Below the pieces are notes generated by a model, which did not search any database, was not told the DNA's origin, and was given only the letters and a program-made list of their open reading frames with translations. Made by a program: the position numbers and the translations under genes. Positions 1 through 64,000 of a stretch of DNA of 64,000 bases are shown piece by piece (the stretch's first letter is position 1; every line of letters starts with the position of its first letter). Origin of the DNA: an uncultured Gemmatimonadota bacterium (GTDB taxonomy: Bacteria > Gemmatimonadota > Gemmatimonadetes > Palauibacterales > Palauibacteraceae); assembly GCA_964518305.1 (NCBI GenBank), contig CAZFDK010000002.1:44392-108391 (forward strand), read 5' to 3'.

Positions 1-1464
1 CCGATCACCAGGGACAGCTCGCTGGTCTGGGAGAGCAGCAGGCCCGCGTCGAGCGCCTCCCGCGCCGAGAGGCCGGCTCGCTCCGCCACGGCCGTCACCA
101 GGGGCGGGGTGACGACGACCACCAGGGCGGCCAGCAGCCTGGCCTGCCACAGCTCGGTGGCCGACGGCACCCGGACCAGGGCGCCCAGGCCCGTGAAGAA
201 GAGGGCCGAGAAGAACTCGCCGATGGGCGCGGCCTCGGACCGGACGATCCGGTTCACCGGGAACCGCGCCAGCGCGACGCCCGCCAGGAAGGCGCCCACG
301 ACCATGGGGATCCCCAGCAGCTCCGCCCCCCAGGCGAAGAGAAAGAGCAGTGAGAGGGAGGAGAGGATCAGCATCTCGTTGTCGGCGCGGGCCAGTAGCG
401 GCGCTCCCCACGCCCGGACCCCGGCGCACGCCCCGCCGAGCAGGACCAGGGCGCCGAGCGTCTCGGCCACCGCGCCGCCGGCCGGCCCCAATCGGGTGAC
501 CAGAGGGATAGCCAGGAGCACCAGGACGTCCCGCAGGAGCACCAGGACGTCCTGCAGGAGCAGGACCCCCACATCACCCGGCCGCAGGGCTCGAACACCT
601 CCCGCCGGCGCTCGAGGATCCTCACTCCCACCAGGGTGGAGATGGCGGTGATGGCCAGGGCCAGGTAGCCGGCCTCGACGGGGCTGAATCCGAGGGGCAG
701 GCAGACGCCGAAGCCCAGCCCCGCCAGGGCCAGCGCCTGGACCAGGCCCACGAGGACCGCCGCCCGCCCCCGGTCTCCGATCCGTCCGGGCTCGAGCTCC
801 AGGCCGGCCACGAAGAGGAGGACCGAGACGCCGAGCACGAGCCCGTCCTCCAGCAGGCCCCCGGGAACGGGATGGGGGGCCGACAGCGCCACCCCGGCGG
901 CCAGGCCCAGCAGGGAGATCCCCAGCTGCCGCCCCGGCGACGCCGACTCGCCCCCGGCGCCCATTCCCGCCACCACGGTCAGGGCCAGCGCCACGCCCAC
1001 GTCCTGCACCAGGAGCACGCCGACGGAGAGGCGGCCGTACCGGGTGGCGATGTTCCCGGCCTCCTCCAGCAGCTTCACCACGACGACGGTGCTGCTGAAC
1101 GTCACCGCCAGCCCGACGAAGAGGGACTCCACGGGCGAAAAGCCGAGCCCGAGGGCCAGTCCGCCGCCCAGGAGGAAGGTGGCCGCCATCTGCGCGGAGC
1201 CCACGACCGCGGCGGTTCTCCCCACCTCGCGGATGCAGTCGACGCTCAGCTCCAGGCCCACCAGGAAGAGGAGGAGGGCCACGCCCAGGTGGGCCAGTCC
1301 AGCGACTCCGTGACGGCCAGCAGGCCCGTCACGGGCCCCGAGAGGAGGCCAGCCACCAGGTAGCCCAGGAGTGGAGGCAGCCTGAGCGCGCGGGCGACCG
1401 TGATCGCTCCGGACGGCCCCCAGACCGCGGTTCCCAGGTCGCGGAGCACGCCGAAGTCGAACAT
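1..1464 (-). pseudogene. CPA2-type cation:proton antiporter (Kef/NapA-like). The reading frame is broken twice and the gene runs off the left edge.
   Basis: The N-terminus MFDFGVLRDLG..LLGYLVAGLLSGP starts at the ATG at 1464, in the frame of ORF 1246..1533. It continues as GLAHLGVALLLFLVGLELS only in the frame of ORF 368..1870, with the shift near 1305-1312. It shifts again at the C5 run (566-570) into a third frame (GVLLLQDVLVLL..MVVGAFLAGVALARFP) that stays open to position 1. Confidence 0.6.
513..566. repeat. About 2.5 tandem copies of a 21-bp unit, CAGGAGCACCAGGACGTCC(C/T)G
   Basis: Read directly: 513-533 and 534-554 differ at one base, and 555-566 is a partial third copy. On the minus strand this encodes the duplicated heptapeptide QDVLVLL/RDVLVLL inside the antiporter. 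Confidence 0.85.
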
Positions 1465-1518
1465 GGAGAATGAATATACAGACGGGCCGTCCGGGACACC
1501 GCCGGAGTGGCCTTGCAC

Positions 1519-1560
1519 TATATAGGCTGTCATATATATTGATAATAATTGAAATATATG
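1519..1560. promoter_or_regulatory. AT-rich divergent promoter/operator region between the antiporter and arsR
   Basis: CTATATAGGCTGTCATATATATTGATAATAATTGAAATATATG stands out against the GC-rich background. It has ATATATT/AATATAT inverted arms and ATTGA half-sites related to the palindromes at 9304 and 9714. Confidence 0.4.
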
Positions 1561-1607
1561 GTCGCCACATCCGCGGGGTGTTTCGTGAACGACATGGGAG
1601 AGGAAGC

Positions 1608-1982
1608 GTGAGCGCAGTCGACGCGGTCAGCCGGCAGGACGGGACGCCGGGCCCGGGGAGCGACAGAACCGCGGGCGTGGATGCGGTCTCCGCCCTGAAA
1701 GCACTCGCGCACCCGGCCCGCTGGACCGTCATGGAGCTGCTCCACCGGGGTGGCGGCGAGATCTGCGTGTGCGAGTTCCAAGAGCACCTGGACCTCTCCC
1801 AGCCCACCATCTCCCACCACCTGAAGACGCTCCGGGAGGCGGGACTCATCGAGAGCCAGCGGAAGGGCACTTCGGTCTACCACACGATCCGGCGGGAGGC
1901 CGCCGGGGCGCTGGCCGCCTCGATGGAACGGTGGGCACGCCCCGCCGGGGAGGACGTCCCCGGGGGCGTTCCCCGCGACTGA
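1608..1982 (+). CDS. arsR: ArsR/SmtB-family metalloregulator
   Basis: Motifs ELLHRGGGEICVCEFQEHLDLSQPTISHHLKTLREAGLI (CVC metal site plus winged HTH). GTG start at 1608 in the frame of ORF 1470..1982, preceded by GGGAGAGGAAG. Confidence 0.8.
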   Translation: MSAVDAVSRQDGTPGPGSDRTAGVDAVSALKALAHPARWTVMELLHRGGGEICVCEFQEHLDLSQPTISHHLKTLREAGLIESQRKGTSVYHTIRREAAGALAASMERWARPAGEDVPGGVPRD

Positions 1983-2019
1983 TCGCCACGAGAGTACATA
2001 TCGAAACAGGAACGATACC

Positions 2020-2259
2020 ATGGAGATCGAGATCCTGGGCACCGGCTGTTCGAACTGCCGATCCCTGGAGCAGAGGACCCGTGAGGTCCTGGAGCGGACG
2101 GAAGCGGACGCCACCGTGGAGAAGGTGCAGGAGATGGCCGACATCATGAGCTACGGCGTCATGGGGCTGCCGGCCCTGGTGGTGGACGGCGAGGTGGTGA
2201 TCAGCGGACGCGTGCCCGACGCCTCCGAGCTCAAGACGCTCCTGTCCGCCTCCGGCTGA
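2020..2259 (+). CDS. Small thioredoxin-fold protein (redox-active disulfide protein 2 / TM0996-MTH895 type)
   Basis: 79 aa, MEIEILGTGCSNCRSL with a CxxC motif. It shows the typical pairing with the downstream permease. Confidence 0.7.
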   Translation: MEIEILGTGCSNCRSLEQRTREVLERTEADATVEKVQEMADIMSYGVMGLPALVVDGEVVISGRVPDASELKTLLSASG

Positions 2260-2275
2260 GCGGGGGAGGACGACC

Positions 2276-3244
2276 ATGTGGGAATCGCTGGCCGACCTCT
2301 TCGTCCACGGCCTTTTGGGGCTTGAGGCGGGAGCGCGCTCCACCCAGGCGCTCCACTTCTTCGTCCACGAGGTCCTGAAGATCGGCTTCCTGCTGATCGT
2401 AGTGACTCACTTCATGGGCCTCGTGAACACCCTCCTCCCCGTGGAGCGGGTGCGGGAGATCATCGCCTCGGGGCGACTCCGGGGCGGGGAGCACCTGGCG
2501 GCCTCGGGGTTCGGGGCGGTGACGCCCTTCTGCAGCTGCTCCTCCATCCCCCTGTTCATCGGCTTCCTGCAGGGCGGCATCCCCCTGGGGGTGACCTTCT
2601 CCTTTCTCATCACTTCGCCCCTGGTGAACGAGGTGGCCCTGGCCATCTTCCTGGGCAGCTTCGGCTGGAAGGTTACTCTTCTATACGCCGCCTCCGGCAT
2701 CCTGCTGGGGACCGTGCTCGGGGCGATGCTGGGACGGCTCGATCTGGAGCCCTACGTGGAGGAGTGGGTCCGGGAGGCGGCGGACCCGTCCGGGGCGGAG
2801 GAGGCGGCATCGGACGGCGAGCGGCCGGCGTGGCCGGTCCTCCTCCGCCGAATCTCCCGCGATGCCATGGAGATTACCACCGGCGTGGCGCCCTACGTGG
2901 TGGCCGGGGTGGCGGTGGGCGCGGCGGTCCACGGATGGGTCCCGGCGGGCATGTTCGACGCCTGGCTGGGCGACGGAAATCCGCTGGCGGTCCCGGTCGC
3001 CGTGGCCGCCGCCGTCCCCATGTACGCCGGCGCCTCCGGCGTCATTCCCATCATCGAGGCCCTGGTGGCCAAGGGCATCCCGCTGGGCACCGCCCTGGCC
3101 TTCATGATGGCGGTGGTAGGGCTCTCCCTCCCCGAGGCCATGATGCTCAAGAAGGTGATGCGGCCCCGGCTGCTGGCCACCTTCTTTGGGAGCGTCGCCA
3201 TCTGCATCGTTCTCGTGGGATACGGGTTCAACCTCGTGTTCTGA
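2276..3244 (+). CDS. arsP: ArsP-like permease (DUF318-type putative organoarsenical efflux permease)
   Basis: 322-aa polytopic membrane protein with the TPFCSCSSIPLF vicinal-Cys motif. It lies downstream of arsR and the thioredoxin-like gene. Confidence 0.6.
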   Translation: MWESLADLFVHGLLGLEAGARSTQALHFFVHEVLKIGFLLIVVTHFMGLVNTLLPVERVREIIASGRLRGGEHLAASGFGAVTPFCSCSSIPLFIGFLQGGIPLGVTFSFLITSPLVNEVALAIFLGSFGWKVTLLYAASGILLGTVLGAMLGRLDLEPYVEEWVREAADPSGAEEAASDGERPAWPVLLRRISRDAMEITTGVAPYVVAGVAVGAAVHGWVPAGMFDAWLGDGNPLAVPVAVAAAVPMYAGASGVIPIIEALVAKGIPLGTALAFMMAVVGLSLPEAMMLKKVMRPRLLATFFGSVAICIVLVGYGFNLVF

Positions 3245-3276
3245 GGCGTCGGCGGCGCGCTGCGCCGGGGCTCCGG

Positions 3277-3708
3277 CTACTGGATCGACGCCATCTTTAC
3301 CAGCTCGCCCTCCAGCTCGCAGGCTTCGGCCAGCGTGTTGGTGATCGTCCCGTATTTTCGGATGTTCTTGTGCAGCAACTCGACGCGCTCGTCGGGCTCC
3401 TCGGAGACGATCTCGATGCGATACCGGATGTGGGTGAACTTCGGCGGCCTGTCCTGCCGTTCTCCCGCCACCTCGATCCTCGCTTCCTCGTACTCGAAGG
3501 GGAGCATCTCGGAGTAGCGCTCGACGTTCTTGAGCGCGCAGGCCGCGAAGGCCGTCAGCAGCAGCTCCGCTGGGCCGGGCAGGGCCTCGTTCATTCCGAA
3601 CGAGGCGTCGAACGGAATCTCCTCTTGCCTGGGGTGCGCGGTGGCCTCACCGCCCCTCGCCGATCGGGCGGTCAGCGTGTAGGTCGTCGGGGCGTCGCTC
3701 ATGGGCAC
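3277..3708 (-). CDS. OsmC/Ohr-family peroxiredoxin-like protein
   Basis: 143 aa with AELLLTAFAACALKNV and a C-terminal ..NTLAEACELEG.. Cys pair typical of OsmC. Confidence 0.6.
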   Translation of the reverse strand: MPMSDAPTTYTLTARSARGGEATAHPRQEEIPFDASFGMNEALPGPAELLLTAFAACALKNVERYSEMLPFEYEEARIEVAGERQDRPPKFTHIRYRIEIVSEEPDERVELLHKNIRKYGTITNTLAEACELEGELVKMASIQ

Positions 3709-3711
3709 TCC

Positions 3712-4605
3712 TCAGGGTTCGGACTTCTCGTCGGCCACCACCGGCTTCTCACTCCCCCCTGTAGGGGCGGCGCCCCCCGGCACCATGAGCACGGACCGCT
3801 CGCCGTGCTTGGCGAGGTTCCCCGCGGTGCTGCCGATCAGTTTCTCCTCGAGGTAGCCGCGGCCGTGCTTGCCCACGATCAGCAGGGTGCTTTCCTCTTC
3901 TTCGGCCACCCGGACGATGGCCGACGACGCCCGCTCGCTCTGCTCGACCCGGACGGTGACCGGGCAGGCCGCTTTCTCGGACAGCGTCTCCAGGTTGGAA
4001 CGGGCGTGCTCGGCCGTGATCGCGCTCTCCCCCGTGTCCCGCACCGTCATGAAGACGGCCGATTCGGCGTGCTCGGACAGGGACGCGGCGGCCTCCTCGG
4101 CCCCGTTCGCCGAGGCCGAGAAGTCGGTGGCCAGGAGCGGGCGCGCGAACTTGTCCGTACAGACCGTGGCGCAGCGGGCCGGGCCGTCGTCGGAGGGCTC
4201 GATGCGGTCCAGCAGAACCGGCGTGGACGTGGTGCGCAGCACCTCGGCGGCGGTCGAACCGACGAGCAGTCGCTCCAGCAGGTTGTGCCCGCGGGAGGCC
4301 AGCAGGATCAGGTCGGCCTCCTCGCTCCGTGCGCAGCGGACGATCTCGTCGGGCGGACGACCGGCCTCGATCCGGGTGTCGACGGTGAACCCCTGGATCC
4401 GCAGCTCCTCCGCGTGCTCGACCAGCATCGTCTCGTACATCTCCCGGTGCTCGACGGGCGGGCGGCGGTCGTACCGCACCTCCAGCACGTGGAGGAGCGT
4501 GACGCTCTCCATACCCACCGTCCGGAAATCCTCCAGACATTCGAGCAACGGAGCGGTGGCAGGGGAGAAGTCAACGGCGGTCAGGACCTTCTTCAACTCG
4601 AGCAT
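3712..4605 (-). CDS. Tandem universal stress protein (two UspA domains)
   Basis: Two repeats each end in GS(T/A)A motifs (LLVGSTAAEVLRTTSTPVLL and KLIGSTAGNLAKHGERSVLMVP). Confidence 0.75.
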   Translation of the reverse strand: MLELKKVLTAVDFSPATAPLLECLEDFRTVGMESVTLLHVLEVRYDRRPPVEHREMYETMLVEHAEELRIQGFTVDTRIEAGRPPDEIVRCARSEEADLILLASRGHNLLERLLVGSTAAEVLRTTSTPVLLDRIEPSDDGPARCATVCTDKFARPLLATDFSASANGAEEAAASLSEHAESAVFMTVRDTGESAITAEHARSNLETLSEKAACPVTVRVEQSERASSAIVRVAEEEESTLLIVGKHGRGYLEEKLIGSTAGNLAKHGERSVLMVPGGAAPTGGSEKPVVADEKSEP

Positions 4606-4639
4606 GTCGACAGTCCCGGTGAAGTCGAAGAGGAAACGA

Positions 4640-4948
4640 TCACATGCGGGAGGGAGCGCCCTCGACGTAGAGGGATCGCCAGGTCAGCAGCCGGTCGAGA
4701 CCCACGCGCATCGGTGCGGCACCCGGTCCTGCGAACTCGCGGGCCACGAACACGGTGACGCCCTGTCGCTCCACCTCCAGGAAGTCCGCCGGGTTCGCCG
4801 GGGGGGCGGTGTCGACCACGGCCATGTCGACGGTCCCGCCGCAGCAGCCGTGGCGAGGGCTCGTCCGAATCGTGATCACGCCGCCCTCGCGGCGGGCATG
4901 GGCGGCGGCCTCGTCGTCGAGGATGACCGTCGGCCGGGCGTCGCTCAT
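4640..4948 (-). CDS. Small conserved protein with a vicinal-Cys HGCCGG motif (possibly the CC/Se-motif (seleno)protein family; HesB-like size)
   Basis: 102 aa, VITIRTSPRHGCCGGTVDMAVVD. It lies between acr3 and USP in the ars operon. Confidence 0.45.
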   Translation of the reverse strand: MSDARPTVILDDEAAAHARREGGVITIRTSPRHGCCGGTVDMAVVDTAPPANPADFLEVERQGVTVFVAREFAGPGAAPMRVGLDRLLTWRSLYVEGAPSRM

Positions 4949-4979
4949 GCTCGTGTCCCCGCTTCGAGTCCAGGGTCCG

Positions 4980-6137
4980 TCACGCCGTGGCCGTCCGCGC
5001 TTCGAACCGCGGCCGCGTGGCGTTGGCGATCCGCACGAGCGTCAGCATCAGCGGCACCTCCACGAGCACGCCCACCACGGTGGCCAGCGCCGCGCCCGAG
5101 GTCACGCCGAACATGGCGATGGCCGCCGCCACGGCGAGCTCGAAGAAGTTGCTGGCCCCGATCATGCCGGCCGGCGCCGCCACGTCGTGCGGCACCCGCC
5201 AGGCGTAGGCCCAGCCGTACGCCAGCCCGAAGATGAAGAAGGTCTGGATCACCAGCGGCACCGCGATGAGCACGATGTGGAACGGGTTGCTCAGGATCAC
5301 CTCGCCCTGAAAGGAGAACAGGAGCACCAGCGTGGCCAGGAGCGCCACGATGGTGACCGGGCCCAGGCGCGGCAGGAACACGTTGTCGAACCACGCCGCC
5401 CCTTTCCTCCGGATGAGGACGGTCCGTGTCAGGTAGCCGGCGACCAGGGGAATGACGATGTAGAGGCCCACCGACAGCAGCAGCGTGTTCCACGGCACGA
5501 CCACGTCGCTGATGCCCAGCAGCAAGGCGACGATGGGCGCGAAGGCCACCAGCAGTACGAGGTCGTTGATCGAGACCTGCACGAGCGTGTAGGCCGGATC
5601 GCCGTCGGTCAGGTAGCTCCACACGAAGACCATCGCCGTGCACGGCGCCGCCCCGAGAAGGATGGCGCCGGCCACGTACTCGCTGGCGAGCCCCGGCTCG
5701 ATGAACGGCGCGAAGATCACCTTCAGGAAGAGCCAAGCGAAGGCGAACATCGTGAACGGCTTGACGAGCCAGTTGGCCACCAGGGTCACCGTGATCCCCT
5801 TCGGGTGACGACGCACGCCCAGCACGCTCTCGAAGTCGACCTGCACCATCATCGGGTAGATCATGGCCCAGATGAGCACGGCGATGGGCAGGTTGACCTG
5901 CGCGATCTCCATCTCGCCCAGCACGTTCGGTACGACCGGGATGATCTGTCCGAGCGCGACGCCGGCAGCGATGCAGAGGGCCACCCACAGGCTCAGGTAC
6001 CGCTCGAAGAAGCCGAGTCCCTCCTGGCTCTTCTCACCGGCCGCCTCGAGGGCGGCGGCGTCCTCCGGGCGAGCCTCGCTGGATCGGGACTCCCCGGCCG
6101 TGGCGGCCTGTTCTCGCTGGGGTGAAGGATCGGACAT
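4980..6137 (-). CDS. acr3: ACR3-family arsenite efflux transporter
   Basis: FFERYLSLWVALCIAAGVALG..VNLPIAVLIWAMIYPMM..AAPCTAMVFVWS are typical ACR3 motifs. About 40 aa of acidic N-terminal extension. Confidence 0.85.
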   Translation of the reverse strand: MSDPSPQREQAATAGESRSSEARPEDAAALEAAGEKSQEGLGFFERYLSLWVALCIAAGVALGQIIPVVPNVLGEMEIAQVNLPIAVLIWAMIYPMMVQVDFESVLGVRRHPKGITVTLVANWLVKPFTMFAFAWLFLKVIFAPFIEPGLASEYVAGAILLGAAPCTAMVFVWSYLTDGDPAYTLVQVSINDLVLLVAFAPIVALLLGISDVVVPWNTLLLSVGLYIVIPLVAGYLTRTVLIRRKGAAWFDNVFLPRLGPVTIVALLATLVLLFSFQGEVILSNPFHIVLIAVPLVIQTFFIFGLAYGWAYAWRVPHDVAAPAGMIGASNFFELAVAAAIAMFGVTSGAALATVVGVLVEVPLMLTLVRIANATRPRFEARTATA

Positions 6138-6221
6138 GGGCTGGGACTCCTGACGTCGCTGTTCGCGGTCGTGAGATTCGTGTTCTGGAGATGTGGGAGC
6201 CGGTCGCGGCCCGACGAGTCC

Positions 6222-7586
6222 TCAGGCGTGGACGGGCCCGGCGCGGCTCCTTCCGGCAGCGAACGCACGGAGACGCTCCGGCCCCACCGGCTCCTTCGGC
6301 ATCCAGGGGGCGAGCGCGACCCGCTCGGCGTGCTCCCCGCGCACGGCCTCGATCTCCGGCACCTCGCGGTGGGCGCGCTCCACCAGCAGCGGATCCGACG
6401 GTCCCGCCGCGGCGAGGCTCTGGTTGACGACCCACGCGTAGGGCGTGATGCCGGCCCGCCCCACGGCGTCCGTGACGTGGGCCGCCGGGTCGGTGGTGCT
6501 GAGCAGCACGTCCTCTCCCCGCGAGGCCAGCTCGACCGCCACGGAGGCGGCCACCGTCGTCTTGCCCACGCCTCCCTTCCCCATCACTGTGATCAGCCCG
6601 CGGCCCTCGTCCGCGAAGCCGTCGACCAGGTCGCGGAGGCTCGGAAGGTCGATCCCGGGCGGCCCCTCCGGGCGCCTCGCCGCGGTGGACTCCGGCTCCC
6701 GCTCCTCCGAGAGCAGGCTCCGGAGCGCGTCGAGTCCCACGAGGTCGTATCCCTTCAGGGGGACCGTCTCGCGTGGAAGGTCGGCCAGGACGTCCGGCAT
6801 CGCGTCAAGGGCCTCCTCCCCCCGCCGATCCATCGCCCGGGCCAGAGGGTCGGCGGGGTCCCGCGACCGGAAGACGCCGTTGACGACGAGCCGCTGATTC
6901 GTAATGTCCAGGTCGCTCAGCGCGCGGCTCGACCGCGCCGCCTCTTCCAGCGCCGCCCCCTCCGGACGACTGACCAGCACGAGGGTCGTCCGCCCCCCGT
7001 CCCGCAGCGCCTCCACGGCGGCCGTGTACCGCTCCCTGTGGGCCTCGAGGCCCGACGCCGGGCCGAGGCAGGACACTCCCTCCGGGTTCTCCTCGATGTA
7101 GTCGCTCCAGGCCGCGGGCAGCTCCAGAAGACGGAGCGTGTGGCCCGTCGGGGCGGTGTCGAACACGACGTGGTCGAACGCCGCGGCGGAGCCCGCGTCG
7201 GCCAGGAACCGGGTGAACTTGTCGAAGGACGCCACCTCGGTCGTGCAGGCCCCGGAGAGCTGCTCCTCCACCTGCTCCACCGCGTCGTCGGGGAGAACAC
7301 CCATCATCGGATCGAGCACGCGCTCGCGGTACTCGTCCGCCGCCTCCTCGGGGTCGATGTTGACGGCCGAGAGGTTCGGCACGCTCTCCACGGGCGCCGC
7401 CTCGCTCCCCACGGGCGCCTCGAGCACCTGCTCGAGGTTGGAGGCCGGATCGGTGCTCACGAGCAGCACCGGGCGGCCCGCGTCGGCCAGGTGCACGGCC
7501 GAGGCGCAGGCCAGCGACGTCTTCCCGACGCCGCCCTTCCCGGTGAAGAAGAGGTACCGTGTCGGCTCGTTCAAAAAGGAGAGCAT
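6222..7586 (-). CDS. arsA: ArsA arsenite-stimulated ATPase with an internally truncated second half
   Basis: MLSFLNEPTRYLFFTGKGGVGKTS..DTAPTGHTLRLLELP (A1 complete). The A2 P-loop VMGKGGVGKTTVAASVA..STTDPAAHV joins directly to RAGITPYAWVVNQSL. The protein is 454 aa, against about 580 expected. ATG at 7586. Confidence 0.8.
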   Translation of the reverse strand: MLSFLNEPTRYLFFTGKGGVGKTSLACASAVHLADAGRPVLLVSTDPASNLEQVLEAPVGSEAAPVESVPNLSAVNIDPEEAADEYRERVLDPMMGVLPDDAVEQVEEQLSGACTTEVASFDKFTRFLADAGSAAAFDHVVFDTAPTGHTLRLLELPAAWSDYIEENPEGVSCLGPASGLEAHRERYTAAVEALRDGGRTTLVLVSRPEGAALEEAARSSRALSDLDITNQRLVVNGVFRSRDPADPLARAMDRRGEEALDAMPDVLADLPRETVPLKGYDLVGLDALRSLLSEEREPESTAARRPEGPPGIDLPSLRDLVDGFADEGRGLITVMGKGGVGKTTVAASVAVELASRGEDVLLSTTDPAAHVTDAVGRAGITPYAWVVNQSLAAAGPSDPLLVERAHREVPEIEAVRGEHAERVALAPWMPKEPVGPERLRAFAAGRSRAGPVHA

Positions 7587-7618
7587 GGGCTCTTCCTCCT
7601 CATCGTCGACGGACACGC

Positions 7619-8428
7619 TCACGCTCCGCCCTTCCTGAGCTGGTCGGCGAAGGCGTCGGGGAGATCGCTCTCCTCGATCCCGCGGGCCGCCCGCTCCACG
7701 TCGTACTCCACGCGGACGTGCTCCACGCCCCAGCCGTTTGCGTTCCCCGCCCCGGTCTCCTTTTGGGTGCCGGGCGCCTCCAGCAGCACGTAGCACGCGC
7801 GGGGATCCCCGTCCTTCGGGCGCCCCACGGACCCGGCGTTCACGAAGCGCATACCGTCGACCACCCGCGACCACGGAACGTGGGTGTGCCCGAAGAGGAT
7901 CGCGTCCCCCTCGGTCAGGCCCGCCCGCTCCGCCATATCGCGACAGAAGTCGTCCGACCGGTCCTCCGTCCAGTACAGCGTGTTGCGGGTGGGAGCCCCG
8001 TGCACCAGCGCCAGCCGGGGACCGGCGGTGTGTCCGCCGAAGGGCTTCAGATCGATCCGGAACGGGAGCCCCGCCAGCCGGCGGCGCGTCTCCGCGGAGA
8101 CGTGTTCCCGGGTCCAACCGTAGCTCTCACCCGAGAGGGCCTGCTGCTCGGGGTCGTCGTAGCGGCAGCCGCAGTGGTCGTGGCCCGTGGCCACCGTGGA
8201 GTCGTAGTTTCCGGCGATGCCGGGGACGCCCCGCTCCTCCAGCAGCGCCACGACCCGGTCCGGCCACGGCGCGTAGCCCACCAGGTCGCCCAGGTGGTAG
8301 GCGGCCGTCACCCCGCGCTCCTCCACATCGGCCAGCACCGCCTCCAGCGCCGGCAGGTTCGCGTGGACGTCCGAGATCAGCGCGTAGCGGACGGGCCCTC
8401 CCCCGTCGCGATCGTGGGAAGCCGCCAT
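7619..8428 (-). CDS. Metallophosphoesterase (YfcE/MJ0936-like)
   Basis: ALISDVHANL..HLGDLVGY..GNYD..LFGHTHVP motifs. The ATG at 8428 overlaps the arsM stop (ATGA). Confidence 0.7.
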   Translation of the reverse strand: MAASHDRDGGGPVRYALISDVHANLPALEAVLADVEERGVTAAYHLGDLVGYAPWPDRVVALLEERGVPGIAGNYDSTVATGHDHCGCRYDDPEQQALSGESYGWTREHVSAETRRRLAGLPFRIDLKPFGGHTAGPRLALVHGAPTRNTLYWTEDRSDDFCRDMAERAGLTEGDAILFGHTHVPWSRVVDGMRFVNAGSVGRPKDGDPRACYVLLEAPGTQKETGAGNANGWGVEHVRVEYDVERAARGIEESDLPDAFADQLRKGGA

Positions 8429-9315
8429 CACGCCCCCGGCTTGCGGGCCCGGACGAAGGCGGCCATCAGCCGCCCGTCGATCTCCTCCGCCACCTCGTCC
8501 GGATCGAGCCCGGCGTCCTCGATGAAGGACGCGGCGTCCCCGGCGGAGTAGACGCGGGTCGGCTCCACCTCGATCTCGCCGAAGCCCGCCTCCGCCAGCA
8601 GGCGGCGGTACTCGTCCTCCTCCAGGGCCCCCGCGACGCAGCCGGCCCACAGCTCCATGTTCCGGCGGATGGCCTCCGGGACCGGGCCGCGGACCACCAC
8701 GTCGGACACCGCGAATCGGCCGCCGGGCCGCAGGACGCGGAAGGCCTCGGAGAGGACCTGCTCCTTGTCGGCCGAGAGGTTGATGACGCAGTTGGAGATG
8801 ATCACGTCGACGGAGGCGTCCGGGAGCGGGAGGTCCTCGATCTCCCCCTTGCGGAACTCCACGTTCCCGGCCCCCGCCTCCCGGGCGTTCTGCCGCGCCT
8901 CCTCCAGCATCTCGTCGGTCATGTCGACGCCGTAGACCCGGCCCTCGGGCCCCACCCGGCGGGCCGAGAGCAGGACGTCGACGCCGGCCCCGGAGCCCAG
9001 GTCCAGCACCGTCTCGCCCTCCCGCAGCTTCGCCAGCGCCGTCGGATTGCCGCACCCGAGGGAGGCCTCCAGCGCAGCCGTCGGAAGGTCCTCGCGGTCG
9101 TCGTCGCCGTAGAGGCCCGAGGTGATTGGATCCCCGTCCTCCCCGGCACAGGAGCTTCCGGCATCGCAGCAGCCGCCTTCCGCCACCTGCCGCGCCGCAT
9201 CGCCGTACTTCTCCCGGAGCTGCTCCCGGAGCTGCTCGGACGTCTCGATCGCCTCGTCGCTCGACCTCCGCGGGGAGGAGGCGGCTCCGTCGTCGTCCGT
9301 CATATCAATCACCAT
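8428..9315 (-). CDS. arsM: Arsenite S-adenosylmethionine methyltransferase
   Basis: The SAM motif [12 protein letters not shown] plus conserved Cys residues ([24 protein letters not shown]) match ArsM. An alternative start lies at 9303. Confidence 0.8.
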
Positions 9316-9319
9316 TGAT
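9304..9319. promoter_or_regulatory. Perfect palindrome ATCAAT-CACC-ATTGAT (candidate ArsR operator) overlapping the arsM start
   Basis: Read directly from the sequence. It has the same 6-4-6 architecture as the site at 9714-9729. Confidence 0.5.
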
Positions 9320-9372
9320 GGGTTCGTCCAAAAAAAGGGAGAAGGAGCCCCGGCTCGTCCCGGCCGGGCGTG

Positions 9373-9699
9373 TCAGCAGCAGCGCCCGGCCGATTCCCCG
9401 GACGACGCGGCGCGGGCGAGCGCGTCCAGCTCGTCGCGGAGCGCCTCCAGGCCCTCCCGGTCCAGCGAGTAGTAGACCCAGCGGCCGTCACGCCGGTCGT
9501 TCACCAGCCCCGCCTCCTTCAGCGACTTCAGGTGGAAGGAGAGAAGGGACTGCCCCACGTCCAGAGCGTCCGTCAGGTCGCACACACATTGCTCGCCGTC
9601 GCACAGCATCTCGAGGATCCGGAGACGCTTGTCGTCCGACAGCGCCTGGAAGCGCGCGGACACGTCTCGGTCGGGGGCCGTAGGCGTCTTCGTGGTCAT
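9373..9699 (-). CDS. arsR: ArsR/SmtB-family metalloregulator
   Basis: LRILEMLCDGEQCVCDLTDALDVGQSLLSFHLKSLKEAGLV, with a C-terminal GRCC. Confidence 0.85.
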   Translation of the reverse strand: MTTKTPTAPDRDVSARFQALSDDKRLRILEMLCDGEQCVCDLTDALDVGQSLLSFHLKSLKEAGLVNDRRDGRWVYYSLDREGLEALRDELDALARAASSGESAGRCC

Positions 9700-9713
9700 G
9701 ACCCCCTCAATAT

Positions 9714-9729
9714 ATCAATCATAATTGAT
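9714..9729. promoter_or_regulatory. Perfect palindrome ATCAAT-CATA-ATTGAT (candidate ArsR operator) just upstream of arsR
   Basis: Read directly. It sits in an AT-rich patch 15 nt upstream of the arsR ATG (9699, minus strand). Confidence 0.55.
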
Positions 9730-9861
9730 CAGTCAACCCGACGGGCGCCCGGGCCCGGAGAGGTCCGCGCGAGGAGAGTTTCCCTGGCGGCAGTCGCCCC
9801 CCAGGTTTCGAAGACGTGGAGCCGCCCTTCCCTCACCCCGTACGCCGGATGGTCATCGCCC

Positions 9862-10203
9862 GTGGCTGACGTCCGCGTGGTCTACGACGGCGACTGCCCC
9901 TTCTGCTCGGCCTATGCCCGCCTGACCCGCCTGCGCCAGCGACACGACATGGAGCTGGTGAACGCCCGGGAGGCACCGGAGCTCGTGCGGCGCCTGCGGG
10001 ACCGGGGGTACGACGTGGACGAGGGGATGGTCGTCCTGGCGGACGGCGACATCCATCACGGCGAGGACGCCGCGGCGTTCCTGGAGGTGGCGAGCCGGCT
10101 CCCCCTGCTCCCCTCCGCCGGGTGGATCCGGCGCCTCTATCCCTGGGTGTACCGACTCAGGAGCCTCGCCCTCCGGCTGCTGGGGCGTGACCCCCACATC
10201 TGA
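9862..10203 (+). CDS. DCC-family thiol-disulfide oxidoreductase (DUF393)
   Basis: VVYDGDCPFCSAYARL motif. The GTG start at 9862 is a guess within ORF 9370..10203. Confidence 0.6.
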   Translation: MADVRVVYDGDCPFCSAYARLTRLRQRHDMELVNAREAPELVRRLRDRGYDVDEGMVVLADGDIHHGEDAAAFLEVASRLPLLPSAGWIRRLYPWVYRLRSLALRLLGRDPHI

Positions 10204-10226
10204 GGAGAAACGGGAGGAGGACCGCC

Positions 10227-11042
10227 TCACTCCCCGCCGGCGGCGTACATCCGCAGGTGCATCTGGAGGGGCCCGACCCGGGTCATGCTCTCCACCCGGA
10301 CGACGAGCCGGCGCTCGTCGTCGCTGACCCAGATCCGCGCGTCGCGGTCCTCGCCGAAGACGTCCAGGGCCGGGATCACCGGCTCCACCGCGACCGTTCG
10401 AAAACGGCCGGCCGGCACGCGAATCTGCTCGCGGCCGAGCACACGGAAGACCACGGGGTTGTTCTCCGGCTGGAAGTGCCGGTCGAGTCGGACCGTTCCG
10501 CCCGGCTCGAGCGGGAGGGAGCGGAGCAGGTAGAGCAGACCCATCCCGTCCAGGGCCGCCTCCGGCATCGGAGACCGTGAGCCGCCGGGGGGCCTCGACA
10601 CGGACACGCCCGCCTCGTGGTCCAGCGTCCACCGGCCGCCCTTCTCCTCGCCGAGCTCCCGGTAACGCTTCCTGAGTCGGAGCGTCCGGAGCGGGTCGGT
10701 GGCGATCCAGGCCACGTGACGATCGTGGATCTCGGCGAAGGCGGCGCCCACGTCGATGGTCAGCGAGACCCGGTGGGCGTCGGCGACTGCCGCGGACGTG
10801 TCCGGCCGGGACGTGATCTCGGCCCGGCCCAGCTGAAGACGCCCGAGCTGGACAGCGTACTCGAAGCGCTCCGTGTCCGGGAACGGCCAACCTTCGACGC
10901 GGGTCGCCGTGGTGTCGCCGGCGGAGGGCGCCTGCTGTCGAACGTGCGGCTGCTCCACCACCGGGGCCGGCAGCGCCGCGGCGGCCAGGAGGGCGAGCGC
11001 GGCCCCGCCCGCTCCCGATATTCCGAACCACACCCGACGCAT
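10227..11042 (-). CDS. DUF3108-like secreted protein
   Basis: Signal peptide MRRVWFGISGAGGAALALLAAAAL. The C-terminal ARIWVSDDERRLVVRVES..GPLQMHL pattern is typical of DUF3108. ATG at 11042. Confidence 0.5.
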   Translation of the reverse strand: MRRVWFGISGAGGAALALLAAAALPAPVVEQPHVRQQAPSAGDTTATRVEGWPFPDTERFEYAVQLGRLQLGRAEITSRPDTSAAVADAHRVSLTIDVGAAFAEIHDRHVAWIATDPLRTLRLRKRYRELGEEKGGRWTLDHEAGVSVSRPPGGSRSPMPEAALDGMGLLYLLRSLPLEPGGTVRLDRHFQPENNPVVFRVLGREQIRVPAGRFRTVAVEPVIPALDVFGEDRDARIWVSDDERRLVVRVESMTRVGPLQMHLRMYAAGGE

Positions 11043-11305
11043 CACGGGGCGCCCGATCCGGGTCGCTCGGCTACAGCTCTGCATCCAGGACATCCAGGCC
11101 TTCTCTGCAGGACGCATTCTGTCTCGGTTCCACCACCGTACGGATACCGTACGGATGTGGACGACCGGTAACGGGCCGGTCGCGGGGCCGTCGTGCAACG
11201 ATACCCGGGAACGAGGTAAGGGACGACGACGTTGGTTCGGTCGAGATAGGGGACGGGGACGTCGGACGCCCGGAACGCCGGCTCGCAACGACACCGAGGC
11301 CGCGG

Positions 11306-11950
11306 ATGACACAGCCGCTGGTGGAATACCTGCAGTCCTTCGGGTACCTGACCGTGCTGGCCGCCGGCTTCGCGGAGTACGCGGGTGTTCCGATCGCCAC
11401 CGTTCCGGTGCTCGTCACCGCCGGCGGGCTCTCCCAGGCGGCCGGGCTGAACCCCGTCCTGGTGGCGGCCAGCGCGGCCGGCGGCGGTCTCGCCGCCGAT
11501 CTCGGCTGGTTCGCCGTCGTCCGACGAAGGGGCGACGACGTCGTCGATGCGGCGTGCGGCCTCACTTCCAACCCGGACGCCTGCGTCATGGGCGTTCGGG
11601 ACCGGGTGGAGCGGCTCGGCCCGGCCTACGTCCTGCCGTCGAAGTTCATCCCCGGGGCGGGAAACCTCGTGGCCGCGGCCTCCGCTCTCTCCGGCATGCG
11701 GCCGTCGCGCTTCGCCGCATACGACGCCCTCGCCCTGCTCCTCTGGGCGGGAGCGTACACGCTGGCCGGGTTCCTCTTCGCGTCCCAGATCCAGGGAGTG
11801 ATCGACCTCGTGCTTCGCTACCAGCGCTGGGCCGTGACCGGCGCGGCGGCGCTCGTCGTGGGCGCCGGCGCCTGGCGGGTGATGCGGATCGTCCTCCACC
11901 GCACGGGACACGCCGCGGGGAGCAGCCAGGGCCAGGGCGGGGCGCCATGA
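11306..11950 (+). CDS. DedA-family membrane protein
   Basis: YLQSFGYLTVLAAGFAEYAGVPIATVPVLV..SKFIPGAGNLVAAASALSGM. Confidence 0.7.
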   Translation: MTQPLVEYLQSFGYLTVLAAGFAEYAGVPIATVPVLVTAGGLSQAAGLNPVLVAASAAGGGLAADLGWFAVVRRRGDDVVDAACGLTSNPDACVMGVRDRVERLGPAYVLPSKFIPGAGNLVAAASALSGMRPSRFAAYDALALLLWAGAYTLAGFLFASQIQGVIDLVLRYQRWAVTGAAALVVGAGAWRVMRIVLHRTGHAAGSSQGQGGAP

Positions 11951-12786
11951 GCGGGTCCGGACCTGGCGACGGCGGCCCGCTGGCTCTCGTGCTCAGCGGC
12001 GGGGGGAGCAAGGGGGCGCTCCAGGTCGGCATGTACCGCGCGCTGTGCCAGGTCGGGCTCGAGCCCGATTTCGTCGTCGGCTCCAGCGTCGGGGCCCTGA
12101 ACGGGGCCCTGATCGCCGCCGGCGTCGGCCCGCGCGCCCTGGCACGGGGGTGGAGCGAGCTGACGCGCTCCGATCTGTTCCGGTTCAACTGGTCCCTTCT
12201 CTGGCGGGGGCTCGCTTCCGAAGCTCTCTTCCGGCAGGGTGTCTTTCGACGGTTCCTCGAGGAGCGGCTCCCCGTGCACGCCTTCGAGGAGCTCGACGTG
12301 CCGCTCCACGTGGTGAGCACCCATCTGTCCATGGGCACGGCCTGCCACTGGAACGAGGAGGACCTCGTGGAGGCGGTGCTCGCCAGCTGCTCGGTGCCCG
12401 GGCTCCTGCCGCCGGTCTACGCCCACGGCGGGGTGCCCCACGTGGACGGCTCGCTGGGTGACAACCTGCCGGTGGCCCGGGCCCGGGAACTGGGAGCGGA
12501 GCGGATCGTGGCCATGACCGCCAGGACCTGCGACCGGTGCGAGCCGAAGCGGGTGGGCATCGGGGATGTCATCGGACGCGCGTTCAGCATCGCCGCCGAC
12601 TGCACCCTCCGCCGCATGGCCGACGACGTGCGGGAGGACCCGTCCCTGCTCCTGCTCCAGCCCGACCTGGGCGAGCAGGTCTACGCCCTGGACTTCAGCC
12701 AGTCGGCCCGACTGGTCGACGCCGGATACGACTTCGCCCTGCCGCGGATCCGGCGCTGGGCCGCCGGGTCGCCGGTCGAATCCTGA
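11947..12786 (+). CDS. Patatin-like phospholipase
   Basis: LVLSGGGSKGALQVG (oxyanion), GSSVGALNG (GxSxG) and HVDGSLGDNLP (DG) motifs. The ATG at 11947 overlaps the DedA stop. Confidence 0.8.
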   Translation: MSGSGPGDGGPLALVLSGGGSKGALQVGMYRALCQVGLEPDFVVGSSVGALNGALIAAGVGPRALARGWSELTRSDLFRFNWSLLWRGLASEALFRQGVFRRFLEERLPVHAFEELDVPLHVVSTHLSMGTACHWNEEDLVEAVLASCSVPGLLPPVYAHGGVPHVDGSLGDNLPVARARELGAERIVAMTARTCDRCEPKRVGIGDVIGRAFSIAADCTLRRMADDVREDPSLLLLQPDLGEQVYALDFSQSARLVDAGYDFALPRIRRWAAGSPVES

Positions 12787-12844
12787 GTCGAACCCCTGAT
12801 CGACGCCCCGCCGGCGCTCCCGCCGCGGGACCGCGCCGGCGGCC

Positions 12845-13591
12845 TCACCGATGCTCAGGGTTCGGGTGATCGAAGCGGCAGCCCGCGTCCCACTCCGAGC
12901 GCTGATTCCCGTGGGCGGGAATCCCGCCCCGGTCCTTCAGCGTCCGGGCCAGGTGCATCAGGTTCCAGGTCATGAACGTGGTGTTGCGCTGCGTGAACTC
13001 GTTCTGCGGCCCGCCCGACCCCTCGTCGAGGTACGACGGACCGGGTCCGGCCTCCCCGATCCATCCGGCATCGGCCTGCGGCGGCACCGTGTAGCCGATG
13101 TGCTGGAGGGCGTATAGGGTGTTCATCGCGCAGTGCTTGATGCCGTCCTCGTTGCCGGTGAGGATGCACCCGGCGACCCGGTCGTAGTAGGCGTACTGGC
13201 CGCGGTCGTTGAGCTCGCCGGAGTATCCGTACAGCCGCTCGATCACCTTGCTGCACTCCGACGAGCGCTCGCCGAGCCAGATGGGCGAGCCCAGGATCAG
13301 GATCTCGGCGGCCATCACCTTCTCCTGGATCGCGGGCCAGTCGTCGCTCTCCCACCCGTGTTCGGTCATGTCCTTGTAGACGCCCGGGGCGATATCGTGG
13401 TCCACCGGGCGCAGCACCTCGACGTCCACGTCGTTCTCCTCCATGATGGCAGCGGAGACGTCGATCAGCCCCCGGGTGTGGGACTGCTCCGGCGACGGCT
13501 TCAGTGTACAGTTGAAAAAAAGAGCGCTCAGGTCCGAGTAGTCCTCGTCGCTCTCCTCGCACATCTGCTTCTGTCGTTCGCTGAGCGTCAT
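12845..13591 (-). CDS. Flavodoxin-like NAD(P)H-dependent FMN reductase family protein
   Basis: ALFFNCTLKPSP..AEILILGSPIWLGERSS..ILTGNEDG pattern. ATG at 13591. Confidence 0.55.
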   Translation of the reverse strand: MTLSERQKQMCEESDEDYSDLSALFFNCTLKPSPEQSHTRGLIDVSAAIMEENDVDVEVLRPVDHDIAPGVYKDMTEHGWESDDWPAIQEKVMAAEILILGSPIWLGERSSECSKVIERLYGYSGELNDRGQYAYYDRVAGCILTGNEDGIKHCAMNTLYALQHIGYTVPPQADAGWIGEAGPGPSYLDEGSGGPQNEFTQRNTTFMTWNLMHLARTLKDRGGIPAHGNQRSEWDAGCRFDHPNPEHR

Positions 13592-13873
13592 TCGTGGTTT
13601 CCCCCTGTCGTGGGATCGTGAATCCAGTCTGCTCGCGGGTGCGGATCGCGCCCCGCCAACTGCGCTCGCCCCGTCGGTGTTCCCGGCGGCGGGCCGGAAG
13701 CCCCGCGGCGCGGGGCGGCCCGGAACAACGGTGGGGAGAGCACGGTTGACGCCTCCCGCGGGGACAGGGGGCCGAGCCCGGGGCGATGCGCCCTTCTCCG
13801 CGACCGCCGACGAGCGAGCGCGCCAGAGTCTGAATCGGAAGACGGTCTGAATCTGGAGAAGGAGGACTGGGTC

Positions 13874-14533
13874 GTGACTCGACTGGAGGAGAAGCTCCGA
13901 CGGACACGGGAGAAGGCCGCCGAGCGGATGCCCGAATCCGCCCTCGAGGTGCTGGGCGCGCACAGCCGACACCTGGAGGAAGCGGACCGCGCCGCCGAGG
14001 CCGTGGGCGTCGGAGAGGCCGCGCCCGACTTCCGGCTCGCCTCTGCCGGCGGAGGCGAGGTACAGCTCTCCGAGCTCCTCGCACGGGGGCCGGTGATCCT
14101 GAACTTCTACCGCGGACGCTGGTGACCGTACTGCAACCTGGAGCTGGCAGCTCTGGAAAGCCGACGGCACGACTTCGAGGAGAGAGACGCCTCCCTCGTG
14201 GCGATCTCCCCGCAGACGCCGGACGAGAGCCGGCGGGCGGCCGACGACTTCGGTGTCCACTTCCCGCTCCTGGCCGACCGGGCGAACGAGACGGCGCGGG
14301 ACTACGGCCTCGTGTATCGCTGTCCCGACCGCATGAAGGAGATCTTCCTGGAGGTGCTGGAGACGGACCTCGCGGAGTACAACGGCGACGACTCGTGGAC
14401 GCTCCCCATGCCCGCCCGGTACGTGGTGGACGGCGACGGCATCGTCCGGTGGGCCAGCGTGAGCCCCGACTACACCCGGCGCCCGGACCCGGAGGAGACG
14501 CTGCAGGCGCTGGAGGAGCCGGGGGAAAGCTGA
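13874..14533 (+). CDS. Peroxiredoxin-like (AhpC/TSA, PRX_like2-type) protein with in-frame UGA; predicted selenoprotein
   Basis: ORFs 13874..14125 and 14198..14533 are in the same frame. Read-through of the TGA at 14123-14125 gives VILNFYRGRW-U-PYCNLELAAL..SLVAISPQTPDES, the family redox motif WCPYC with Sec in place of Cys. GTG start preceded by GAAGGAGGA. Confidence 0.7.
14138..14156 (+). promoter_or_regulatory. Candidate bacterial SECIS hairpin
   Basis: CTGGAGCT-GGC-AGCTCTGG forms 8 bp (including 2 G-U pairs) with an apical loop that starts with G. It begins 12 nt after the UGA. Confidence 0.45.
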
Positions 14534-14541
14534 CGGCCCCC

Positions 14542-15840
14542 ATGCGCTGCGCCGGAAGGGCCGGGATCGGACGCCCGCTCCGGCTGGCGCTGGCCTCGCT
14601 GCTCCTCGTCGCGTGGGGGTGCGGGGGATCGCCGCAGATTCCCGAGATCCCCTGGACTCCGCCGGCCGACGTCGAGCGGGGGCCCTACCTGCAGGCCGTG
14701 ACCGACAGCTCCGCCGTCGTCCGGTGGCGGGGCACGGAGCCGCCCCCCCGGCCGTCCTTCCGGTATCGGATCGTCCGGGACCGGGCGGGCGAGGCGGACA
14801 CGAGCTGGACCGCGGCCCGGGTGGAGATGCGCCGGGACGCGGGCCGGGAGGCGCGGCTGAAGGGGCTCCCGGCCGGTACGTCCGTCGTCTACGAGGTCGT
14901 GGAGAACGGCCGGGTCCTCGGCCCGTACCGCTTCCGGACCGCGCCGCCGCCGGAGCGACCCGACAGCGTCGTCCGGGTCCTGGCCTTCGGCGACTCCGGA
15001 TGGGGGTCCCGGGAGCAGGTCACCCTGGCGCGGCGCATGACCGGGCGCGACCGGGACCTGGCGCTGCACGTCGGCGACCTGGCCTACCCGTCGGGCTCCG
15101 CGCGGTCCCTCACGCTGCGACACTTCGACGTCTACCGGAAACTGCTCGCGGAAGTCCCCCTCTTCCCGGTGCCGGGCAACCACGACCTGCGCACCGACGG
15201 AGGCCGGCCCTACGACGTCGCCTTCACCTGGCCCCGGGACGGTGACGGGAGCCGGAAACGCCGCTACTACCGGTTTCGCTGGGGACACGCCCTCTTCGTG
15301 GCCCTGGACACAAGCACGCCGGCCCAGCTGGATTCGCTGCAGCGCGGGGAGGGCGCCCAGTACCGCTGGCTGCGGACGCATCTCCGGCGGGCCGGGAGCG
15401 ACTCCTCGGTGCGCTGGACCGTGGTCTACATGCACCACCCCCTGTACAGCAGCGCAGGAGGACTGTCGGGCCACGGGTCGAACCGGGCGCTGCGCGACGC
15501 CCTGCGTCCCCTGTTCGAGCGGGAAGGGGTCGACCTCGTGCTGGCGGGCCACGACCACCACTACGAGCGCACCCGCCCGCTTCTGAACGGTGAGCCGGTG
15601 CCCCCGGGCTGCGGCCCGGTCTACGTCGTGACCGGCGGCGGGGGAGCCAGCCGGCACGCGCGCACCGTGCGGGAGAGCGGACGGACGGCCGCCTCCTCGC
15701 GCCGCTACCACTTTCTCGAGCTGAGTCTGCGGCGGAACGGGGCCCAGGGGCGGGCAGTGGGCCTCGACGGTCGCCCCCTGGACCGCTTCCGGCTGCGGAC
15801 GCACGAGTCCGCGGCCCGGCCGGGCAGCTGCGCGGGATGA
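14542..15840 (+). CDS. Purple-acid-phosphatase-like metallophosphoesterase lipoprotein
   Basis: Lipobox LLLVAWGCGG, plus GDSG, HVGDLAY, GNHD, MHHPLYSS and GHDHHYER motifs. ATG at 14542. Confidence 0.75.
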   Translation: MRCAGRAGIGRPLRLALASLLLVAWGCGGSPQIPEIPWTPPADVERGPYLQAVTDSSAVVRWRGTEPPPRPSFRYRIVRDRAGEADTSWTAARVEMRRDAGREARLKGLPAGTSVVYEVVENGRVLGPYRFRTAPPPERPDSVVRVLAFGDSGWGSREQVTLARRMTGRDRDLALHVGDLAYPSGSARSLTLRHFDVYRKLLAEVPLFPVPGNHDLRTDGGRPYDVAFTWPRDGDGSRKRRYYRFRWGHALFVALDTSTPAQLDSLQRGEGAQYRWLRTHLRRAGSDSSVRWTVVYMHHPLYSSAGGLSGHGSNRALRDALRPLFEREGVDLVLAGHDHHYERTRPLLNGEPVPPGCGPVYVVTGGGGASRHARTVRESGRTAASSRRYHFLELSLRRNGAQGRAVGLDGRPLDRFRLRTHESAARPGSCAG

Positions 15841-15882
15841 GCGGGAGGACAGGGCCGGGGGGCCTCCCCCGGCCGGGCCGGA

Positions 15883-18800
15883 TCAGGACGTGTCCGCCCG
15901 GCGCACTTCCCCCGCCAGGTGGTCGAGGACCGCCTCCACCACGCCGAACTCCTCCTCCAGGAGCCGAAAGAAGTCCTGCTGGCCGAGCACCAGGAGACGG
16001 GACGGCTCGACGCACACGGCGGTGTAGTGACGGGGCTTTTTGTCCAGGAGGCTGAGGCTCCCGATTGATTCACCCTCCTCGGCCACGAAGGCGAGGCGGT
16101 CCTCCTGGCGCGCCTCCACCGCTCCCGACGCCACCACGTACAGCTCGGCCGAGAGCTCGCCGGCCGCGAACACCTCCTGCCCCTCGGCGAAGCTTCGCTC
16201 CTCCATCAGGGCGGCCAGGCCCGCCAGGACCTCCGTCCGGAGGTCGGCGAAGAGCTCGGTCTGCCGCAGGATCTCGGCCCGCTCGGTGATCTCCACGAAC
16301 GTCTCCTCGTCAAGGTCAGCCAGGAATTCGGCGCGTCGGCCGCCGCCCGGGCCCAGCAGGGTGTCGCCGACGGCGGTGATCGCGCCCTCGCAGGCGCGCG
16401 CCGCGCTCGCCATCTCCCCGCGCCGCAGTCGGGCGAGCCCCCTCACCCAGGAATCCGTCGGGTGGGAGGCGAGCTCCTCCAGGGCCCCGTGGGCGGAGGG
16501 GCGCTCGATGCCGTACCGCTCGAGGGCGGCCCGCTCCCGGTCCGCCGGTCCCCTGTCCGGATCCACCAGGGGCGCCAGCCTCCGGCGCTGCTCGATCGGC
16601 AGCGCGTTCTCGAGCAGCTCCATGCCCCGCTGGCGGTCCAGCGCGTCGTCGGAGGTCAGCGCCGTGTACGCGACGTACAGGTCCTCCAGCGAGTGCCGCA
16701 GCCCCAGCACCCGCAGGGCCCGCTCCACGGCTTCCCGCTCCCGCTGGCGCAGCGTGCGATCCAGCAGGTCCTCGCCGTCCCCCGCCGATTCGGGCCCCGC
16801 CCCCGTGGAGACGTCCCGGAGCAGGGCCCACCGGAAACCGGAGCGGAGCTCGCGCCGGAGCTGGGGCGCGAGGTCGAGGTGCTCGAACTCCAGCTCCCCG
16901 CGGTCCCGGCGAATCTTGTCCAGGGTCCGCAGGATCTGGTACCGAACGCCGTGCGAGTCGACCGCGTCCAGGGCGTCCCACAGGCTCTCCACCGTGGACT
17001 GTTCGGCCTGCTCGTAGAGGACGCGGGCCAGCCTCTCCCTGGCCGCGGCGGACAGGTCCCCGTCGCCCAGGCGGGACGCCAGCTCGGAGTGGATCGCCGG
17101 ACAGAGGCTCCTCAGCCCTGTCCGGGCGGCGTCCCGCGTCTCGGGGTCCTCCAGCCCCCGGACCAGATCGGGCGCCAGCCCGCGGGCGTCCAGCGTTCCC
17201 GCCGCCCGCACGGACCGGCGGCGCACTCGGGCGTCCGGGTCCCGCACCAGGCTCTCCAGGACCTCCTCGCCGCCCGGCGGCAGGCGGCGCGCCTCCGACA
17301 GCAGCTCGGCCGCTTCCTCCCGGTCTGCCGGCCGCTCGGAACGGGCGAGACGCCGCACCCGGGCCATGCCCTCTTCCCGCTGCTCCTCGCGCCCGTACCG
17401 GAGGAGACAGCCCACCGCCGCCGTCCGCACCTCCCGGCGGTCGTCCTCCAGCAGGGCCTCCATTTCCCGGGCCGGGCCCCGCGGGCCGTGGTCGCATACG
17501 AAGTGGACGGCCTCCGTCCGGACTTCGTGGGAGGAGTCCCGGAGCAGGCGCCGGGCTTCCGGCAGGGCCTCCTCGGAGCCGATCTCGTAGAGCAGGGAGA
17601 GGGCTCGGGCGCGAACGCGTCCGGACGAGTGCCCCAGCAGGTCCCGGAGCTCCCCCTCCAGCTCCGCCGTGGGCGACTGCTCCAGCAGCGACAGCGCGTA
17701 CAGGACCTCGCGCTCGTCATCGCTCGCCAGCGCACCGCGCAGCTGCTCAAGCGTCGTCGCGTCGAGCTGCTCCACGATCAGCTCGTCCAGGTCCACGTCC
17801 CGGACCCCGATCAGCCGCTTCACCGAGTCCCGGAATTCGTCCCGCATCCGTACCGTGGCCGCGATCCACGCGACGAGCAGCAGGATCGAGAGCACCGCCA
17901 CCCCCCGGATCCCGAATCCGAGCCAGTTCGTGACGCCGAGCAGCAGGATCCCGGCCACCCCCGTTCCCCCGCGGTAGATCCCGAGATCGATGAGAGGCTT
18001 CGCCCGATACTTCACCTCCGACGGGACGGGCAGGAAGAGCAGCTCGCGCGTGGACTGGTCCAGCGAGTAGCGGAGCGCTCCGTCGGATCCCTTGGCCAGG
18101 GCGGCAGCCAGGAGTCCCGGTACCGCCAGCACTCCGCCGGTGGCGGCGAGCAGGGTCACCGGGAGAACGAGGAGCGCCACGCCGATCCCGAAGCTCCTGA
18201 GCACGAACGAGGTGAGGAACACCTGGATGGCAACGGACGCGACGTTCTGCACCGCGAAGAATCGTCCGAAGAACGCCGTCTTCGCGTCCTCGCCGGCCAC
18301 GTACATCTCCACGGCCCGGTTGAACTGCCAGTCGACGAGCGTGCTCACGACGATGGTCAGCCCGAGGATCAGGGCGACCGTCCTCAGGTGGGACGACTCC
18401 CGAACCAGGGTCAGTGCGTCGGCGGAGACGTCGTCCACGAGGCGAGCGTCCCCGCCCCCCCGGAGGCGGGGAAGAAGGAGGCTCACGATGAGCGCACAGG
18501 CCGAGAGGATCGCCGCAGCGACGAGGAGGAGAGCCTCGCTCCCCACCAGATCCGCCGCCAGGCCCGAGACGGCGCTCCCGGCCACGCCGCCGACCACGAG
18601 CCCGACGCCGATGGGTCCGAAGAGCCGCTTCGCCTGGCGGGTGGAGAAGAGCCTGTTGGCCACCAGCCAGAACTGGCTCATCAGGAAGAGCGGGTAGACC
18701 TTGCCGAACACGTAGAAGGCACCGGACGCCACGGTCCCCCCCACCCGGAGCCAGGCCCAGAACCCCACCAGCGACGCCCCCATGAGCCCGAAGGTGGTCA

Positions 18801-19071
18801 TCAGGAGCCGACCGGGCGCCGTGTCCTCCACGCGGCGCGAGTAGAGCATCACCGCGACGCTGACCACCACGGCCGTGAGGACGTAGACCCAGGGGAGATT
18901 CTCCGCGCCGACCCGGTCGATGAACACCGAGTTCCGGACCGGCTTGATGACGTAGTGGGAGCTGAGGGCCAGAAGGCCGTAGAGGAACATCAGCCCCGCC
19001 GGGACCAGCTCCTCCCGGCGCACGTCGGTGACGCTCCGCCACCACTCGGCCAGCGTGCCCCGAACGCTCAC
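15883..19071 (-). CDS. Fusion protein: Npt1/Npt2 (TLC ATP/ADP-translocase-like) MFS domain, HEAT repeats and a C-terminal cyclic-nucleotide-binding domain
   Basis: The N-terminal ~430 aa are polytopic (REELVPAGLMFLYGLLALSSHYVIKPVRNSVF). The middle has repeated ..D.VR..A...L.. HEAT units. The C-terminus is FAEGQEVFAAGELSAELYVVASGAVEA..GESIGSLSLLD (CAP-type cNMP fold). Confidence 0.65.
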   Translation of the reverse strand: MSVRGTLAEWWRSVTDVRREELVPAGLMFLYGLLALSSHYVIKPVRNSVFIDRVGAENLPWVYVLTAVVVSVAVMLYSRRVEDTAPGRLLMTTFGLMGASLVGFWAWLRVGGTVASGAFYVFGKVYPLFLMSQFWLVANRLFSTRQAKRLFGPIGVGLVVGGVAGSAVSGLAADLVGSEALLLVAAAILSACALIVSLLLPRLRGGGDARLVDDVSADALTLVRESSHLRTVALILGLTIVVSTLVDWQFNRAVEMYVAGEDAKTAFFGRFFAVQNVASVAIQVFLTSFVLRSFGIGVALLVLPVTLLAATGGVLAVPGLLAAALAKGSDGALRYSLDQSTRELLFLPVPSEVKYRAKPLIDLGIYRGGTGVAGILLLGVTNWLGFGIRGVAVLSILLLVAWIAATVRMRDEFRDSVKRLIGVRDVDLDELIVEQLDATTLEQLRGALASDDEREVLYALSLLEQSPTAELEGELRDLLGHSSGRVRARALSLLYEIGSEEALPEARRLLRDSSHEVRTEAVHFVCDHGPRGPAREMEALLEDDRREVRTAAVGCLLRYGREEQREEGMARVRRLARSERPADREEAAELLSEARRLPPGGEEVLESLVRDPDARVRRRSVRAAGTLDARGLAPDLVRGLEDPETRDAARTGLRSLCPAIHSELASRLGDGDLSAAARERLARVLYEQAEQSTVESLWDALDAVDSHGVRYQILRTLDKIRRDRGELEFEHLDLAPQLRRELRSGFRWALLRDVSTGAGPESAGDGEDLLDRTLRQREREAVERALRVLGLRHSLEDLYVAYTALTSDDALDRQRGMELLENALPIEQRRRLAPLVDPDRGPADRERAALERYGIERPSAHGALEELASHPTDSWVRGLARLRRGEMASAARACEGAITAVGDTLLGPGGGRRAEFLADLDEETFVEITERAEILRQTELFADLRTEVLAGLAALMEERSFAEGQEVFAAGELSAELYVVASGAVEARQEDRLAFVAEEGESIGSLSLLDKKPRHYTAVCVEPSRLLVLGQQDFFRLLEEEFGVVEAVLDHLAGEVRRADTS

Positions 19072-19131
19072 GGCTCGCTGCGCGCTCTCGTCACCGGCGC
19101 CTCGGAGACACCCTCGCCCGCCCGGACCGGC

Positions 19132-19980
19132 TCATCCGGACAGGCTGAGCGCCAGGACCAGAGCGCCCACAGCGGCGAACACTCCTCCGAGCACCTTCTC
19201 CATGAGATCCGCCGGAAGCCACTTGCCCACGCGGCTTCCGAGGGTGCTCCCGACGAGGACCCCGGGCACGCTCCATCCGACGACCCTCCAGGCGGGAGAG
19301 GCCGCCGTCGCGTGGATGCCGGCCGCTGCGACGGCGGTGATGGCCAGGACGAACACGCTCGTGGCCACGGCCACACGGGGCGGAACGCGACAGCGCACCA
19401 CCAGCTGGGTGGTCGAGATCTCCGGGAGCCCGGCGCTCACGAGACCCGTGAACGCTCCTCCGATCGCCGCCAGCAGGACCCCCGGGGGACGCCAGCACGT
19501 CGGGTACTCGAAGTGCTCGCCGTCCGCCGACTCGATCACCGTGGTCCCCTTGCCCCGCGACCTCTCGTCGATCACCTCACTGGCCTCCTCGCCGGGCTCG
19601 CACGCCTCCGGATTCTTCACGAAGAGCAGGAACCCCGCCAGCACCACGAGCGCGCCCCCGAAGACGCGCTTCATCACCACGTCCGGCACCTGGTGCGCCA
19701 CCAGGGCCCCCGCGACCGCGAACGGAACCGCGCCCAGCAGCAGCCACCGGGCCGTCGCGTAGTCCACCAGGTTCTGGGCCACGTAGGATCGGAGCCCGTT
19801 CCCCATCCCGAAGGCCTCCGTCAGGAGGCCCGCGCCCACGGCCTGCGCCGGGGTCAGGCCCAGCGCCAGCATGAAGAAGGGGCTGAAGAAGAGGGCCCCG
19901 GACACGCCGGAGCCCACCGCCACGGTGGCGAACGCGATCGAGGTGGGGAAGACCCACCAGAGGCTCAGGAGCTCCGACAT
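19132..19980 (-). CDS. TauE/SafE-family anion exporter
   Basis: Polytopic protein with GSGVSGALFFSPFFMLALGL..GGAFTGLVSAGLPEISTTQL. The ATG at 19980 overlaps the pgl stop. Confidence 0.65.
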   Translation of the reverse strand: MSELLSLWWVFPTSIAFATVAVGSGVSGALFFSPFFMLALGLTPAQAVGAGLLTEAFGMGNGLRSYVAQNLVDYATARWLLLGAVPFAVAGALVAHQVPDVVMKRVFGGALVVLAGFLLFVKNPEACEPGEEASEVIDERSRGKGTTVIESADGEHFEYPTCWRPPGVLLAAIGGAFTGLVSAGLPEISTTQLVVRCRVPPRVAVATSVFVLAITAVAAAGIHATAASPAWRVVGWSVPGVLVGSTLGSRVGKWLPADLMEKVLGGVFAAVGALVLALSLSG

Positions 19981-20738
19981 CACCCGCTCCCGTCCTCCCG
20001 GACCTCGCGGGCCCGGTCGGCCGCAGGCCCGTCCAGCATCCACGTGCCGCCGCGCGCCAGGCGCGACGGGCAGTCCCGAACCGGGTCCGGCTCGGCGAGC
20101 GCCCGTGCCACCGGCTCCGCCTTCTCGCGCCCGGTGGCCAGCACCACGATCCTGCGGGCGGCCCCGACCACGGGGGGCGTCACGGTGAGCCGCTGCACGG
20201 GCGGCTCGGGCGCCTCCACGGGGACCACCCGCCGGTCGCGCTCGGCCAGGGCCGGCGACCCGGGGAACAGGGAGGCGGTGTGGCCGTCCTCGCCGATCCC
20301 CAGGAGGAGGAGATCGAGCTCTCCGGGCAGCACGCCGGCGTACTCCTCGGCGGCCCTCCACCGGTCGGGCCGCTCGGCCTCCATGCGGTGCACCCGCGCC
20401 GCCGGGACGTCGACATGCTCCAGGAGCGTCTTCCGCGCCATCCGGTAGTTGCTCTCCGGGTGATCGGGAGGCACGCCGCGCTCGTCACCGAAGTAGACGT
20501 GCACCGACGACCAGTCGAGCGAGCCCCTCGCGCGAAGCTCACGGTAGGCGGGCCCGGGCGTGGAGCCGCCGGCCAGGGCCAGGGCGCACCTCCCCGCGCG
20601 ATCGACGGCCCGTCGCATCTCGCCGGCGATCAGGCTCGCCGCCGTCTCGGCCCACCTTTCCGGGGACCCGACCAGCACCTCGCCTCGCTCCCGGAGCGTG
20701 CCCCCGTCGCCGGCCGCCGCCATCAGATCGCCTTCCAC
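19980..20738 (-). CDS. pgl: 6-phosphogluconolactonase
   Basis: LALAGGSTPGPAYREL..VYFGDERGVPPDHPESNY..LLLGIGEDGHTASLFPG. An alternative ATG at 20723 abuts the zwf stop. Confidence 0.85.
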   Translation of the reverse strand: MEGDLMAAAGDGGTLRERGEVLVGSPERWAETAASLIAGEMRRAVDRAGRCALALAGGSTPGPAYRELRARGSLDWSSVHVYFGDERGVPPDHPESNYRMARKTLLEHVDVPAARVHRMEAERPDRWRAAEEYAGVLPGELDLLLLGIGEDGHTASLFPGSPALAERDRRVVPVEAPEPPVQRLTVTPPVVGAARRIVVLATGREKAEPVARALAEPDPVRDCPSRLARGGTWMLDGPAADRAREVREDGSG

Positions 20739-22315
20739 GACCGCCCGTCCCGCTCCAGCAGGGCCTCCGCTCCGTCCGGTCCCCAGCTGCCGGCGCGATA
20801 GTTCGGAAGATCAGCGTGAGGGGACGACTCCCAGCTGTCCACCAGCGGATCCACGATGGACCACGCGTGCTCCACCCAGTCCCTGCGGGCGAAGAGCGTC
20901 TGGTCGCCCTGCATGGCGTCCATGAGCAGCCAGGCGTAGGCGGACGGAGGCTCCTCGATGCCGAAGGCCCGGGCGTACTCGAACTCCATCCGCACGGGCT
21001 CCAGGGCCACCCTGGGGCCGGGGCGCTTGGCGGCGAACCGCTGGACGATGCCCTCCTCCGGCTGCAGCCGGAAGGCGAGCACGTTCCGCTCGACGTCGTC
21101 CTGTCCCGGAAACATGCTGTGGGGGGTGGGCCGGAAGTGGACCGCGACCTCGGTGAGCTTCCGAGGGAGTCGCTTCCCGGTGCGCAGGTAGAAGGGCACG
21201 CCGGACCACCGCCAGTTGTCCACGCGCAGCTCCAGGGCGGCGAAGGTCGGCGTCGTGGACTCCGGCTCCACGCCCTCCTCGCCCCGGTACCCCGGCACCT
21301 CCGTCCCGTCGATCCGGCCGGGGCCGTACTGACCCGCCACGAAGTCCCGCTCGGGTTCGACCGGCTCGACGGCCTGCAGCACCTTCGCCGTCTCGTCCCG
21401 GAGCGAGCTGCCGAGGCAGCGCACAGGGGGCTCGATGGCCGTGATGCAGAGCAGCTGCAGGAGATGGTTCTGGACCATGTCCCGGACCACGCCCGTCTCC
21501 TCGTAGAAGCCCGCGCGGTCCCCGATCCCGACGTCCTCGGCCGCCGTGATCTGGACGTGGTCGATGTAGTTCCGGTTCCAGATCGGCTCGTACCCGGGGT
21601 TGGCGAACCGGAAGACGAGCATGTTCTGGACGGTCTCCTTGCCGAGATAGTGGTCGATCCGGTAGATCTCGTCCTCCGCGAAGACGTCCTGCAGCTCCCG
21701 GTTCAGCCGGACGGCGGACGCCCGGTCCCGCCCGAAGGGCTTCTCGATCACCAGCCGGCGCCAGCCCTCCTCGCTCTGTGTCAGGCCCGCCCGCTCCAGC
21801 CGACCGGGAATCTCCGTGAAGAAGCTCGGAGGGACGGCCAGGTGGAAGAGGACGTTGTCCGGGATCCCGTGTCTCTCCCGGAGCCGCTCCACCTCCCGCG
21901 CCAGGTCCGCGTAGTCGCCCCCCGGCGGAGAGCGGACGTCGGCCGGGCAGTAATGGAGCCGCCGGGCGAACGACTCCCACCGGGAGCCGTCGACCTCGGA
22001 GCGGCCGAGCACGGCCTCGCGCATCCGGTCGCGAAACGTCGCGTCGTCCCACTCCGTCCGCGCCGTCCCCAGCACCGCGAACCGCCCGGGCAGGAGCTCC
22101 TGGCAGTGCAGCTCGTACAGGGAGGGGACGAGGTCCTTCGCGGTCAGGTCGCCGGAGGCGCCGAAGATCACCATCACGCAGGGGTCGGCCGCCTCCCCGG
22201 GCTCGAGGCCCGCCTCCCGGCAGCGGACTCCCACCCGCACGGCTTCCTCCCCGGTCCCGTCACGCGCATCCTCCGGGGACCGCCTGTCCTCGTCCAAATC
22301 GCCCGCCCCGCTCAC
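20723..22315 (-). CDS. zwf: Glucose-6-phosphate dehydrogenase
   Basis: VIFGASGDLTAKDL, EKPFGRD, RIDHYLGKE and NHLLQLL motifs. The GTG at 22315 overlaps the gnd stop (GTGA). Confidence 0.85.
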   Translation of the reverse strand: MSGAGDLDEDRRSPEDARDGTGEEAVRVGVRCREAGLEPGEAADPCVMVIFGASGDLTAKDLVPSLYELHCQELLPGRFAVLGTARTEWDDATFRDRMREAVLGRSEVDGSRWESFARRLHYCPADVRSPPGGDYADLAREVERLRERHGIPDNVLFHLAVPPSFFTEIPGRLERAGLTQSEEGWRRLVIEKPFGRDRASAVRLNRELQDVFAEDEIYRIDHYLGKETVQNMLVFRFANPGYEPIWNRNYIDHVQITAAEDVGIGDRAGFYEETGVVRDMVQNHLLQLLCITAIEPPVRCLGSSLRDETAKVLQAVEPVEPERDFVAGQYGPGRIDGTEVPGYRGEEGVEPESTTPTFAALELRVDNWRWSGVPFYLRTGKRLPRKLTEVAVHFRPTPHSMFPGQDDVERNVLAFRLQPEEGIVQRFAAKRPGPRVALEPVRMEFEYARAFGIEEPPSAYAWLLMDAMQGDQTLFARRDWVEHAWSIVDPLVDSWESSPHADLPNYRAGSWGPDGAEALLERDGRSWKAI

Positions 22316-23226
22316 GACCCGTCCTCCTCCTCTTCTCTGACCCCGTGGCCCCCGAACTGGTCGCGGAGGGCCGCGATCACCTTGGCCGAGAAGCGCTCCT
22401 CCATCCGGGAGTCGAAGCGCTCGTAGAGCGAGTTCGTCAGGCTGCCCACCGGGATGGCGTTCTCCACGGCGTACTGGACCGTCCAGCGGCCCATGCCGGA
22501 GTCGTCCACGTAGCCCGCGATGCGCTCGAGCTCGTTGCCCTCTTCGTCGAAGGCGTCGGACAGGAGCTCCAGGAGCCACGACCGGACCACGGCCCCGTGC
22601 TGCCACAGCTCAGCCACCTGCTGCAGGTCGACGTCGAACTCGGAGCGCTCCAGGCACTCGAAGCCCTCCCCCAGGGCCTGCAGCATGCCGTACTCGATGC
22701 CGTTGTGGATCATCTTCACGAAGTGGCCCGCGCCGTTCTCCCCCACATGCGCGTACCCGCCCTCGGGCGCCAGACTGCGGAACGCCGGCTCGAGGTCGCG
22801 AAACGCCTCCTCCGGGCCGCCGATCATCATGCAGTAGCCCTCCTCCAGCCCCCATACCCCGCCGCTCACCCCGGCGTCCAGGAACCGTATGTCCTCCTGC
22901 TCGCAGCGACCCGCCGCGGCCATCGAGTCGGTGAACCGGGAGTTGCCGCCGTCGACGATAGTGTCGCCGGGATCCATGAGCCCGATGAGCTCGTCGATGG
23001 TCTCGTCGGTGGGCTCCCCGTGGGGCACCATCACCCACACGGACCGCGGGGGCTCCAGCCGGCCGATCAGGTCGGGGACCGAATCGGCGGCGGCGCCCCC
23101 CGCCTCCTCCGCGTCGCGTCGCCGGTCCGCGTCCAGGTCGAATCCGACGACCTGGTGGCCGTCGCGCACGAGCCGCCGGAGCATGTTGCCGCCCATCTTC
23201 CCCAGGCCGACGATTCCGATCTCCAT
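22312..23226 (-). CDS. gnd: 6-phosphogluconate dehydrogenase, decarboxylating (short form)
   Basis: MEIGIVGLGKMGGNM..DGGNS..GAGHFVKMIHNGIEYG. ATG at 23226 preceded by AAAGGGAGGAT. Confidence 0.85.
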   Translation of the reverse strand: MEIGIVGLGKMGGNMLRRLVRDGHQVVGFDLDADRRRDAEEAGGAAADSVPDLIGRLEPPRSVWVMVPHGEPTDETIDELIGLMDPGDTIVDGGNSRFTDSMAAAGRCEQEDIRFLDAGVSGGVWGLEEGYCMMIGGPEEAFRDLEPAFRSLAPEGGYAHVGENGAGHFVKMIHNGIEYGMLQALGEGFECLERSEFDVDLQQVAELWQHGAVVRSWLLELLSDAFDEEGNELERIAGYVDDSGMGRWTVQYAVENAIPVGSLTNSLYERFDSRMEERFSAKVIAALRDQFGGHGVREEEEDGS

Positions 23227-23243
23227 GAGGATCCTCCCTTTCC

Positions 23244-23284
23244 GTGTGTATATTCGGTGTGTGTATTCGGTTGTGTGTATTCGG
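23244..23284. repeat. Three tandem copies of a ~13-14 nt unit, (T)TGTGTGTAT(AT)TCGG
   Basis: GTGTGTATATTCGG / TGTGTGTATTCGG / TTGTGTGTATTCGG, read directly, immediately upstream of the gnd RBS. Confidence 0.85.
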
Positions 23285-23596
23285 CCCGAACTGCTCCCGC
23301 CCGATCCGAGCCGGAGGACTTCACAGCCGTCGCGACGCCACCGCCCGACGCGCGTCTCACCAATCGACGGCGCCCGGCTCGGGTTCCGGCAGCGAGCCAC
23401 GCCCGGGCCTCCGCGCCTTCGGCTTCGGGCTCGTTCCCCGTCCCGGAACGCCTGCCCGCCTCCTGCCATTGTGGAAGCGAGCCCGGAGGAAATCGAACAG
23501 AAGCCCGCACTCGACAAAGGGAGACACGAACTTGATCGACACGGTCGTGGAGGCCTTCAGTGACGACGTCGTGCGTGCGCTCGGGGGAGAATCCTG

Positions 23597-24094
23597 ATGG
23601 CCAATCGCGGAACGGCAGGCCCCGACGAGGATCGACGGGGCGGGAACCGGGAGTTGGTCCGGGACGTCTGGGCACTGAACCAGCTCATCGAGGTCCCGGA
23701 CGACCGGGAGGAGTGTCTACGCCTCGCCCTGACCGGCTTCCCCTCCCTGGTCGACTGCTCCTGCTGCGGCCTGGCCCACAGGAGCGGGGAGGGATGGAGC
23801 TTCTCGGCCTACGCCGGCGGTCAGTCGGTCCCGGTGTCCCGGATCGATCAGCTCCACGGGGACCTCCTGCCGGTCCTCGCCCGCGCCACCGAGGAGGCCC
23901 GCTGCGTCCGTGAGGCCGGTACGGGAGCGTCCGGGCGGGCGATCCTGGCCGCTCCCCTCCGAACGATTCGGAGCCGCCACGGCTTCCTCTTCGTCGTCCG
24001 GCGCCAGGGCGAGCCCGGCTTCAGCCGGGAGGAGGAATACCACTTCACCCAGTTCGCGGAGAGAATAGCGGTCCGGCTCGACCGCATGACCTGA
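23597..24094 (+). CDS. Small GAF-domain-like protein
   Basis: 165 aa with ..ILAAPLRTIRSRHGFLFVVRRQGEPGFSREEEYHFTQFAERIAV.., a GAF C-terminal pattern. Confidence 0.4.
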   Translation: MANRGTAGPDEDRRGGNRELVRDVWALNQLIEVPDDREECLRLALTGFPSLVDCSCCGLAHRSGEGWSFSAYAGGQSVPVSRIDQLHGDLLPVLARATEEARCVREAGTGASGRAILAAPLRTIRSRHGFLFVVRRQGEPGFSREEEYHFTQFAERIAVRLDRMT

Positions 24095-24222
24095 GGGCGC
24101 TCGAAGGCGCACCTGCTCCTTCCGAGCGGCGGGAACAGTGCTGTCGTGCAGTCGGTTGGAGCCTCCCGAACGAAAGTCCACCGTCAGCGACGACCGCCTG
24201 AGAGCCGTCACCAGGAGGAATC

Positions 24223-25107
24223 ATGGCTTCCGACGACCTCTCCCGACCGGATTCCGGGGACTTTCCGGACACGGACGATCTGCCGCATTACGAGCTGGCC
24301 TACCGGGACGACGAGTTCCTGGCCCGGAAGGAGCTGGAGCCGGTCCGTCTCCAACTCGAGCTGCTCAAGCCGGAGCTGGTCATGCAGGAGCACGACGTCT
24401 CGTCGACCATCGTGGTCTTCGGGAGTTCCCGTGTCCCCGCTCCGGAGGAGGTCGAGGAGCACCTGGAGCAAGCGGAGCGCCGCGTCGAGGAGAACCCCGA
24501 CTCGGAGGAGGCGCGGGCGGAGCTGGAGCGTGCCCGTCGTCGGTGCCAGCGGAGCGATTACTACGAGGAGGCGCGACGCTTCGGCCGAATCGTCTCCGAC
24601 TACTGCCAGGTCTGCAGCCCGTACGAGCTCGTGATCACCACCGGCGGAGGGCCCGGCATCATGGAGGCCGCCAACAGGGGCGCCAGCGAGGTCGGTGCGA
24701 AGACCATCGGGCTGAACATCGAAATCGAGGGCGAGCAGGTACCGAACCCTTACGTGAGCCCGGAGCTGAATTTCATCTTCCAGTACTTCGCCCTGAGGAA
24801 GATGCACCTGCTCGAGCGCGCGAAGGCGCTGGCCATCTTCCCCGGCGGATTCGGAACGCTGGACGAGCTGTTCGAGACGCTCACGCTGATCCAGACCGGC
24901 GTCATGGACCCGATTCCGGTGGTGCTGGTCGGGCCCGACTACTGGAGCAGGGTCGTGAACCTCGACGCGCTGGTGGAGGAGGGGATGATCGACCCCGCCG
25001 ACCGCGAGCTCGTCACCGTCGCGGAGGACGCTGAGGAGGCGTGGGACGTGATTCTGGACCGGTACCCGGAGATACGAGGCATGCACCGGGCCGCCGTCTC
25101 CGAGTAG
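24223..25107 (+). CDS. LOG-family / TIGR00730 Rossmann-fold nucleotide-binding protein
   Basis: TTGGGPGIMEAANRGA and FPGGFGTLDELFE motifs. AGGAGG precedes the ATG. Confidence 0.75.
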   Translation: MASDDLSRPDSGDFPDTDDLPHYELAYRDDEFLARKELEPVRLQLELLKPELVMQEHDVSSTIVVFGSSRVPAPEEVEEHLEQAERRVEENPDSEEARAELERARRRCQRSDYYEEARRFGRIVSDYCQVCSPYELVITTGGGPGIMEAANRGASEVGAKTIGLNIEIEGEQVPNPYVSPELNFIFQYFALRKMHLLERAKALAIFPGGFGTLDELFETLTLIQTGVMDPIPVVLVGPDYWSRVVNLDALVEEGMIDPADRELVTVAEDAEEAWDVILDRYPEIRGMHRAAVSE

Positions 25108-25156
25108 AAAGCGAGCACGAAGCGAGCAGACACCGAGAGGACGCGGGCGTCCGGAG

Positions 25157-25585
25157 TCAGTCTCCCCCCTGTCCGGCTTCGCCCTCCCCGAACCAGCCGA
25201 GCACGTCCGACGCTCGATCGCGGGGCACCACGCGCTTCTCGATCACCGGCTCGCCGGAGGAGTCCTCTTGCAGCCGGCAGGACTGCACGAGCCTGACGGG
25301 CTCGCCGTCGGCCCTTCGGACGCTGACCTCGGCTCCCGACACTGCCCGCCGTCTCAGCAGCTCCCGGATCAGATCCTCCCGGTCGTCCATGTCCAGATAG
25401 AAATCGGTCGTGGACCGGCCCACGAGTTCACGTGCGCGCTCCATCCCGAGCAAGCGGGCCATGGCCTCGTTGGCCTCCAGAACCTCTCCCCCGAGTGAGA
25501 CCCGGCACGTGCCGATCTCCTCTGCTCCGGCCGCGTCGTCGTGCCCCCGTCCCCCGGTTCCGCCGTCTTCCCTGGACTCCGCCAT
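25157..25585 (-). CDS. PAS-domain protein
   Basis: 142 aa, ..LEANEAMARLLGMERARELVGRSTTDFY..EVSVRRADGEPVRLVQSCRL... ATG at 25585. Confidence 0.5.
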   Translation of the reverse strand: MAESREDGGTGGRGHDDAAGAEEIGTCRVSLGGEVLEANEAMARLLGMERARELVGRSTTDFYLDMDDREDLIRELLRRRAVSGAEVSVRRADGEPVRLVQSCRLQEDSSGEPVIEKRVVPRDRASDVLGWFGEGEAGQGGD

Positions 25586-25817
25586 GGCTCCGTCCTCCGT
25601 TGCTGCGTACCGCCCCCGGGACGGTCGGCTCCGGCGGCGAGGTCGATCCGCGTACTCGCCCGCCCCCAACACGGGGCGGCGGCACTTTGTTTCAGCCCTG
25701 GTCGAGGCACCCCCCCGCGGGACCTCTGGCCCGGAGCCGCGCATACAAATAGACTCCGAGAGACCACCCCTGACGATCGGGCGGGGTCGAGGTGCCGACG
25801 CCAGCGACGAGGAGCGG

Positions 25818-26474
25818 ATGCAGGTGGAGGAGACGACGGACGCGCAGGAAGCGGCCGGGTCCATCGAGATGGGCTTCGGCGATCTCGTGGTGGACGCCGG
25901 GGCACACGTGGGCCACTTCTACCAGACCGAATCCGAGCGGCTGGACCTCATCACCCCGTTCCTGGCACGCGGCGTGCGCCAGGGGGACCGCTGCGTATAC
26001 CTGGCGCAGCCCGAGGAGAGCCGGGAGGATCTCCTCTCGTCGCTGGCCGACACGGGGCTGGACGTCGAGCGGGCGGTCGACGAGGGCCGGCTCGAGGTCC
26101 GCGACGGCCTGGAAAACCCGTCCGAGCTCGAGCGCCTCCTCACCGACAACGCCGAGCTGGTTCCCTCCACCTACCCGATCCTCCGGTGGGGCGGCGATAT
26201 GATCTGGTCCCGCGAGAAGATGTCCGACAGCCGCTCCCTCATGCAGTGGGAGACGGCCTGCAACACGTTCCGGCACCGTGATCGGGCCGTCTTCTTCTGT
26301 CAGTATCAGCTGTCGGAGTTCTCCGGCGACGTGGTCATGGACGCCCTCCAGACCCATCCAGTCACCATCGTCGGACGATCCGTGCAGGAGAACTCGCTCT
26401 ATCGGGAGCCCGAACGATTCCTGGCCGAGCTGGAGAGCCGGGCGGGCGAATCCCCCGAGGAGCCCATCGCCTGA
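25818..26474 (+). CDS. MEDS-domain (DcmR-like sensory) protein
   Basis: AHVGHFYQTESERLDLITPFLARGVRQGDRCVYLA..AVFFCQYQLSEFSGDVVMDALQTHP. ATG at 25818. Confidence 0.6.
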   Translation: MQVEETTDAQEAAGSIEMGFGDLVVDAGAHVGHFYQTESERLDLITPFLARGVRQGDRCVYLAQPEESREDLLSSLADTGLDVERAVDEGRLEVRDGLENPSELERLLTDNAELVPSTYPILRWGGDMIWSREKMSDSRSLMQWETACNTFRHRDRAVFFCQYQLSEFSGDVVMDALQTHPVTIVGRSVQENSLYREPERFLAELESRAGESPEEPIA

Positions 26475-26485
26475 AGGGGGTTCTG

Positions 26486-28630
26486 ATGGTGCCTCCCCGG
26501 GACGCCGCGCACGGAAGCCCGACCGCCAGGCCGACCGGGCCGAAGTCCGCCTCCGGCGACGCCGGGGGCGCACGGTTCTGGATGCTGCTGACGGCGCTCT
26601 CCGGCGTGCAGCAGGAGGAGGAATGCGCCAGGCTGGTCGCCTCGGCGCTGCCGGCAGCGGTGTCCTGCGAGCTCGGCGGGCTCGCGCTGCGCGACGACGA
26701 CGGAGAGTGGCGCCTCGAGGTGCACCACGACTCCGAGCCGGTGGGCAGCCTGGACCCTGCCCTCGCGGAGAACCGGCTGGAGCGGTTCCTGGAGGCGCCG
26801 TCCGGGAGGAGCGGGAGCGAGCTGCCGACCACCGCCGGCCTCCCGGTGGAACGGCTCCGCGCTTATCCGCTCCGGACCCTCCGGGACCGATACGGCCTGC
26901 TCCTGGCCGGCGGCCCCGCCGGGGCCGAGTTCGGGGACCGTCAGCAGTACCGGCTGGAGCGGATCGCCGAACAGCTGGCGCTGGTGATCGAGAACCTCCG
27001 GCTCACCAGCTCCCTCCGCTCGTACAGCGAGGAGCTCGAGGGCCTCGTGGAGCGACGGACCGGCGAGCTGCGCCGGTCACGGAGCCGGCTCCGGACGCTG
27101 CTCAGGATCAACAACGCGCTGGTCACTCACCGTGACCGGGCCGACCTCTTCCGGTCGCTGGCCGCCCATCTCCGGGGCGAGCTCGGTCTGGACCGGGCGA
27201 GCATCGCCCTGCACGACCCGGACCGTGACACCGCGATGGTGTGGGCGCTGGAGGCCGCGGAGGAGTCGGGCACCGGCGGCGTCCTGACGACCGGCAAGAC
27301 GTTTCCCATCGAGGACAGCGGCATGGAGGATCTGCTGCGGGAGGGCGAGGCCGACCACGCCCGGGACCTCCGGGCGGAGAAGGAGCTCGGGGAGACGCGG
27401 CGGGAGCTCCGGGAGGCCGGAATCCGTTCGTACGTCAGCGTCCCGCTGCGCAGCCGCGGCGAGATCCTCGGCTCCCTGCACGTGGGAAGCAGGGAGCCGG
27501 ACCACTACGACGCCGACGACGCCGAGTTTCTGAGCCACGTGGCGGACCAGGTCGCTCTGGCCGTGGAGAACGTGCTCGCCTTCGAGCGCATGGAGGACAC
27601 CTCCGAGCGGCTCCGACAGGAGAACCGCTACCTGCGGAAAGAGGCGCTCGAGCAGCCAGCTTCGGAGGAGATGGTCGGCGAGAGTCCCGAGCTCGAGGCC
27701 GTTCGCCGAAAAGTCCGGCAGGTGTCCGCGACCGGCGCCACCGTGCTCGTCACCGGGGAATCCGGCACCGGCAAGGAGCTGGTGGCACACCGCATCCACC
27801 AGCTCAGCGATCGCAGCGACCGGCCCCTCGTGACGGTGAACTGCGCCTCCATACCTCGCGACCTGTACGAGAGCGAGTTCTTCGGGCACGCGGAGGGGGC
27901 CTTCACCGGCGCCGTGCAGGAGCGCGAAGGTCGCTTCGCCGCCGCCGACGGGGGGACGCTCTTCCTCGACGAGATCGCGGAGATTCCGCGCGACCTCCAG
28001 GCCAAGCTCCTCCGCGTCCTCCAGGAGGAGGAGTACGAGCGTGTGGGAGAGGAGCGGACGCGCACGGCGGACGTTCGGATCATCGCCGCCACGAACCGCG
28101 ACCTCCGTGCGGCCGTCCGGGAGGGGAGCTTCCGCAAGGACCTCTTCTTCCGGCTCAACGTGTTTCCCATCGAGGTCCCGCCGCTGCGCCAGCGGAAGGA
28201 GGACATAGGGCCTCTCGCCCGCCACTTCCTGCGGCAGGTGGCCGACGAGCTGGGGCGGCCTGCGCCGCCTCTCCCCGACCGGGAACTGGAGAAGCTCCGC
28301 GCCTACGAGTGGCCCGGAAACGTCAGGGAGCTGCGGAACGTGATCGAGCGGGCCGTCATCACCGCCTCTCCCGACGCTCCACTGGAGATCGCGCTGGCGG
28401 ACGACCACCGGGAGGGAGGCACCGACGAGGGCGCCGGCGCGGGTGTGCCCGGCGAGGGCGAGGTGCTCACCGAGGCCGAGATGGAGCGCCTGCGGAAGCG
28501 GAACACGAAAGCCGCGCTGGAGCGGGCGGGCGGCCAGATCTACGGCGAGGACGGGGCCGCGGAGCTGCTGGGGATCCCCCCGACCACCCTGGCGTCACGG
28601 GTCAAGAAGATGGGACTCCGGGAGGAGTAG
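26486..28630 (+). CDS. Sigma-54-dependent transcriptional activator (N-terminal GAF-type sensor region, AAA+ domain, Fis HTH)
   Basis: VLVTGESGTGKELVA (Walker A), ESEFFGHAEGAFTGA (GAFTGA), LFLDEI (Walker B), ELRNVIERA, and C-terminal AAELLGIPPTTLASRVKKMGL. Confidence 0.85.
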   Translation: MVPPRDAAHGSPTARPTGPKSASGDAGGARFWMLLTALSGVQQEEECARLVASALPAAVSCELGGLALRDDDGEWRLEVHHDSEPVGSLDPALAENRLERFLEAPSGRSGSELPTTAGLPVERLRAYPLRTLRDRYGLLLAGGPAGAEFGDRQQYRLERIAEQLALVIENLRLTSSLRSYSEELEGLVERRTGELRRSRSRLRTLLRINNALVTHRDRADLFRSLAAHLRGELGLDRASIALHDPDRDTAMVWALEAAEESGTGGVLTTGKTFPIEDSGMEDLLREGEADHARDLRAEKELGETRRELREAGIRSYVSVPLRSRGEILGSLHVGSREPDHYDADDAEFLSHVADQVALAVENVLAFERMEDTSERLRQENRYLRKEALEQPASEEMVGESPELEAVRRKVRQVSATGATVLVTGESGTGKELVAHRIHQLSDRSDRPLVTVNCASIPRDLYESEFFGHAEGAFTGAVQEREGRFAAADGGTLFLDEIAEIPRDLQAKLLRVLQEEEYERVGEERTRTADVRIIAATNRDLRAAVREGSFRKDLFFRLNVFPIEVPPLRQRKEDIGPLARHFLRQVADELGRPAPPLPDRELEKLRAYEWPGNVRELRNVIERAVITASPDAPLEIALADDHREGGTDEGAGAGVPGEGEVLTEAEMERLRKRNTKAALERAGGQIYGEDGAAELLGIPPTTLASRVKKMGLREE

Positions 28631-28662
28631 AAGAGACGCCGGGGCCCCTACCGGCGGCCCGA

Positions 28663-29367
28663 CTAGCGGACGTATCCCATGTCCCGGGCGTAGTCGGTGA
28701 GCTCCTCCCGCAGCCGCCGACGCGCCCTGTACAGCCTCGACTTCACCGTGCCGACGGGAATGCCGAGCGCCTCCGCCACCTCCTCGTAGCTCTGGCCGTC
28801 CAGGTCCACGAGCACCAGGGTCACCCGGAACTCGTCCCGGAGGCCCTCGACGGCTTCGACCACCTCGCCATCGATCATCTCGTCGAAGAAGGCCGCGTCC
28901 GGCCGCTCGAAGGGACCTTCGGCGTCCGGGAGGTCCGAGTCTCCATCGTAGCTGGATACGCCCTCGAGATCCTCGTAGGCCGCGGACTCGGGCCGGCGGC
29001 TGTCGCGCCGAAACCGGTTCACGAAGCAGTTCCGGAGGATGGTTCGGAGCCACGCGCCGCAGTTGGTGCCGAGCTCGTAGGTGTCCCAGGCCCGGAAGGC
29101 CCGAAGCATGGCCACCTGCACCAGGTCCTCGGCGTCGGCCTCCTCGCCGCCGGTCAGGCGGAGGGCGTAGCCGTAGAGGTCCTCCAGGTGGGGAATCGCC
29201 TCCCTGCGGAACTGATCCTTCTTGCGAGCCTCTCGGTCCGGTGCGTCGGCTCCTGCGGACACAACGTCGAGTGCGTGGCCGGAGCCGGCGGCTGGCGGAA
29301 TCGACTCGGCGGCGAGAGCTTCCATCGGCGTCCTCCCTCGTCTTGTCGGTGGTCCCATCGCTTCCAC
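28663..29367 (-). CDS. ECF-type sigma-70 family RNA polymerase sigma factor
   Basis: Region 2 DLVQVAMLRAFRAWDTY..GAWLRTILRNCFVNRFR and region 4 SYEEVAEALGIPVGTVKSRLYRARRRLRE. The start is uncertain (29367, 29358 or 29325). Confidence 0.8.
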   Translation of the reverse strand: MEAMGPPTRRGRTPMEALAAESIPPAAGSGHALDVVSAGADAPDREARKKDQFRREAIPHLEDLYGYALRLTGGEEADAEDLVQVAMLRAFRAWDTYELGTNCGAWLRTILRNCFVNRFRRDSRRPESAAYEDLEGVSSYDGDSDLPDAEGPFERPDAAFFDEMIDGEVVEAVEGLRDEFRVTLVLVDLDGQSYEEVAEALGIPVGTVKSRLYRARRRLREELTDYARDMGYVR

Positions 29368-29393
29368 CCGTACGTGGGAGCACGCCGCGTGCC

Positions 29394-29445
29394 GAAAGCT
29401 TATTTTCGTTTAACTCTATGTCGATCAACCTATTATAGAATAAGA
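29394..29445 (-). promoter_or_regulatory. AT-rich putative promoter of the ECF sigma gene
   Basis: An AT-rich island in GC-rich DNA. The minus strand reads TATAAT at 29437-29432. No convincing -35 element. Confidence 0.3.
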
Positions 29446-29507
29446 CGGCCCTCCGCGGACGGCACGAGAACTCGTGTACCACGACTAATCGTGACGAATA
29501 TTCGTGG

Positions 29508-31217
29508 TCAGTGGCGGAGGCCGGAGACCCGGTAACCGCGCTCCGGCCCCTGCCAGCTGAGCCAGACCACGGCGCGCCGTCCGCGTCCATCGGGCCGCTC
29601 GGCCCGCAGCTCCAGCCGGGCCAGCGCCTCCTCGTCGGACACCGCCTCGGCGTCCGCGAGCCCGGCGGTCGTGGAGAGCGGCACCGTGACGGACTGTCGC
29701 CGTCCCTCGCGGCCTCCCGTCTCGCCCGCCGCCTCGAGCCCCGCGGCCTCGTGGACGAGGCGCCACCGGTAGGTGGTCTCCTCCGCCCCCCAGGGTCCGT
29801 CGACGAGGCCCAGGTCCCGGAACGAGATCCGCAGCTCGTCCCCGGGGGCAGGCGAGGCCTCCACCTCGGGGTCCTCCACGGGGGTCACCGTCCCGTACCA
29901 GTACTCCACGACCCGGTCGCGCCGGTACTCCAGGATGTCGACCAGCGTGTCCGTGGCCGCCTCGGTGGGCAGACGCCCCGCCTCCACCGCGGCCTGGATC
30001 TGTTCGTCGGTGAAGGTGGCGACCAGCTTCGCCCCCCAGTAGCCGTCAGCGGGTGTCATCGCGTGATACGCCTCGTTGGGCCAGTTGGGCTTCCATTTCC
30101 CGGGGCGGAAGCTCTGCACCGGCAGCCACCCCACCGACGGGTAGATCGGAGCCCACTCCTCCCCCTCCCATCCCGCGCGGTAGAAGCCCAGCGTGACGAG
30201 ACGCTTCGTGGCGGCCCAGAAGTCTACCTGGTACTCGCGACCGTCGCGGGGAGAGTGAGGACGAATGCTCCCGCTGCCGAGCGAGGAGCCCATGTCGATC
30301 AGGTAGTGCCGGAGATACCCGGGGTCCACGTACGAGGCGAGCGTGTTCGCCCATCGGGTGTCCACGTTGTTCAGCCAGGCGGAGACCACGAACAGCCCCC
30401 GCAGTTCCCGCCGGTGCTGGTGGGTGTAGTAGTCGTTCGGATCGTCGCTCCGGGTGCCGCGGAAGTGCCACGGGCCCTTGGGGGTCCCCTCGACGAACCG
30501 GCTGCACACGGCCAGGTACCGACCGTTCGGGAGCTGGCCCGTGAGGTCCAGGAGCTCCCTCAGGTCCTCGCGCGTCATGGGCCGCTCGCCCCTCCGGGTC
30601 GTCACCCGCGCCTCCTCGGAGATCCGCAGGTTCTCCGGCCGGAACGAGACGAGAATGGTCTCGGGCACGTGGTACCCCGCCGCCCAGTAGAACCGGGAGG
30701 CGATCACCTCCGCCGAGGTGGCGAGATGGAAATGCTCCTCGGGGTCGAACTTGAGGATGTACCGCCTCCCCCGTGAGTCCTCCACCGTGAGTCCCGGCGT
30801 GACGCCCTGCGTCTTCGCGTCCAGCACCGTGATCCCCTCGCTCGGGTCCGGCCGGCTGGCGCCGGGCCCCCGGGCCACCTCCTCCGGGCTCATCCGCTCG
30901 CGGTCGTTTCGGTGCTCGAACCAGCTCGAGTTCACCACGTCGTCGAACCGCGTCAGATTCACAGCCGGGTGCTTCTCGCCGACCAGCTCGCGAAAGGAAG
31001 CGCCGTGGCCGATGCCCCGTGTGACGCGATCGAACTTGTCGTCGATCGACCCGCCACCCCGGGCGGCTGGCTCGGCCACGGCCGTCGTGTCCCCGTACGG
31101 GACAGGCTCGGGGCGCAGCGGCACCGGCTGCCTCCCGGCGCAGGCCGACGCGGCCAGGATCGTCCCGGTGGCCGCCAGCAGCGGCAGGAACCGCGCGACC
31201 GCCGGAAAGGCGGACAT
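29508..31217 (-). CDS. Secreted lipoprotein of unknown function with protein/lipid-kinase-like motifs
   Basis: Lipobox GTILAASACAG, plus RYILKFDP, LNNVDTRWANTL and YLIDMGSSLG motifs. ATG at 31217. Confidence 0.5.
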   Translation of the reverse strand: MSAFPAVARFLPLLAATGTILAASACAGRQPVPLRPEPVPYGDTTAVAEPAARGGGSIDDKFDRVTRGIGHGASFRELVGEKHPAVNLTRFDDVVNSSWFEHRNDRERMSPEEVARGPGASRPDPSEGITVLDAKTQGVTPGLTVEDSRGRRYILKFDPEEHFHLATSAEVIASRFYWAAGYHVPETILVSFRPENLRISEEARVTTRRGERPMTREDLRELLDLTGQLPNGRYLAVCSRFVEGTPKGPWHFRGTRSDDPNDYYTHQHRRELRGLFVVSAWLNNVDTRWANTLASYVDPGYLRHYLIDMGSSLGSGSIRPHSPRDGREYQVDFWAATKRLVTLGFYRAGWEGEEWAPIYPSVGWLPVQSFRPGKWKPNWPNEAYHAMTPADGYWGAKLVATFTDEQIQAAVEAGRLPTEAATDTLVDILEYRRDRVVEYWYGTVTPVEDPEVEASPAPGDELRISFRDLGLVDGPWGAEETTYRWRLVHEAAGLEAAGETGGREGRRQSVTVPLSTTAGLADAEAVSDEEALARLELRAERPDGRGRRAVVWLSWQGPERGYRVSGLRH

Positions 31218-31249
31218 CCACGCGCTGATCTCGGGACGGAATCGCCCGT

Positions 31250-32590
31250 TCACGGCTGGACCTCCACGCTCACCTGCACCCTCACTCCCTCGTCCCCGTC
31301 GGCGACGAACCAGCTGGCCAGCGGACCCGCCCGGCTGGCGACCCGCATGCCGAAGCCGTAGGAGGGTCGCCAGTCCGAGGAGGAGACCTCGGACAGCCGA
31401 CGGGCCACCATGCCTTCCTCGAGGAACAGGAAGGCGCCGAGACGGACGCTCTCGCGCGAATCGCGCCACAGCTCGTACCGGTATTCGGCGACGCCGGCGG
31501 CGAGATCGTGGCCCCGGAAGCGGTAGTCCGTATAGGCCCGGGCTCCGAGCTCGTCGCCCAGGCCCGCCAGGTGCGTGAAGGGCACGCCCCGTCCGCCGTC
31601 GGACCGGTTGAACTCGAGGCGTCCGCGGAGGACCAGGCTCTGCCGCATATCGATCGGAAGGTAGCCGTCCCCCCGCAGGCGGATGCGGTGGAAATCGGCC
31701 TCCGTCCCGGTCACCCCGCGGAACAGGGTCGACTCCGCCCCCAGCTCGACGCCCCGGGTCTGGAACAGACGCCTCCGGGTGAAGTCGAGCGCCAGCGAAC
31801 CGCCGGCGCGGACGAACTCCTTCGTGTCGCCGAGTCCGAACAGCTGTTCGGACGTGTACCGGGTCGTGATGTCCGGAACGGCCGGGTCGCCGCCGTCGGC
31901 CGCCTGGTTCTCCTCGTATCCACCCCGGACCCCCAGCCGGATCCAGGACCGCCGCAGCAGACCGAGCTCCGCGTCGCCCCCCCACTGGTCCCACTGGTAG
32001 TCCACGGCGTCCGAAGCGGGCGACGTGGGGCCGACCCCCCAGAACCGGGGCTGTGCCCACCGTCGGAACCAGCCCCGGACGACGAACCGCTCGCCGCTCT
32101 CCGGCAGCTGGAGCCATGCCTCGTGGCGCTGTGATCCGCTCGACGCGTACGCCGACCGGAGGTGAAGGGGCGCCCAGCGGTTCAGGTGGACCTTCGCAGC
32201 CGGCCCGCTCCGGGGCCCGACGGAGCCGACGCCGGGCGAGAGCCCCCAGGCCCGGAGATCGCGATAGGCCACCCTCACCGGCGAGGGAGGCCCCTCTCGC
32301 CCCACCAGGCTAAGGACACTCTGGGTACCCTCCCCCAGGAGCCGGAGGGGGAAGGTGGCCACGGTCCACGGGAAGGTCACCACGTCCACCCAGTCGGTGG
32401 GGGGTTCGGAGGGAGGACGGGCCGCAGTGTCTCGATCCACCGACTGCGCGCGAGCCAGCCCGGCCGGGACCGCGAGGGTCAGGACGGTCGCCAGGACGAG
32501 CGCTCCGCTGAGGCCCGGTTGGCTCCGGCAGCCGGGCCAGCGGGCCGCGCCGCCCGTCCCGGTCGTCTCCCCGTCACTCCCATCAGTCAT
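31250..32590 (-). CDS. Outer-membrane beta-barrel protein (Omp85/D15-like)
   Basis: Signal peptide ..ALVLATVLTLAVPAGLARA-QS, then alternating beta-strand-like segments rich in aromatic residues and Gly to the C-terminus. The ATG at 32590 overlaps the upstream MFS stop by 8 nt. Confidence 0.45.
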   Translation of the reverse strand: MTDGSDGETTGTGGAARWPGCRSQPGLSGALVLATVLTLAVPAGLARAQSVDRDTAARPPSEPPTDWVDVVTFPWTVATFPLRLLGEGTQSVLSLVGREGPPSPVRVAYRDLRAWGLSPGVGSVGPRSGPAAKVHLNRWAPLHLRSAYASSGSQRHEAWLQLPESGERFVVRGWFRRWAQPRFWGVGPTSPASDAVDYQWDQWGGDAELGLLRRSWIRLGVRGGYEENQAADGGDPAVPDITTRYTSEQLFGLGDTKEFVRAGGSLALDFTRRRLFQTRGVELGAESTLFRGVTGTEADFHRIRLRGDGYLPIDMRQSLVLRGRLEFNRSDGGRGVPFTHLAGLGDELGARAYTDYRFRGHDLAAGVAEYRYELWRDSRESVRLGAFLFLEEGMVARRLSEVSSSDWRPSYGFGMRVASRAGPLASWFVADGDEGVRVQVSVEVQP

Positions 32591-34031
32591 CGCTCGAATC
32601 CTGCTCCTCCTGCTCCGGATCCGCCGCTCCCGCCCCGGCTCCTTCTCCGACGTGGTCTTCGTTCGTCTCGGCGGTCATCCCGTCGCTCCGAGCCTCGAAC
32701 TCCTTCCCCAGGTAGCGGACGACCAGTATCCAGCTGCCGATGACCAGCAGCGAGGCGAGCGAGAACCAGCGGACGTGGATCACGGTCAGTGCGCTCAGGG
32801 CCAGATTCAGCCCCACGGCCACCACCTTCCCGAACCGCTGCACGAACATGTCGATGAACGCCTTGGCCTTGTATTTGGCGTCCCGGGAGGTGGGGGTGTA
32901 GAGGGCCTCCTTCGCGGACTGGTTGATCGAATAGTTGAGCGCGTTGTCGCCCACCCGCATGAAGGAGGCGAGGGCGAGCGACGGAACGACCAGGAACCCG
33001 ACGGAGCCCAGCATGGCCACGGCGGGCAGGAACAGGAGCCCGGCCCCGACGCCGAGGTTCCGAAGCACGTAGCTCGTGCCGAACAGCTGGACCCCGATCG
33101 AGACCAGCCCCGTGATCTGACCGATCCGGCCGAAGAACGCGTCCTTGGCCGCCCCCCCGGTGATCTGCTGCTCGACGATCACGCCGAGCTGGAAGTTCAT
33201 GATGTTCGAGACGAGTTCGTAGAGCCCGATCACCGCCGTGATGCCCAGCAGGTACTTCGACGCCAGCACCAGCTTCGCCCCCTCGATGGCGGCCCCGGCG
33301 CCCGGCTCCTCCGCCACCTTCGACTCGTCGTCGCAGTCCTCTTCCTCCTCCGGGCAGCAGGGCTCGTCCCGCTCTTCCTCCTCTCCGCGTCGCTCCCGGG
33401 CCCGCGCGTCGATCCAGTAGGCCAGGAGCACGATCACGGCCACCGGCACGAGCAATCCGACCAGCAGCCAGGCGCGCCCCACGTCCTGCACGAGGCTCGT
33501 GACGACAGTCGCGCCCACGAAGCCCCCGACCACGCCTCCCAGCCCCACGATCCCGTACAGCCTCTCGGCCTCCTCGGACGTCGTGATGTCGTTCGAAAAG
33601 GCCCAGAAGGTGGCCACCATGACCGTCGTCCAGATGTCGCCCGTCACGTACAGGGCCCACACCAGGGGCTCCGACGGAGCATGGATCCGGGTGGCGAACA
33701 GGAGGAACAGGGCCCCGAAGGCCAGGCTGAAGACGAGTATCACTCGCTGCCGCGGCAGCTTCCGGACCAGGACGGTGAACCCCACCACGACCGCGTAGGC
33801 CACGACCATGTTCAGGACCTTGGCGACCTCCTCGGCCTGCGCCCCGCTGAGCTGCCATCCGAAGAGCACCACCGGATGGTTGGCGAAGTAGTCCAGAAGC
33901 AGGCCCCGCTTCATCGGCTTCAGGACCCAGAAGACGGCGATCACCAGGAAGAAGAAGAGCGCCAGGCCCAGGGCGCGGGGCCACTCCCCTCTCCGGATGT
34001 CGAAAAAACGCTCTTTCAGTCGCTCGAGCAT
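32583..34031 (-). CDS. Npt1/Npt2 (TLC ATP/ADP-translocase-like) family MFS transporter
   Basis: MLERLKERFFDIRRGEWPRALGLALFFFLVIAVFWVLKPMKRGL. About 12 predicted TM segments. The central loop is EEEERDEPCCPEEEEDCDDE. Confidence 0.6.
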   Translation of the reverse strand: MLERLKERFFDIRRGEWPRALGLALFFFLVIAVFWVLKPMKRGLLLDYFANHPVVLFGWQLSGAQAEEVAKVLNMVVAYAVVVGFTVLVRKLPRQRVILVFSLAFGALFLLFATRIHAPSEPLVWALYVTGDIWTTVMVATFWAFSNDITTSEEAERLYGIVGLGGVVGGFVGATVVTSLVQDVGRAWLLVGLLVPVAVIVLLAYWIDARARERRGEEEERDEPCCPEEEEDCDDESKVAEEPGAGAAIEGAKLVLASKYLLGITAVIGLYELVSNIMNFQLGVIVEQQITGGAAKDAFFGRIGQITGLVSIGVQLFGTSYVLRNLGVGAGLLFLPAVAMLGSVGFLVVPSLALASFMRVGDNALNYSINQSAKEALYTPTSRDAKYKAKAFIDMFVQRFGKVVAVGLNLALSALTVIHVRWFSLASLLVIGSWILVVRYLGKEFEARSDGMTAETNEDHVGEGAGAGAADPEQEEQDSSDD

Positions 34032-34337
34032 GTGATCGCCGTCGGGCTTCGTTCGGCAGTCGTCGTCTCCGCCACGTTCCGCGGGTCACGCCCGCCGTCG
34101 CGTCGCGGGCGTCGCCGTCGGACCGCCCCCAGAACCCGGCCCCCTCGGCAATCGTTCCTGGTGCTCGCAAGAAGCCCGACCCGGCGTCGCCGAGCGCGCC
34201 GGAACGATGGCTCGACGTCTTCGATTGGTGGGACGCCACGGGCCCGCCCGCCGAAGAAGGAAGCGGCGCCCCCATCGGGCGACGGCCCCGGCGCCCCGGA
34301 GCTCACCGATTCAGATCGCCCGTGCCACCTCGCTGCC

Positions 34338-35777
34338 ATGAGAGCGAAGCTCGTCAACCGCTGGCGGAGAATCCGATCCAGCTACTGGCTCATCCCGGCC
34401 CTCCTGACCCTCTCGGCCGTGGCCATGGCAGCTCTGGCTCACCAGGTGGATCAGTCCATCGCCGCCGGGCGCCTGAGCCTCGGTCTCCTCGCCTACGGTG
34501 GAGGCGCCTCGGGGGCGCGTGCGATTCTCAGCACGCTGGCGGGGTCCATGATCACGGTCGCGGGCGTGGCCTTCTCGACCACGATGGTGGCGCTCGTCCT
34601 GGCCTCCTCGGAGTTCGGACCTCGCCTCCTGGAGCACTTCATCCGCGACCGGGGAAATCAGGTGGTGCTGGGGAGCTTCATCTGCACCTTCCTGTACTGC
34701 GTGCTCGGGCTGCTCGCCGTGCGCGGGACCGACGCCGCCTTCGTCCCCCGCTTCACGGTCAACCTCGGCATCCTGCTGAGCGTGGTGAGCGTGGGCCTCT
34801 TCATCTACTTCATCCATCACGTGATCCAGCTCATCCAGGCACCCAACGTCGTGAGCCGGGTGGGACAGCGCCTGGACGCCTGGGTCGACGGGCTCTTCCC
34901 CGACCTGCACGAGCACGAGCTCGGCGCGGCGGCGCGGGCACCGGTCGGAGAGGCCCGGACGGGGGTCGCCTCGCCGGCGCGTCCCTCCGACCACCTGCCG
35001 GAGTGGTGCGGAGCCGGACGGAACGGGTCGCCGGAAGCCCCGAGCTCCCGCTCCCTCGAGGCGGACCGGAGCGGCTACCTGCAGACTCTGGATCACGACC
35101 ACCTCGTACAGGTGGCCGAGGGGCGGCACCTGGTGGTCGAGCTCCGGGTCCGGCCGGGGGACTTCCTCCGGCCCGGCGACGAACTGGCACTCCTCCACTG
35201 CGTCCGGATGCCGGACGACGACCCGCGGGACGAACTCGACCAGGCCTTCGTGCTCGGCGACCAGCGGACGCCGGCCCAGGATCCGGAGTTCGTCGTGGAT
35301 CAGCTCGTGGAGCTGGCCGTTCGCGCCCTCTCGTCCGGCACCAACGACCCGTATACGGCCATCAACTGCATCGATCGCCTCGGAGCAGCGCTGGGGCGCG
35401 TGGCACGCAGGCCCCCTCCCCCGGAGCGCGTCCGTGGCCCCGGCGGACGCATCCGTCTCCTCCGGGATCCCATCGACTTCCCGGAACTCGCCTGCGCCGC
35501 CCTCGATCCCATCCGCGAGTACGGCCGTGGACACTCGGCCGTACTGATCCGGCTCCTGGACACCGTCGGCGCGCTCTCCGGCCAGGCGCGGCGGCCCCCG
35601 GCGCTGTCCGAGCTCCGGTGGCACGCGGAGAAGATCGTCCGCTCGGGCCAGGAGGGGATCCCGGAGGAAACGGGGGTCGCCTCGCTCGAGAGCCGCTTCA
35701 GGCGGGTCCGGCAGCGCATTCGGGAGCGGGAGGAAGGGATCGAGGTGTCGAGTACGGGACCCGAGGCCGGAAAATAA
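34338..35777 (+). CDS. DUF2254-like membrane protein
   Basis: The N-terminus RRIRSSYWLIPALLTLSAVAMA is followed by 4 TM segments and a soluble C-terminal domain. ATG at 34338. Confidence 0.5.
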   Translation: MRAKLVNRWRRIRSSYWLIPALLTLSAVAMAALAHQVDQSIAAGRLSLGLLAYGGGASGARAILSTLAGSMITVAGVAFSTTMVALVLASSEFGPRLLEHFIRDRGNQVVLGSFICTFLYCVLGLLAVRGTDAAFVPRFTVNLGILLSVVSVGLFIYFIHHVIQLIQAPNVVSRVGQRLDAWVDGLFPDLHEHELGAAARAPVGEARTGVASPARPSDHLPEWCGAGRNGSPEAPSSRSLEADRSGYLQTLDHDHLVQVAEGRHLVVELRVRPGDFLRPGDELALLHCVRMPDDDPRDELDQAFVLGDQRTPAQDPEFVVDQLVELAVRALSSGTNDPYTAINCIDRLGAALGRVARRPPPPERVRGPGGRIRLLRDPIDFPELACAALDPIREYGRGHSAVLIRLLDTVGALSGQARRPPALSELRWHAEKIVRSGQEGIPEETGVASLESRFRRVRQRIREREEGIEVSSTGPEAGK

Positions 35778-36014
35778 TTCGGCCTCGGGGAGCAGCCCTC
35801 GACCGGGACGCGACGCGCTCGACGGCTCAGAACGCCGATCTGACGGGGCATTTCGGCCTCGCCGGGAACGTACGTATGACGATTGCAATTATTGAGACGA
35901 CGGCGGGAAACCGCCACGGGGGGTCACCCTCGTACGACTCGAGCCGGAGGCACCGAATCTTGTGGGCGTATGGTTCGACCTCCATCAACGGCGTGTGCTG
36001 CAGGGAGGCACTCG

Positions 36015-36365
36015 ATGGGACTGTCCTTTACTGATCGACAGCTCGACCTGATGAACATCCTCTGGGACGATGGCTCGGCCACCGTCCGCGAGGCCAAGGA
36101 GGCCCTGGACGAGGAGCTCGCCTACACGAGCGTTCTCACGGTCTTCCAGACGCTGGAGAAGAACGGACACGTTCGACACGAGCCCGAGGGCAAGGCCTAC
36201 CGCTACTATGCCACCGTGAGCCGCGAAGAAGCCGGTCGCGAGGCCGTCTCCTATCTCAAGCGTCGACTCTTCCAGGGCTCGGCCGAGGCGCTGACCGAGA
36301 CCCTGCGGGAGGAAACCCGGGAGACGCAGGTCGACGAGGAGGAGCCGACCGAGCTGGAGGTCTGA
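36015..36365 (+). CDS. BlaI/MecI/CopY-family transcriptional repressor
   Basis: LSFTDRQLDLMNILWDDGSATVREAKEAL..LAYTSVLTVFQTLEKNGHVRHEPEGKAYRYY. ATG at 36015 preceded by GGGAGG. Confidence 0.75.
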   Translation: MGLSFTDRQLDLMNILWDDGSATVREAKEALDEELAYTSVLTVFQTLEKNGHVRHEPEGKAYRYYATVSREEAGREAVSYLKRRLFQGSAEALTETLREETRETQVDEEEPTELEV

Positions 36366-36406
36366 GCAGTCATCGACCTGGAGAACACGCCAGAGTCCCG
36401 GGACGG

Positions 36407-38302
36407 TCAGCGTGCCCTGAAGATCACGATCCGGGCCCGGGCGCTGGCGGAGAGCGCGTTGTCGGCCTGGTCGGTGAGCCGCACCTCGAGCTCTGGAGTC
36501 GAGCCGCTGGAGGAGAGCGTGAAGTGCTTCCCGGGGCCGGGACGGACCTCGAAGTCCGTGCCTCCGTCGGTGAAGCCGGTCTCCACGGGGTTCAGCGGGT
36601 ACTCCCCGAACCGCCAGCCGGATCTGTTCGCCGCCAGCTCGCGGTACATGTCCCGCAGGTCCCAGGTCGGGAGAATCCGTTGGCCATCGGCGGCGTCCAC
36701 GTCGTCATCCACCGCCAACATCACGGCGAAGTCGGCCAGCAGGTCGTCGAAGCTCGCCCCGGTGACCTCCTCCACGTTCTCGATCCCGGTGCTGAGCCCG
36801 CCGTCGGCCTGGGCCAGGTCCCGGATGAAGCCCTCCTCCCCCGTGCTCGGCACCGCGCCCTCGCCCACCGACGCGTACTGATCCGCCAGCCAGCGGGCGA
36901 AGAGCCACCCGAAGCCCCGCATCTCCAGCGACTGCAGCCCATCGGGGTCCGAGGTGGCCAGCGCCCTGGTCGTCGGCACGCTGTCCATGAACGCCCCTGC
37001 GTTGAAGAAGTCGTTGAAGAGATAGGTATCGAACGTCTGTGAGCCGGAGCCGGCCGTCGCCTCGTAGGTAAGGTTCGAGCGTACGGAGGCCCCGTACGCG
37101 GCCAGGCCCACGACCTCCTCGGCCAGGTGAGAGAGGGCCTCGCTGAGCCACGTCGTCTCGAAGGGGCCGAAGCCGGTCGTGTTCTGCTTGATCACCCGGT
37201 TCGCGGCGTTGAGCAGGTGCTGGAGCTCGTGCGACGAGACGGAGAAGGCGTTGCGCTTCGCCCTTTCCGCCGAGGTGGGGGTGCCGTAGTCGCCGTTCGG
37301 GTCCGGGGAACGCAGGTACAGGAGCTCCGACTCGTTGGAGGCGGCGCACACCCTCTCATCCGAACCCGTCCCCTCGTCGTCTCCCGATTCAGCGAGGTCG
37401 TTCGGGACGAAGAAGCCGCCCACCCGCGTCCGTCCGTCGGCCGGATCGAGCTCGTTCACCTTCGGCGTGAACAGGATGTAGACGTGGTCATTGCCATCGA
37501 TGTCGGTGGGAGAGCCGAAGTAGGCGCTGTCCACCGGGACCACGAGCGTGTCGAAGGTGGCGGCGATCTGCTGAAAATCCGTGCTCGAGAAACCGCCGAG
37601 GCCACCCACGCTCGGCTCCGGCGCCGCCGTGTCCTGCACGATGATCGCCCGCTCGCCCACTTCCTTCACCTCGGCCGTCACGGTCCGGGCGGAGGCGGTG
37701 TCGCACGGGGTGTCGAAATCCTGCTGGGCCGCGAACCAGAACTGAATCCGATCTCCAGCGTCCGGGACCGTGTTGGTGGGTACCCTGGAGCTCAGGCGGA
37801 TGTCGCCGCCCGAGCTCACATCGGAGTCCGCGTGTCGCGTCGGGCTGATCCCGCGGCGGACGAGGAGGTCGCGGGAGCTCTCCCGGATCTTCCGGCGGAT
37901 CATCAGGTCCCGCGCCCGGGGCGGCAGGTCGACACCGGCGCCGGCGGCCCGCCGGCTCGACGAGACTGATCCGGAGCCCGAGCTCCCGTCGCCCCGGGTG
38001 AGCCGCATGGGGATCAGGCCGGGGGATCCCGCGTCGGCCGACTGAACGGCCAGACGGTACTCGCGTCCGCTGGAGGCGGAGGGAAGCCGAAGGGCCAGCA
38101 CCTCGCCGTCGGCGGTGAAGGTGGTCGACTCGCCGACGTTCAGCCCCACGTCCTGTACGGTGACGCTGCCCCCGCCGTCGCCGGGTTCCATCGGGTCCTG
38201 CCCGTCCCCGCCGCAGGCGAGAACCAGCGAGACGGTCGCACCGAGGATCACCGCGCCGAGTTCGGAGGGTCGGACGTGTCCGGTGCATGCGTTGGACGTC
38301 AC
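36407..38302 (-). CDS. Lipoprotein with an HExxH zinc-metallopeptidase motif
   Basis: Lipobox VSLVLACGG, then FSVSSHELQHLLNAANR with a downstream LSEALSHLAEE. Confidence 0.45.
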   Translation of the reverse strand: MTSNACTGHVRPSELGAVILGATVSLVLACGGDGQDPMEPGDGGGSVTVQDVGLNVGESTTFTADGEVLALRLPSASSGREYRLAVQSADAGSPGLIPMRLTRGDGSSGSGSVSSSRRAAGAGVDLPPRARDLMIRRKIRESSRDLLVRRGISPTRHADSDVSSGGDIRLSSRVPTNTVPDAGDRIQFWFAAQQDFDTPCDTASARTVTAEVKEVGERAIIVQDTAAPEPSVGGLGGFSSTDFQQIAATFDTLVVPVDSAYFGSPTDIDGNDHVYILFTPKVNELDPADGRTRVGGFFVPNDLAESGDDEGTGSDERVCAASNESELLYLRSPDPNGDYGTPTSAERAKRNAFSVSSHELQHLLNAANRVIKQNTTGFGPFETTWLSEALSHLAEEVVGLAAYGASVRSNLTYEATAGSGSQTFDTYLFNDFFNAGAFMDSVPTTRALATSDPDGLQSLEMRGFGWLFARWLADQYASVGEGAVPSTGEEGFIRDLAQADGGLSTGIENVEEVTGASFDDLLADFAVMLAVDDDVDAADGQRILPTWDLRDMYRELAANRSGWRFGEYPLNPVETGFTDGGTDFEVRPGPGKHFTLSSSGSTPELEVRLTDQADNALSASARARIVIFRAR

Positions 38303-38521
38303 GGTGTCCCTCTTCGTTCCGTGTCGTGGAGATGTTCCAGCGTCGGCGGTCGTTCAGCCGTCGAGGCGGATGGCCGCTCCGGCGGGCCGGTCAAGAGACG
38401 ATCGGACCGCGACGAGCGACACATCGCGTCCGGTCAAGATACACGGGCGGTCCCGGGACGGGTCCCGCGATCCGCAGGGCAGCACCTGGCAGCACCTCCA
38501 GACGGGGCTCTCTCGGAGGCC

Positions 38522-39730
38522 TCAGCTCGCGGAGAGCCGTGCTTCCAGGGCCGTCGCCGGGAACGGATCGGCGAAGAAGTTCCCCTGTCCCAGGTCGCAC
38601 CCCAGCTCGCGGAGCGTCTCGTACTGCTCGTGGCTCTCCACCGCCTCGGCCGTGACCTGCAGCCCGAAACCCTCGCTCATCCTGACGATGGCCTCCACGG
38701 TAGCCCGGTCGGGCTCGCTCTTCTGCATCCTGGCCACGAAAGACCCGTCGATCTTGAGTCCCCCCAGCTTCAGGCGGGCGAGCTGCCCCAGCGACACGTA
38801 GCCGGTGCCGAAGTCGTCGATCACCACGTCCGCCCCGAGCCGCCGGACCTGGACCAGCTGCGTCCCGGCTTCGTCCAGCGTCTCCTCGCTCACCTCGACC
38901 TGCAGGTCCTCTCCGTCCATGTCGTGTTCGGCCAGAAGCGAACGGATCCGCTCCACGAAGCCGCGCTGGCGGCACTGGTCGGTGCTCAGGTTCACGGCCA
39001 CGAAGAAGTCGGAGCTGCCGGGGAACTGTTCCCGCCACCGGCCGAACTGCCGGAAGGCCTCCTCCATGGCCCAGTTGCTCACCGGCACCAGGAGGCCCGC
39101 GCTCTCGGCGAAGCTCACGAACTCCCCGGCATTCAGCAGCCCCCGTCGCGGGTGGTCCCACCGCACCAGGGCCTCCACCCCCACGGTCCGGCGTCCCTCC
39201 AGGGAGACGACCGGCTGGAAGTAGAGGACCAGCTGTCCCTCCTCGACCGCGCGCTGCAGGTCCCTGCGGCGGGCCTCCTCCAGCCCTCGACCTCCCGGCC
39301 CTCTGCCGGTGCGGTGGAACAGCTCCGCCATCATCCCGCTGCCCAGGCTGACGACGATGAGCACCGTCGTGGCGCCGCCGTAGACCCACCAGTCCACGCT
39401 CCCCTGGACGACGTTGCCGACGACCACCTCGGTGACCGTGAGGACGGCCATGCCCCCGGCCAGCGCCCTGACGGCTCCCGTCCAGCCGTGATAGTAGGAA
39501 AGCAGAAACGCCGGGATCAAGGCCAGGATCCAGAGGATTCCGGCGTACGTCGCCCCCGTCGGCGGGCGAAGAAGGGCCGCCACCACGGCGACGGCCAGGG
39601 CGAAGACGCTGATGGCGATCACTCGCGGGGGGATGTCCTGCGCCGGCCTCTCGCCGAGCTCGTCCAGGCTCGAGAGCAGCAGGGCCCGCACCGGGCCCGG
39701 GTCCTCTTCCGCTGCCTGCTCCGCCGTCAC
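38522..39730 (-). CDS. Membrane-anchored EAL-domain c-di-GMP phosphodiesterase
   Basis: N-terminal TM segments, then YFQPVVSL..VEALVRW, AVNLS, VIDDFGTGY, LKIDGSF, TAEAVES and GQGNFF. Confidence 0.8.
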   Translation of the reverse strand: MTAEQAAEEDPGPVRALLLSSLDELGERPAQDIPPRVIAISVFALAVAVVAALLRPPTGATYAGILWILALIPAFLLSYYHGWTGAVRALAGGMAVLTVTEVVVGNVVQGSVDWWVYGGATTVLIVVSLGSGMMAELFHRTGRGPGGRGLEEARRRDLQRAVEEGQLVLYFQPVVSLEGRRTVGVEALVRWDHPRRGLLNAGEFVSFAESAGLLVPVSNWAMEEAFRQFGRWREQFPGSSDFFVAVNLSTDQCRQRGFVERIRSLLAEHDMDGEDLQVEVSEETLDEAGTQLVQVRRLGADVVIDDFGTGYVSLGQLARLKLGGLKIDGSFVARMQKSEPDRATVEAIVRMSEGFGLQVTAEAVESHEQYETLRELGCDLGQGNFFADPFPATALEARLSAS

Positions 39731-39756
39731 GGCTCCCCCCCGGCGACGGCTACTCC

Positions 39757-39797
39757 CGTATAGATTAACATGGTCATAATAAAGAAAGGATAGATGC
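39757..39797. promoter_or_regulatory. AT-rich divergent promoter region (EAL gene / YaiO-like gene)
   Basis: GTATAGATTAACATGGTCATAATAAAGAAAGGATAGATG stands out in a GC-rich background. Confidence 0.3.
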
Positions 39798-39940
39798 GAC
39801 TTGCCGGACGGGACAGGCGCGGGGGCGCCGTCCCGTTGGTTCTACGGGGCGCTTTCCACAGATTGCGGCTGGCATTCGACACCGCGGGCGGGGACGCCGG
39901 CCGCGGGGATCCCGCCGACCGCGCGCCGGAGGAAGCCTCC

Positions 39941-40753
39941 ATGAGTCCGTCGGACCACCCACAGCGGTGGGTACGGAGGGGAGCGACGCCCCCCGGGCTC
40001 CACGCCGTGGCCGCCCTCCTCCTGCTCCTGCTGGCAGCGCCCGGGGCCCGAGCCCAGGACAGCCCGTGGACGGGACGGCTCTTCCTCCAGGCCCGGTCGG
40101 TGGAGGACCGCGAGGCGTGGCTGGTCCTCCGCCAGCAGGCGGCCAAAAGCTTCTCGGGCGGGGGAATGCTGCAGGTGGGCCTCACGCAGACGCGTCGATT
40201 CGGAGACTGGGACGCCAGCGTCGGGGCCAGCGGGACGCTCCGTCCCGGCGGCGGCGCGTACCTGTCGCTCGACGCCCGGATCACCCCCGAGGCCGACGTC
40301 ATCGACGACGCCCGGTTCGGCGCCCGGATGTCGCTGCCGCTGGGCGAGCTCGTTCCCTCCGTGGGCTACCGGATCAAGCTCTTCGGGGACGACCCCGTCC
40401 ACGCCGTGAGCCCCCGACTGAACTGGTACCGGGGGTCGTGGCTCCTCTCGGGCGAGGTCCGGCTGGTCCGGAGCGCCCTCGAGACCACCAGCATCGCCGC
40501 CATCGGGCGCGTCACCCGGCGCATCCCGGGGGGCTGGAGCGTCCGGATCGGGGTGGCCCGGGGCGAGGAGGACTTCCGTGTGGGGCGGCCGCCGGGCCAG
40601 AGCCTTCGCACTCTCACGTCCCGCTCCCTGTCGGCAGGGGTCGAGCGTCGCCTGACCGACGGCTGGACGGTACAGCTCGACCTCGCCGGCGTCGACACGG
40701 ACCAGGGCCTGGACCGCTTCGGGGCGTCCGTGACCCTCGCCCGGACGTTCTGA
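39941..40753 (+). CDS. YaiO-family-like outer-membrane beta-barrel protein
   Basis: Signal peptide AALLLLLLAAPGARA-QD. About 250 aa. The segment ARFGARMSLPLGELVPSVGYRIKLFGDDPVHAVSPRLNWYRG parallels E. coli YaiO as I recall it (..LLPKTLFTTGYRYTKYYDDVEVDAW..). Ends ..VTLARTF. Confidence 0.5.
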   Translation: MSPSDHPQRWVRRGATPPGLHAVAALLLLLLAAPGARAQDSPWTGRLFLQARSVEDREAWLVLRQQAAKSFSGGGMLQVGLTQTRRFGDWDASVGASGTLRPGGGAYLSLDARITPEADVIDDARFGARMSLPLGELVPSVGYRIKLFGDDPVHAVSPRLNWYRGSWLLSGEVRLVRSALETTSIAAIGRVTRRIPGGWSVRIGVARGEEDFRVGRPPGQSLRTLTSRSLSAGVERRLTDGWTVQLDLAGVDTDQGLDRFGASVTLARTF

Positions 40754-40759
40754 GCCGTC

Positions 40760-41827
40760 ATGGCCGATATTCTCCGTGCGCTCCTGCTGGTCGAGGCCGG
40801 GATCCTGGCCCTCCTCTTCGTGGTCCTGTTGGGGTGGCCGCTGGTGGTGCGCGCGGTCGAAAGCCGGCGCGCCCGGCAGCGACGGGGGCTTCTCTCCACC
40901 GTGTGGAATTATCGGAGGGCGGACGCGCCCGGGGACGTGCTCGGCGCCCTGGGGGATGCGAGCCCGAAGGCCCTCCTGTGGTCACTGGAAGCGATGCAGG
41001 ACGACCGCCTGGAGCCCGAACACCTGGACCTGGACCGCCTCGTACGTGGCACCCCCGCCTTCGGCCGCCTGGAGCGGGCGGCCCGTTCCTCGTTCTGGTG
41101 GCGGCGACAGACGGCGGCCCAGCTGCTGGCCCACGTGGGCCACCCGGAATCGGACCGATCCCTGCTGATCTCCCTCCTCCGTGATCCGCATCCCGGCGTG
41201 TCCTCGGCCGCCCTGCTCACCGCCCGGGAGCTCGGATGGCCCGGGCTCGTGGAGCCGCTCCTCGACCTGGCGGCCGGAGGCGGGCCCGCGACCCGCGGCA
41301 AGGAGAGCCTGCTCCGGGAGACGCTCTCGGCGCTCGAGGCCGACGTCGTGCCGCCGCTCCGGGACCGGCTCCGGGCGAGCGAGGACCGGTCCGAGGAACT
41401 CACGCTCCTGCGGATCGCGGGCCAGCTCGCCGACGAGGAGCTCCTGCCGTACCTGATCGATCGTCTCCGCCACGGCGGGCTCGAACTCCGGACCCGGGCG
41501 GCCAAGACGTTGCGAGAAGCCGGCCTGTCCGGGGCCGCCGACGCCCTGCGCGACGCGCTGGAGGACCCGGCCTGGCAGGTGCGCACCCAGGCCGCTCGAG
41601 CCCTCGGGGAGTTGGGGGCGGAGGAGGCCGCCGAAGACCTCGGCCGCTCCCTCACCGACCCCAGCTGGTGGGTCCGGCTGCGGGCCGCCCTGGCGCTGAG
41701 ACGGCTCGGGGAGCCGGGAACACGGATCCTCGGAAGCGTCGAGCCCGAGGAGGACCAGTACGCGGCCGACATGGCCCGGTACGTTCTGGGCCTCGAGGAC
41801 GCGGCGCTCCGGGAGTACGCCCGATGA
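40760..41827 (+). CDS. Membrane-anchored HEAT-repeat protein
   Basis: N-terminal TM LLLVEAGILALLFVVLLGWPLVV, then repeated D(P)..VR..AA.AL units (DPAWQVRTQAARALGELG, DPSWWVRLRAALALRRLG). Confidence 0.65.
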   Translation: MADILRALLLVEAGILALLFVVLLGWPLVVRAVESRRARQRRGLLSTVWNYRRADAPGDVLGALGDASPKALLWSLEAMQDDRLEPEHLDLDRLVRGTPAFGRLERAARSSFWWRRQTAAQLLAHVGHPESDRSLLISLLRDPHPGVSSAALLTARELGWPGLVEPLLDLAAGGGPATRGKESLLRETLSALEADVVPPLRDRLRASEDRSEELTLLRIAGQLADEELLPYLIDRLRHGGLELRTRAAKTLREAGLSGAADALRDALEDPAWQVRTQAARALGELGAEEAAEDLGRSLTDPSWWVRLRAALALRRLGEPGTRILGSVEPEEDQYAADMARYVLGLEDAALREYAR

Positions 41828-41888
41828 GACGGAGCGGCCCGGCGACGTCTCCGGGGACCCGGGTGGGAGGACCGGGAGCGCGAGGAGC

Positions 41889-43316
41889 GTGATCGACTTC
41901 CTCGTCCGGGCGGTGGGGTTCTGGAACCCGTTGCTCCTCTGGTACTTCGGGCTCCTGAACCTCTTCTACGGGGTCCTCTTCGGCTTCTCGGTCTTCGAGA
42001 CCTGGAAGCACTGGGTGCTCTCGTCCCGGCTCGACGCTACCGAGCGCCTCCCGGACGAGGCCTTCCCCCCCGTTTCGGTCCTGGTGCCTGCCTACGACGA
42101 GGAGCGGGTCATCGTCGACTCCGTGGAGGCCCTGCTCGACCTCGATTACCCCCAGCAGCAGGTCGTGGTGGTCAACGATGCGTCCACCGACGACACCCTG
42201 GGAAGGCTGAAGGACCGCTTCGACCTCTACTCGGTTCCGCCAGCCTTTCAAGCCGTCCTGGACACCGCCCCCGTTCGGGACTTCTACCGATCTCGGACGG
42301 ACCCGGAGCTGCTGGTCGTGGACAAGGACGACGGCGGCGGCAAGGCAGGCGCCCTCAACGTGGCGCTGAACGCGTGCCGGTACCCCTACTGCGTCACCGT
42401 GGACGCCGACACGGTGATCGAGCCCGCGGCCATCCGACGGATGGCGCGGGCCTTCCTGCTGAGCGAGAGGCGCGTGGTGGGCACGGGGGGAAGCATCCGG
42501 GTGGCGAACGGCGTCTATTTCGACGGCGGCACGCCGGTGCAGCCCACGGTGCCCGACAACTTGCTCGCCGGCCTCCAGGTGCCCGAGTACTTTCGGGCTT
42601 TCCTGTTCGGCCGGCTCGGCTGGAACCAGATGGGCGGCAACCTGCTGATCTCGGGCGCCTTCGGCCTGTACGAGAAGCAATTGCTGATCGAGGCCGGGGG
42701 CTTCGAGGAGGGCTCGGTCACCGAGGACCTCGAGCTCACGGTGAGCATTCACCGCCACATGCAGGAGAAGGGGGAGCCCTACGACCTCCCCTTCGTGCCC
42801 GATCCGGTGGCGTGGACCGAGGTGCCCGAGTCCCTCTCGGTGCTCGGCAACCAGCGGGAGCGCTGGCACAGGGGGCTGCTGTCCAGCGTCTTCCGTCACC
42901 TGCGCATGTTCGGAAACCCCCGGTACGGCCTGACCGGCCTGGTGGCCTTCCCCTACTACATGCTGGGCGAGATGCTGGCTCCGGTCATGGAAGTCGTGGG
43001 GATCGGGGTGGTCGCGGCGGGCCTGTGGCTCGACGTCCTCTCGGCGGAGTACGCTCTCCTGTTCTTCGGACTCGCGTACGGCTACCAGATGCTGCTCACC
43101 ATGGCCAGCGTGGTCCTGGAACAGCTCACCTTCCGGGTCTACAGCGACGTGCGCCAGTACCTGAAGCTGCTGCTGCTTGCCGTGATCGAGCCCTTCGGCT
43201 ACCGCCAGCTCACCACGTGGTGGCGGCTCAAGGCCTTCGGGACGTTCCTCCGCGACGTGGGAGGGTGGGGCGAGATGGAGCGAAGCGGCTTCGGGGGGAA
43301 CGCGAACAGCGAGTAA
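41889..43316 (+). CDS. Processive family-2 glycosyltransferase (PgaC/IcaA/cellulose-synthase-like)
   Basis: VSVLVPAYDEE, VVVNDASTDDT, TVDADT, SVTEDLELT and QRERWHRG (QxxRW), flanked by TM segments. GTG start at 41889. Confidence 0.8.
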   Translation: MIDFLVRAVGFWNPLLLWYFGLLNLFYGVLFGFSVFETWKHWVLSSRLDATERLPDEAFPPVSVLVPAYDEERVIVDSVEALLDLDYPQQQVVVVNDASTDDTLGRLKDRFDLYSVPPAFQAVLDTAPVRDFYRSRTDPELLVVDKDDGGGKAGALNVALNACRYPYCVTVDADTVIEPAAIRRMARAFLLSERRVVGTGGSIRVANGVYFDGGTPVQPTVPDNLLAGLQVPEYFRAFLFGRLGWNQMGGNLLISGAFGLYEKQLLIEAGGFEEGSVTEDLELTVSIHRHMQEKGEPYDLPFVPDPVAWTEVPESLSVLGNQRERWHRGLLSSVFRHLRMFGNPRYGLTGLVAFPYYMLGEMLAPVMEVVGIGVVAAGLWLDVLSAEYALLFFGLAYGYQMLLTMASVVLEQLTFRVYSDVRQYLKLLLLAVIEPFGYRQLTTWWRLKAFGTFLRDVGGWGEMERSGFGGNANSE

Positions 43317-43449
43317 TCCTCGCATCAGCACCCGGATAGAAGCAGCGGGTCGCGCTCAGAAGTAGATGGAGAGCCGCGTGTGGCCCAGGTCGCCGCAGGG
43401 GCCGTACTCGCTCCGGGGGCGGGACACGGGCCCGGCGGTCGATACCGGG

Positions 43450-44691
43450 TCACCCGTCTCCGCCGGAGCGGGTCGAGGACACTGGCACTTCGGGCGAACC
43501 GGAAAAAAGATGCGTCTCGGATGCGGCCCGCACGCCGTTCCGCCCCGCCTCCTTGGCCCGGTAGAGCGCCCGGTCCGCCATCTGAATGAGACCGTCGGCG
43601 GTCCCGGCGTGCTCCGGGTAGCCCGCCACGCCCAGGCTCACGGTGAGGCATCCACGGGGAAGTACATCGGCGCCCTCGAACACCGCCTCCTCCACGGCGC
43701 GCCGGAGACGCTCGGCCGCCTCGACCCCCTCCCGCCAGGAGGTGTCGGGCAGCACCAGCGTGAACTCCTCGCCGCCGTACCGGGCGACGACGTCGGCTTC
43801 GCGGGCCTCGTCGCGGCACACCCAAGCCAGCTTCTCCAGGACCGCGTCTCCGGCCACGTGGCCGTGGCTGTCGTTGTACTGCTTGAAGTAGTCGAGATCC
43901 AGCATGACCACCGAGCACACCCCGCCGTACCGCTCCAGGGCCTCCACCTCCGAGCGGAGCCTCTCCATGAGGAATCGGCGGTTGTAGAGGCCGGTCAGCG
44001 GGTCGGTCACCGCCTCCCGCTCGAGCTCTTTCCGCAGGGTCCTCTTTTCCTCGCGCGACCGGCGAAGGCGGCGAAAGACGAGGCCCGCGAACCCGTGCAC
44101 GCCGACGAGAGCTCCGATGCGGATGGCCTCCCTGGCGGGCTCGATGGCCAGTCCCTGGCGCGCGTGGAGGCCGATGGTCCCCACGTAAATCGCCGTCATC
44201 ACGGTTCCCAGATACATGACGCCCCGGAGGCCGAGCAAACCCGCCCCGAACAGGAGAGCCACGAACCAGGCCACGACCACGACGTCCCGGGCCTCGGGGA
44301 CCACGAGCAGGTAGCCCCCGAGCAGGAGGGCCGCCCCCACCAGGGGCACATAGATGAAGTCCGGGTCCCAGGAGACCGTCTCCTCCCAACCCGCGTGGAC
44401 CACCCACCACATGAGCCCTACTTCCAGGGCGGTGCCCCCGCCCAGCCCGGCGATCGCCCGCCAGGAGGCGTCCGTGACGGCGGCCGAGCGGTACACGACC
44501 AGCGCCGCCAGCAGCAGCGCGAACCCCAGCCCGCTGAGCAGCACCCCGCGCTCCTTGATCTTCCGCTTCTCGGCCGGCTGCAGCGATCGATCGGTGCCGG
44601 GGAAGCGCGACTCTTGGTGGTTCATGGGGGAGGACTTCGCTCCGAGGAATGGCGGCGGCCGGGAACGTCGCTCCCGTTCGCTTTCACGCAC
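43450..44691 (-). CDS. Membrane-anchored GGDEF diguanylate cyclase
   Basis: DPLTGLYNRR..VVMLDLDYFKQYND..READVVARYGGEEF (GGEEF preceded by an RxxD I-site). An alternative start lies at 44625. Confidence 0.85.
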   Translation of the reverse strand: MRESERERRSRPPPFLGAKSSPMNHQESRFPGTDRSLQPAEKRKIKERGVLLSGLGFALLLAALVVYRSAAVTDASWRAIAGLGGGTALEVGLMWWVVHAGWEETVSWDPDFIYVPLVGAALLLGGYLLVVPEARDVVVVAWFVALLFGAGLLGLRGVMYLGTVMTAIYVGTIGLHARQGLAIEPAREAIRIGALVGVHGFAGLVFRRLRRSREEKRTLRKELEREAVTDPLTGLYNRRFLMERLRSEVEALERYGGVCSVVMLDLDYFKQYNDSHGHVAGDAVLEKLAWVCRDEAREADVVARYGGEEFTLVLPDTSWREGVEAAERLRRAVEEAVFEGADVLPRGCLTVSLGVAGYPEHAGTADGLIQMADRALYRAKEAGRNGVRAASETHLFSGSPEVPVSSTRSGGDG

Positions 44692-45263
44692 CGCTACGAG
44701 CGTCCAGCCTACTGTTCTTCACGTCGCGTACCACGGACGCCGTGTCGATTACCCCGGTGATCAAGGAGGTTCCCGAGGATGACGTGTCGTCGCGCCGAAT
44801 CGGGTTGTCGCATTATTCACCGTCCGTTGCACCCTGCCACAGGGATCCGCGCGGTAAGGCGGTCGGCTTCCCGGCGACGGCCCCGGCGCAGGCCGGCGAC
44901 GAGGGCGTGGGACCCGGCGGCTCGGCCGGCGCACGGGGAAGCCGGATCGAGGCGACGGCCCGGTAACCCTCTCCCTGAGGGGAGACGTGAAGATGCCCGT
45001 GGCCGACGTCGACCAGGACGACCACGCTGTCCTTCCTGTCCTTCAGGGTCGGACTGGAACCGGCCTCGTCCACGGAAGCGACGCGCCCCTCGAACTCGGC
45101 CGCATCGGCCGAGTCGTCAGCGGCCTACCGTTGACGATGGGCGCGGACCGGGCCCACGGTCGACCTCTCGCATCCGACGAGCAGCACCGAAGCGCCGAGG
45201 AGAGGACGGGAAGAAGGGCGGAGCGGGGTGGACGGTCCCGCTCCCGACGATACCGCTCCCGTC

Positions 45264-45914
45264 TCAGGCCCGAAGGAGGTTGAGAACCTCGGCGTGCACC
45301 TCGGGCTCCACCGCGACGATATAGCGATCGCCCGGAGTCAGGACGGTCTCGCGTGTGGCCACCCGACTTCCTGCCCGATCCGAGACCACCAGGCTGCCGC
45401 GGGGGAGGCTCACCTCCTCGAGGCTCTTGCCGGCGGCCGGAGCGCCCTCGGCGACCTGGACCTCCACGATCTCGAGGGCGCCGGTCACCTCCTCGAGGGT
45501 CCGGACGACAGAGCCGTGGATGGCGTCCGCCGCCACCCGCGCACCGGCGTCCTCGGGGAAGACCAGCGTGTCGGCCAGGCCCCCGTAATCATCACCGGGC
45601 GCCTCTCCTACCCGCATCACGGTACGAATATGCTGGTTCATCCGCCGGGCGAGGAGGCAGACGGCCATGTTCGTACCGGCCTCGCCCGTGAGCGCGGCCA
45701 CGGCCTGCGCTTTCTCCGGCGCCGCCTGCCGCAGGATGTTCGGGCGTGAGGCGTCTCCATGGATCACGGTCGCCACCTGATCCTCGGTGATCTCCTCGCA
45801 GCGGTCCCCGTCGCGCTCCACGACGACCACGTCGTCGCCACGGTTCCTGAGGAGCCGCGCGGTCCGATACCCGACACGGCCACCACCGGCCACGATCACG
45901 CGCCTGGTGCTCAT
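45264..45914 (-). CDS. TrkA/RCK-family regulatory protein (TrkA-N plus TrkA-C)
   Basis: RRVIVAGGGRVGYRTARLL (Rossmann), with a C-terminal ..VAEGAPAAGKSLEEVSLPRGSLVVS.. The ATG at 45914 overlaps the APC stop (ATGA). Confidence 0.75.
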   Translation of the reverse strand: MSTRRVIVAGGGRVGYRTARLLRNRGDDVVVVERDGDRCEEITEDQVATVIHGDASRPNILRQAAPEKAQAVAALTGEAGTNMAVCLLARRMNQHIRTVMRVGEAPGDDYGGLADTLVFPEDAGARVAADAIHGSVVRTLEEVTGALEIVEVQVAEGAPAAGKSLEEVSLPRGSLVVSDRAGSRVATRETVLTPGDRYIVAVEPEVHAEVLNLLRA

Positions 45915-47296
45915 CCTTCCTCCTCTGTCGTTGCTTCGCTCGTTTCGATCGAGCCCGCTCGCCCTGCGGCCGACGACCCGGCCCGGGCCTTCCACACGTA
46001 GAACAGGATGCCGCCCAGTGCGACCCACGCGAGCCCCATGAGCCAGATCTCCCAGTCGATGAAAAAGCCGAGCAGCAGGTTCAGTCCGATCCCCAGCGCC
46101 GGCGGAACCGGATAGAGCGGCATCTCGAACGGCCGCTCCATGTTCGGTCGCTGACGCCGGAGCCGGATGGCGCTCACGTTCACCAGCACGAAGGAGAGCA
46201 GAAAGAAAAGGCTCGACAGGTTCCCGACCTGGCGTATGGGCACCACTGTCGTGGCCAGGACCATGACCGCCGCGCTGGTGAGGACCGCTACGAAGGGCGT
46301 GCCGTAACGGTGGTGGAGCTGCCCCAGGGGACGAGGAAGGTGACCCTCGCGCCCCATGGCGAAGGCCACGCGACTCGAGGCCAGGACCACCGCGTTGAGC
46401 GCGCTCAGAGTCGAGAAGACGGCCCCGAAGGCGATGAGGGCGGCCCCTGTGCCCAGCAGGGGAATCGCCGGCATGAAGCCCTCGGCGGCCCGCGCGATTC
46501 CGGTCTCACCGGCCTCGGCCAGCCCCTGCGCGCCCAGCGTGCCCACGGCCACATAGACCACGGCCAGATACACCAGAACAGTGAGACCCAGGCTCAGAAA
46601 GATCGCCAGCGGTATGTTGCGGCGCGGGTTCTCGACCTCCTCCGTCACGGTCGTGATCAGGTCGTAGCCCTCGAAGGCGATGAACGTGAGACCCATGGCC
46701 GAGAGCAAGGAGCCGCCGCCCACGCCGTCCGGAAACATGGGGTCGAATTGCCCCGTCTGAGCGACGCCGAACCCGAAGCCCACGAAGAGCACCAGGACCG
46801 CCACCTTGATCAGCGTCACCAACGTCTCTGCTCCTCCGCTGGCCTTCGTAGACAGGGCGTTGAGCCCGATGAAGCCGGCCACGGAGAGCAGAGCATAGAC
46901 CACCGGGAGCTCGGGAAGCCCCTCCCAGTACAGGTGCACGAACTCGATGAAGTTGGGGGCGAAGCCCAGCGCGTAGAGCGAGCCGGCGATCATGTAGGCG
47001 AACCACAGCATCCACCCCATGAGGAAGGCGGGGAGGTCGCTGAAGACCTCGTTGACGTAGGCGTACCCCCCGCCGCTGCGCGGCACCGCGCTGGCCAGCT
47101 CCGCGTAGCTGAGGCCGGTGAAGGTCGTGACCACGGCGTTCAGGAAGAAGACGAGGATCGCAGCGGGCCCGGCGATGTCCGCGGCCAGGCCGGTCAGGAC
47201 GAAGATCCCCGCCCCGATCATGGCCCCCACGCCGATCATGGTGGCGTCGAGGAGCCCCAGGGTCGCGGCTGGAGCGCGTTGCTCGGCCGGACTCAC
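45911..47296 (-). CDS. APC-superfamily amino-acid/polyamine permease
   Basis: LGLLDATMIGVGAMIGAGIFVLTG..LSYAELASAVPRSGGGYAYV. Confidence 0.8.
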   Translation of the reverse strand: MSPAEQRAPAATLGLLDATMIGVGAMIGAGIFVLTGLAADIAGPAAILVFFLNAVVTTFTGLSYAELASAVPRSGGGYAYVNEVFSDLPAFLMGWMLWFAYMIAGSLYALGFAPNFIEFVHLYWEGLPELPVVYALLSVAGFIGLNALSTKASGGAETLVTLIKVAVLVLFVGFGFGVAQTGQFDPMFPDGVGGGSLLSAMGLTFIAFEGYDLITTVTEEVENPRRNIPLAIFLSLGLTVLVYLAVVYVAVGTLGAQGLAEAGETGIARAAEGFMPAIPLLGTGAALIAFGAVFSTLSALNAVVLASSRVAFAMGREGHLPRPLGQLHHRYGTPFVAVLTSAAVMVLATTVVPIRQVGNLSSLFFLLSFVLVNVSAIRLRRQRPNMERPFEMPLYPVPPALGIGLNLLLGFFIDWEIWLMGLAWVALGGILFYVWKARAGSSAAGRAGSIETSEATTEEEG

Positions 47297-47448
47297 CCGG
47301 TACTACCTCCGTCGGGCCCTGGCATTACACTCTCCCCGGTCGACCTGATCGGATAGAACTGGACGCCACCAGCGACAACGTTGGGAGTACGCCCCGGAGA
47401 GATCACCCTACCGCGCCGCAGCTCACCCCCAGCCCGGAGGTCTCCAGG

Positions 47449-48345
47449 ATGAGAAAGCTCGCCGTGTCCGTCGTGCTCGCTCTCGCACCGTTCGCTCTGA
47501 CCGCCGACTACGGTCCCCGAACGACGTCGTTTTCGGCGGCAGCGGCAGCGCCTGCCGGGAACGGGGCGACGGACGCACCGGACCGCGGGTCCGCGACGCG
47601 GCCGGACACCGCTCCCGCGCGGGTGATGATCCTCGGCGTGTGGCATTTCTCGGAGGGCACGAACGTGATCGAGGTGAACCCCGCCCGGATCATGGAGCGC
47701 CGCCGGCAGGAGGAGCTCCGGGCCGCCCTGGACACCCTGGCCGCCTTCGGGCCGACGGTGGTCGCGGTCGAGCGCGTCGCCTCGGACCAGGCGATCGTGG
47801 ACAGCCTCTACCGAGCGTACCGGTCCGGACGCCGGGAGCTGGAGGCCAGCGAGGACCAGCAGGTGGGCTTTCGGATGGCCGAGCGCATGGGCCTCGAGCG
47901 CGTCCACGCCATCGACCACAAGCTCGAGTGGCCGTTCGACACCGTCGTCGCCTACGCGAAGGCTCACGACCCGGCTTTCCTCGAGTACCAGAAGGAGTAC
48001 CGAAAGCGGTTGCTCGCGCGGATGGACAGCCTGCGCGAGAACGCCACGGTCGCCGGCATCTTCCGCTGGTACAACGCCCCGGAGACCGAGCGCTTCCTGC
48101 ACGAGCCGTACATGAAAATGACCGAGGTGGGCGTCGACGCCGGGCACGTGGGCGTGAAGCCGGTGGCGAACTACTACCGCCGCAATCTCCGGATCTTCGC
48201 CAACCTGACGCGGGTCGTGGAGGCCGGTGACCGAGTGCTGGTGGTCTACGGCAGTGGCCACCAGCCTTTCCTGCAGGAATTCGTGCGGGGTCACGCGGAG
48301 ATGGAGCTCGTGAGCCCGCTGGAGTATCTGGGCGGCGAGCGGTGA
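47449..48345 (+). CDS. DUF5694-like (TraB/GumN-related) secreted protein
   Basis: Signal peptide, then VMILGVWHF..RRQEELRAALDTLAAFGPTVVAVE..EDQQVGFRMAERMGL..VVYGSGH. Confidence 0.5.
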   Translation: MRKLAVSVVLALAPFALTADYGPRTTSFSAAAAAPAGNGATDAPDRGSATRPDTAPARVMILGVWHFSEGTNVIEVNPARIMERRRQEELRAALDTLAAFGPTVVAVERVASDQAIVDSLYRAYRSGRRELEASEDQQVGFRMAERMGLERVHAIDHKLEWPFDTVVAYAKAHDPAFLEYQKEYRKRLLARMDSLRENATVAGIFRWYNAPETERFLHEPYMKMTEVGVDAGHVGVKPVANYYRRNLRIFANLTRVVEAGDRVLVVYGSGHQPFLQEFVRGHAEMELVSPLEYLGGER

Positions 48346-48369
48346 CCGACGAAGTGCCGGCGGCCGTCC

Positions 48370-49686
48370 TCAGGAGCCTTCGAACGCCTCCGCCGGGCAG
48401 CTCGTAGCGTCGTACGTGCTCGCCACGGTCTCCATCTGACGGGCCCGCTCCCTGAACGTCGCGGCCGCCGGCGAGCCCGGGTCTGGCTGTAGCGACATGC
48501 GCTCCAGCCAGAGGCGCTCGAAGAGCCGGTCGGCCCGGCGGCGTGTCTCGATCAGCGTGCCGCACCCGATCTCGCCAGCCCGGAAGCGCTCCGCCTGGAG
48601 TGTGAATTCACGGATACCCAGCGCCAGCGAATCCGCCACGGCTCGGAACTCCGGCGGCCCGCCCGATTCCGGGAGCGGCGGCACGGTCGAGTCGGAGCTG
48701 CCCGCCGGCTGCTCGCCGGAGAGCGGGCTCCCCTCCCCGCCTCCCCCCTCAGCCCCGGCCCCGACCGCCGGGCCCGAGGTATCCACTCCACCGCCGGGCA
48801 CCGCCGCCGTGTCACCTGTTCCCTCGCCCGCCGCTCCAGCGAATCCCGCCGTCCCCCTGGCCGTGTCGGACGACAGCGGCGGAGTACCGACCGGGGAGTC
48901 GGCCGGCGCCGCCTCCTGCTGACGGGCCTCGCCACGGGCGGCCGCGGCGGAGGCGTCGTCCGAGTCGGAGAAGAGATCCCTGAGGTCGGGGCCGCCCAGC
49001 AGGCTCGAGGCCACGAGGCCCAGGGCGACCACGACAGCGAGCGCGATCAGGGCCCTGCGGATCCGCCGCTTCCGCCGGTGCTCCGACCGCATCTCCGGGG
49101 GAAGCACCAGCCGGGGACCGCTCCGTGTCTCCGGCACCTGACCCCGCTCGCCGGGCCGCCGTGTGATTCGTCCCAGCTCCGGCACGCTCTCGTGCTGGTC
49201 GACGGCCTCGGCGTCGCCGACTCGGACGAATCCGTCGAGGTAGCCCGCGGAAGCCGCGGCCTCCGCGCCCCTCCGGTCGAGCACCACGACCAGGAGCCGC
49301 CCGCGCTCCCTCATCTTCTCGGCCAGCCGGGCCGCCGTCTCGGAGCCGGCCAGCTCCGACCCCGTCCCGGCGCCCCCCTCGGGAACGTAGACGGCCCGGT
49401 GCACGTCGCTCCTGTGCGAGATCTCCCACAGCTCGATTTCGCCGTCTACCATCTCCGCCAGGCCGGGTCCGGCCCCGGTCTCGAACCGGGAGGCGAGATC
49501 GGTATCCCCGGGGGACAGGTCGAGGACGACGCCGGGGCCGCCGCCCCGGTCCGCGGCCTCGATCAGCCCGAGGACCGCCCGCCCGGACCACCCCGGATCG
49601 GACCGGTCGGGCAGCACCCCGACGACGTAGCCCTCCCCGGCCCACTCGCCGGCGATGCTGCGGATCTGATCCTGGTAGTCGCTCAT
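48370..49686 (-). CDS. Single-pass membrane protein with an N-terminal degenerate MinD/BY-kinase-like domain and a low-complexity linker
   Basis: MSDYQDQ.. start at 49686. YVVGVLPDRSDPGWSGRAVLGL..VVLDLSPGDTDL..GLAEMV..LLVVVLD resembles a P-loop NTPase scaffold without GKS/T. TM segment ALIALAVVVALGLVASSLL. Confidence 0.4.
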   Translation of the reverse strand: MSDYQDQIRSIAGEWAGEGYVVGVLPDRSDPGWSGRAVLGLIEAADRGGGPGVVLDLSPGDTDLASRFETGAGPGLAEMVDGEIELWEISHRSDVHRAVYVPEGGAGTGSELAGSETAARLAEKMRERGRLLVVVLDRRGAEAAASAGYLDGFVRVGDAEAVDQHESVPELGRITRRPGERGQVPETRSGPRLVLPPEMRSEHRRKRRIRRALIALAVVVALGLVASSLLGGPDLRDLFSDSDDASAAAARGEARQQEAAPADSPVGTPPLSSDTARGTAGFAGAAGEGTGDTAAVPGGGVDTSGPAVGAGAEGGGGEGSPLSGEQPAGSSDSTVPPLPESGGPPEFRAVADSLALGIREFTLQAERFRAGEIGCGTLIETRRRADRLFERLWLERMSLQPDPGSPAAATFRERARQMETVASTYDATSCPAEAFEGS

Positions 49687-49887
49687 CTCCGTCGCTCTCG
49701 GCCTCGGCTGGTCCCTCCGACCACGCGGAAGTCCCGACGCGAGGCACTCCCGTTCCGTCGAGGGGCGCGGTACACGCGGTAGTACGTCGGGCACATCGCG
49801 TTCCGGGCTCCGCTGCTCATCGGTCCCGAGGCCGCGGGCCGATTTGCCGCCGTGCCAGCATCGACGAGCGGGGAGACGCCCCCTCGG

Positions 49888-52614
49888 CTACCGGGAACCG
49901 CCCAGCAGAACCGCGTTCACGAAGACGAGCCCGGAGGCCTCGGCGTAGGCCCGGTAGTTCGGGTCCTCGGCGAAGGCGACCAGCGAGCCGCGGCCCTCCG
50001 GCTGATGGATCAGCCACGCCTTGTGGGCCAGCTGGGGCCGGGCGTCCTCCCAGACGACGCCTCCCGCAACCAGCTCCTCCAGGCCGGCGTACCGGCCCAC
50101 GTTCCGTCCCTGGTCCAGGGTGATGGGCGTGAAGACCCGGTCGCTGTCCACCACGGCCCCGATGCGGCCGTCGGTCCCGGCGGCGAGCCAGTGCTCCTCG
50201 TCGAGCACCACGTTCAGGATCGCGCCCGGCACCGACGCCGGCGGCTCCACGTCGGGATCGATGGCCTCCAGGTAGTCGATGGGCTGATCGGGGGGACCGG
50301 CGTCCCGCCCGGCTCCCGAGTCCGCTTCCCCACCTCCCTGCCCGAATTCCGGCGCGCCGCCGCGGAGCTCCGTCGTCGTCTCCAGCAGTCCGACGCGGCT
50401 CGCCCACCGGGAGGCCTCGGCCATGGTGACCAGGGTCCCGCCGCTGCGCATCCAGTCCCGAAGCTCCGCGACGAAGTCGTCGGACCACGTCCCCGTGTAG
50501 CGGCCGTTCGGAAGGACCAGGACGTCGTACTCGGAGAGCAGGACGTCCGGCATCTCCGACGCCCGGACCGCCGTCACCGGCAAGCCGTAGCGCTTCTCCA
50601 GCGTGTAGCGGGCCCATCCGGCGGAGTACGCCCGGGCGGGCTCGTCCCAGGCCAGGGCCACGGACGGGGTCTCCGGTATCGCCTCCACCTCGCCGCTCCC
50701 CAGCGACATGCCCCGGTCCACGAAGCTCTCGTCCACGGGCACCACCCCGGCCCCGTTGCCGGCCACGGCCGCTCGGAGGCGGTCCCGCAGCTCGGGTCCG
50801 TTGTCGTCGTTTCGGACGATGACCGTGCCCACGCCGAACTCGCGGCCGTCGAGCGTGAACCTGGCGCCGGCGGTGCGGAGGAAGACCCCGTCGTCCAGCA
50901 GGTCGGCCGCGGCGGCCGCCCCGGCCGAGTTCCAGGGGATCAGATAGCCCACGCGGGCCGGCGGAACCTCCGGCGCAGGATCCGCTTCCGTGGCGTCAGC
51001 CCCCGGGGCGGGCGCCTCCACCGGCGTCGAGGCCACGTCCAGGGACCGGTCCAGCGTGATCGCCTCCACGTCCCACAGGAGGGGGAGGCTCCACGCCGTC
51101 ACGTCGTAGATCTCGTCCGGCAGCCGCTGGGCGCGTCGCTCCCGCTGCCGCTCCAGGAATTCCTCGTTCATGGGCGTGTGGTCGTCCAGGAGGTTCCGGG
51201 CCAGGCGGTGCGCCGGCTGGTCCATGGGCACGATCCACGTCTCGCCGGAGGGCAGCGTCCGCTCGCCGGCCTCCACAGGCTCGTCGGCGCGACTCACCCG
51301 GATACCGTTCCGGGCCAGCGTGCGGGCCAGTTTCGCTGCCATGGCCGGGTCGTGGGCCGAGTGGAGAAGGTAGGTGCGGGTCTGACCCGTCCGGCCCATC
51401 TCCACGGCGCCCCGCCGGAACTCCACGAAGTCGCGCATCAGGGCCTCGCGGTTGCGGGCCGCCGTGGCCGCCGTCTCCATGGCCGAGGTCCAGTGGTGGA
51501 GCACGCCGTCGCCGTAGGTGAGCAGGCTTCCGTCGTCCTTCCGGTAGAGGAGGCCGCGGGCCGAAGCCTGCTCGAAGGTCATCCCCAGCGACCCGTGGGC
51601 CGTGGGCCAGGAGACGCCGTACCCCGGGTAGAAGGATGTGAAGATCTCACGGGTGAAGTAGGAGAAGCCCCGCTCGTCGAAGCGGTCGCCGATGCTCCGG
51701 CCGAAGCGGGCGTACCACTCGTCCTGCGTCGCGGTCACGTAGGTGTTCACCGGGACGGCCGCCGGCGGGAAGTAGTAGGTGGCGTCGCCGCCCATCTCGT
51801 GCAGGTCCACGGTCACGTGCGGCTGGAAGGAGAGCAGCGCCTCCACCCGACCGCGGCTCTCCGGCTGGCTCTGTGTGAACCAGTCCCGGTTGAGGTCGAA
51901 CAGGTAGTGGTTGGTCCTCCCGCCGGGCCACGGCTGGTCGTGACCGGCGGCGTTGGGATCGGGATCCGGCGGCGTCGCCCGGTTCTGTGCGTACCGGCTG
52001 ACGAAGCGGTACCGGCCGTCGGGGTTCTGGTTCGGGTCGACCAGCACGAGCGACCGCCGGAGGATCGAGTCGGCGGTGGCGTCGTTCTCCGCGGCCAGAA
52101 GGTGATACGCCTCGGCCATGGCCGCGCCGGAGGAGGAGATCTCGTCGCCGTGGACGCCGTGGACGAGCGCCGTGACGACGGGGAGCTCCCCGATCAGCCG
52201 CTCGATCTCCCCGGCCTCCGCCCGGTCGGGGTTGGCCAGGGTCCGGAGCCCCTCCTTCACCTCGTCGAGCCGCGAGATCCGCTCGGCCGAGCCGATGACG
52301 AGCATCTGGAGCGGACGGCCCTCGTGGGTGGTCCCGTACTCGATGAGCCGGGTGCGCTCCGGAGCCGCCTTCGCCAGCGCGCGCATGTAGGCCGCGATCT
52401 CGTCCGGGGGCGTGATCTCCCGGTGAAAGTCGTGCCCGGCCACCTCCCGCAGCGTCGGCACCGACGGGTCGTACTCCGTGCCGGGGGAGAGCACCTCGAC
52501 GAAGGGCTCGTCCCAGCCCGGCTCCCCGGGCAGCGGCGTGCTCCGCTCCTGCGCGGTGAGCGGCGCCGCGACGAGGGCGGCGAGAATGAGAGGGAGAGGG
52601 AGAATCCGATGCAT
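49888..52614 (-). CDS. Secreted M14-family zinc carboxypeptidase-domain protein (908 aa)
   Basis: Signal peptide ILPLPLILAALVAAPLTA-QE. ALVHGVHGDEISSSG (HxxE), NPDGR and DLHEMG motifs. AAGGAG RBS. Confidence 0.7.
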   Translation of the reverse strand: MHRILPLPLILAALVAAPLTAQERSTPLPGEPGWDEPFVEVLSPGTEYDPSVPTLREVAGHDFHREITPPDEIAAYMRALAKAAPERTRLIEYGTTHEGRPLQMLVIGSAERISRLDEVKEGLRTLANPDRAEAGEIERLIGELPVVTALVHGVHGDEISSSGAAMAEAYHLLAAENDATADSILRRSLVLVDPNQNPDGRYRFVSRYAQNRATPPDPDPNAAGHDQPWPGGRTNHYLFDLNRDWFTQSQPESRGRVEALLSFQPHVTVDLHEMGGDATYYFPPAAVPVNTYVTATQDEWYARFGRSIGDRFDERGFSYFTREIFTSFYPGYGVSWPTAHGSLGMTFEQASARGLLYRKDDGSLLTYGDGVLHHWTSAMETAATAARNREALMRDFVEFRRGAVEMGRTGQTRTYLLHSAHDPAMAAKLARTLARNGIRVSRADEPVEAGERTLPSGETWIVPMDQPAHRLARNLLDDHTPMNEEFLERQRERRAQRLPDEIYDVTAWSLPLLWDVEAITLDRSLDVASTPVEAPAPGADATEADPAPEVPPARVGYLIPWNSAGAAAAADLLDDGVFLRTAGARFTLDGREFGVGTVIVRNDDNGPELRDRLRAAVAGNGAGVVPVDESFVDRGMSLGSGEVEAIPETPSVALAWDEPARAYSAGWARYTLEKRYGLPVTAVRASEMPDVLLSEYDVLVLPNGRYTGTWSDDFVAELRDWMRSGGTLVTMAEASRWASRVGLLETTTELRGGAPEFGQGGGEADSGAGRDAGPPDQPIDYLEAIDPDVEPPASVPGAILNVVLDEEHWLAAGTDGRIGAVVDSDRVFTPITLDQGRNVGRYAGLEELVAGGVVWEDARPQLAHKAWLIHQPEGRGSLVAFAEDPNYRAYAEASGLVFVNAVLLGGSR

Positions 52615-52993
52615 GGCGTGCTCCTTCGGGGAAATGGCTTTACGGGCGGAGCCCGCTCGCCAATCTATGTGGACGCCCCGCGGACGACAGTGCCGGCACC
52701 CTGCCGAGGCGCGACGAGCGGCCCGTGCGGTCCGACGGCCACGAATTTCGCGGCGGGTGCCGTGAGGGGAGAGTCGGGACGCAGCCGCGGGATGGTCGCG
52801 TGGGAGACCGGATCAGACGAATGGGTCGTGGAGGTGCTTCGCTGGTGCTTCCGCCGGGAGGCGAGAACAGGGGTTCCCCTGATGGTCCTATCAGCGGAAT
52901 GGAACTGGCAACAGCTCCCGCCACGCGAGCGGCACGGGAATCCCCGTGCCGCGGACGGCGTTCTCAGGCTCACGTTCTGCCCGAACGAGACCG

Positions 52994-53890
52994 ATGAGCT
53001 TCATCCCCAGTCGAGAAGGCCTGCTCGACCGGATCGAGCGCCTGGCCGAGTACCGGCCGTCCGCCGTCACCCGGCGCGTACTGGGCGTGACGGCTCTGCT
53101 CGTCTTCCTGGTGAGCCTGGGTGTGGCGTTCCGCCACCTCCCCACCCTTGACCTCAGCCCGGAGCTGCTCTTCGTCGTCGCCGCCGGATCCGTCGCGGTC
53201 TTCGGGGTCAACACGGCGGAGCTCCGGATCACGGGCCACCTCTCCCGACGCCGCCTCTCGTGGCCCGACGCGGCCGAGAAGACGCTCTGGGCCACGGCGG
53301 CGAACCTCCTGCCGGTGCCGGGAGGCTCGCTGATCCGACTGCAGGCGGTAGCGGACGGACCGGATGGCTGGTCGAGGGCCACCCGATGCACCCTGGTACC
53401 GAGCACGGGCTGGTTCGCGATCACCTTCCTGACCGCCGGTGCGGCGCTCGCTTACCTGGGAGGGCACGCGCTCGCCCTTGCGGCCGTCGCGCTGGGCCTC
53501 GCCGGTAGCCTGGTCACCTGGTTCCTGATGCCCACGGACCGCACGAATGCGGAGACGGTGATCTCACTCTCGGCCCTGGAATTCGGCTTCGTCGCCGCGA
53601 GCTCGCTGCGGCTGATCGCGCTCTTCGCGGCGCTCGGCCATCCCATCGATCCCCTGTCGGCAGTGGTCCTCACCACCGCCGCCGTGCTGGCGACGGCCGC
53701 CGGCGTCTTCCCGGGCGGACTGGGACTCCGGGAGCTCCTGGCCGCCACCATGGCGCCGCTCCTCGGGATTCCCCCTTCCCTGGCCATCCTGGTGAGTGCA
53801 CTGGACCGCGTCGTGGGACTCGGCACGGTCTCGCTCCTCACCGCCGTCCACCAGGTTCTCGCCCCGGAGATCGAGCCCGCCTCACGGTGA
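52994..53890 (+). CDS. UPF0104 / lysyl-PG-synthase-TM-like (flippase-like) membrane protein
   Basis: Polytopic protein with LLPVPGGSLIRLQ and VFPGGLGLRELL motifs. The start was taken at the internal ATG 52994. Confidence 0.45.
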   Translation: MSFIPSREGLLDRIERLAEYRPSAVTRRVLGVTALLVFLVSLGVAFRHLPTLDLSPELLFVVAAGSVAVFGVNTAELRITGHLSRRRLSWPDAAEKTLWATAANLLPVPGGSLIRLQAVADGPDGWSRATRCTLVPSTGWFAITFLTAGAALAYLGGHALALAAVALGLAGSLVTWFLMPTDRTNAETVISLSALEFGFVAASSLRLIALFAALGHPIDPLSAVVLTTAAVLATAAGVFPGGLGLRELLAATMAPLLGIPPSLAILVSALDRVVGLGTVSLLTAVHQVLAPEIEPASR

Positions 53891-54898
53891 GGACGGGGGC
53901 GCCCCGCCTCCCTCCCACTCGAGGATGGACGTGTCGGTGTCCTCCACCCGCCGTGCGGACCAGCGAGCACCGTCCGGGGTCCGCCCCTGGATCCGGTCGC
54001 CCGTGACGGTGCCCCCCAGGACGAGAGAGGCCCCGTCCGCGCCGAGCAGCGTGATACGCACCTCGGTTCCCTGGACCTGCACGGTGTCCGCCTCCGCGGC
54101 GCCTGCGGTCGAGTTGACCCGCACTTCCCGATAGCGCTGGTCGAGCCGCATCCGCGCGGTGCGACCCTCCGGAAGCGACACCGTCCACGTGCCGCCGACG
54201 TCCGCCGGGACCACCCACCGGTAGAGCTCGGCCGGGCCGCGGATGGGCTCCGTGCCAGGTATGTTCGAGTCCCCGTCCTCCGGGGAACGGAGCGCCGCCA
54301 CCACGGAGTCGAACACCGCCTCCTGCTCCCGCCCTTCCACCGGAGGCACGTCGTCCAGCGAGCGCGTCGATGCACCTTCCCTGCCGGGCACCCGTACCAC
54401 GCTGTCCGGCTGCCACTCCCCCATGTCGAAGTCGTGGGCCACGATCCGGTCGCCGGGCTCGAGCTGCCGCAGGAGCTTCGACCGGAGCTTCCGGTTCATC
54501 TCCGGAAACAGGTAGAGCGTCACGACGGTGGCGGAGCGCAGATCCGTCTCGAAGAGGTCACCCTGGATGAAGCGGACCAGGCTGTCCACCCTCGCCGCCG
54601 CGGCGTTCTTCCGCGCTCGGGAGACGAGATCCGGCTGGATCTCGACGCCCACCCCTTGCGCCCCGTACAGGCGGGCCGCCGTCACGGGGAGCCGGCCGTC
54701 TCCGGAGCCCAGGTCGTAGACGGTGTCCGACCGCGAGACGTCGGCGAGCTGCAGCATTTCCTCCACCGCGTTCATCGGCGTCGGTACGTAGGGGGCCCCC
54801 GGCGCGGTCTCCTGAGAGCAAGCCGCGGACGGCCGGACAAGGCCGACGAAAAAAGCTGCGAGGCACGCGAGCAGGAAGTGCGGGCGCGACGGACTCAT
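53882..54898 (-). CDS. Secreted class I SAM-dependent methyltransferase with a C-terminal beta-rich domain
   Basis: Signal peptide FLLACLAAFFVGLVRPSAA, then VYDLGSGDGRLPVTAA..GVEI (motif I). Confidence 0.6.
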   Translation of the reverse strand: MSPSRPHFLLACLAAFFVGLVRPSAACSQETAPGAPYVPTPMNAVEEMLQLADVSRSDTVYDLGSGDGRLPVTAARLYGAQGVGVEIQPDLVSRARKNAAAARVDSLVRFIQGDLFETDLRSATVVTLYLFPEMNRKLRSKLLRQLEPGDRIVAHDFDMGEWQPDSVVRVPGREGASTRSLDDVPPVEGREQEAVFDSVVAALRSPEDGDSNIPGTEPIRGPAELYRWVVPADVGGTWTVSLPEGRTARMRLDQRYREVRVNSTAGAAEADTVQVQGTEVRITLLGADGASLVLGGTVTGDRIQGRTPDGARWSARRVEDTDTSILEWEGGGAPPSSP

Positions 54899-55011
54899 CG
54901 AAGGGAATCCCCGAGCTGGAGCTGGCGGCCTGCGAACGACGGGGCACGGTACCCGCGAGCCGCGGCATCGTTGGATGGGGCTGGATGGGAGGGCGTCCGG
55001 CCAGCCCGTTC

Positions 55012-55500
55012 TCAGTTGCCGGACTCCTCTTCGGGCATCCGCACGGCGACCACGCGACCGGTGGCGGTGGGCTCCCCCTCGGCATACACGGTCTCACGGA
55101 CGATCACCTTCCGGTCGCTACGATCGACGATTCGTCCGCGCACCTCCAGCTCCGGACCGAGTGGCGTCGGACTCTCGAACTCGACCTGCAGGGAGGCCGT
55201 CACGAAGCGGGGGATCTTCCCCCGGGCGGTGTCGGGGCCGAGGTCGATCCCCTCCGCCCGGGCCGCGGCCAGGGCCGCAGATCCGGTCCCGTGGCAGTCG
55301 ATGAGCGAGGCGATCATTCCGCCATAGACGGTACCGGGCACGGCCGTGTGAAAGGGCTCCGGGGTGAACCGGGCCACGGTCTCCCCCCCGTCCCAGAAGC
55401 TGCGAATCCGGTGACCGTGCTCGTTCAACCGGCCGCAGCCGTAGCAGTGGGCCACGTCGCCCGGGTACAGATCCTGGATGGCCGTCCGCTCGTCGGTCAT
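55012..55500 (-). CDS. PaaI-family hotdog thioesterase
   Basis: CYGCG..N..G..HTAVPGTVYGGMIASLIDCHGTGSAA. Confidence 0.6.
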   Translation of the reverse strand: MTDERTAIQDLYPGDVAHCYGCGRLNEHGHRIRSFWDGGETVARFTPEPFHTAVPGTVYGGMIASLIDCHGTGSAALAAARAEGIDLGPDTARGKIPRFVTASLQVEFESPTPLGPELEVRGRIVDRSDRKVIVRETVYAEGEPTATGRVVAVRMPEEESGN

Positions 55501-55564
55501 GGGGGGAATCCGTGATCGCGGTGAGAATCTCGCGTGCGAGCACCGCCGAAGACGACGGCTCCGA

Positions 55565-56923
55565 TCACTGGCTCGTCATCTCCCGGTCGGCGTGCTCTCC
55601 GGGCTGCGCGCCGCCGAGCACGGCCCAGCCGAGAAGGCCCGAGAGCAGGGAGCCGGCCAGGATGCCCGTCTTCGCGCCGTCCAGGCGCACGCCCTCGAAT
55701 GCCAGGCCGCCGATGAAGATCGACATCGTGAACCCGATCCCGCACAGGCATGCCACCCCGTAGACGTGCCGCCAGGTGACGCGGTCGGGGAGCGTGGCCA
55801 GGCCGACCCGGACGGCGACCCAGGCGAACCCGGCGACCCCCAGCTGCTTGCCGGCGAGCAGGCCGATGAGCACGGCCAGCGTGACCGGAGCTGTGAGCGC
55901 GCCCATCGGGTCCGCTCCGAATCGGACGCCCGCGTTGGCCAGGGCGAAGAGCGGCATCACACCGTAGGTCACCCAGGGGAGCAGCCCGTGCTCCAGCCGC
56001 AGGAGGGGACTGTCGACGCGCTCGGTGCCCACTTCGAGCGAGTGGACGACCTCGTGCTCTTCCTGGGTGGGAACCCGTGCCCCGTGAGCGTCCGTCGCCG
56101 AGAGCCGGTCCAGGAGGGTTCGCGCGCGCTCTACGAAGTCCGTGAGGTCTATGCGCCGTCCCACCGGCACGGCCGCGGCGAGGAGCACGCCGGCCACGGT
56201 GGCGTGAACACCGGACTGGAGCACGGCGATCCACAGGAGCATCCCGGCCGCCCCGTACGCGGAGAGGGCCCGGATCCCGAGCCGGTTCATCCCGATCAGG
56301 ACGATGAAGATGCCCGCGGCCGCGAGGAGGGCCGGAGCCGAGACCTCCGCCGTGAAGAACAGCGCGATCACCAGCACCGCGCCCAGGTCGTCCACGATGG
56401 CCAGGGCGGCCAGGAACACCCGTAGCGCGGAGGGAAGGCCGCGGCCCAGGAGCGCCAGCACTCCGAGGGCGAACGCGATGTCGGTGGCCATCGGTATGGC
56501 CCACCCCGAGGCCGCCTCCCCGCCGCCCGCCACCGCGACGTAGAGGAAGGCGGGCACGACCATTCCGCCGGCCGCGGCGCTCAGCGGCAGGGCGGCCCGG
56601 CGGAGGGAGGCGAGCTCCCCCACCAGGACCTCCCGCTTGATCTCGAGACCGACGAGCAGGAAGAAGGCGGCCATCAGCCCGTCGTTGATCCACAGGAGCA
56701 GCGGCTTCCGGATCCCCACCGGTCCGAGCTCCACGGCCACCGGCGTCCGCCAGAGAGCGAAGTAGGAGGCCGACCAGGGGGAATTCGCCCAGACGAGGGC
56801 CACGACGGCGGCGACCAGCAGGAGAATGCCGCCCGCCGCCTCGAGACGGAAAAATCGCTCGAAGGGGCCGGCGATCAGCGAACGAACGCCCGGATACCGG
56901 GTCGACTGCTCAGTGGACGTCAC
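55565..56923 (-). CDS. nhaA: Na+/H+ antiporter NhaA
   Basis: LLWINDGLMAAFFLLVGLEIKRE..GWAIPMATDIAFALGVL..LAIVDDLGAV. Confidence 0.9.
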   Translation of the reverse strand: MTSTEQSTRYPGVRSLIAGPFERFFRLEAAGGILLLVAAVVALVWANSPWSASYFALWRTPVAVELGPVGIRKPLLLWINDGLMAAFFLLVGLEIKREVLVGELASLRRAALPLSAAAGGMVVPAFLYVAVAGGGEAASGWAIPMATDIAFALGVLALLGRGLPSALRVFLAALAIVDDLGAVLVIALFFTAEVSAPALLAAAGIFIVLIGMNRLGIRALSAYGAAGMLLWIAVLQSGVHATVAGVLLAAAVPVGRRIDLTDFVERARTLLDRLSATDAHGARVPTQEEHEVVHSLEVGTERVDSPLLRLEHGLLPWVTYGVMPLFALANAGVRFGADPMGALTAPVTLAVLIGLLAGKQLGVAGFAWVAVRVGLATLPDRVTWRHVYGVACLCGIGFTMSIFIGGLAFEGVRLDGAKTGILAGSLLSGLLGWAVLGGAQPGEHADREMTSQ

Positions 56924-57021
56924 TCCTTTTCCCCCTCCGTAAGAGCTGCCGGGCCGGGCACTGCCCGCCGTTCACAGCCACGGGGTCGATCCTCCCGGAC
57001 CCCGGCCCCGAAGGATGCGTC

Positions 57022-58059
57022 TCACATGGCGAGCGAGAGCACCAGGAAGCCACCCAGGTACAGGCTGATCATGAGCACGCCCTCCACTCCGATGCGCGCC
57101 GGGCCGACCTCCTGCCGGTGCAGCAGGCCACCGAGGAGCACAAGATTGAGGAGGATCGTCAGGGCCACCAGGAAGATCTCGTGGTCCCCCACGCCCGGAG
57201 CGTGGTAGAGCGACCCCCCGATGAACGCCACATCGGCGGCAGCCACGAAGAGGACGTCGAAGAAGTTGCCCCCGACGATGTCGCTCACCGCCAGCGTGAG
57301 CGCCTCCTCCCGAACCGCCGACACGCTGGTGACCAGCTCGGGCAGGGAGGTGGCGCCGGCCAGGAAGAGTCCTCCGACCACGGCCTCGGGTATGCCCGTG
57401 AGGAGCACCAGGTTCTCCGCCGACTCCTCGATGGCGGCGCCGGCCAGGGCCGTCACCAGGCCCGTCCCGACGACCCCGAGCGACAGCCGCACGATGCTGG
57501 ATGTCTCGTACTCGGGGTCCGGCTCGTCCCGGACGGTCAGCGTGGTCTCCCGCGGCCTCCACATCGGGCGCTCCCTGGTGAGGTAGACCAGCCAGAACGC
57601 GACCCCGGCGAAGCCGACGAGCAGGAACGTGCTCGGATGGATGTGGCCCAGGGTCGCCTCCGGGCCCGCGAACCCGGTCAGGGTCACCGTCAGCAGCAGC
57701 ACCAGGGCGAGGGTCTGGACCAGGTTCGGCGCGGACGCAGCGGCATGCTCCAGGTTGGCCTTCGGGTAGGCGAGGTCCGCCCCGGCCAGTGCCACGGTCT
57801 GAATGGCGATTCCTCCCAGGGCGTTGGAGATGGCCAGCGACGCCCGGCCGTCGAGCGCGGCCACGACGGACGCCGTCAGCCCCGGAAGAGCGGTGATCGC
57901 CCCGAGCATGATGGTGCCGGTGAGGGCTTCGCCCAGGCCCGTCCGGTCGGCCACCCGATCCGCGTATCGCGCGAGCCTGGTCCCGGCCAGCCCGATCGCT
58001 GCCGCGGTGGCGGCGAACACCAGCAACTCGGCCCACAGGGGTAGGGTCCATTCGATCAC
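57022..58059 (-). CDS. CaCA-family sodium/calcium exchanger membrane protein
   Basis: Two alpha-repeat-like segments, GTIMLGAITALPGL..SNALGGIAIQ and GLFLAGATSLPELVTS..SDIVGGNFFD. Confidence 0.65.
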   Translation of the reverse strand: MIEWTLPLWAELLVFAATAAAIGLAGTRLARYADRVADRTGLGEALTGTIMLGAITALPGLTASVVAALDGRASLAISNALGGIAIQTVALAGADLAYPKANLEHAAASAPNLVQTLALVLLLTVTLTGFAGPEATLGHIHPSTFLLVGFAGVAFWLVYLTRERPMWRPRETTLTVRDEPDPEYETSSIVRLSLGVVGTGLVTALAGAAIEESAENLVLLTGIPEAVVGGLFLAGATSLPELVTSVSAVREEALTLAVSDIVGGNFFDVLFVAAADVAFIGGSLYHAPGVGDHEIFLVALTILLNLVLLGGLLHRQEVGPARIGVEGVLMISLYLGGFLVLSLAM

Positions 58060-58196
58060 GACTGCTGCCGATCCCGCCCCCCGTCGATCGGAACGAAGTC
58101 CCGCCCACCGGCTTGTGGCCAGCGCGACGATGGCACAGTTGTCCTGCTTCGAACGGTGATCGACTCCTTCCTCATCCCGAAGCGAGCGCGGGCGGC

Positions 58197-59954
58197 ATGT
58201 CCACGTTCTTCAAATCGGTCGACGATTACCGGTGGAGCGACGCGCGGGGAGACCTGACGGCCGGGCTGACTGTCGGCGTCATGCTCATCCCGCAGGGGAT
58301 GGCGTACGCCGTCCTCGCCGGGGTGGCGCCAATCTACGGCCTGTTCGCGTCGCTCGTCCCTCTCGTCGCTTACCCCTTGCTGGGGACGTCGCGCCACCTG
58401 GCGGTCGGCGTGACCGCGATCTCGATGCTCATCGTCGGGGCCAGCGTCGGGGACCTCGCGCAGGCCGGCACCCCGGAATACGTCACCCTGGCGGTGCTGC
58501 TGGCCGCCATGGTGGGCGTACTCGAGATCGGCATGGGGCTCGCCCGCCTCGGCTTCCTCGCCAACCTGATCTCCCGTCCGGTGATCGCCGGGTTCTCCAC
58601 GGCCGCGGCCCTGATCATCGCCTCCAGCCAGCTCGGCAACCTGCTGGGCCTCGAGCTGGGCCGTTCCGCGCGGATCCACGTCGTGGTGGCCGAGGTCGTC
58701 TCGCACCTCGGCAGCACGCACGCGTCCTCCCTGGCTCTCGGTGCCGGCAGCATCGCCGGAATCGTGGGGATCCAGCGTTGGAGGCCCGGGCTCCCGGCGG
58801 AGCTGATCGTGGTGACGGTCGCCACCGCGCTGGCGTGGAGCCTGGGGCTCGGCGAAGCGGGGGTTCAGCTGGTCGGCGACATCCCCGCCGGCCTGCCCGA
58901 GTTCGCGGTCCCCGACCTGGACATGGACTCGCTGGGTCAGCTCGGATCGACGGCCGTGACCCTGGCGCTGATCCAGTTCATGAGCGTGATTTCCCTGGGG
59001 CGGGTGTTCGCCAACAGGCACCGGTACCTCATCGACCCGAACCGGGAGCTGATGGCCATCGGCGCCAGCAACTTCGTCGGCAGCTTCTTTCAGAGCCTTC
59101 CCGTGTCCGGGAGCTGGTCCCGAACCACGGTCAACGAGCAGGCCGGCGCTCGCAGCGCGCTCTCCAACGTTGCAGCCGCGGCCCTGATCGGCGTGACCCT
59201 CCTCTTCCTGACCCCGCTCTTCAGCTACGTGCCCATGCCGGCGCTGGCCGGTCTCATCGTGGTCGCGGCCGCGGGGCTCGTCGACGTCGCCGAGCTGCGG
59301 TACCTGTACACCGCTCGGGAGAGCGACGGGTACGTGGCGCTCGGCACCTTCGTGACGACGCTCACCTTCGGCATCCAGGAGGGGATCCTGGTCGGCATCG
59401 TGGCGGCGACGCTCGTCCTCCTCTACCGGACGACCAGGCCTCACGTCGCCGAGCTGGGCCACCTGCGCTCCACGCGCTCGTTCCGGAACCCCGAGCGATT
59501 CGGTGAGGCGGAGCTCGTGGAGGGGCTGCTGGTGCTCCGAGTGGAGGCCGGCTTCTCGTTCCTGAACGCCCGGACCCTCCGCAACGTCATCCTGGAGAAG
59601 ATCGAGGAGGAGGACCGCGACGTCCGGGCGGTGGTGATCGACGGCATGAGCATCAACTACCTGGACACGACGGCCGTGGAGGCGCTCCAGGACATCACGA
59701 ACACGCTGGACGGCCGGGGCGTGGACCTCCATTTCGCCGGTCTGACAGGACCGATCCGGGACGTGATCGACGACTCCGGGCTCGGGCTCTGGCTGGGCTC
59801 GGACCACTTCCATATCGACCCCTATCACGCCGTCCTCCACGTCCTGCAGCGATGGGATGCGGAGGAGGGCACGGACCGGGCCGAGGCCTACCGGGAGACG
59901 GTCGAGGAGGAGCGGGAGGACGTGGATCCCACCTCGGAGGCTCGCTACCTCTAG
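58197..59954 (+). CDS. SulP-family anion transporter with a C-terminal STAS domain
   Basis: GDLTAGLTVGVMLIPQGMAYAVLAG..NRELMAIGASNFVGSFFQSLPVSGSWSRT, with STAS VVIDGMSINYLDTTAVEAL. ATG at 58197. Confidence 0.85.
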   Translation: MSTFFKSVDDYRWSDARGDLTAGLTVGVMLIPQGMAYAVLAGVAPIYGLFASLVPLVAYPLLGTSRHLAVGVTAISMLIVGASVGDLAQAGTPEYVTLAVLLAAMVGVLEIGMGLARLGFLANLISRPVIAGFSTAAALIIASSQLGNLLGLELGRSARIHVVVAEVVSHLGSTHASSLALGAGSIAGIVGIQRWRPGLPAELIVVTVATALAWSLGLGEAGVQLVGDIPAGLPEFAVPDLDMDSLGQLGSTAVTLALIQFMSVISLGRVFANRHRYLIDPNRELMAIGASNFVGSFFQSLPVSGSWSRTTVNEQAGARSALSNVAAAALIGVTLLFLTPLFSYVPMPALAGLIVVAAAGLVDVAELRYLYTARESDGYVALGTFVTTLTFGIQEGILVGIVAATLVLLYRTTRPHVAELGHLRSTRSFRNPERFGEAELVEGLLVLRVEAGFSFLNARTLRNVILEKIEEEDRDVRAVVIDGMSINYLDTTAVEALQDITNTLDGRGVDLHFAGLTGPIRDVIDDSGLGLWLGSDHFHIDPYHAVLHVLQRWDAEEGTDRAEAYRETVEEEREDVDPTSEARYL

Positions 59955-60037
59955 CGACGCCCGACACCTTCGCGCCGTCGGATTCGGATCGGCTCAGCCC
60001 CCGTGCCCCGGAGCGGTCAGCCGCCCCGTGCGACCGC

Positions 60038-60490
60038 TCACAGCCACGACTCGATGCGGTCGAGCCGCTCCTGCGGCGAGGTCGCGCCCTCCGGGATCTC
60101 CACGTCCTTGCCGATGCGACGATAGAGGAACTCGGCCTTCTCCCAGCGGGAGCGGGCGACACTGTCGTCGCCGCGGTTCCGAGCGGCGAGCCCGTCGATG
60201 AAGAGAATCTCCGCCGCCGCCCAGAGACGGCCGCCCCCTCCCGGCCCGCCGGACAGGGCCCGCGAGAGAGTGGCCGAATCCATTCGGCGCGCGGTCGTCA
60301 GTTCCACACCGACTCGGGCCGCCGCCGAAGCCAGCTCCTCGTCGAACGCACTCTCCGCGTGCGACGGAGCCCGGTCCATCATTTCCTCCCTGGCGTCCTC
60401 CAGCTCGCCCCCGCCCGCCTCCACGCTCCGCTCCATCTGCTGCAGCCTCTCGGCGAGACGCTGCATTCGCTGGGCTGAAAGTATGACCAC
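60038..60490 (-). CDS. Hypothetical protein
   Basis: The ORF has plausible composition but no recognisable motif. Confidence 0.35.
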   Translation of the reverse strand: MVILSAQRMQRLAERLQQMERSVEAGGGELEDAREEMMDRAPSHAESAFDEELASAAARVGVELTTARRMDSATLSRALSGGPGGGGRLWAAAEILFIDGLAARNRGDDSVARSRWEKAEFLYRRIGKDVEIPEGATSPQERLDRIESWL

Positions 60491-60625
60491 GGTTTCATGG
60501 CGCGGGCGGATTCGAAGAGGCAGCTACACGATGGCGGCAGCGACGGAGTTACGGCAACTGCTGTGGACGGACGTCCTCCGCTCACCTGATCGTCTCGCCG
60601 CCGGCAGCGGCGGGCCAGCCCCCCG

Positions 60626-61006
60626 TCACCGTCCCCGCTCTGACTCCCGCTCCAGGAGGACCTCCACCTCCCGTCGCAGCGCCGAATTCGTTTCGGCGCG
60701 ATCCGCCCTCTCCCGAATGAAATCGAGGAACATCTGCTCCCAGTCGTACATCGGATAGCAGCGCCTGCACTGCTCCACGTGGCACCGGATCTCCTCTTCC
60801 ACCTCGGGATCGAGCTCACCGTCCAGGTATTCATAGGCTCGCTCGATCGCCTCCCGGCAGGAGATCTCGTCCGAACCCTCACAGCCCGAGGTCGCGCTGC
60901 CGGACCCGGTGATCCCCGTCGGCTCCGAAGCCGGCGTCGCGTCGCGTTCTCCGGCGACCCACTGCCGGAATCGATCGAACAGACCTGGCTCCTCTGCGTC
61001 AGTCAT
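60626..61006 (-). CDS. Zinc-binding anti-sigma factor (ZAS / RsrA-like, zf-HC2)
   Basis: CREAIERAYEYLDGELD..IRCHVEQCRRCYPMY (HxxxCxxC). ATG at 61006 preceded by GGGGAGGA. Confidence 0.65.
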   Translation of the reverse strand: MTDAEEPGLFDRFRQWVAGERDATPASEPTGITGSGSATSGCEGSDEISCREAIERAYEYLDGELDPEVEEEIRCHVEQCRRCYPMYDWEQMFLDFIRERADRAETNSALRREVEVLLERESERGR

Positions 61007-61115
61007 CGTCCTCCCCGCCGGGACAGCCCGTGGATCGGGCCATTGGTGTGGCTCGCTCTCGAGCAGTGAACCACCGGCGGCCGGGGCGAAGTTCCCGAGT
61101 CTCCCCTCCCATCGC

Positions 61116-61298
61116 TCAGGCGCCACCGGTCACGACCAGGTACGTGACGACCGCGAGGACGACGACACCGGCCGTCAGCCACAGGAGCAGGCCCTGTCGC
61201 TCGAGATACGCGCCGCACTCCGGGCACTGTCCGTGGTCGCCCGTGATCTCGCCTCCGCAGCCGGGACACTCCTCCTTGTCCGTCTTCCGTCGCTCCAT
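61116..61298 (-). CDS. Small zinc-ribbon membrane protein (60 aa)
   Basis: MERRKTDKEECPGCGGEITGDHGQCPECGAY followed by one TM segment (LLLWLTAGVVVLAVVTYLVV). AGGAGA RBS. Confidence 0.5.
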   Translation of the reverse strand: MERRKTDKEECPGCGGEITGDHGQCPECGAYLERQGLLLWLTAGVVVLAVVTYLVVTGGA

Positions 61299-61618
61299 GG
61301 CCGTTCTCCTGAGCGTGATTCGTCGAAGTCCTCCAGCGCGCTCGCCCCTGTAAGAAACGCGCGTCCGGCATCGTTCCCGGGCGCGGACACCGTTCGCGCT
61401 GCCGCTCCCCGGGCGCCGCCGGCAGCGGCGAGGACTGTTCACCCCGGGGCCCGAACGACTCGCCCCGCCGGGAGGACAGCTCGCGTCACTGCCCGAACGC
61501 CCCGCTCGGGCGTGTCCTTGTACCGGGTGGAGATCGAAGGGGAGGTCCCGACGGACGGGACCGACCCGAAACCACGCGACCACTCCACACGATATTCGAA
61601 TTCAACGAGGAGACGACA

Positions 61619-62185
61619 ATGAGAAACCGAGACAACCAGATGACTTCCAGCCGCACGTTGGGCGCCCTCACCGCCGTCGCCCTGGCCCTCTTCACAGTCG
61701 TCGGCACCGCCATGGCCCAGCCGCACGAAGCGTCCGGTACCGAGGCCGAGCTGCCGAACGAGGCCCCCGTCGAGGCGATGCCGATGACGGCGGCCGAGGT
61801 GCCGCTCTCGGACTGGGACGAGCTGGCCGATCGACGCTCCGAGGCGGCCGAGAAGCTCCGGCCCTGGGAGCACGCCAGCCGCGCCGATCACCTCTGGAAG
61901 GCCGCCCATCTCCACCTGCACGGGGGCGAGGAGCTGCAGGCCTACCGGAAGTTCCGGGGTGCCGCCGACGCGGCGCTGGACGCCGGGCGCGTCTTCCAGT
62001 CCGCGCAGGCCAACCTCCGCGCAGCGCGGCTGGCTGCGGAGCTGGCACGCACGGACGAGGCGGAGCAGCTCCTGGACCGCGTCCGCGAGCTCAGGGACGC
62101 CCCGGAGCTGAACCGGAGCCAGAGGCGCCTGCTCACCGTCGAGGTCGACCGCTACTTCGGGCTCGAGGGCCCGGTCGCAGGGTAG
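61619..62185 (+). CDS. Secreted hypothetical protein (alpha-helical)
   Basis: Signal peptide LGALTAVALALFTVVGTAMA-QP. An alternative start lies at 61640. Confidence 0.5.
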   Translation: MRNRDNQMTSSRTLGALTAVALALFTVVGTAMAQPHEASGTEAELPNEAPVEAMPMTAAEVPLSDWDELADRRSEAAEKLRPWEHASRADHLWKAAHLHLHGGEELQAYRKFRGAADAALDAGRVFQSAQANLRAARLAAELARTDEAEQLLDRVRELRDAPELNRSQRRLLTVEVDRYFGLEGPVAG

Positions 62186-62227
62186 GGCCGCTCTCAGACG
62201 AGGGGCGACCCGCCCCGGCCCGCGCCC

Positions 62228-62268
62228 GCACCGACTCCGGGCGCCGGGTCGGGGCGTTTTCCTTTTAT
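62228..62268 (+). terminator. Rho-independent terminator
   Basis: A GC-rich hairpin CCGACTCCGG-GCG-CCGGGTCGG followed by GGCGTTTTCCTTTTATC, 45 nt after the stop at 62185. Confidence 0.6.
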
Positions 62269-62386
62269 CTTTCGTTCACCTTCCGTTCACCCGCTCCGGT
62301 TCCCGTGTCCGCGGAAACATCGGCTCCCCATTCGCGGTTGATGGGCTGCGTGCGCGAGACCGAGCCCGACGAGCACGGAGGTCGCC

Positions 62387-63907
62387 GTGGAGGAGTCCAT
62401 ACCCTTCTTCGTCCACATGACGGGGCCGCACCGGGGCTCGGTGACGGTTCTCGAAGACGAGATGCTCCGTCTGGGTACCGGTGCCAGCGCGGAACTCCAC
62501 TTTCCGGAGGAACCCGACAGCCCCGTGGCGCGCCGCCACGCGCTCCTCGAGCGGCGGGACAGCGACCTGTGGATCGAACGCCGGTCCGACGGAGCGCTCT
62601 TCGTGAACGGCGACGCCGCCGAGCGCCGGCACCTGGAGCCCGGCGACGTGGTCGAGCTCGGACGCGGCGGCCCCATGCTGCGCTACCGGGAAGGCGAGAT
62701 CTCCGGCGACGAGTTCCACAAGACGCTCCGACAGGCCCTGGCGGACTGCGTCGATTGCGTCCGCTACGGATCGGATTCGCTCTCGACGAGGATCGGCACC
62801 TTCCTCCGGGCGATGCCCCGCGAGCTTCTCACCCAGACCTCCCCCTGGACCCGCGCCTCGCTGGTGCTCGGCCTCGGTTTGGTGCTCACGGCGACGGGCT
62901 ATCTGTTCGTCCAGAACCGCGAGATCGACCGGCGGCTGGACGTCGAGCGCGCCCGACTCCGCGCCGTCGCTGCCTCGCTCCGGGCCGAACGGAGCCGACC
63001 CGACGTCCGTCCAGACCTCCTGGACAGCCTGCGCTCGACCCTGTCCCGGCGTGCCGATACGGCTGCCGGCGACGGGGCATCGGCCCGCAGGGAAGTACGG
63101 GGTGCGATTCCAGCGGTGGTCTTCATCCAGGGCAGCTTCTTCCACGTGGATCCGGAGACCGGTCGACCCGTCCGCGTCCGTCCGGGGGGACGCCGCGCGG
63201 ATGGCGGGCAGGGAGGGGATCCGCCCGTCGGCCCCGATGTATCCGGCCCGGTGCTCGAACGGACCTACACGGGCACCGGCTTCGTCGCCACGAACGACGG
63301 GCTGGTGCTCACCAACCGGCACATCGTCCGACCCTGGCGGCAGGACCGAATCGGCCGCTCCCTCGCGGAGATGGGCTACGAGCCGAGGCTTCGCCGGCTC
63401 CGGGGCTATCTGCCGGGGCGGGAAGAGCCCTTCGAGCTGAAGATCGTCGCCTCCAGCGACTCCGCCGACCTGTCGCTGCTCCGGTGCAGCGGCGTGACGG
63501 CCGAGGTCCCGGCCCTGGAGCTGGCCGACGGTCCTCCCGAACCGGGGGACGAAATCTACGTGCTCGGCTATCCCACCGGGATCCGGGCCATGCTCGCCCG
63601 CAGCCAGCCGGACCTCGTGGGACGCCCCTCGTCGGATTCCGTGTCCTCCTGGGAGCTGGCACGGCGCCTGGCCCGCTCGGATCTGATCCGCCCGCTCGTG
63701 ACCCGGGGCATCGTCGGTCAGCGCACGGCCATCTCCGTGGTCTACGACGCCCAGACCACGCAGGGCGGGAGCGGCGGGCCGGTGCTCGACGCGGACGGGG
63801 AGGTGGTGGCCATCAACCGTGCCGTCATGAGGGAATTCACGGGCTCGAACATCGGCGTTCCCGTGCGCTTTGCCCGCAGGCTGATCCAGAGGGCCCGCCG
63901 CGACTGA
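62387..63907 (+). CDS. FHA domain, TM segment and trypsin-like (S1/S1C) serine protease fusion
   Basis: N-terminal FHA-like RLGTGASAELHF..ARRHALLERRDSDLWIERRSDGALFVNG. TM segment ASLVLGLGLVLTATGYLF. The protease has TNRHIV (His), SADLSLL (Asp) and TTQGGSGGPVL (Ser). GTG start. Confidence 0.7.
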   Translation: MEESIPFFVHMTGPHRGSVTVLEDEMLRLGTGASAELHFPEEPDSPVARRHALLERRDSDLWIERRSDGALFVNGDAAERRHLEPGDVVELGRGGPMLRYREGEISGDEFHKTLRQALADCVDCVRYGSDSLSTRIGTFLRAMPRELLTQTSPWTRASLVLGLGLVLTATGYLFVQNREIDRRLDVERARLRAVAASLRAERSRPDVRPDLLDSLRSTLSRRADTAAGDGASARREVRGAIPAVVFIQGSFFHVDPETGRPVRVRPGGRRADGGQGGDPPVGPDVSGPVLERTYTGTGFVATNDGLVLTNRHIVRPWRQDRIGRSLAEMGYEPRLRRLRGYLPGREEPFELKIVASSDSADLSLLRCSGVTAEVPALELADGPPEPGDEIYVLGYPTGIRAMLARSQPDLVGRPSSDSVSSWELARRLARSDLIRPLVTRGIVGQRTAISVVYDAQTTQGGSGGPVLDADGEVVAINRAVMREFTGSNIGVPVRFARRLIQRARRD

Positions 63908-63916
63908 CCCTCCGAC

Positions 63917-64000
63917 TCAGAGCTCTCCGCCGAGCCGACGCTCGAGCTCCTCCTCCCTCGACCGGCTCAACCGACGGCGGGTCCCGTCCTCCAGGACGAC
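63917..64000 (-). CDS. C-terminal fragment of an unidentified gene running off the right edge
   Basis: Open frame ..VVLEDGTRRRLSRSREEELERRLGGEL* ending at a TGA (complement of 63917-63919). Confidence 0.25.
   Translation of the reverse strand, partial: VVLEDGTRRRLSRSREEELERRLGGEL

Follow-up and report, generated by a model that had tools for sequence, protein, structure and literature searches.

At positions 13874 to 14533 of the window (the whole 64-kb stretch of DNA analysed, from an uncultured Gemmatimonadota bacterium), two open reading frames follow each other in one and the same frame, namely 13874..14125 (83 aa, GTG start) and 14198..14533 (111 aa), and the sole stop codon between both is the TGA at 14123-14125. 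This raises the question whether the two ORFs represent separate or broken genes or whether the TGA is read as an amino acid. Altogether, the region on the forward strand is almost certainly a single redox-enzyme gene of 219 codons, which gene callers read as two fragments and whose active-site residue is selenocysteine (Sec). With a probability of roughly 90%, the locus encodes one Prx-like oxidoreductase (PRX_like2-type, W-C/U-P-Y-C-N) carrying Sec at the first redox residue, which is inserted by means of a locally recoded UGA and a SECIS element.

Gene layout, protein family and redox motif

The first-pass annotation of this DNA had proposed that the two same-frame ORFs join into a product of 219 aa, and both the layout and the length were reproduced from the sequence. 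Translation through the TGA yields ...GPVILNFYRGRW-U-PYCNLELAALESRRHDFEERDASLVAISPQTPDES... with a total of 219 aa, and the frame past the TGA is open for 135 codons in the window copy. The GC3 amounts to 0.79 in 14126-14197 and to 0.93 from there to the end of the gene, i.e. the coding signal runs on directly after the TGA. The GTG start at 13874 was also picked by the gene callers in three public assemblies, and the same two-fragment split was found in every public assembly of the lineage examined. The coordinates of all features are listed in Table 1.

Table 1. Features of the putative Sec gene and its direct neighbours (positions refer to the window)
Feature	Position	Strand	Basis or remark
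Shine-Dalgarno-like AGGAGG	13860..13865	+	8 nt ahead of the GTG start codon; read from the sequence
Complete CDS, predicted 219-aa Prx-like (AhpC/TSA-fold) thiol:disulfide oxidoreductase with Sec at residue 84	13874..14533	+	One frame, PF00578, full-length Cys homologues
Predicted Sec codon (UGA), first position of the U-P-Y-C redox motif	14123..14125	+	Alignment with the Cys84 column; recurrence
Cys87 codon (TGC), putative resolving partner in UxxC, equivalent to the peroxidatic Cys of Bcp/PrxQ	14132..14134	+	Invariant C87 column; alignment to Bcp 'SPVC' and ResA 'WCPHC'
Predicted Sec-containing peptide GRW-U-PYCNLELAALESR	spans 14123-14125	+	
SECIS core hairpin CUGGAGCU-GGC-AGCUCUGG, 8 bp, apical loop GGC at 14146-14148	14138..14156	+	Folding, codon constraint, pair counts, covariance model (CM)
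Extended SECIS prediction, lower stem pairing UGA + CCGU with ACGG + CA, -16.6 kcal/mol	14123..14169	+	Predicted from folding
Actual gene end, likewise a TGA stop codon	14531..14533	+	Sequence
Metallophosphoesterase gene	14542..15840	+	Pfam; 8 nt downstream of the Sec gene
NADPH-dependent FMN reductase-like gene, divergently oriented	12845..13591	-	Pfam PF03358; translation

The translated product matched PF00578 (AhpC-TSA) over residues 46-193 with 105.8 bits compared to a cutoff of 26 (E = 1.9e-30), and this match extends across the TGA. The same holds true for the match to Redoxin. A search for homologues gave 6148 sequences, of which the best were single chains of 215-227 aa. The first-pass annotation had considered that the N- and C-terminal halves might normally occur as separate proteins, which is not the case, as the homologues are single chains of about 220 aa. 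It had also placed the stop at the first Cys of a WCPYC motif and suggested an alignment with homologues. In this alignment, the TGA coincides with the first Cys of an invariant WCPYCN: column 84 (at least 90% conserved) comprises Cys in 24 of 24 aligned full-length homologues, while W83, P85, Y86, C87 and N88 are invariant. The best Cys homologues are named 'peroxiredoxin-like family protein', have a length of about 220 aa and have the WCPYCN, SWxLPMP and PDYTxRP motifs in common with the window protein.

In the AF2 model of a Cys homologue with 52% identity (pLDDT 94), the CxxC is located at the start of helix 86-97, and the N-terminus forms an extension of two helices. The top structural matches were Bcp/PrxQ/AhpE with TM values of 0.86-0.90, and proteins of the ResA/TlpA/CcmG type constituted a second group. 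In the alignment, Sec84 lies opposite the first Cys of ResA WCPHC and Cys87 opposite the peroxidatic Cys of Bcp. Accordingly, the canonical peroxiredoxin site PxxxT/SxxC(U) is not present, since Sec sits at the Thr/Ser position, and the motif W-U-P-Y-C corresponds to the UxxC, not the TxxU, by which Prx-like thiol:disulfide oxidoreductase selenoproteins are recognized. Below their respective cutoffs were the scores for PrxU (NF040737; 28.3 vs 270), Bcp (34.2 vs 140), PrxQ (18.3 vs 260) and ResA (52 vs 170) of NCBIfam and for the SelL-related redox protein (NF040769; 41.9 bits vs 120). Sec84 would be placed at the N-terminal end of the active-site helix and serve as the attacking nucleophile. 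After its attack on a disulfide or peroxide as the presumed substrate, a selenenylsulfide between Sec84 and Cys87 would arise, to be reduced in turn by a thiol reductant.

The metallophosphoesterase gene is probably co-transcribed with the Sec gene. No terminator-like site was found between the two genes, and their synteny is maintained in lineage variants (gene tables of L121, L212, L214 and L215). Promoter and terminator scans around the Sec gene gave no match.

The hairpin downstream of the UGA

An 8-bp hairpin with a GGC loop at 14138-14156, within the range of bacterial SECIS elements, had been described in the first-pass annotation and is indeed present. It begins 12 nt after the UGA, two of its eight pairs are G-U, and the spacing from the UGA to the loop amounts to 20 nt (23 nt counted from the U). 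The published bSECIS constraints comprise a loop of 3-9 nt with G at the first two positions, a stem of 4-16 bp, a spacing of 16-37 nt and an MFE of -7.5 kcal/mol or lower (PMC13188914). With its GGC loop, 8 bp, 20 nt and -8.0 kcal/mol, the hairpin agrees with all of them. Taken alone, it is nonetheless unremarkable for DNA with 70% GC (z = -1.6, 11 of 200 shuffles as stable), and the z values of single-sequence folding, ranging from -1.3 to -2.1, are not significant. The significance of the hairpin therefore originates only from the comparison with other sequences and not from single-sequence folding.

The third positions forming the stem in the window are A and U (GCA GCU), while the GC3 of the gene is 0.89-0.93. 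Of 79 distinct Sec-forms sharing the xEL.A peptide, 74 use GCU for the stem Ala, compared to 10.2 expected (the GCU baseline of 11.7% being given by the other Ala codons of the same Sec-form genes). Likewise, Glu was encoded by GAG in all 79, Leu by CUG in 78 and the loop started as GGN in 72 of the 79 Sec-forms, whereas synonymous sites elsewhere in this alignment, as for example the third position of Pro, vary freely. Cys-forms with the same xEL.A peptide class (n = 8) showed GCU once, not more than 3 bp in the hairpin register and no hairpin. The amount of paired cells was 83% in comparison to 35-48% with the partners slid, and compensatory changes were observed at the pairs 16-34 (GC 25, CG 13) and 17-33 (CG 26, UG 25, UA 10). 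The hairpin is held by the choice of synonymous codons, i.e. by selection beyond coding.

The covariance scoring of this region, which had been proposed along with the hairpin, was done with a CM built from 74 other Sec-form elements, the window being excluded. It gave 52.4 bits (E = 5.6e-21) at 14123-14165, compared to 11.3 bits for the runner-up in the 128 kb searched. Cys-forms scored 9-41 bits with this model, so that part of the score reflects the shared coding sequence. The MFE of the whole segment, compared to synonymous recodings, showed a moderate signal with a mean z of -1.55 for Sec-forms and -0.44 for Cys-forms (p = 0.14 for the window), and a far clearer signal was obtained from the tests at codon level and in the specific register. 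Within the close lineage, the hairpin is invariant in four variants, with one variable site in nt +1..+54. The third positions after the UGA differed at 3 of 20 sites vs 65 of 200, an excess conservation that is not significant alone (Fisher p = 0.13).

In the proposed mechanism, the UGA at 14123-14125 would be recoded locally, with the mRNA hairpin acting as bacterial SECIS. It would bind SelB and in this way recruit SelB.GTP.Sec-tRNA(Sec) to the ribosome, whereby selenium would be incorporated as Sec and no termination would occur. The recoding is regarded as local since TGA is otherwise the normal stop codon in the window. As it closes 34 of the 42 window ORFs, including the Sec gene itself, a genome-wide reassignment of UGA was rejected. 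Three more in-frame TGAs flanked on either side by coding signal (40751, 19132 and 3712) turned out to be ordinary junctions of adjacent same-frame genes.

Recurrence of the UGA and alternative readings

A pattern scan for FYRGxW-TGA-PYCN gave matches in at least 120 species-representative genomes, among them the isolates Desulfoluna spongiiphila, D. limicola and Desulfosediminicola flagellatus. Among the matches listed, many carriers belong to the Desulfobacterota, including MAGs of Desulfuromonadales and Desulfocapsaceae, and in most of the genomes listed the frame is open for about 131-137 codons beyond the TGA. The scan of viral contigs for the Cys-form pattern gave 0 matches and hence supplied no controls. 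The metagenome search was performed with the C-terminal half only and was hence blind to codon 84; the nearest relatives with a readable motif showed TGA in 24 of 28 cases and TGC/TGT in 4 of 28.

The TGA is also maintained in eight other assemblies of the lineage. It is identical in three SRA-run assemblies (SRR14300219, SRR14300223 and SRR14300214; 0-6 mismatches over 1-10 kb) and kept in diverged lineage variants from other studies (ERZ27241916, ERZ10759785, SRR34348086, SRR6201607 and Ga0207797; variants L124/L213, L212, L214 and L215). Downstream of the TGA, the lineage variants differ mostly at third positions (12/7/30 and 12/5/27 by codon position), whereby here, as in the counts above, the compared sequences are related and do not represent independent events. 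The coding half downstream of the UGA is under purifying selection.

A different explanation would be a pseudogene, in which the TGA arose by mutation from a TGC/TGT codon for Cys and the dead gene yields a fragment of 83 aa at most. Only one base change would be needed, gene callers everywhere split the gene, and no Sec machinery was seen in the window: Pfam scans of about 50 ORFs, which account for nearly the entire 64 kb, gave no selA, selB, selD or SelU, and Rfam at gathering thresholds and ARAGORN gave no tRNA-Sec or catalogued RNA element there. However, a dead gene would not be expected to keep the TGA, with long open frames behind it, in this number of species and in most of the nearest relatives. 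The third-position bias downstream in the lineage variants, the intact family motifs SWTLPMPARY and PDYTRRPDP and the hairpin, which is kept by rare synonymous codons and follows the TGA in TGA-forms only, likewise speak against a pseudogene, which is regarded as very improbable. Still less probable is that a TGC/TGT was turned into TGA by an error of sequencing or assembly; an assembly error had been taken into account in the first-pass annotation. While a generic risk exists for any single metagenomic contig, nothing specific points to an error here, and the same base in three independently assembled runs and in diverged variants effectively refutes it. Two separate small proteins, an N-terminal one of 83 aa and one of 111 aa starting from GTG 14198, would be in line with the calling of both ORFs in public assemblies, but the break would then lie inside the active-site motif of a single thioredoxin-fold domain. 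Furthermore, all homologues are single chains, and the segment 14126-14197, which precedes the GTG at 14198, shows a GC3 at coding level and encodes the conserved PYCN...AISPQT, which leaves practically no room for this arrangement.

Readthrough of the UGA or its recoding to a standard amino acid such as Cys or Trp would lead to a full-length product free of selenium, either by near-cognate suppression in a leaky UGA-C context or by Cys on tRNA-Sec. UGA-C is a weak termination context, and the base after the UGA was C in all 75 aligned sequences; the Sec machinery not seen in the 64-kb window would also be in agreement with this route. Nevertheless, it needs no SECIS-type hairpin with synonymous constraint, canonical spacing and GG loop, while SelB-dependent insertion does. 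In addition, most ORFs in the window end with UGA, and the Desulfobacterota, to which many carrier genomes belong, are a group with reported selenoprotein-rich organisms (PMC1794560). An amino acid other than Sec is therefore considered unlikely. The preferred reading remains a selenoprotein split by ORF calling, as had been assumed as probable in the first-pass annotation, and it is strongly supported by the conserved UGA, its correspondence to Cys and the hairpin under synonymous constraint.

Relation to known selenoproteins

Since this selenoprotein type is already known, the result is a correction of an annotation and not a discovery: two ORFs of the kind 'hypothetical/AhpC-TSA fragment' become one selenoenzyme. 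The existing knowledge on how Sec is decoded remains unchanged. As gene callers split the genes, the W-U-P-Y-C-N clade may be largely invisible in protein databases. In a collection of 5.8 billion proteins, which may exclude Sec-containing sequences, no full-length entry was found for the window gene or the D. spongiiphila gene, and the Desulfoluna read-through protein, used as query in a homology search, did not match itself there. Given the number of species with the TGA-form, the split genes and the missing full-length entries, the family may be undercounted when redox enzymes or selenium use are surveyed in soil and sediment bacteria. With the sharply conserved hairpin motif after W-UGA-P-Y-C-N and the CM, such split genes can easily be detected and corrected. 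Moreover, the presence of the gene predicts a full Sec-insertion system and a need for selenium in its high-GC host; the genome of the window copy has a GC content of 70.7%.

No report of selenoproteins in Gemmatimonadota was found in the literature searched. It is conceivable, but rather doubtful, that the W-U-P-Y-C-N clade of the PRX_like2 type is larger and taxonomically broader than in the catalogues (at least 120 species, about 15 phylum-level groups), being the majority form among the nearest relatives, with an almost invariant SECIS core GAGCUGGNAGCUC and hidden by split gene calls, and that with the window copy Sec decoding is evidenced for the first time in a Gemmatimonadota-like lineage.

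The 'Prx-like thiol:disulfide oxidoreductase' (PF00578, UxxC) has been catalogued as a predicted selenoprotein family since 2004-2005 (PMC1088965, PMC2398784, PMC9312934, PMC13188914). The same family was termed 'Prx-like protein' in the Sargasso Sea study and 'Prx-like 1' in the GOS study, with the motifs UxxC/UxxU. It is defined by UxxC (or UxxU) instead of TxxU (PMC1088965, PMC9312934) and was reported in Geobacter, Desulfotalea and Syntrophus (PMC1794560). The window gene resembles this family in the PF00578 domain, the Sec at the first position of UxxC, the abundant Cys homologues and the SECIS directly after the UGA. With regard to the taxa, the TGA-form was found here in MAGs of Desulfuromonadales and Desulfocapsaceae. 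Homology of the window protein to the reference protein of the family, WP_010940744.1, is suggested by domain and motif only.

A second related entry is cd02970 / PRX_like2 'peroxiredoxin-like family protein', which is given as a selenoprotein with UxxS in a 2026 review (PMC13188914). The name of the best Cys homologues, the length of about 220 aa and the N-terminal two-helix extension agree with this entry, to which the window protein is provisionally assigned by name and motifs; in contrast to the UxxS of the review, the window protein and more than 140 relatives comprise UxxC (U-P-Y/F-C). PrxU of Eubacterium acidaminophilum (NF040737; TxxU) shares the fold superfamily and a Sec at the redox centre. 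While its Sec replaces the peroxidatic Cys of TxxC, the Sec of the window protein is located at the Thr/Ser position and the peroxidatic-equivalent Cys is retained. For oxidoreductases of the ResA/TlpA/CcmG type, the W-C-P-x-C aligns residue by residue (WCPHC in the ResA variant 3c71, WCPYC in 3hdc). However, these proteins are extracytoplasmic, membrane-anchored and do not possess the N-terminal helical extension, and the fold of the window protein is closer to Bcp/PrxQ/AhpE.

With regard to the hairpin, the window element corresponds to the bSECISearch consensus in being a stem-loop of the coding region just 3' of the UGA with a small GG-first loop, a spacing of 20 nt and an MFE not above -7.5 kcal/mol. 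The minimal SECIS of E. coli fdhF likewise comprises a short upper stem-loop; it follows the UGA at a distance of about 11 nt and its loop is GGUC. Compared to fdhF, which contains a bulged U, the window hairpin has none, and its loop consists of only 3 nt. The core GAGCUGGNAGCUC of the window SECIS is specific to the gene family, since it is interleaved with the codons of E-L-x-A-L.

Reading frame and homologues of the split gene

The stretch 13874-14533 (+) of the window comprises 220 codons in one frame, with a TGA at 14123-14125 as sole internal stop and a TGA at 14531-14533 as terminal stop. The first-pass annotation had described two same-frame ORFs with the internal TGA between them, and this layout was found again in the ORF listing (Table). 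An AGGAGG is located at 13860-13865, upstream of the GTG start of the 83-aa ORF. With the stop replaced by Cys, the read-through product matched Pfam AhpC-TSA (PF00578, E = 1.9e-30) at residues 46-193 and, further, Redoxin, which means that a single domain crosses the TGA. The GC3 of the gene was 0.84 5' of the TGA and 0.93 overall 3' of it; a value of 0.79 in 14126-14197, ahead of any possible restart codon, shows a coding signature unbroken past the TGA.

A search among 5.8 billion proteins gave 6148 matches to the read-through product. The best homologues comprise 215-227 aa at a query coverage of 80-99% and are named, where a name is given, "peroxiredoxin-like family protein" or "AhpC/TSA family protein". 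When 24 of these were aligned, F-Y-R-G-x-W-C-P-Y-C-N was invariant save x, and its first Cys occupied the column of the TGA, in agreement with the earlier claim that the stop falls on the first Cys of a WCPYC motif.

These single-chain homologues, in which the motif is intact, rule out that the two halves normally exist as separate proteins. A sequencing or assembly error is likewise ruled out, since the 83-aa ORF and the same TGA occur on contigs of three independently assembled runs (SRR14300219, SRR14300223, SRR14300214; 0-6 positions differing from the window over 1.1-10.7 kb), and since the TGA is kept in all diverged same-lineage variants from other studies (L124/L213, L212, L214, L215), which show 88-97% protein identity and the same downstream metallophosphoesterase gene. 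The retained TGA of these variants also led us to reject a fresh pseudogene, together with the third-position bias of their differences from the window 3' of the TGA (12/7/30 and 12/5/27 for codon positions 1/2/3), as expected of translated sequence under purifying selection.

UGA is the main stop codon of the organism. Since TGA terminates 34 of the 42 ORFs in the window, the gene considered here included, a recoding of UGA is local, and the sole candidate in the window is the UGA at 14123-14125 with its following hairpin. A screen for other in-frame TGAs with coding signal on both sides yielded three only (Table), which are ordinary gene junctions because the flanking genes are unrelated (an unannotated ORF and a HEAT-repeat protein at 40751, TauE and the TLC-HEAT protein at 19132, Usp and OsmC at 3712). 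Such TGA-separated same-frame junctions imitate a selenoprotein signature in an ORF track.

Recurrence of the TGA and the downstream hairpin

A degenerate DNA pattern for F-Y-R-G-x-W-TGA-P-Y-C-N, scanned over one genome per species (GTDB representatives), gave at least 120 loci with the in-frame TGA (TGA-forms, as opposed to Cys-forms with TGC or TGT). The matches listed include Desulfobacterota, Acidobacteriota, Methylomirabilota/Rokubacteria, Chloroflexota, Dormibacterota, Planctomycetota, Verrucomicrobiota, Armatimonadota, Eremiobacterota, Ignavibacteria, Nitrospirota, Myxococcota, Binatia and Actinomycetota (Rubrobacter, Gaiellaceae, Euzebyales), one Gemmatimonadota MAG (L108), and three cultured isolates (Desulfoluna spongiiphila, D. 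limicola, Desulfosediminicola flagellatus). Most listed loci have about 131-137 further open codons past the TGA, and the window has 135. Since the scan itself demanded TGA, a codon-blind search of metagenome contigs was made with the 111-aa C-terminal half as query, the upstream codon being checked afterwards. Among the 28 closest relatives with the motif on the contig, 24 carried TGA and four TGC or TGT; accordingly, the gene lies among mostly TGA-bearing relatives. The remoter matches were ordinary FYPADW-S-PVC peroxiredoxins.

Besides the subfamily of the window, a second TGA-form subfamily, FYRGDW-U-PYCNGQL, was observed in Rubrobacter, Dormibacterota, Thermomicrobiales and related groups, with about 110 or about 200 codons past the TGA and its own GGGCAGCUGGUCAGCUUUGCC-type hairpin, and a third, FYRGYW-U-PYCNS/LEL, in Acidobacteriota with CUCGAGUUGCGAGG-type hairpins (loci of both: L001, L003, L018, L025, L033, L034, L060, L067, L081, L092, L105 and others). 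The hairpin position is kept, but not the hairpin sequence. Remoter soil-metagenome relatives (L156, L157, L161, L162) showed another TGA-form, FYRGHW-TGA-PFCVSEL, in which the residue after the second Cys differs.

The hairpin proposed earlier as selenocysteine insertion sequence (SECIS) was found by folding, with 20 nt between UGA and loop. It agrees in five of five points with the bacterial consensus as worded in the legend to Fig. 2 of PMC13188914 (apical loop of 3-9 nt, upper stem of 4-16 bp, G at loop positions 1 and 2, UGA-loop distance of 16-37 nt, MFE <= -7.5 kcal/mol). Its own energy is unremarkable for DNA of 70% GC (-8.0 kcal/mol, z = -1.6; extended structure 14123-14169, -16.6 kcal/mol, z = -1.3), and the weight of the SECIS case is carried by comparative tests.

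Folding of 120 TGA-forms placed the hairpin start 12-13 nt past the UGA in every subfamily, with sequences varying between subfamilies. In the subfamily of the window (79 distinct TGA-forms with the peptide U-P-Y-C-N-x-E-L-x-A-L), the stem needs the Ala codon GCU, which was found in 74 of 79 compared to 10.2 expected from the 11.7% GCU among other Ala codons of the same genes. Glu was encoded by GAG in 79/79 and the first Leu by CUG in 78/79, and the loop was GGN in 72/79. The eight Cys-forms of the xEL.A peptide class showed GCU once and at most 3 bp in the hairpin register. Elsewhere in the 45-nt alignment, synonymous sites are free to vary; at the Pro third position, for instance, no base is in the majority. 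In the proposed register 83% of the cells were paired, compared to 35-48% with the 3' partners slid by 1-3 columns, and compensatory changes occurred at the outer pairs 16-34 (GC 25, CG 13) and 17-33 (CG 26, UG 25, UA 10). In the window, the stem is completed by the third positions A of GCA and U of GCU, in a gene with a GC3 of about 0.9. When perfect hairpins were simply enumerated, the best energy averaged -7.4 kcal/mol in 146 TGA-forms compared to -3.4 kcal/mol in 11 Cys-forms, and only in the TGA-forms did the loops cluster at 16-24 nt from the UGA.

Covariance scoring, suggested in the first-pass annotation as a check, was done with a model of 74 TGA-form elements excluding the window and its lineage. 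It gave 52.4 bits (E = 5.6e-21) for 14123-14165, the runner-up on both strands of the window reaching 11.3 bits. Since Cys-forms score 9-41 bits with the same model, much of the score is shared coding sequence, and the model serves for detection and does not independently prove a SECIS. The weak 11.3-bit match lies within the ArsM-type methyltransferase gene at 8611-8661 (-) (rough E = 0.005); it comprises the hairpin part alone, lacks a UGA and is probably due to chance in GC-rich coding sequence. Among four lineage variants, one site was variable in the 54 nt after the TGA compared to 120 in the whole 660 nt; for third positions only, the difference (3/20 versus 65/200) was not significant (Fisher p = 0.13). 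This low variation is consistent with a SECIS, but no proof of it.

Altogether, by comparative criteria the hairpin is well supported as a putative SECIS, and the interpretation as a selenoprotein holds: the gene is mis-split, its homologues are single chains with Cys, and the TGA is recurrent. Judged from sequence comparison, UGA 14123-14125 is very probably decoded as selenocysteine (Sec, U; probability about 0.9). What this result offers is the annotation repair of a mis-split gene, a SECIS whose synonymous-codon signature is very clean, and a view of how broadly unannotated TGA-forms of the Prx-like family occur in public genomes.

Neighbouring features in the window

An arsenic-resistance-type cluster extends over 2201-10203. 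Sec-containing relatives of ArsM and OsmC are described in the literature; no in-frame TGA was found in the ArsM-type or OsmC-like gene of the window. The larger TLC-like protein (1062 aa) is a fusion with HEAT repeats and, at the C-terminus, a cyclic-nucleotide-binding domain, an architecture unusual in a free-living high-GC bacterium. The oxidative pentose-phosphate operon (19132-23226, -) shows overlapping stop and start codons; an NADPH supply adjoins the redox genes. Its glucose-6-phosphate dehydrogenase is 61-65% identical to Gemmatimonadota/Gemmatimonadales-named proteins and a few from other phyla, a weak indication of a divergent Gemmatimonadota-like organism. Neither tRNAs of any kind or Rfam families nor SelA, SelB, SelD or SelU domains were found in the 64-kb window, and a literature search found no report of selenoproteins in Gemmatimonadota. 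Five sizeable ORFs gave no Pfam match (36407-38353 (-), 39794-40753 (+), 48370-49887 (-) and 61319-62185 (+) at 1e-5; 29508-31247 (-) at 1e-4); their coding signature is good, at a GC3 of 0.78-0.90.

Table. Coordinates of features in the window
Feature	Position	Strand	Remark
ArsP-like permease	2201-3244	+	
OsmC-like protein	3277-3711	-	
Same-frame gene junction	3712-3714	-	TGA only between
Tandem universal stress protein	3712-4683	-	
ACR3/SBF-type transporter	4980-6221	-	
ArsA ATPase	6222-8126	-	
SAM methyltransferase, ArsM type	8428-9372	-	
ArsR regulator	9373-9714	-	
DCC1-like thiol-disulfide oxidoreductase	about 9715-10203	+	
83-aa ORF	13874..14125	+	ORF listing; GTG start
Hairpin CUGGAGCU-GGC-AGCUCUGG	14138-14156	+	folding; 8 bp, two G-U pairs included
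111-aa ORF	14198..14533	+	ORF listing
TLC (ATP/ADP transporter)-like membrane protein	15883-19071	-	
Same-frame gene junction	19132-19134	-	TGA only between
TauE-family exporter	19132-19980	-	
6-phosphogluconolactonase	19980-20723	-	
Glucose-6-phosphate dehydrogenase	20723-22315	-	
6-phosphogluconate dehydrogenase-like	22312-23226	-	
TLC (ATP/ADP transporter)-like membrane protein	32583-34085	-	
Same-frame gene junction	40751-40753	+	TGA only between

Predicted active site and known selenoprotein families

In a sequence alignment to solved structures, the Sec position corresponds to the first Cys of the ResA-type W-C-P-H-C, where Bcp/PrxQ proteins have the Thr/Ser of their "S/T-P-V-C" motif, and Cys87 lines up with the peroxidatic Cys. 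The AlphaFold model of P0001, a 52% identical Cys homologue (mean pLDDT 94.4), has an N-terminal helix pair (5-19 and 22-38) ahead of a thioredoxin-type core, with C-P-Y-C at the start of helix 86-97; in structure it comes closest to peroxiredoxins of the Bcp/PrxQ/AhpE kind (target TM 0.86-0.90) and, after these, to ResA. From this we infer that the enzyme would combine a Prx scaffold with a thioredoxin-like U-x-x-C centre. According to established knowledge of bacterial Sec decoding, the hairpin would be bound by SelB, leading to Sec insertion. Sec84 would then act as exposed nucleophile towards a disulfide or peroxide, and the oxidised state would be a Sec84-Cys87 selenenylsulfide recycled by an external thiol system.

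An assignment to canonical peroxiredoxins or PrxU was rejected, since Sec occupies the Thr/Ser position and the NCBIfam scores lie far under cutoff; a SelL-related protein was rejected as well (41.9 versus 120 bits). In the Sargasso Sea study, a "Prx-like protein" with a thioredoxin-like UxxC replacing TxxU was represented by 22 sequences as an already-known family (PMC1088965), and the GOS data contained 225 selenoproteins and 2,740 Cys homologues of "Prx-like 1" (pfam00578, UxxC; PMC2398784). A "Prx-like thiol:disulfide oxidoreductase" was described in Geobacter, Desulfotalea and Syntrophus (PMC1794560), and the catalogues of 2022 and 2026 keep this name with the definition PF00578 and UxxC/UxxU (PMC9312934; PMC13188914). 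A separate entry of the 2026 catalogue, cd02970 ("peroxiredoxin-like family protein"), has the motif UxxS (PMC13188914), whereas the clade of the window has W-U-P-Y-C-N, so that the candidate catalogue slots differ in motif. Both features defining the Prx-like thiol:disulfide oxidoreductase, PF00578 and UxxC, are present in the protein of the window, a match by domain and motif, and its gene adds one more member to a family known for some twenty years.

Follow-up and report, generated by a model that had tools for sequence, protein, structure and literature searches.

A single gene of an uncultured Gemmatimonadota bacterium encodes an NTT-type membrane carrier that is joined through a long HEAT-repeat arm to a CNBD-fold sensor, and its place in the NTT-HEAT-cNBD family is near certain. 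The protein probably works as a carrier for an envelope module under the control of a ligand, with substrate, transport direction and sensor ligand standing as hypotheses. The plain picture of a 'cAMP-gated ATP importer' is unlikely to apply, since neither the sensor pocket nor the carrier cavity conforms to its textbook version. The locus offers a clean example in which an ATP/ADP substrate and control by cAMP or cGMP both look wrong, at the level of residues as well as of the genome, and the conserved exported lipoprotein, barrel and phosphoesterase neighbours suggest a testable role in the cell envelope.

Gene and domain architecture

The gene was found in a window, i.e. the whole stretch of DNA that was analysed, of 64,000 nucleotides. 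It and its domains are arranged as follows:

15883..19071, minus strand: NTT-HEAT-cNBD fusion gene (P0002), GTG start, 1062 aa, uninterrupted ORF
17806..19071, minus strand: residues 1–422, 12-TM MFS domain of the NTT/TLC family (Pfam TLC, PDB profile search, Foldseek)
17758..17805, minus strand: residues 423–438, flexible linker (pLDDT below 50 at 424–437)
16264..17757, minus strand: residues 439–936, cytoplasmic HEAT-type alpha-solenoid (HEAT_2/HEAT, alphaRep and PP2A-A matches, DSSP)
15886..16263, minus strand: residues 937–1062, CNBD-fold domain, a beta-roll of the CAP/PKA type (PF00027, PDB matches to 2pqq, PKA-R and Crp, Foldseek)

The sequence-only reading of this DNA had described one uninterrupted ORF of 1062 codons combining a transporter, HEAT repeats and a cNMP-type domain in this order, and had proposed a domain census and a structure prediction as checks. 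The ORF and its codon-position GC of 0.77/0.47/0.93, a coding signature in a genome of about 70% GC, bear out the single gene, and Pfam, the AF2 model and Foldseek its three parts. Pfam recovered TLC (PF03219, 37.7 bits, cut-off 21), HEAT_2 (PF13646, 59 bits, with HEAT, PF02985, also matched) and, for residues 958–1040, cNMP_binding (PF00027, 56.2 bits, cut-off 27.5), and the AF2 model (pLDDT 88.9, pTM 0.80) shows all three parts as 12 TM helices (19–421), a helical solenoid (439–936) and a beta-roll domain (937–1062). According to DSSP of this model the solenoid is built from about 30 paired helices in tandem helix-turn-helix repeats, and it gives matches to alphaRep and PP2A-A. With respect to the strand a correction is needed, as the ORF lies on the minus strand.

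The architecture had also been called uncharacterised, which is correct; our literature search found no functional study of NTT-HEAT proteins after 2017. The architecture itself is not new and was catalogued in that year by Major, Embley and Williams in Genome Biol Evol (PMC5381601), who described such fusions as well as the split form and placed the emphasis on Cyanobacteria, Chlamydiae, Deltaproteobacteria and oomycetes. Our protein agrees with their fusions in the order NTT, HEAT, cNBD, in being bacterial and in coming from a free-living host, and the split form they reported, in which a cNBD gene comes only a few nucleotides after an NTT-HEAT gene (PMC5381601), is also present in the same genome. 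What sets the Gemmatimonadota clade apart from their fusions is that its phosphate-binding cassette is degenerate, that a cyclase is often lacking, that three of the critical charged residues are changed and that a link to exported envelope enzymes is conserved.

All three domains (TLC, HEAT and cNMP) are found together in about 65 full-length orthologs with 38–57% identity, mostly from Gemmatimonadota, and related loci in species-representative genomes number 262. The best hits, 60 or more, have this composition without exception. As these orthologs come from independent assemblies and some of them lie on closed chromosomes, one of 4.46 Mb, a mis-assembled fusion, which the sequence-only reading had still considered, can be rejected.

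The carrier domain

A profile of the TM domain searched against 177,635 PDB sequences (E ≤ 0.01) matched only 9j3n (6e-44) and 9j3j (2.5e-33), which are CpNTT1 and AtNTT1, respectively; the structures of AtNTT1 (9j3j, 9j3l and 9j3m) and of Chlamydia pneumoniae NTT1 (9j3n and 9j3o) are reportedly the work of Lin et al., said to have appeared in Nature in 2025. The top three Foldseek matches for the carrier in the AF2 model were likewise AtNTT1 and CpNTT1 with TMt values of 0.67–0.73, and the signature [KR]Y[SA]Lx[DQ]ST[KR]E…P is kept in the TM domain. Since the profile matches NTT structures only among the PDB sequences, a generic MFS protein is ruled out, and the membrane domain is specifically NTT-like, which speaks against the clustering with non-nucleotide MFS clades that the sequence-only reading had named as a refutation. 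With AtNTT1 and CpNTT1 the carrier shares the 12-TM MFS fold, the signature motif in TM10–11 and basic residues in TM1; it differs from them in its low identity of about 17%, in a cytoplasmic extension of about 640 aa and in its host, whose phylum is free-living in soil or sediment, where the canonical proteins belong to intracellular parasites or plastids.

The main difference concerns the four charged TM residues K155, E245, E385 and K527, which are needed for transport by AtNTT1 (PMC4256464, citing Trentmann 2000) and of which K527 has been tied to NTP transport (PMC4256464). We placed them on the 9j3j chain by a single offset of +84, which gave the correct residue type at all four positions, and found Y63, K124, D247 and T370 opposite them in the fusion. 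Only the exchange of E385 for Asp is conservative, whereas K155 is replaced by Tyr, E245 by Lys and K527 by Thr, and this pattern is kept in 41–48 of 50 relatives. Because three of the four critical charged residues differ, nucleotide transport by the fusion carrier is uncertain as judged from its sequence, and the protein scores 35.3 bits with the NTP/NDP exchange model TIGR00769, below the trusted cut-off of 387.2. The changes alone are no proof of a lost nucleotide transport, because the microsporidian ThNTT1 and ThNTT3 deviate at three of the four positions as well (PMC4256464). K43, R46, R149, D247, R334, D338, R342, E343, K358 and D362 each occur in 44 or more of 50 sequences, and such intramembrane charges together with the conserved NTT motifs would fit a working cavity.

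The sensor domain and cyclic nucleotides

In cNMP-binding domains a glutamate of the phosphate-binding cassette contacts the ribose 2'-OH and an arginine contacts the cyclic phosphate. The equivalent region of the fusion was located by alignment:

16018..16074, minus strand: residues 1000–1018, phosphate-binding-cassette equivalent GESIGSLSLLDKKPRHYTA

The fold is that of the CAP/PKA/HCN class, with a Foldseek rmsd of about 2 Å to GlxR, M. tuberculosis CRP and PKA-R, and the domain shares with these proteins the beta-roll followed by a C-helix, the roll glycines and, as far as this one protein is concerned, the cassette Arg (R1014). The 'GE' within GESIGSLSLL, the stretch quoted in the sequence-only reading, is not the Gly-Glu of the cassette: the cassette aligns to G1004-S1005, with Ser1005 opposite the Glu of 2pqq and PKG, and the Glu is therefore missing. 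Of the cassette residues whose loss on proper alignment the sequence-only reading had named as a refutation, the Glu is absent and the Arg is present here but unconserved among orthologs. The 43 close orthologs show mostly D (19), S (7), T (6) or A (3) at the Glu position, with Glu occurring once only, and R (13), T (13), A (9), S (3) or others at the Arg position; the Glu+Arg pair is found in none of them. The fusion also differs from the CAP/PKA/HCN class in carrying Tyr1016 instead of the +2 Ala and in having no DNA-binding or kinase partner domain. Distant family members (P0120) have a fully canonical FGE…PRSA cassette, from which it follows that the ancestral fusion probably bound cNMP, and since R1014 is retained, weak cNMP binding by the present protein is possible.

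The source of a cyclic nucleotide was sought among class III cyclases (PF00211) and, for class IV, among CYTH proteins. Within this scope neither the genome (90% complete) nor its two genus-mates contain a class III cyclase, and full-length three-domain genes are present in at least eight genomes lacking class III, one of them closed and three also without CYTH. The one CYTH protein of our genome might conceivably be a cyclase of class IV; it matched no curated class IV model. The only other CNBD of the genome, a protein of 138 aa whose gene overlaps the second NTT-HEAT gene and is followed by a stand-alone receiver domain, has neither the Glu nor the Arg. A transporter gated directly by cAMP or cGMP, as proposed in the sequence-only reading, is therefore doubtful in this lineage, because the Glu is absent, the Arg is unconserved and no class III cyclase is present in the genome or genus.

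These results bear on the suggestion of Major et al. that cAMP controls ATP uptake (PMC5381601). An exchanger of ATP/ADP or other NTPs, gated by cAMP or cGMP at the CNBD with the signal relayed through the HEAT arm, would agree with the NTT homology and fold, with a CNBD above the Pfam threshold that keeps its cassette Arg, and with the canonical cassette of P0120. A functional precedent is offered by the sperm Na+/H+ exchanger SLC9C1 (PDB 8pd2 and others), a secondary transporter under the control of a nucleotide sensor, whose cytoplasmic CNBD is part of the same chain; structures of it are among the fold matches. SLC9C1 differs in its NhaA-type fold with a voltage sensor, in the lack of a HEAT arm, in its canonical cNMP pocket and in being eukaryotic, and the whole-chain structural match to the fusion is poor (TM about 0.09). 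With the cassette Glu replaced and its pairing with Arg absent from all close orthologs, full-length genes kept in genomes lacking class III cyclases, three charged carrier residues exchanged non-conservatively and a TIGR00769 score far below the cut-off, we regard such an exchanger as unlikely. Should it nevertheless prove to be one, no bacterial carrier of this kind would have been characterised before it.

Gene neighbourhood and proposed role

The following genes of the window are of importance for a possible function:

14542..15840, plus strand: purple-acid-phosphatase-like metallophosphoesterase, exported, probable lipoprotein signal (…LLLVAWGC); convergent, 43 bp from the fusion stop
19132..19959 (start approximate), minus strand: TauE/SafE-family membrane protein; upstream, 60-nt gap to the fusion
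29508..31253, minus strand: kinase-like lipoprotein P0126 (weak HipA_C match, signal peptide with Cys)
31250..32590, minus strand: Omp85-like outer-membrane barrel; 8-bp overlap with P0003
32583..34031, minus strand: stand-alone NTT/TLC homologue P0003, 482 aa (TLC 86.6 bits)

The stand-alone homologue noted earlier is real. Opposite the four AtNTT1 residues it carries K, D, N and K, and it heads an operon with the barrel and lipoprotein genes, so that in this window these two envelope genes lie about 10 kb from the fusion and have an NTT of their own. Elsewhere they are found next to the fusion: of the 19 Gemmatimonadota loci flanked by 3 kb or more, about 12 have lipoprotein and barrel homologs downstream of the fusion gene, in most cases convergent with it and with the lipoprotein tail-to-tail, and in six loci from five genomes the gap to the envelope gene is only 34–164 bp. 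At our locus the exported phosphoesterase occupies the place held by lipoprotein and barrel elsewhere, and a homolog of it is found at the same position in locus L013. In 8 of 25 relatives no more than about 4 kb separate the lipoprotein gene from an NTT-type gene; chance, by our own estimate, would give about 1%. The lipoprotein is present in all six genomes with a P0002-type ortholog but also in 25 of 31 relatives overall, and this co-occurrence is not significant. No such envelope neighbours were found within 3 kb of the Acidobacteriota three-domain loci. The envelope genes are convergent and not co-transcribed with the fusion, and inheritance, not selection, could account for some of the synteny.

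On its other side the fusion follows tauE, the last gene of a gnd-zwf-pgl-tauE chain. It could be a carrier for a non-nucleotide solute that has nothing to do with the envelope module and is tied to this chain, for example, with the HEAT-CNBD part acting as a metabolic sensor; a sugar-phosphate, a sulfur oxyanion or another anion may serve as examples of such solutes. A gap of only 60 nt, in which neither a terminator nor a promoter is predicted (a scan of 15600–19400, uninformative as such, gave no promoters and a single chance-level terminator, inside the fusion gene), separates the fusion from tauE upstream on the same strand, tauE is upstream of the fusion in locus L017 as well, and the remodelling of the charged residues speaks for a substrate that has changed. 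The link to this pentose-phosphate chain is largely unconserved, though, since four homolog loci with 7-kb flanks lack it and tauE recurs only in L017; the recurrent neighbours are lipoprotein, barrel and phosphoesterase, and the membrane domain matches NTTs and no other MFS families. We consider this explanation improbable, slightly more so than the cyclic-nucleotide-gated exchanger. Least likely of all is a transceptor or scaffold, in which a non-transporting NTT fold senses a periplasmic or membrane ligand, HEAT repeats recruit partners such as response regulators and the CNBD is merely structural: HEAT repeats are indeed protein–protein interaction scaffolds (PMC5381601), the second NTT-HEAT locus continues into a CNBD gene and a receiver domain and key transport residues are changed, but the TM domain is highly conserved with signature motifs and many intramembrane charges as in a working cavity, and no signalling partner adjoins the fusion gene.

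The explanation we favour, and in which our belief is about evenly balanced, is that of an NTT-fold carrier for the envelope module that is throttled by its HEAT-CNBD arm through a ligand other than cAMP or cGMP. The protein is an inner-membrane carrier of 12 helices with the NTT fold (TLC, TCDB 2.A.12), whose cytoplasmic C-terminus continues into the rigid HEAT solenoid and the terminal CNBD-fold sensor. For the envelope module it may carry a solute that is nucleotide-like or phosphorylated through the inner membrane, either to supply the periplasm with a phosphoryl donor or to retrieve a product, and a classical ATP/ADP exchange would not be required. The arm would throttle transport according to a cytoplasmic ligand, which in this Gemmatimonadota clade is probably neither cAMP nor cGMP.

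A more specific form of the same idea, that the Gemmatimonadota NTT-HEAT-'cNBD' proteins in general are regulated gates of envelope phosphorylation with a CNBD re-tuned to another cytoplasmic ligand, is speculative and on the unlikely side. Here the carrier would either deliver ATP or a related phosphoryl donor to the periplasm or bring the spent products back, the donor would be used by the exported kinase-like lipoprotein held with the Omp85-like barrel and countered by the exported phosphoesterase, and the sensor might bind, e.g., a non-cyclic nucleotide reporting the energy state. Textbooks describe the periplasm as free of ATP. Should the carrier provide periplasmic enzymes with nucleotides or recycle these for them, the view of a periplasm without nucleotide-driven chemistry would change, and envelope phosphorylation of this kind would mean a nucleotide economy in just that compartment. 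In the databases, orthologs of the fusion are named 'Npt1/Npt2 family nucleotide transporter' or 'AAA family ATP:ADP antiporter'.

Architecture and distribution of the fusion protein

The fusion gene encodes a bona fide member of the NTT-HEAT-cNBD family, in which an NTT-fold carrier leads into a HEAT arm on the cytoplasmic side and then into a sensor of CNBD fold.

15883-19071, minus strand: fusion gene, GTG start, 1062 aa
Residues 19-421: TM part with 12 long helices (AlphaFold2 model)
Residues 424-437: disordered linker (AlphaFold2 model)
Residues 439-936: HEAT solenoid of ~30 paired helices (AlphaFold2 model)
Residues 937-1062: CNBD, a beta-roll with flanking helices (AlphaFold2 model)

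Its codon-position GC of 0.77/0.47/0.93 is typical of coding sequence in the source genome, which has ~70% GC. The single three-part reading frame proposed in the sequence-only reading was borne out, on the minus strand, by Pfam matches to TLC (37.7 bits, cut-off 21), HEAT_2 (59 bits) as well as HEAT, and cNMP_binding (residues 958-1040, 56.2 bits), and by a confident AlphaFold2 model (mean pLDDT 88.9, pTM 0.80) calculated from a 50-sequence family alignment. The N-terminus of MFS and NTT proteins is cytoplasmic and, as the TM part has 12 helices, the HEAT-CNBD arm is placed on the same side of the membrane. Using Foldseek against the PDB, the best three matches of the model were AtNTT1 and the Chlamydia pneumoniae NTT1 (CpNTT1), both characterised ATP/ADP translocases (TMt 0.67-0.73), followed by CNBDs of the CRP/GlxR/PKA type (rmsd ~2 Å) and the HEAT solenoids of alphaRep and PP2A-A.

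A search of 5.8 billion proteins identified ~65 full-length TLC+HEAT+cNMP_binding proteins with 38-57% identity to the fusion, mainly from Gemmatimonadota MAGs, with shorter TLC+HEAT proteins lacking the CNBD lower in the match list. Among species-representative genomes we found 262 related loci in Gemmatimonadota, Acidobacteriota (Vicinamibacterales, Thermoanaerobaculia, Terriglobia), Polyangiaceae and others, and at least one NTT-type gene is present in 30 of 31 relatives of the source genome. As three-domain relatives are widespread and some loci lie on closed chromosomes, a mis-assembled fusion could be ruled out. The architecture itself is known from the literature and from database annotation. 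Relatives that have a name are called 'Npt1/Npt2 family nucleotide transporter', 'AAA family ATP:ADP antiporter' or 'cyclic nucleotide-binding domain-containing protein', and Major, Embley and Williams (2017, PMC5381601) described the NTT-HEAT fusions as monophyletic and widespread, including NTT-HEAT genes with a cNBD gene only a few nucleotides behind them, as well as fusions of all three domains. They gave the function as unknown and speculated about a tuning of ATP uptake by cAMP. Our literature search found no functional work on NTT-HEAT proteins after 2017, and the fusion adds another member to this uncharacterised kind. The genus-mates G001 and G002 have no close fusion ortholog, their best matches (28-31% identity) being of the type found at the second locus of the source genome, and the nearest orthologs (50% identity) occur in other genera; thus presence of the gene may differ between members of the genus. 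Both genus-mates also lack the kinase-like lipoprotein encoded in the window.

Key residues of the carrier domain

A profile of the TM domain built from 15 family members and searched against 177,635 distinct PDB sequences (E<=0.01) matched only CpNTT1 (9j3n, 6e-44) and AtNTT1 (9j3j, 2.5e-33), in alignments spanning essentially the whole domain. As only NTT structures were matched, the domain is specifically NTT-like and a generic MFS identity was ruled out. The TM10-11 signature [KR]Y[SA]Lx[DQ]ST[KR]E..Y.P is also kept. In AtNTT1 four charged residues are strongly conserved among NTTs and important for transport, with K527 being associated with the transport of NTPs as opposed to NDPs (PMC4256464). 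They correspond to K71, E161, E301 and K443 in 9j3j (one offset, +84) and were assigned in the fusion by profile alignment:

AtNTT1 K155: fusion Y63, Tyr in 48 of 50 relatives
AtNTT1 E245: fusion K124, Lys in 42 of 50
AtNTT1 E385: fusion D247, Asp in 45 and Glu in 4 of 50
AtNTT1 K527: fusion T370, Thr in 41 of 50

Compared to AtNTT1, the fusion thus conservatively keeps one of the four and shows one charge reversal, which, as judged from the alignment, points to a change in substrate or mechanism. This is no proof of lost nucleotide transport, since ThNTT1 and ThNTT3 also deviate at three of the four positions (PMC4256464). The same positions read K, D, N, K in the stand-alone NTT (P0003) and Y, D, D, K in the second NTT-HEAT protein of the genome. 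With TIGR00769, the curated model for NTP/NDP exchangers, the fusion scores 35 bits, below the cut-off of 387.

Sensor pocket and cyclic nucleotide sources

The canonical phosphate-binding cassette reads FGE(L/A)AL…PR(S/T)A(T/S)V. HMMER alignment to 2pqq and PKG identified IGSLSLLDKKPRHYTAV as its equivalent in the fusion, with the Glu replaced by Ser1005, the Arg kept (R1014) and the +2 Ala replaced by Tyr1016. Of the CNBD proposed from sequence the domain itself stands, but the 'GE' quoted for it lies three residues upstream of the true site. In an alignment of 43 close orthologs, D19/S7/T6/A3 stand at the Glu position, with Glu occurring once only, and R13/T13/A9/S3 at the Arg position; none combines Glu with Arg, and FGE…PRSA is kept only by distant relatives such as P0120. 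The pocket is non-canonical throughout the fusion's clade. As the cassette helix is well conserved in other respects (G.VG.L.LLDG.P..Y.A.A), the pocket looks functional but re-tuned.

No class III nucleotidyl cyclase (PF00211) was detectable in the source genome (90% complete) or its two genus-mates, and only 17 of 31 relatives possess one. The single CYTH protein of the source genome gave no match to the curated models of class IV cyclases. At least eight cyclase-less genomes, one of them closed and 98% complete, carry full-length three-domain genes (28-50% identity), and three of these genomes (G020, G026, G027) have no CYTH protein either. The source genome encodes only two CNBDs, the second at a split NTT-HEAT locus:

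Contig C10:17463-21281 of the source genome (L087:3464-7281): second NTT-HEAT locus, split form

Here the 3' end of a 949-aa NTT-HEAT gene is overlapped by 10 bp by a gene for a 138-aa CNBD, followed by a stand-alone response-regulator receiver domain. The cassette of this CNBD, FGTWALVDDRPSLVEA, has neither Glu nor Arg. In this organism the CNBD fold is thus found only alongside NTT-HEAT proteins, is never canonical and has no evident cNMP source. Direct gating by cAMP or cGMP, as first suggested, retains a CNBD with R1014 in its favour but is opposed by Ser1005 and by the absence of a detectable PF00211 cyclase, making a classical cNMP-gated ATP/ADP exchanger unlikely.

Neighbouring genes and possible function

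Several NTT-carrier architectures are repeatedly linked to a set of exported lipoprotein, barrel and phosphoesterase, as seen from fusion loci elsewhere and from the P0003 operon in the window.

43 bp downstream of the fusion stop, convergent: purple-acid-phosphatase-like metallophosphoesterase
29508-34031, minus strand: overlapping three-gene operon of P0003, an Omp85-like barrel and the lipoprotein P0126

The phosphoesterase is exported and probably lipid-anchored, as its predicted signal peptide ends with LLLVAWGC. P0003, correctly recognised earlier as a stand-alone homologue (32583-34031, minus strand, 482 aa, TLC 86.6 bits), shares its operon with P0126 (29508-31253), which is kinase-like with a weak HipA_C match. 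In many Gemmatimonadota homologs of this barrel and lipoprotein stand tail-to-tail with the fusion, a place taken in the window by the phosphoesterase, with barrel and lipoprotein accompanying P0003 instead. The lipoprotein gene lies downstream of the fusion, mostly convergent, in ~12 of 19 distinct Gemmatimonadota loci (flanks of at least 3 kb), and six loci from five genomes (L005, L007, L017, L019, L021, L035) show a gap of 34-164 bp with the barrel behind. Unannotated genes adjoining the fusion in L004 and L005 encode homologs of the barrel (40% and 29% identity) and of P0126 (52% and 44%), and in L013 the phosphoesterase lies 88 bp from the fusion, with the lipoprotein behind it. In a further, independent group of 30 relatives, 8 of the 25 lipoprotein-bearing genomes have the lipoprotein within ~4 kb of an NTT-type gene, the chance expectation being roughly estimated at ~1%. 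G019, G020, G022, G024, G028 and G029 carry it 2-4 kb downstream of, and co-directional with, an NTT-type gene whose open frame of ~760-800 aa represents a third architecture of intermediate length.

We give an even chance to the fusion being a ligand-regulated carrier, which would move a nucleotide-like or phosphorylated solute for this envelope module and whose regulator would probably be neither cAMP nor cGMP. That the fusion, its CNBD re-tuned, might serve periplasmic phosphorylation as a regulated nucleotide gate is a tentative and rather unlikely idea. The residue- and genome-level case against the default function and the conserved envelope linkage are circumstantial but useful leads.

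19132-23517, minus strand: gnd, zwf and pgl of the oxidative pentose-phosphate pathway, chained with tauE for a TauE/SafE-family membrane protein, upstream of the fusion

The tauE gene ends 60 nt before the fusion start on the same strand, with neither promoter nor terminator predicted in the gap, as might be expected if the fusion carried some unrelated solute connected with this tauE/pentose-phosphate cluster. Four homolog loci with 7-kb flanks do not share the linkage and tauE recurs once only (L017), and we consider such a carrier quite improbable. A non-transporting transceptor or scaffold, set beside the substituted charged positions and the kept TM10-11 signature, is the least likely explanation.

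Elsewhere in the window a short ORF (14198-14533, plus strand) may be a truncated peroxiredoxin, as its AhpC/TSA match is confined to profile positions 64-123 of 124, the C-terminal half. An FMN_red-domain gene (12845-14260, minus strand) overlaps this ORF with its 5' end.

Follow-up and report, generated by a model that had tools for sequence, protein, structure and literature searches.

The locus described here raises the question of what an inner-membrane nucleotide-carrier homologue, an outer-membrane barrel and a lipoprotein with kinase-like motifs might do together in a single bacterial operon. The genes lie within a 64,000-nucleotide stretch of DNA from an uncultured Gemmatimonadota bacterium (hereafter the window), where a first-pass annotation had proposed an envelope-spanning module in which the carrier provides nucleotide to an extracytoplasmic kinase-like enzyme. 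The periplasm is normally thought to be free of ATP, which lends interest to a nucleotide-fed enzyme in this compartment. That annotation knew of no described system with such a composition, and the literature we searched likewise describes none that combines a protein-kinase-like (PKL) lipoprotein, an Omp85 barrel and a TLC carrier. The operon comprises the following features.

32583–34031, minus strand: inner-membrane TLC/NTT-family carrier, 482 residues (Pfam TLC, PDB homology)
31250–32590, minus strand: POTRA-less ("noNterm"-type) Omp85-superfamily outer-membrane barrel, 446 residues, with signal peptide (Pfam Omp85)
29508–31217, minus strand: lipoprotein of 569 residues from an unannotated protein-kinase-like family (homologue search, AlphaFold2 model)
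32583–32590, minus strand: 8-nt overlap of the carrier stop codon with the barrel ATG, AGGAG lying upstream of that ATG
34032–34337, no strand: divergent intergenic region between the carrier gene and a DUF2254 gene, presumed promoter region of the operon

The tight linkage of three minus-strand genes reported earlier is reproduced in full, with the 8-nt overlap between carrier and barrel genes and a gap of 32 nt between barrel and lipoprotein genes. The overlap is real because the ATG at 32590 is the sole start that retains the signal peptide of the barrel, the next in-frame start being codon 51, and because of the upstream AGGAG; it suggests translational coupling. The lipoprotein reading frame is open from 32117, and the conserved protein begins at the ATG at 31217. 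Upstream of the carrier gene, the DUF2254 gene occupies the opposite strand (34338–35777, plus strand), and the intervening region presumably contains the operon promoter, with no sigma-70 consensus found on inspection of 34032–34337.

The lipoprotein belongs to a large and divergent family, with at least 977 homologues that are labelled "hypothetical" wherever the source names them, 3251 clusters at 50% identity and an overall identity of about 30%. Annotated relatives carry the labels Rhodothermales, Acidobacteriota and Omnitrophota. No Pfam or NCBIfam family was found for this protein other than HipA_C at an E-value of 0.015, a match of 15.3 bits that falls short of the cutoff of 30.5, and a search of the PDB by sequence returned no homologue. 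Within the family, HipA_2 and HipA_C matches below threshold occur in 9 and 7 of 76 members, respectively (best HipA_2 score 22.6 bits, cutoff 27), and are colinear with the N-lobe and catalytic loop. The features of the lipoprotein can be mapped as follows.

31140–31217, minus strand: signal peptide and lipobox, residues 1–26, ending in ILAASA-C26 (conservation)
30792–30815, minus strand: equivalent of the Gly-rich loop, K135-x-x-G138-x-x-P141-G142, between predicted beta-strands 1 and 2 (conservation, predicted structure)
30750–30752, minus strand: Lys156, putative nucleotide-anchoring lysine of beta-strand 3, within RYILKFDP and predicted strand 152–157 (conservation)
30345–30362, minus strand: equivalent of the catalytic loop, D286-x-R-x-x-N291 (conservation; the HipA_2 profile aligns here in family member P0232)
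30288–30296, minus strand: equivalent of the DFG motif, D308-M-G310 (conservation)
29883–30920, minus strand: protein-kinase-like core, approximately residues 100–445 (Foldseek against the PDB, weak HipA_2 and HipA_C profiles)
29511–29882, minus strand: C-terminal Ig/FN3-like beta-sandwich, residues 446–569 (Foldseek, all-beta predicted structure)

The signal sequence has an n-region, an h-region and the A-S-A-C26 segment, which we take to fit a PROSITE-type lipobox pattern, and Cys26 is kept in 120/120 close homologues and in 68% of the distant set. Conservation was assessed across 270 family members (120 close, 150 distant). The motifs RYILKFDP (residues 152–159), LNNVDTRWANTL (282–293) and YLIDMGSSLG (305–314) occur in the order of a kinase and are no chance matches, since their key residues are nearly invariant in close and distant members: Lys156 (98% and 98%), Asp286 (100% and 97%), Asn291 (100% and 95%) and Asp308 (100% and 97%). 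Both the lipobox and the three kinase-order motifs recognized in the first-pass annotation thus hold at the family level. The catalytic loop follows the consensus W-L-N-H-x-D-x-x-x-x-N and the DFG region HYLIDFGxxLGS, where position 309 is Phe in 89–94% and Gly314 is present in 100%, while the Gly-rich loop retains Lys135 (93–99%), Gly138 (97–100%) and Gly142 (90–99%). Two observations run against a kinase reading: the alphaC glutamate (Glu170 here) is lost in 67% of close homologues, where it is replaced by Gly, and no kinase Pfam model reaches threshold.

In the high-confidence AlphaFold2 model (pLDDT 92.1, pTM 0.92), the core is predicted to adopt a protein-kinase-like fold. The 50 Foldseek matches listed are nearly all PKL folds, aside from hits of Ig/FN3/Asf1 type to the C-terminal sandwich, which resembles FN3 and Asf1-type sandwiches at probabilities of 0.99–1.0. 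Among these matches the best for the core is PI4KII-alpha (4hnd_B, E 8.3e-4, probability 0.96), and others include Fam20C (4kqa/4kqb), Hydra Fam20, HipT (7ab3), PINK1, VPS34 and Rio2; the similarity is at the superfamily level only, with TM-scores of 0.2–0.38 and E-values near 1e-3. The predicted order of elements fits beta1-3, alphaC, beta4-5 through alphaE, catalytic loop, beta7-8 and DFG. By the structural check proposed at the outset, the three motifs are predicted to fall where kinases carry their beta3 Lys, catalytic loop and DFG. The conservation of the catalytic residues in a family this large (3251 clusters) speaks for an active enzyme.

The atypical kinases of HipA/HipT, type II PI4K and Fam20 type (Pfam clan PKinase), the best structural matches, would share with this protein a bilobal fold, Gly-rich loop, beta3 Lys, D-x-x-x-x-N and DFG-type Asp. 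Fam20C lies outside the cytosol and PI4KII-alpha is lipid-anchored, and the lipoprotein is predicted to resemble each in that respect. Profile hints come only from HipA-type models, but no family model is reached (15–23 bits against cutoffs of 27–30). The invariant motifs DDPND-x3-HEHRRELRG, DGYWGAK and RRD are specific to the lipoprotein family, and its lipoprotein signal, FN3-like C-terminal domain and obligate Omp85 partner are not known in these kinases. The weak HipA profile similarity and the match to HipT might suggest an exported HipA-like toxin or defence module. Such a function is extremely improbable: no HipB-like antitoxin or immunity gene is present at the locus, PADLOC defence models gave no relevant match, the gene occurs in single copy and keeps its synteny with housekeeping genes throughout a phylum, and a lipoprotein signal and FN3-like domain do not fit a toxin of this kind.

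The barrel protein matches Pfam Omp85 (PF01103) with 33.6 bits (cutoff 24) over residues 198–424 and has a signal peptide ending in AGLARA/QS, in keeping with the exported beta-barrel read from the gene earlier. Its match to NCBIfam Omp85_fam (4.9e-12) lies under the cutoff, and the BamA equivalog model gives 27.6 bits where 297 is required. Only about 50 residues separate the signal peptide from the conserved barrel region, and Pfam and NCBIfam profiles detected none of the periplasmic POTRA domains that mark the BamA, TamA and TpsB types. The absence of POTRA domains and the low BamA score place this protein in the "noNterm" Omp85 class, which reportedly stems from the classification of Heinz and Lithgow. 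At the sequence level it contains YRFRGHD, a variant of the loop-6 (V/L)RG(F/Y) motif, and FLFLEEG, a variant of the beta13 FxDxG lid-lock motif, with RFr(G/D) and Flf.d.G conserved in 43 homologues. Since Omp85 proteins form a family of insertases and translocases and not of diffusion channels, the "dedicated outer-membrane channel" first envisaged for this barrel is unsupported.

POTRA-less Omp85 proteins are also found in Leptospira, where lipoprotein genes follow LIC12252/54/58 and an export of TPS-like kind has been proposed (PMC11358297). The two systems are likened by architecture and gene adjacency, having in common a 16-strand Omp85-type barrel without POTRA domains, loop-6 and beta13 lid-lock-like motifs and an adjoining lipoprotein gene. 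In Leptospira the partner genes downstream of the barrel encode lipoproteins with DUF1566 or Big domains, whereas here the partner is a predicted kinase-like enzyme, and the pairing spans phyla and is joined by TLC and phosphoesterase genes.

How strictly the genes travel together was apparent from 128 informative loci of Gemmatimonadota genomes and distant metagenomic members, in every one of which (69/69 and 59/59) the Omp85 gene immediately precedes the lipoprotein gene in the same orientation. The invariant unit is the Omp85-lipoprotein pair and not the trio. TLC carrier genes lie within 3 kb in 15/49 Gemmatimonadota loci and 13/23 distant loci (31–57%) and are missing from the immediate neighbourhood in the remaining 43–69%; their density is 0.09–0.17 per kb within 1 kb of the pair and falls to zero past 5 kb. 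Their position also varies, being upstream here and downstream in Rhodothermales and Omnitrophota loci. TLC carriers are strongly enriched beside the pair, yet as an accessory and not a universal partner. Gene-neighbourhood conservation, which the first-pass annotation had offered as a check, is thus borne out across phyla for barrel and lipoprotein but only in part for the carrier. That annotation overlooked a frequent fourth partner, a secreted metallophosphoesterase found in 18/49 Gemmatimonadota and 5/23 distant loci and within 1 kb whenever present.

Natural fusions add to this pattern. Two independent assemblies encode a carrier fused to the pre-lipoprotein, with a full lipoprotein signal peptide at the junction, and two assemblies encode the lipoprotein fused to Omp85, with the passenger N-terminal to the barrel. 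Further fusions of the lipoprotein domain include a GT4-TM-lipoprotein arrangement and one with a PAP2 domain. The lipobox and the carrier-TM-lipoprotein, GT4-TM-lipoprotein and PAP2 fusions place the lipoprotein domain on the periplasmic side.

The constancy of the pair invites comparison with type V secretion, where type Vb systems and type Vd PlpD likewise have an Omp85-family barrel encoded with, or C-terminally fused to, an enzyme passenger. The POTRA-less barrel might accordingly translocate the lipoprotein or display it at the surface, in trans as in TPS or in cis as in PlpD-like fusions, with environmental or host/prey molecules as extracellular targets of the kinase-like enzyme and the carrier only loosely related, for example by importing nucleotides released outside. 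The universal pairing, the PlpD-type order of the natural fusion and the export proposed for the Leptospira gene pairs (PMC11358297) are consistent with this possibility. However, Pfam and NCBIfam profiles found neither a TpsB with two POTRA domains nor a TpsA-type TPS domain, the partner here is a lipoprotein, and the carrier and GT4-TM fusions tether its domain to the inner membrane. Export would also place a kinase-fold enzyme at a surface that offers no nucleotide source, and it leaves the enrichment and fusion of TLC carriers unaccounted for; we consider it unlikely.

Obligate pairing with an Omp85 barrel would also suit a non-catalytic lipoprotein that serves as a structural partner of a specialised insertase, as do BamB-E or LptE, with the kinase fold sensing a ligand or acting as a scaffold and shared regulation as the sole reason for the TLC linkage. 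The PKL superfamily has many pseudokinases that serve as scaffolds, and the loss of the alphaC glutamate in most close homologues points the same way. Against this, Lys156, Asp286, Asn291 and Asp308 are kept at 95–100% in a family of about 30% overall identity, whereas pseudokinases usually lose them, and the carrier fusions and orthologous carrier linkage across phyla point to a metabolic link. The probability of a purely structural role thus appears very low.

The identity of the carrier is well supported. It matches Pfam TLC (PF03219; TCDB 2.A.12) with 86.6 bits (cutoff 21, E 2.2e-24) and MFS_1 at E 7.9e-11, and shows homology to two ATP/ADP carriers of solved structure, plastid 9j3j (AtNTT1, E 2.4e-13) and bacterial 9j3n (E 6.8e-10); in the alignment to both, the FWxF(A/S)N..T..EA and KE..Y.P...K.K.KA.ID signature stretches are kept. 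The protein is thus a bona fide member of the TLC family, as its Npt/TLC-like appearance had indicated, although far from the characterised NTT exchangers: its 84.9 bits against TIGR00769 (NTP/NDP exchanger), where the cutoff is 387.2, assign it to a distant TLC subfamily. It is of the short type without a HEAT domain, with about 10–12 hydrophobic segments in a crude hydropathy scan, where the family has about 12 transmembrane helices, and an acidic central loop around residues 210–250. Orthologues of 38–67% identity adjoin the Omp85-lipoprotein pair in loci L031, L084, L115, L121 and L158, the last four at 38–53%. The survey of NTT transporters by Major et al. 2017 mentions no association with Omp85 or kinase-like genes (PMC5381601).

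We tentatively favor a reading in which the locus encodes a periplasmic nucleotide-dependent phosphotransferase that is docked to the barrel and supplied by the carrier, a mechanism that is plausible but open to considerable doubt. The lipoprotein would be active through its Gly-rich loop, Lys156, Asp286 to Asn291 and the metal-binding Asp308, and would dock to its Omp85 partner or be handled by it. To our knowledge, every PKL-fold catalyst needs a nucleoside triphosphate, of which the periplasm has no known supply, and we infer that the adjacent TLC counter-exchanger would deliver it, moving ATP out and taking back ADP, perhaps together with Pi. Reversal of the modification or recycling of phosphate might fall to the metallophosphoesterase, or to PAP2 in one fusion; candidate substrates are an outer-membrane protein or the head group of an envelope lipid or glycan. 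An analogous arrangement exists in the eukaryotic secretory pathway, where an ER ATP/ADP exchanger feeds lumenal kinases such as Fam20C. There, as proposed here, a nucleotide counter-exchanger supplies an enzyme of kinase fold inside a compartment without ATP production of its own, but the carrier family is unrelated and the membrane system different, making this an analogy only. The module recurs in several bacterial phyla and may point to bacteria that supply an enzyme in the periplasm with nucleotides.

TLC carriers are adenine-nucleotide counter-exchangers, which speaks for this reading, but the characterised relative PamNTT1 prefers ATP import, with ATP export suppressed (PMC1951785), a direction that runs against supply. 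So do the low score of the carrier against the NTP/NDP exchanger model and the absence of a nearby carrier from many loci, and kinase supply alone leaves the role of the Omp85 partner without an account.

The opposite direction of transport is central to a scavenging scheme, in which the metallophosphoesterase and kinase-like lipoprotein would act on nucleotides or phosphoesters outside the cell or in the periplasm, and the products would enter through the TLC carrier in the canonical NTT direction. Metallophosphoesterase genes are a frequent partner, and UshA and CpdB are examples of periplasmic metallophosphoesterases that act as nucleotidases. Nucleotide import is what characterised TLC carriers carry out (PMC1951785; PMC5381601). 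Scavenging nonetheless makes a kinase-fold enzyme with conserved phosphotransfer residues superfluous and in need of its own phosphoryl donor, and nutrient uptake is not a known function of Omp85 barrels. The compared loci have no conserved neighbouring gene for a TonB-dependent receptor, porin or ABC binding protein, and the phosphoesterase is absent from more than half of them. We regard this scheme as quite unlikely and retain the supplied periplasmic phosphotransferase as our preferred reading.

One further carrier in the window may belong to the same system.

15883–19071, minus strand: paralogous protein of 1062 residues with TLC, HEAT and cNMP-binding domains (Pfam)

An Npt-like paralogue had been noted at this position, and Pfam resolves it into a TLC domain, HEAT repeats and a cyclic-nucleotide-binding domain. 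NTT-HEAT(-cNBD) fusions of free-living bacteria have been documented without known function (Major et al. 2017, PMC5381601). The Omp85-lipoprotein pair is directly preceded by a TLC-HEAT gene in L080 and in about 12 Gemmatimonadota loci; in L084 and L091 a TLC-HEAT gene and a short TLC gene stand in tandem. Because TLC-HEAT genes are thus an operon partner in other lineages, the paralogue is a possible second carrier.

The three genes that occupy positions 29508-34031 on the minus strand form a compact unit within a window of about 70% G+C. The first-pass annotation had described them as an operon, an observation confirmed by the open reading frames, their coordinates, the 8 nt by which the end of g1 runs into the start of g2, and the 32-nt gap separating g2 from g3. 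The genes and their surroundings are arranged as follows.

Genes of the operon and its flanks
28663-29367, minus strand: ECF sigma factor gene, downstream of g3
29368-29507: unusually A+T-rich spacer of 140 nt
29508-31217 (ATG at 31217), minus strand: g3, lipoprotein, 569 aa
31250-32590, minus strand: g2, Omp85-superfamily barrel, 446 aa
32583-34031, minus strand: g1, TLC-family carrier, 482 aa
34338-35777, plus strand: DUF2254 membrane protein gene, the next gene upstream of g1
35883-36365, plus strand: BlaI/Penicillinase_R-type repressor gene, following the DUF2254 gene
36407-38302, minus strand: 631-aa protein with a lipoprotein-like N-terminus

The g3 reading frame lies inside a longer ORF and its start was set by the conserved product, while the ATG at 32590 is preceded by AGGAG and is the sole in-frame g2 start that retains the signal peptide, the next being at codon 51. 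The unit is delimited upstream by the DUF2254 gene on the opposite strand and downstream by the spacer and the ECF gene. A pattern scan identified no sigma-70 promoter and terminator-like sites at chance level only, and the operon boundaries therefore rest on gene arrangement alone. Inverted repeats (CACGA...TCGTG) and a string resembling TATAAT lie in the spacer, which is probably either the promoter/operator of the ECF sigma factor itself or the operon terminator. The product of 36407-38302 (N-terminal LVLACGG) matches no Pfam family at E <= 0.001 and, judged from its sequence, is another uncharacterised exported protein.

The g3 product carries a lipoprotein signal (AASA-C26) and belongs to no family in Pfam or NCBIfam, the sole match being to HipA_C over residues 137-198 (E 0.015). 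Searches of the PDB with the single sequence and with a profile returned only spurious armadillo-repeat and IgA-receptor matches. At least 977 close homologues exist, which are called hypothetical where they are named, the named ones all being from Gemmatimonadota. Extending the search with a g3 profile to 1.84 billion representatives recovered 3251 clusters at 50% identity, of which 1050 reach E <= 1e-30; labels among the members include Rhodothermales, Acidobacteriota and Omnitrophota. An AlphaFold2 model built with 34 close homologues reached a pLDDT of 69 in the catalytic region and gave only marginal matches to Fam20C; it is superseded by a model built with 76 diverse sequences (pLDDT 92.1, pTM 0.92). 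Foldseek comparison of this model with the PDB related the C-terminal 125 residues to Ig/FN3/Asf1-type sandwiches and the core to protein-kinase-like folds, the exceptions being few, stray and of low probability. The core matches include PI4KII-alpha (E 8.3e-4, probability 0.96), Fam20C, Hydra Fam20, HipT, PINK1, VPS34, Rio2 and AAK1/BIKE, with low TM-scores (0.2-0.38) that place the similarity at the level of the superfamily. The predicted secondary structure runs in kinase order, and independent support for the fold is provided by sub-threshold profile matches among the 76 members, to HipA_2 in nine and to HipA_C in seven, which are colinear with the N-lobe and catalytic loop of g3. The kinase-like fold that the first-pass annotation had proposed for the lipoprotein holds as a superfamily-level prediction. 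Resemblance to HipA also raises the reading of g3 as a HipA-like toxin or a defence protein, which we rejected as PADLOC gave no match and which we regard as extremely improbable.

Conservation across 120 close homologues and 150 distant family members was counted at each predicted active-site position.

Conservation of predicted active-site residues of g3
K135, G138 and G142, Gly-rich loop: close 99-100%, distant 90-97%
K156, beta3 Lys: close 98%, distant 98%
D286, catalytic Asp: close 100%, distant 97%
N291, catalytic-loop Asn: close 100%, distant 95%
D308, DFG-type Asp: close 100%, distant 97%

The consensus of the wider family reads WLNHxDxxxxN and HYLIDFGxxLGS around the two Asp residues, and a further set of invariant residues (H266, R270, R273, D262, D391, W394 and R432) is specific to the family. 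In kinases, the expected partner of the beta3 Lys is a Glu of the alphaC helix. The corresponding residue of g3 is E170 (30708-30710), and 72% of distant members likewise have Glu at this position; of the close Gemmatimonadota homologues, 67% have Gly there and 26% have Asp. As read from the alignments, this is a lineage-specific change within an otherwise invariant active site, and a caveat on activity. Judged by the modelled fold and these residues, g3 very probably belongs to the kinase superfamily as an active enzyme, and very probably founds an unannotated family therein, a large one for which neither Pfam nor NCBIfam holds a model.

The genomic setting of g3 was examined at 79 Gemmatimonadota genome loci, by tblastn and neighbour clustering, and at 80 distant loci obtained by a metagenome scan with a 10-sequence sub-alignment of the family. 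By tblastn and clustering, an Omp85 gene in the same orientation stands directly upstream of g3 at every Gemmatimonadota locus with DNA available; HMM counts put it there at 69 of 69 such loci and at 59 of 59 informative distant metagenomic loci, establishing Omp85 plus lipoprotein as the invariant unit. At four loci (L054, L076, L101 and L157) the whole pair is tandemly duplicated, for example at 2102-5160 and 6775-9671 of L054, indicating that it duplicates as a unit. This strict pairing would also suit g3 as a non-catalytic accessory lipoprotein of the Omp85 protein, a reading that has to be set beside the near-invariant catalytic residues and that we consider very unlikely.

The carrier is less constant. 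Where each flank extends for at least 1.5 kb, a TLC gene lies within 3 kb of the pair at 15 of 49 Gemmatimonadota and 13 of 23 distant loci. The density of TLC genes is 0.09-0.17 per kb over the kb nearest the pair and zero beyond 5 kb. Short carriers orthologous to g1 occur in a Rhodothermales operon (L084, 53% identity) and at three metagenomic loci (38-43%); that of L031 is 67% identical to g1 and lies on the opposite strand. Other carriers are fusions to HEAT repeats (TLC-HEAT, 750-1100 aa), which overlap the Omp85 start at about 12 Gemmatimonadota loci such as L080, and the short and fused forms stand in tandem at L084 and L091. The gene order is TLC-Omp85-g3 in this window, Omp85-g3-Metallophos-TLC-TLC/HEAT in Rhodothermales and Omp85-g3-TLC in Omnitrophota. 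A lipoprotein-type metallophosphoesterase accompanies the pair at 18 of 49 Gemmatimonadota and 5 of 23 distant loci, always in the first kb when present. The distance profile, the linkage of orthologues across phyla and the gene fusions led us to reject chance adjacency of the TLC genes. The module is conserved across phyla, although the trio suggested earlier has to be recast as an invariant Omp85-lipoprotein pair with a strongly linked, accessory carrier.

Four kinds of fusion join g3 homologues to other proteins. In two assemblies a signal peptide and kinase-like domain precede an entire barrel protein (g3::Omp85); in two independent assemblies a TLC carrier is joined to g3 through a complete lipoprotein signal peptide (RWRVRAR-hydrophobic-GC), and at L083 this TLC::g3 fusion is followed by Omp85 and metallophosphoesterase genes; in two assemblies, a GT4 glycosyltransferase is linked through a TM/lipobox segment to g3. 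A g3::PAP2 phosphatase fusion was observed once. We rejected assembly artefacts as an explanation for the first three, since two or more independent assemblies contain each of them. The fusions physically tie the kinase-like domain to both carrier and barrel and, together with the lipobox, place it on the periplasmic side. The g3::Omp85 form also brings to mind a type-V-like export of a kinase-like enzyme to the cell surface, which we deem unlikely.

The barrel g2 matches the Omp85 superfamily (33.6 bits, cutoff 24), has a signal peptide and conserves loop-6-like and beta13-like motifs, and Pfam and NCBIfam profile searches found no POTRA domain, features that assign it to the 'noNterm' Omp85 class. 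An outer-membrane channel role, as first proposed, is unsupported. The C-terminus of g2 (31250-31270) reads ...VSVEVQP, whereas the consensus of its family closes with the usual beta-signal, an aromatic residue (…w.f). POTRA-less Omp85 proteins have no known function, and some have a lipoprotein as partner (PMC11358297); here they gain a defined, obligate partner.

The carrier g1 matches Pfam TLC (86.6 bits, cutoff 21) as well as MFS_1, and also two ATP/ADP carriers of solved structure, plastid and bacterial (9j3j and 9j3n); scoring 85 bits on the NTP/NDP exchanger model, whose cutoff is 387, it is a distant TLC/NTT member. Residues for nucleotide binding were compared at motif level, where g1 keeps the signature stretches FWxF(A/S)N..T..EA and KE..Y.P...K.K.KA.ID in its alignment to 9j3j and 9j3n. 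A 1062-aa paralogue at 15883-19071 (minus strand) combines a TLC domain with HEAT repeats and a domain for binding cyclic nucleotides, sharing the NTT-HEAT-cNBD architecture that Major et al. 2017 described. Since TLC-HEAT genes partner the Omp85-lipoprotein pair in operons of other lineages, this paralogue, 10 kb away, may serve the system as another carrier. NTT and NTT-HEAT(-cNBD) genes are recorded in free-living bacteria without known function, and the survey reporting them does not connect them with Omp85 or with kinase-like genes (PMC5381601).

The reading we favour, at slightly below even probability, is that g3 is a barrel-docked periplasmic phosphotransferase that takes nucleotide from the adjacent TLC carrier, with a phosphoesterase as eraser. 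A kinase-fold catalyst requires a nucleoside triphosphate and we know of no source of one in the periplasm, so the adjacent counter-exchanger would be the obvious supplier, passing ATP out and ADP, possibly with Pi, back. The Omp85 barrel would either handle g3 or serve as its docking site at the outer membrane, and the metallophosphoesterase or PAP2 would act as eraser or recycler. Against this supply model, the carrier is missing from many Omp85-g3 neighbourhoods, g1 is only distantly related to characterised carriers, and PamNTT1, an electroneutral exchanger, prefers ATP import (PMC1951785). Uptake of this kind would agree with a route for scavenging nucleotide or phosphate, which, alongside a predicted kinase active site that is largely intact, seems to us quite unlikely. 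The supply model can also be widened to propose that diderms of several phyla possess dedicated extracytoplasmic phosphorylation or nucleotidylylation, in which TLC exports ATP, the lipid-anchored, barrel-held g3 modifies an envelope component and the metallophosphoesterase erases the mark; this we think possible, if rather unlikely.

In textbook physiology the periplasm lacks ATP, and the energy for envelope processes comes from the inner membrane or from pre-activated donors. This assumption becomes directly testable through a conserved periplasmic enzyme whose predicted kinase active site is intact and whose gene is repeatedly adjacent, and sometimes fused, to that of a nucleotide counter-exchanger. 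The widened model, if true, would break the rule that no ATP-driven chemistry takes place in the periplasm. It would also provide a physiological role for the NTT genes that are so enigmatic in free-living bacteria, and would give bacteria an equivalent of the way kinases are arranged in the eukaryotic secretory pathway. The components each belong to known superfamilies; the kinase-like lipoprotein family and the four-part envelope module appear undescribed, and no comparable system was found in the full-text literature searched on periplasmic or extracytoplasmic kinases and periplasmic ATP. The role of NTTs in free-living bacteria has been open since at least 2017 (PMC5381601), and the module offers a first concrete functional hypothesis.

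Lipid-related genes (fatty-acid hydroxylase, LMF1/DCC1-like membrane proteins) flank the fused variants at L081-L083, and together with the GT4 and PAP2 fusions hint weakly that the substrate is a lipid or glycolipid. In the TLC-HEAT-Omp85-lipoprotein lineage, two membrane-anchored Hanks-type Ser/Thr kinase genes lie directly upstream of TLC-HEAT on the same strand (L004, L006, L008, L015, L023, L026, L040, L075 and L080), and L083 has a Pkinase gene (614-1849) and an FHA-sigma54 activator nearby, neighbours that may indicate a regulatory link.
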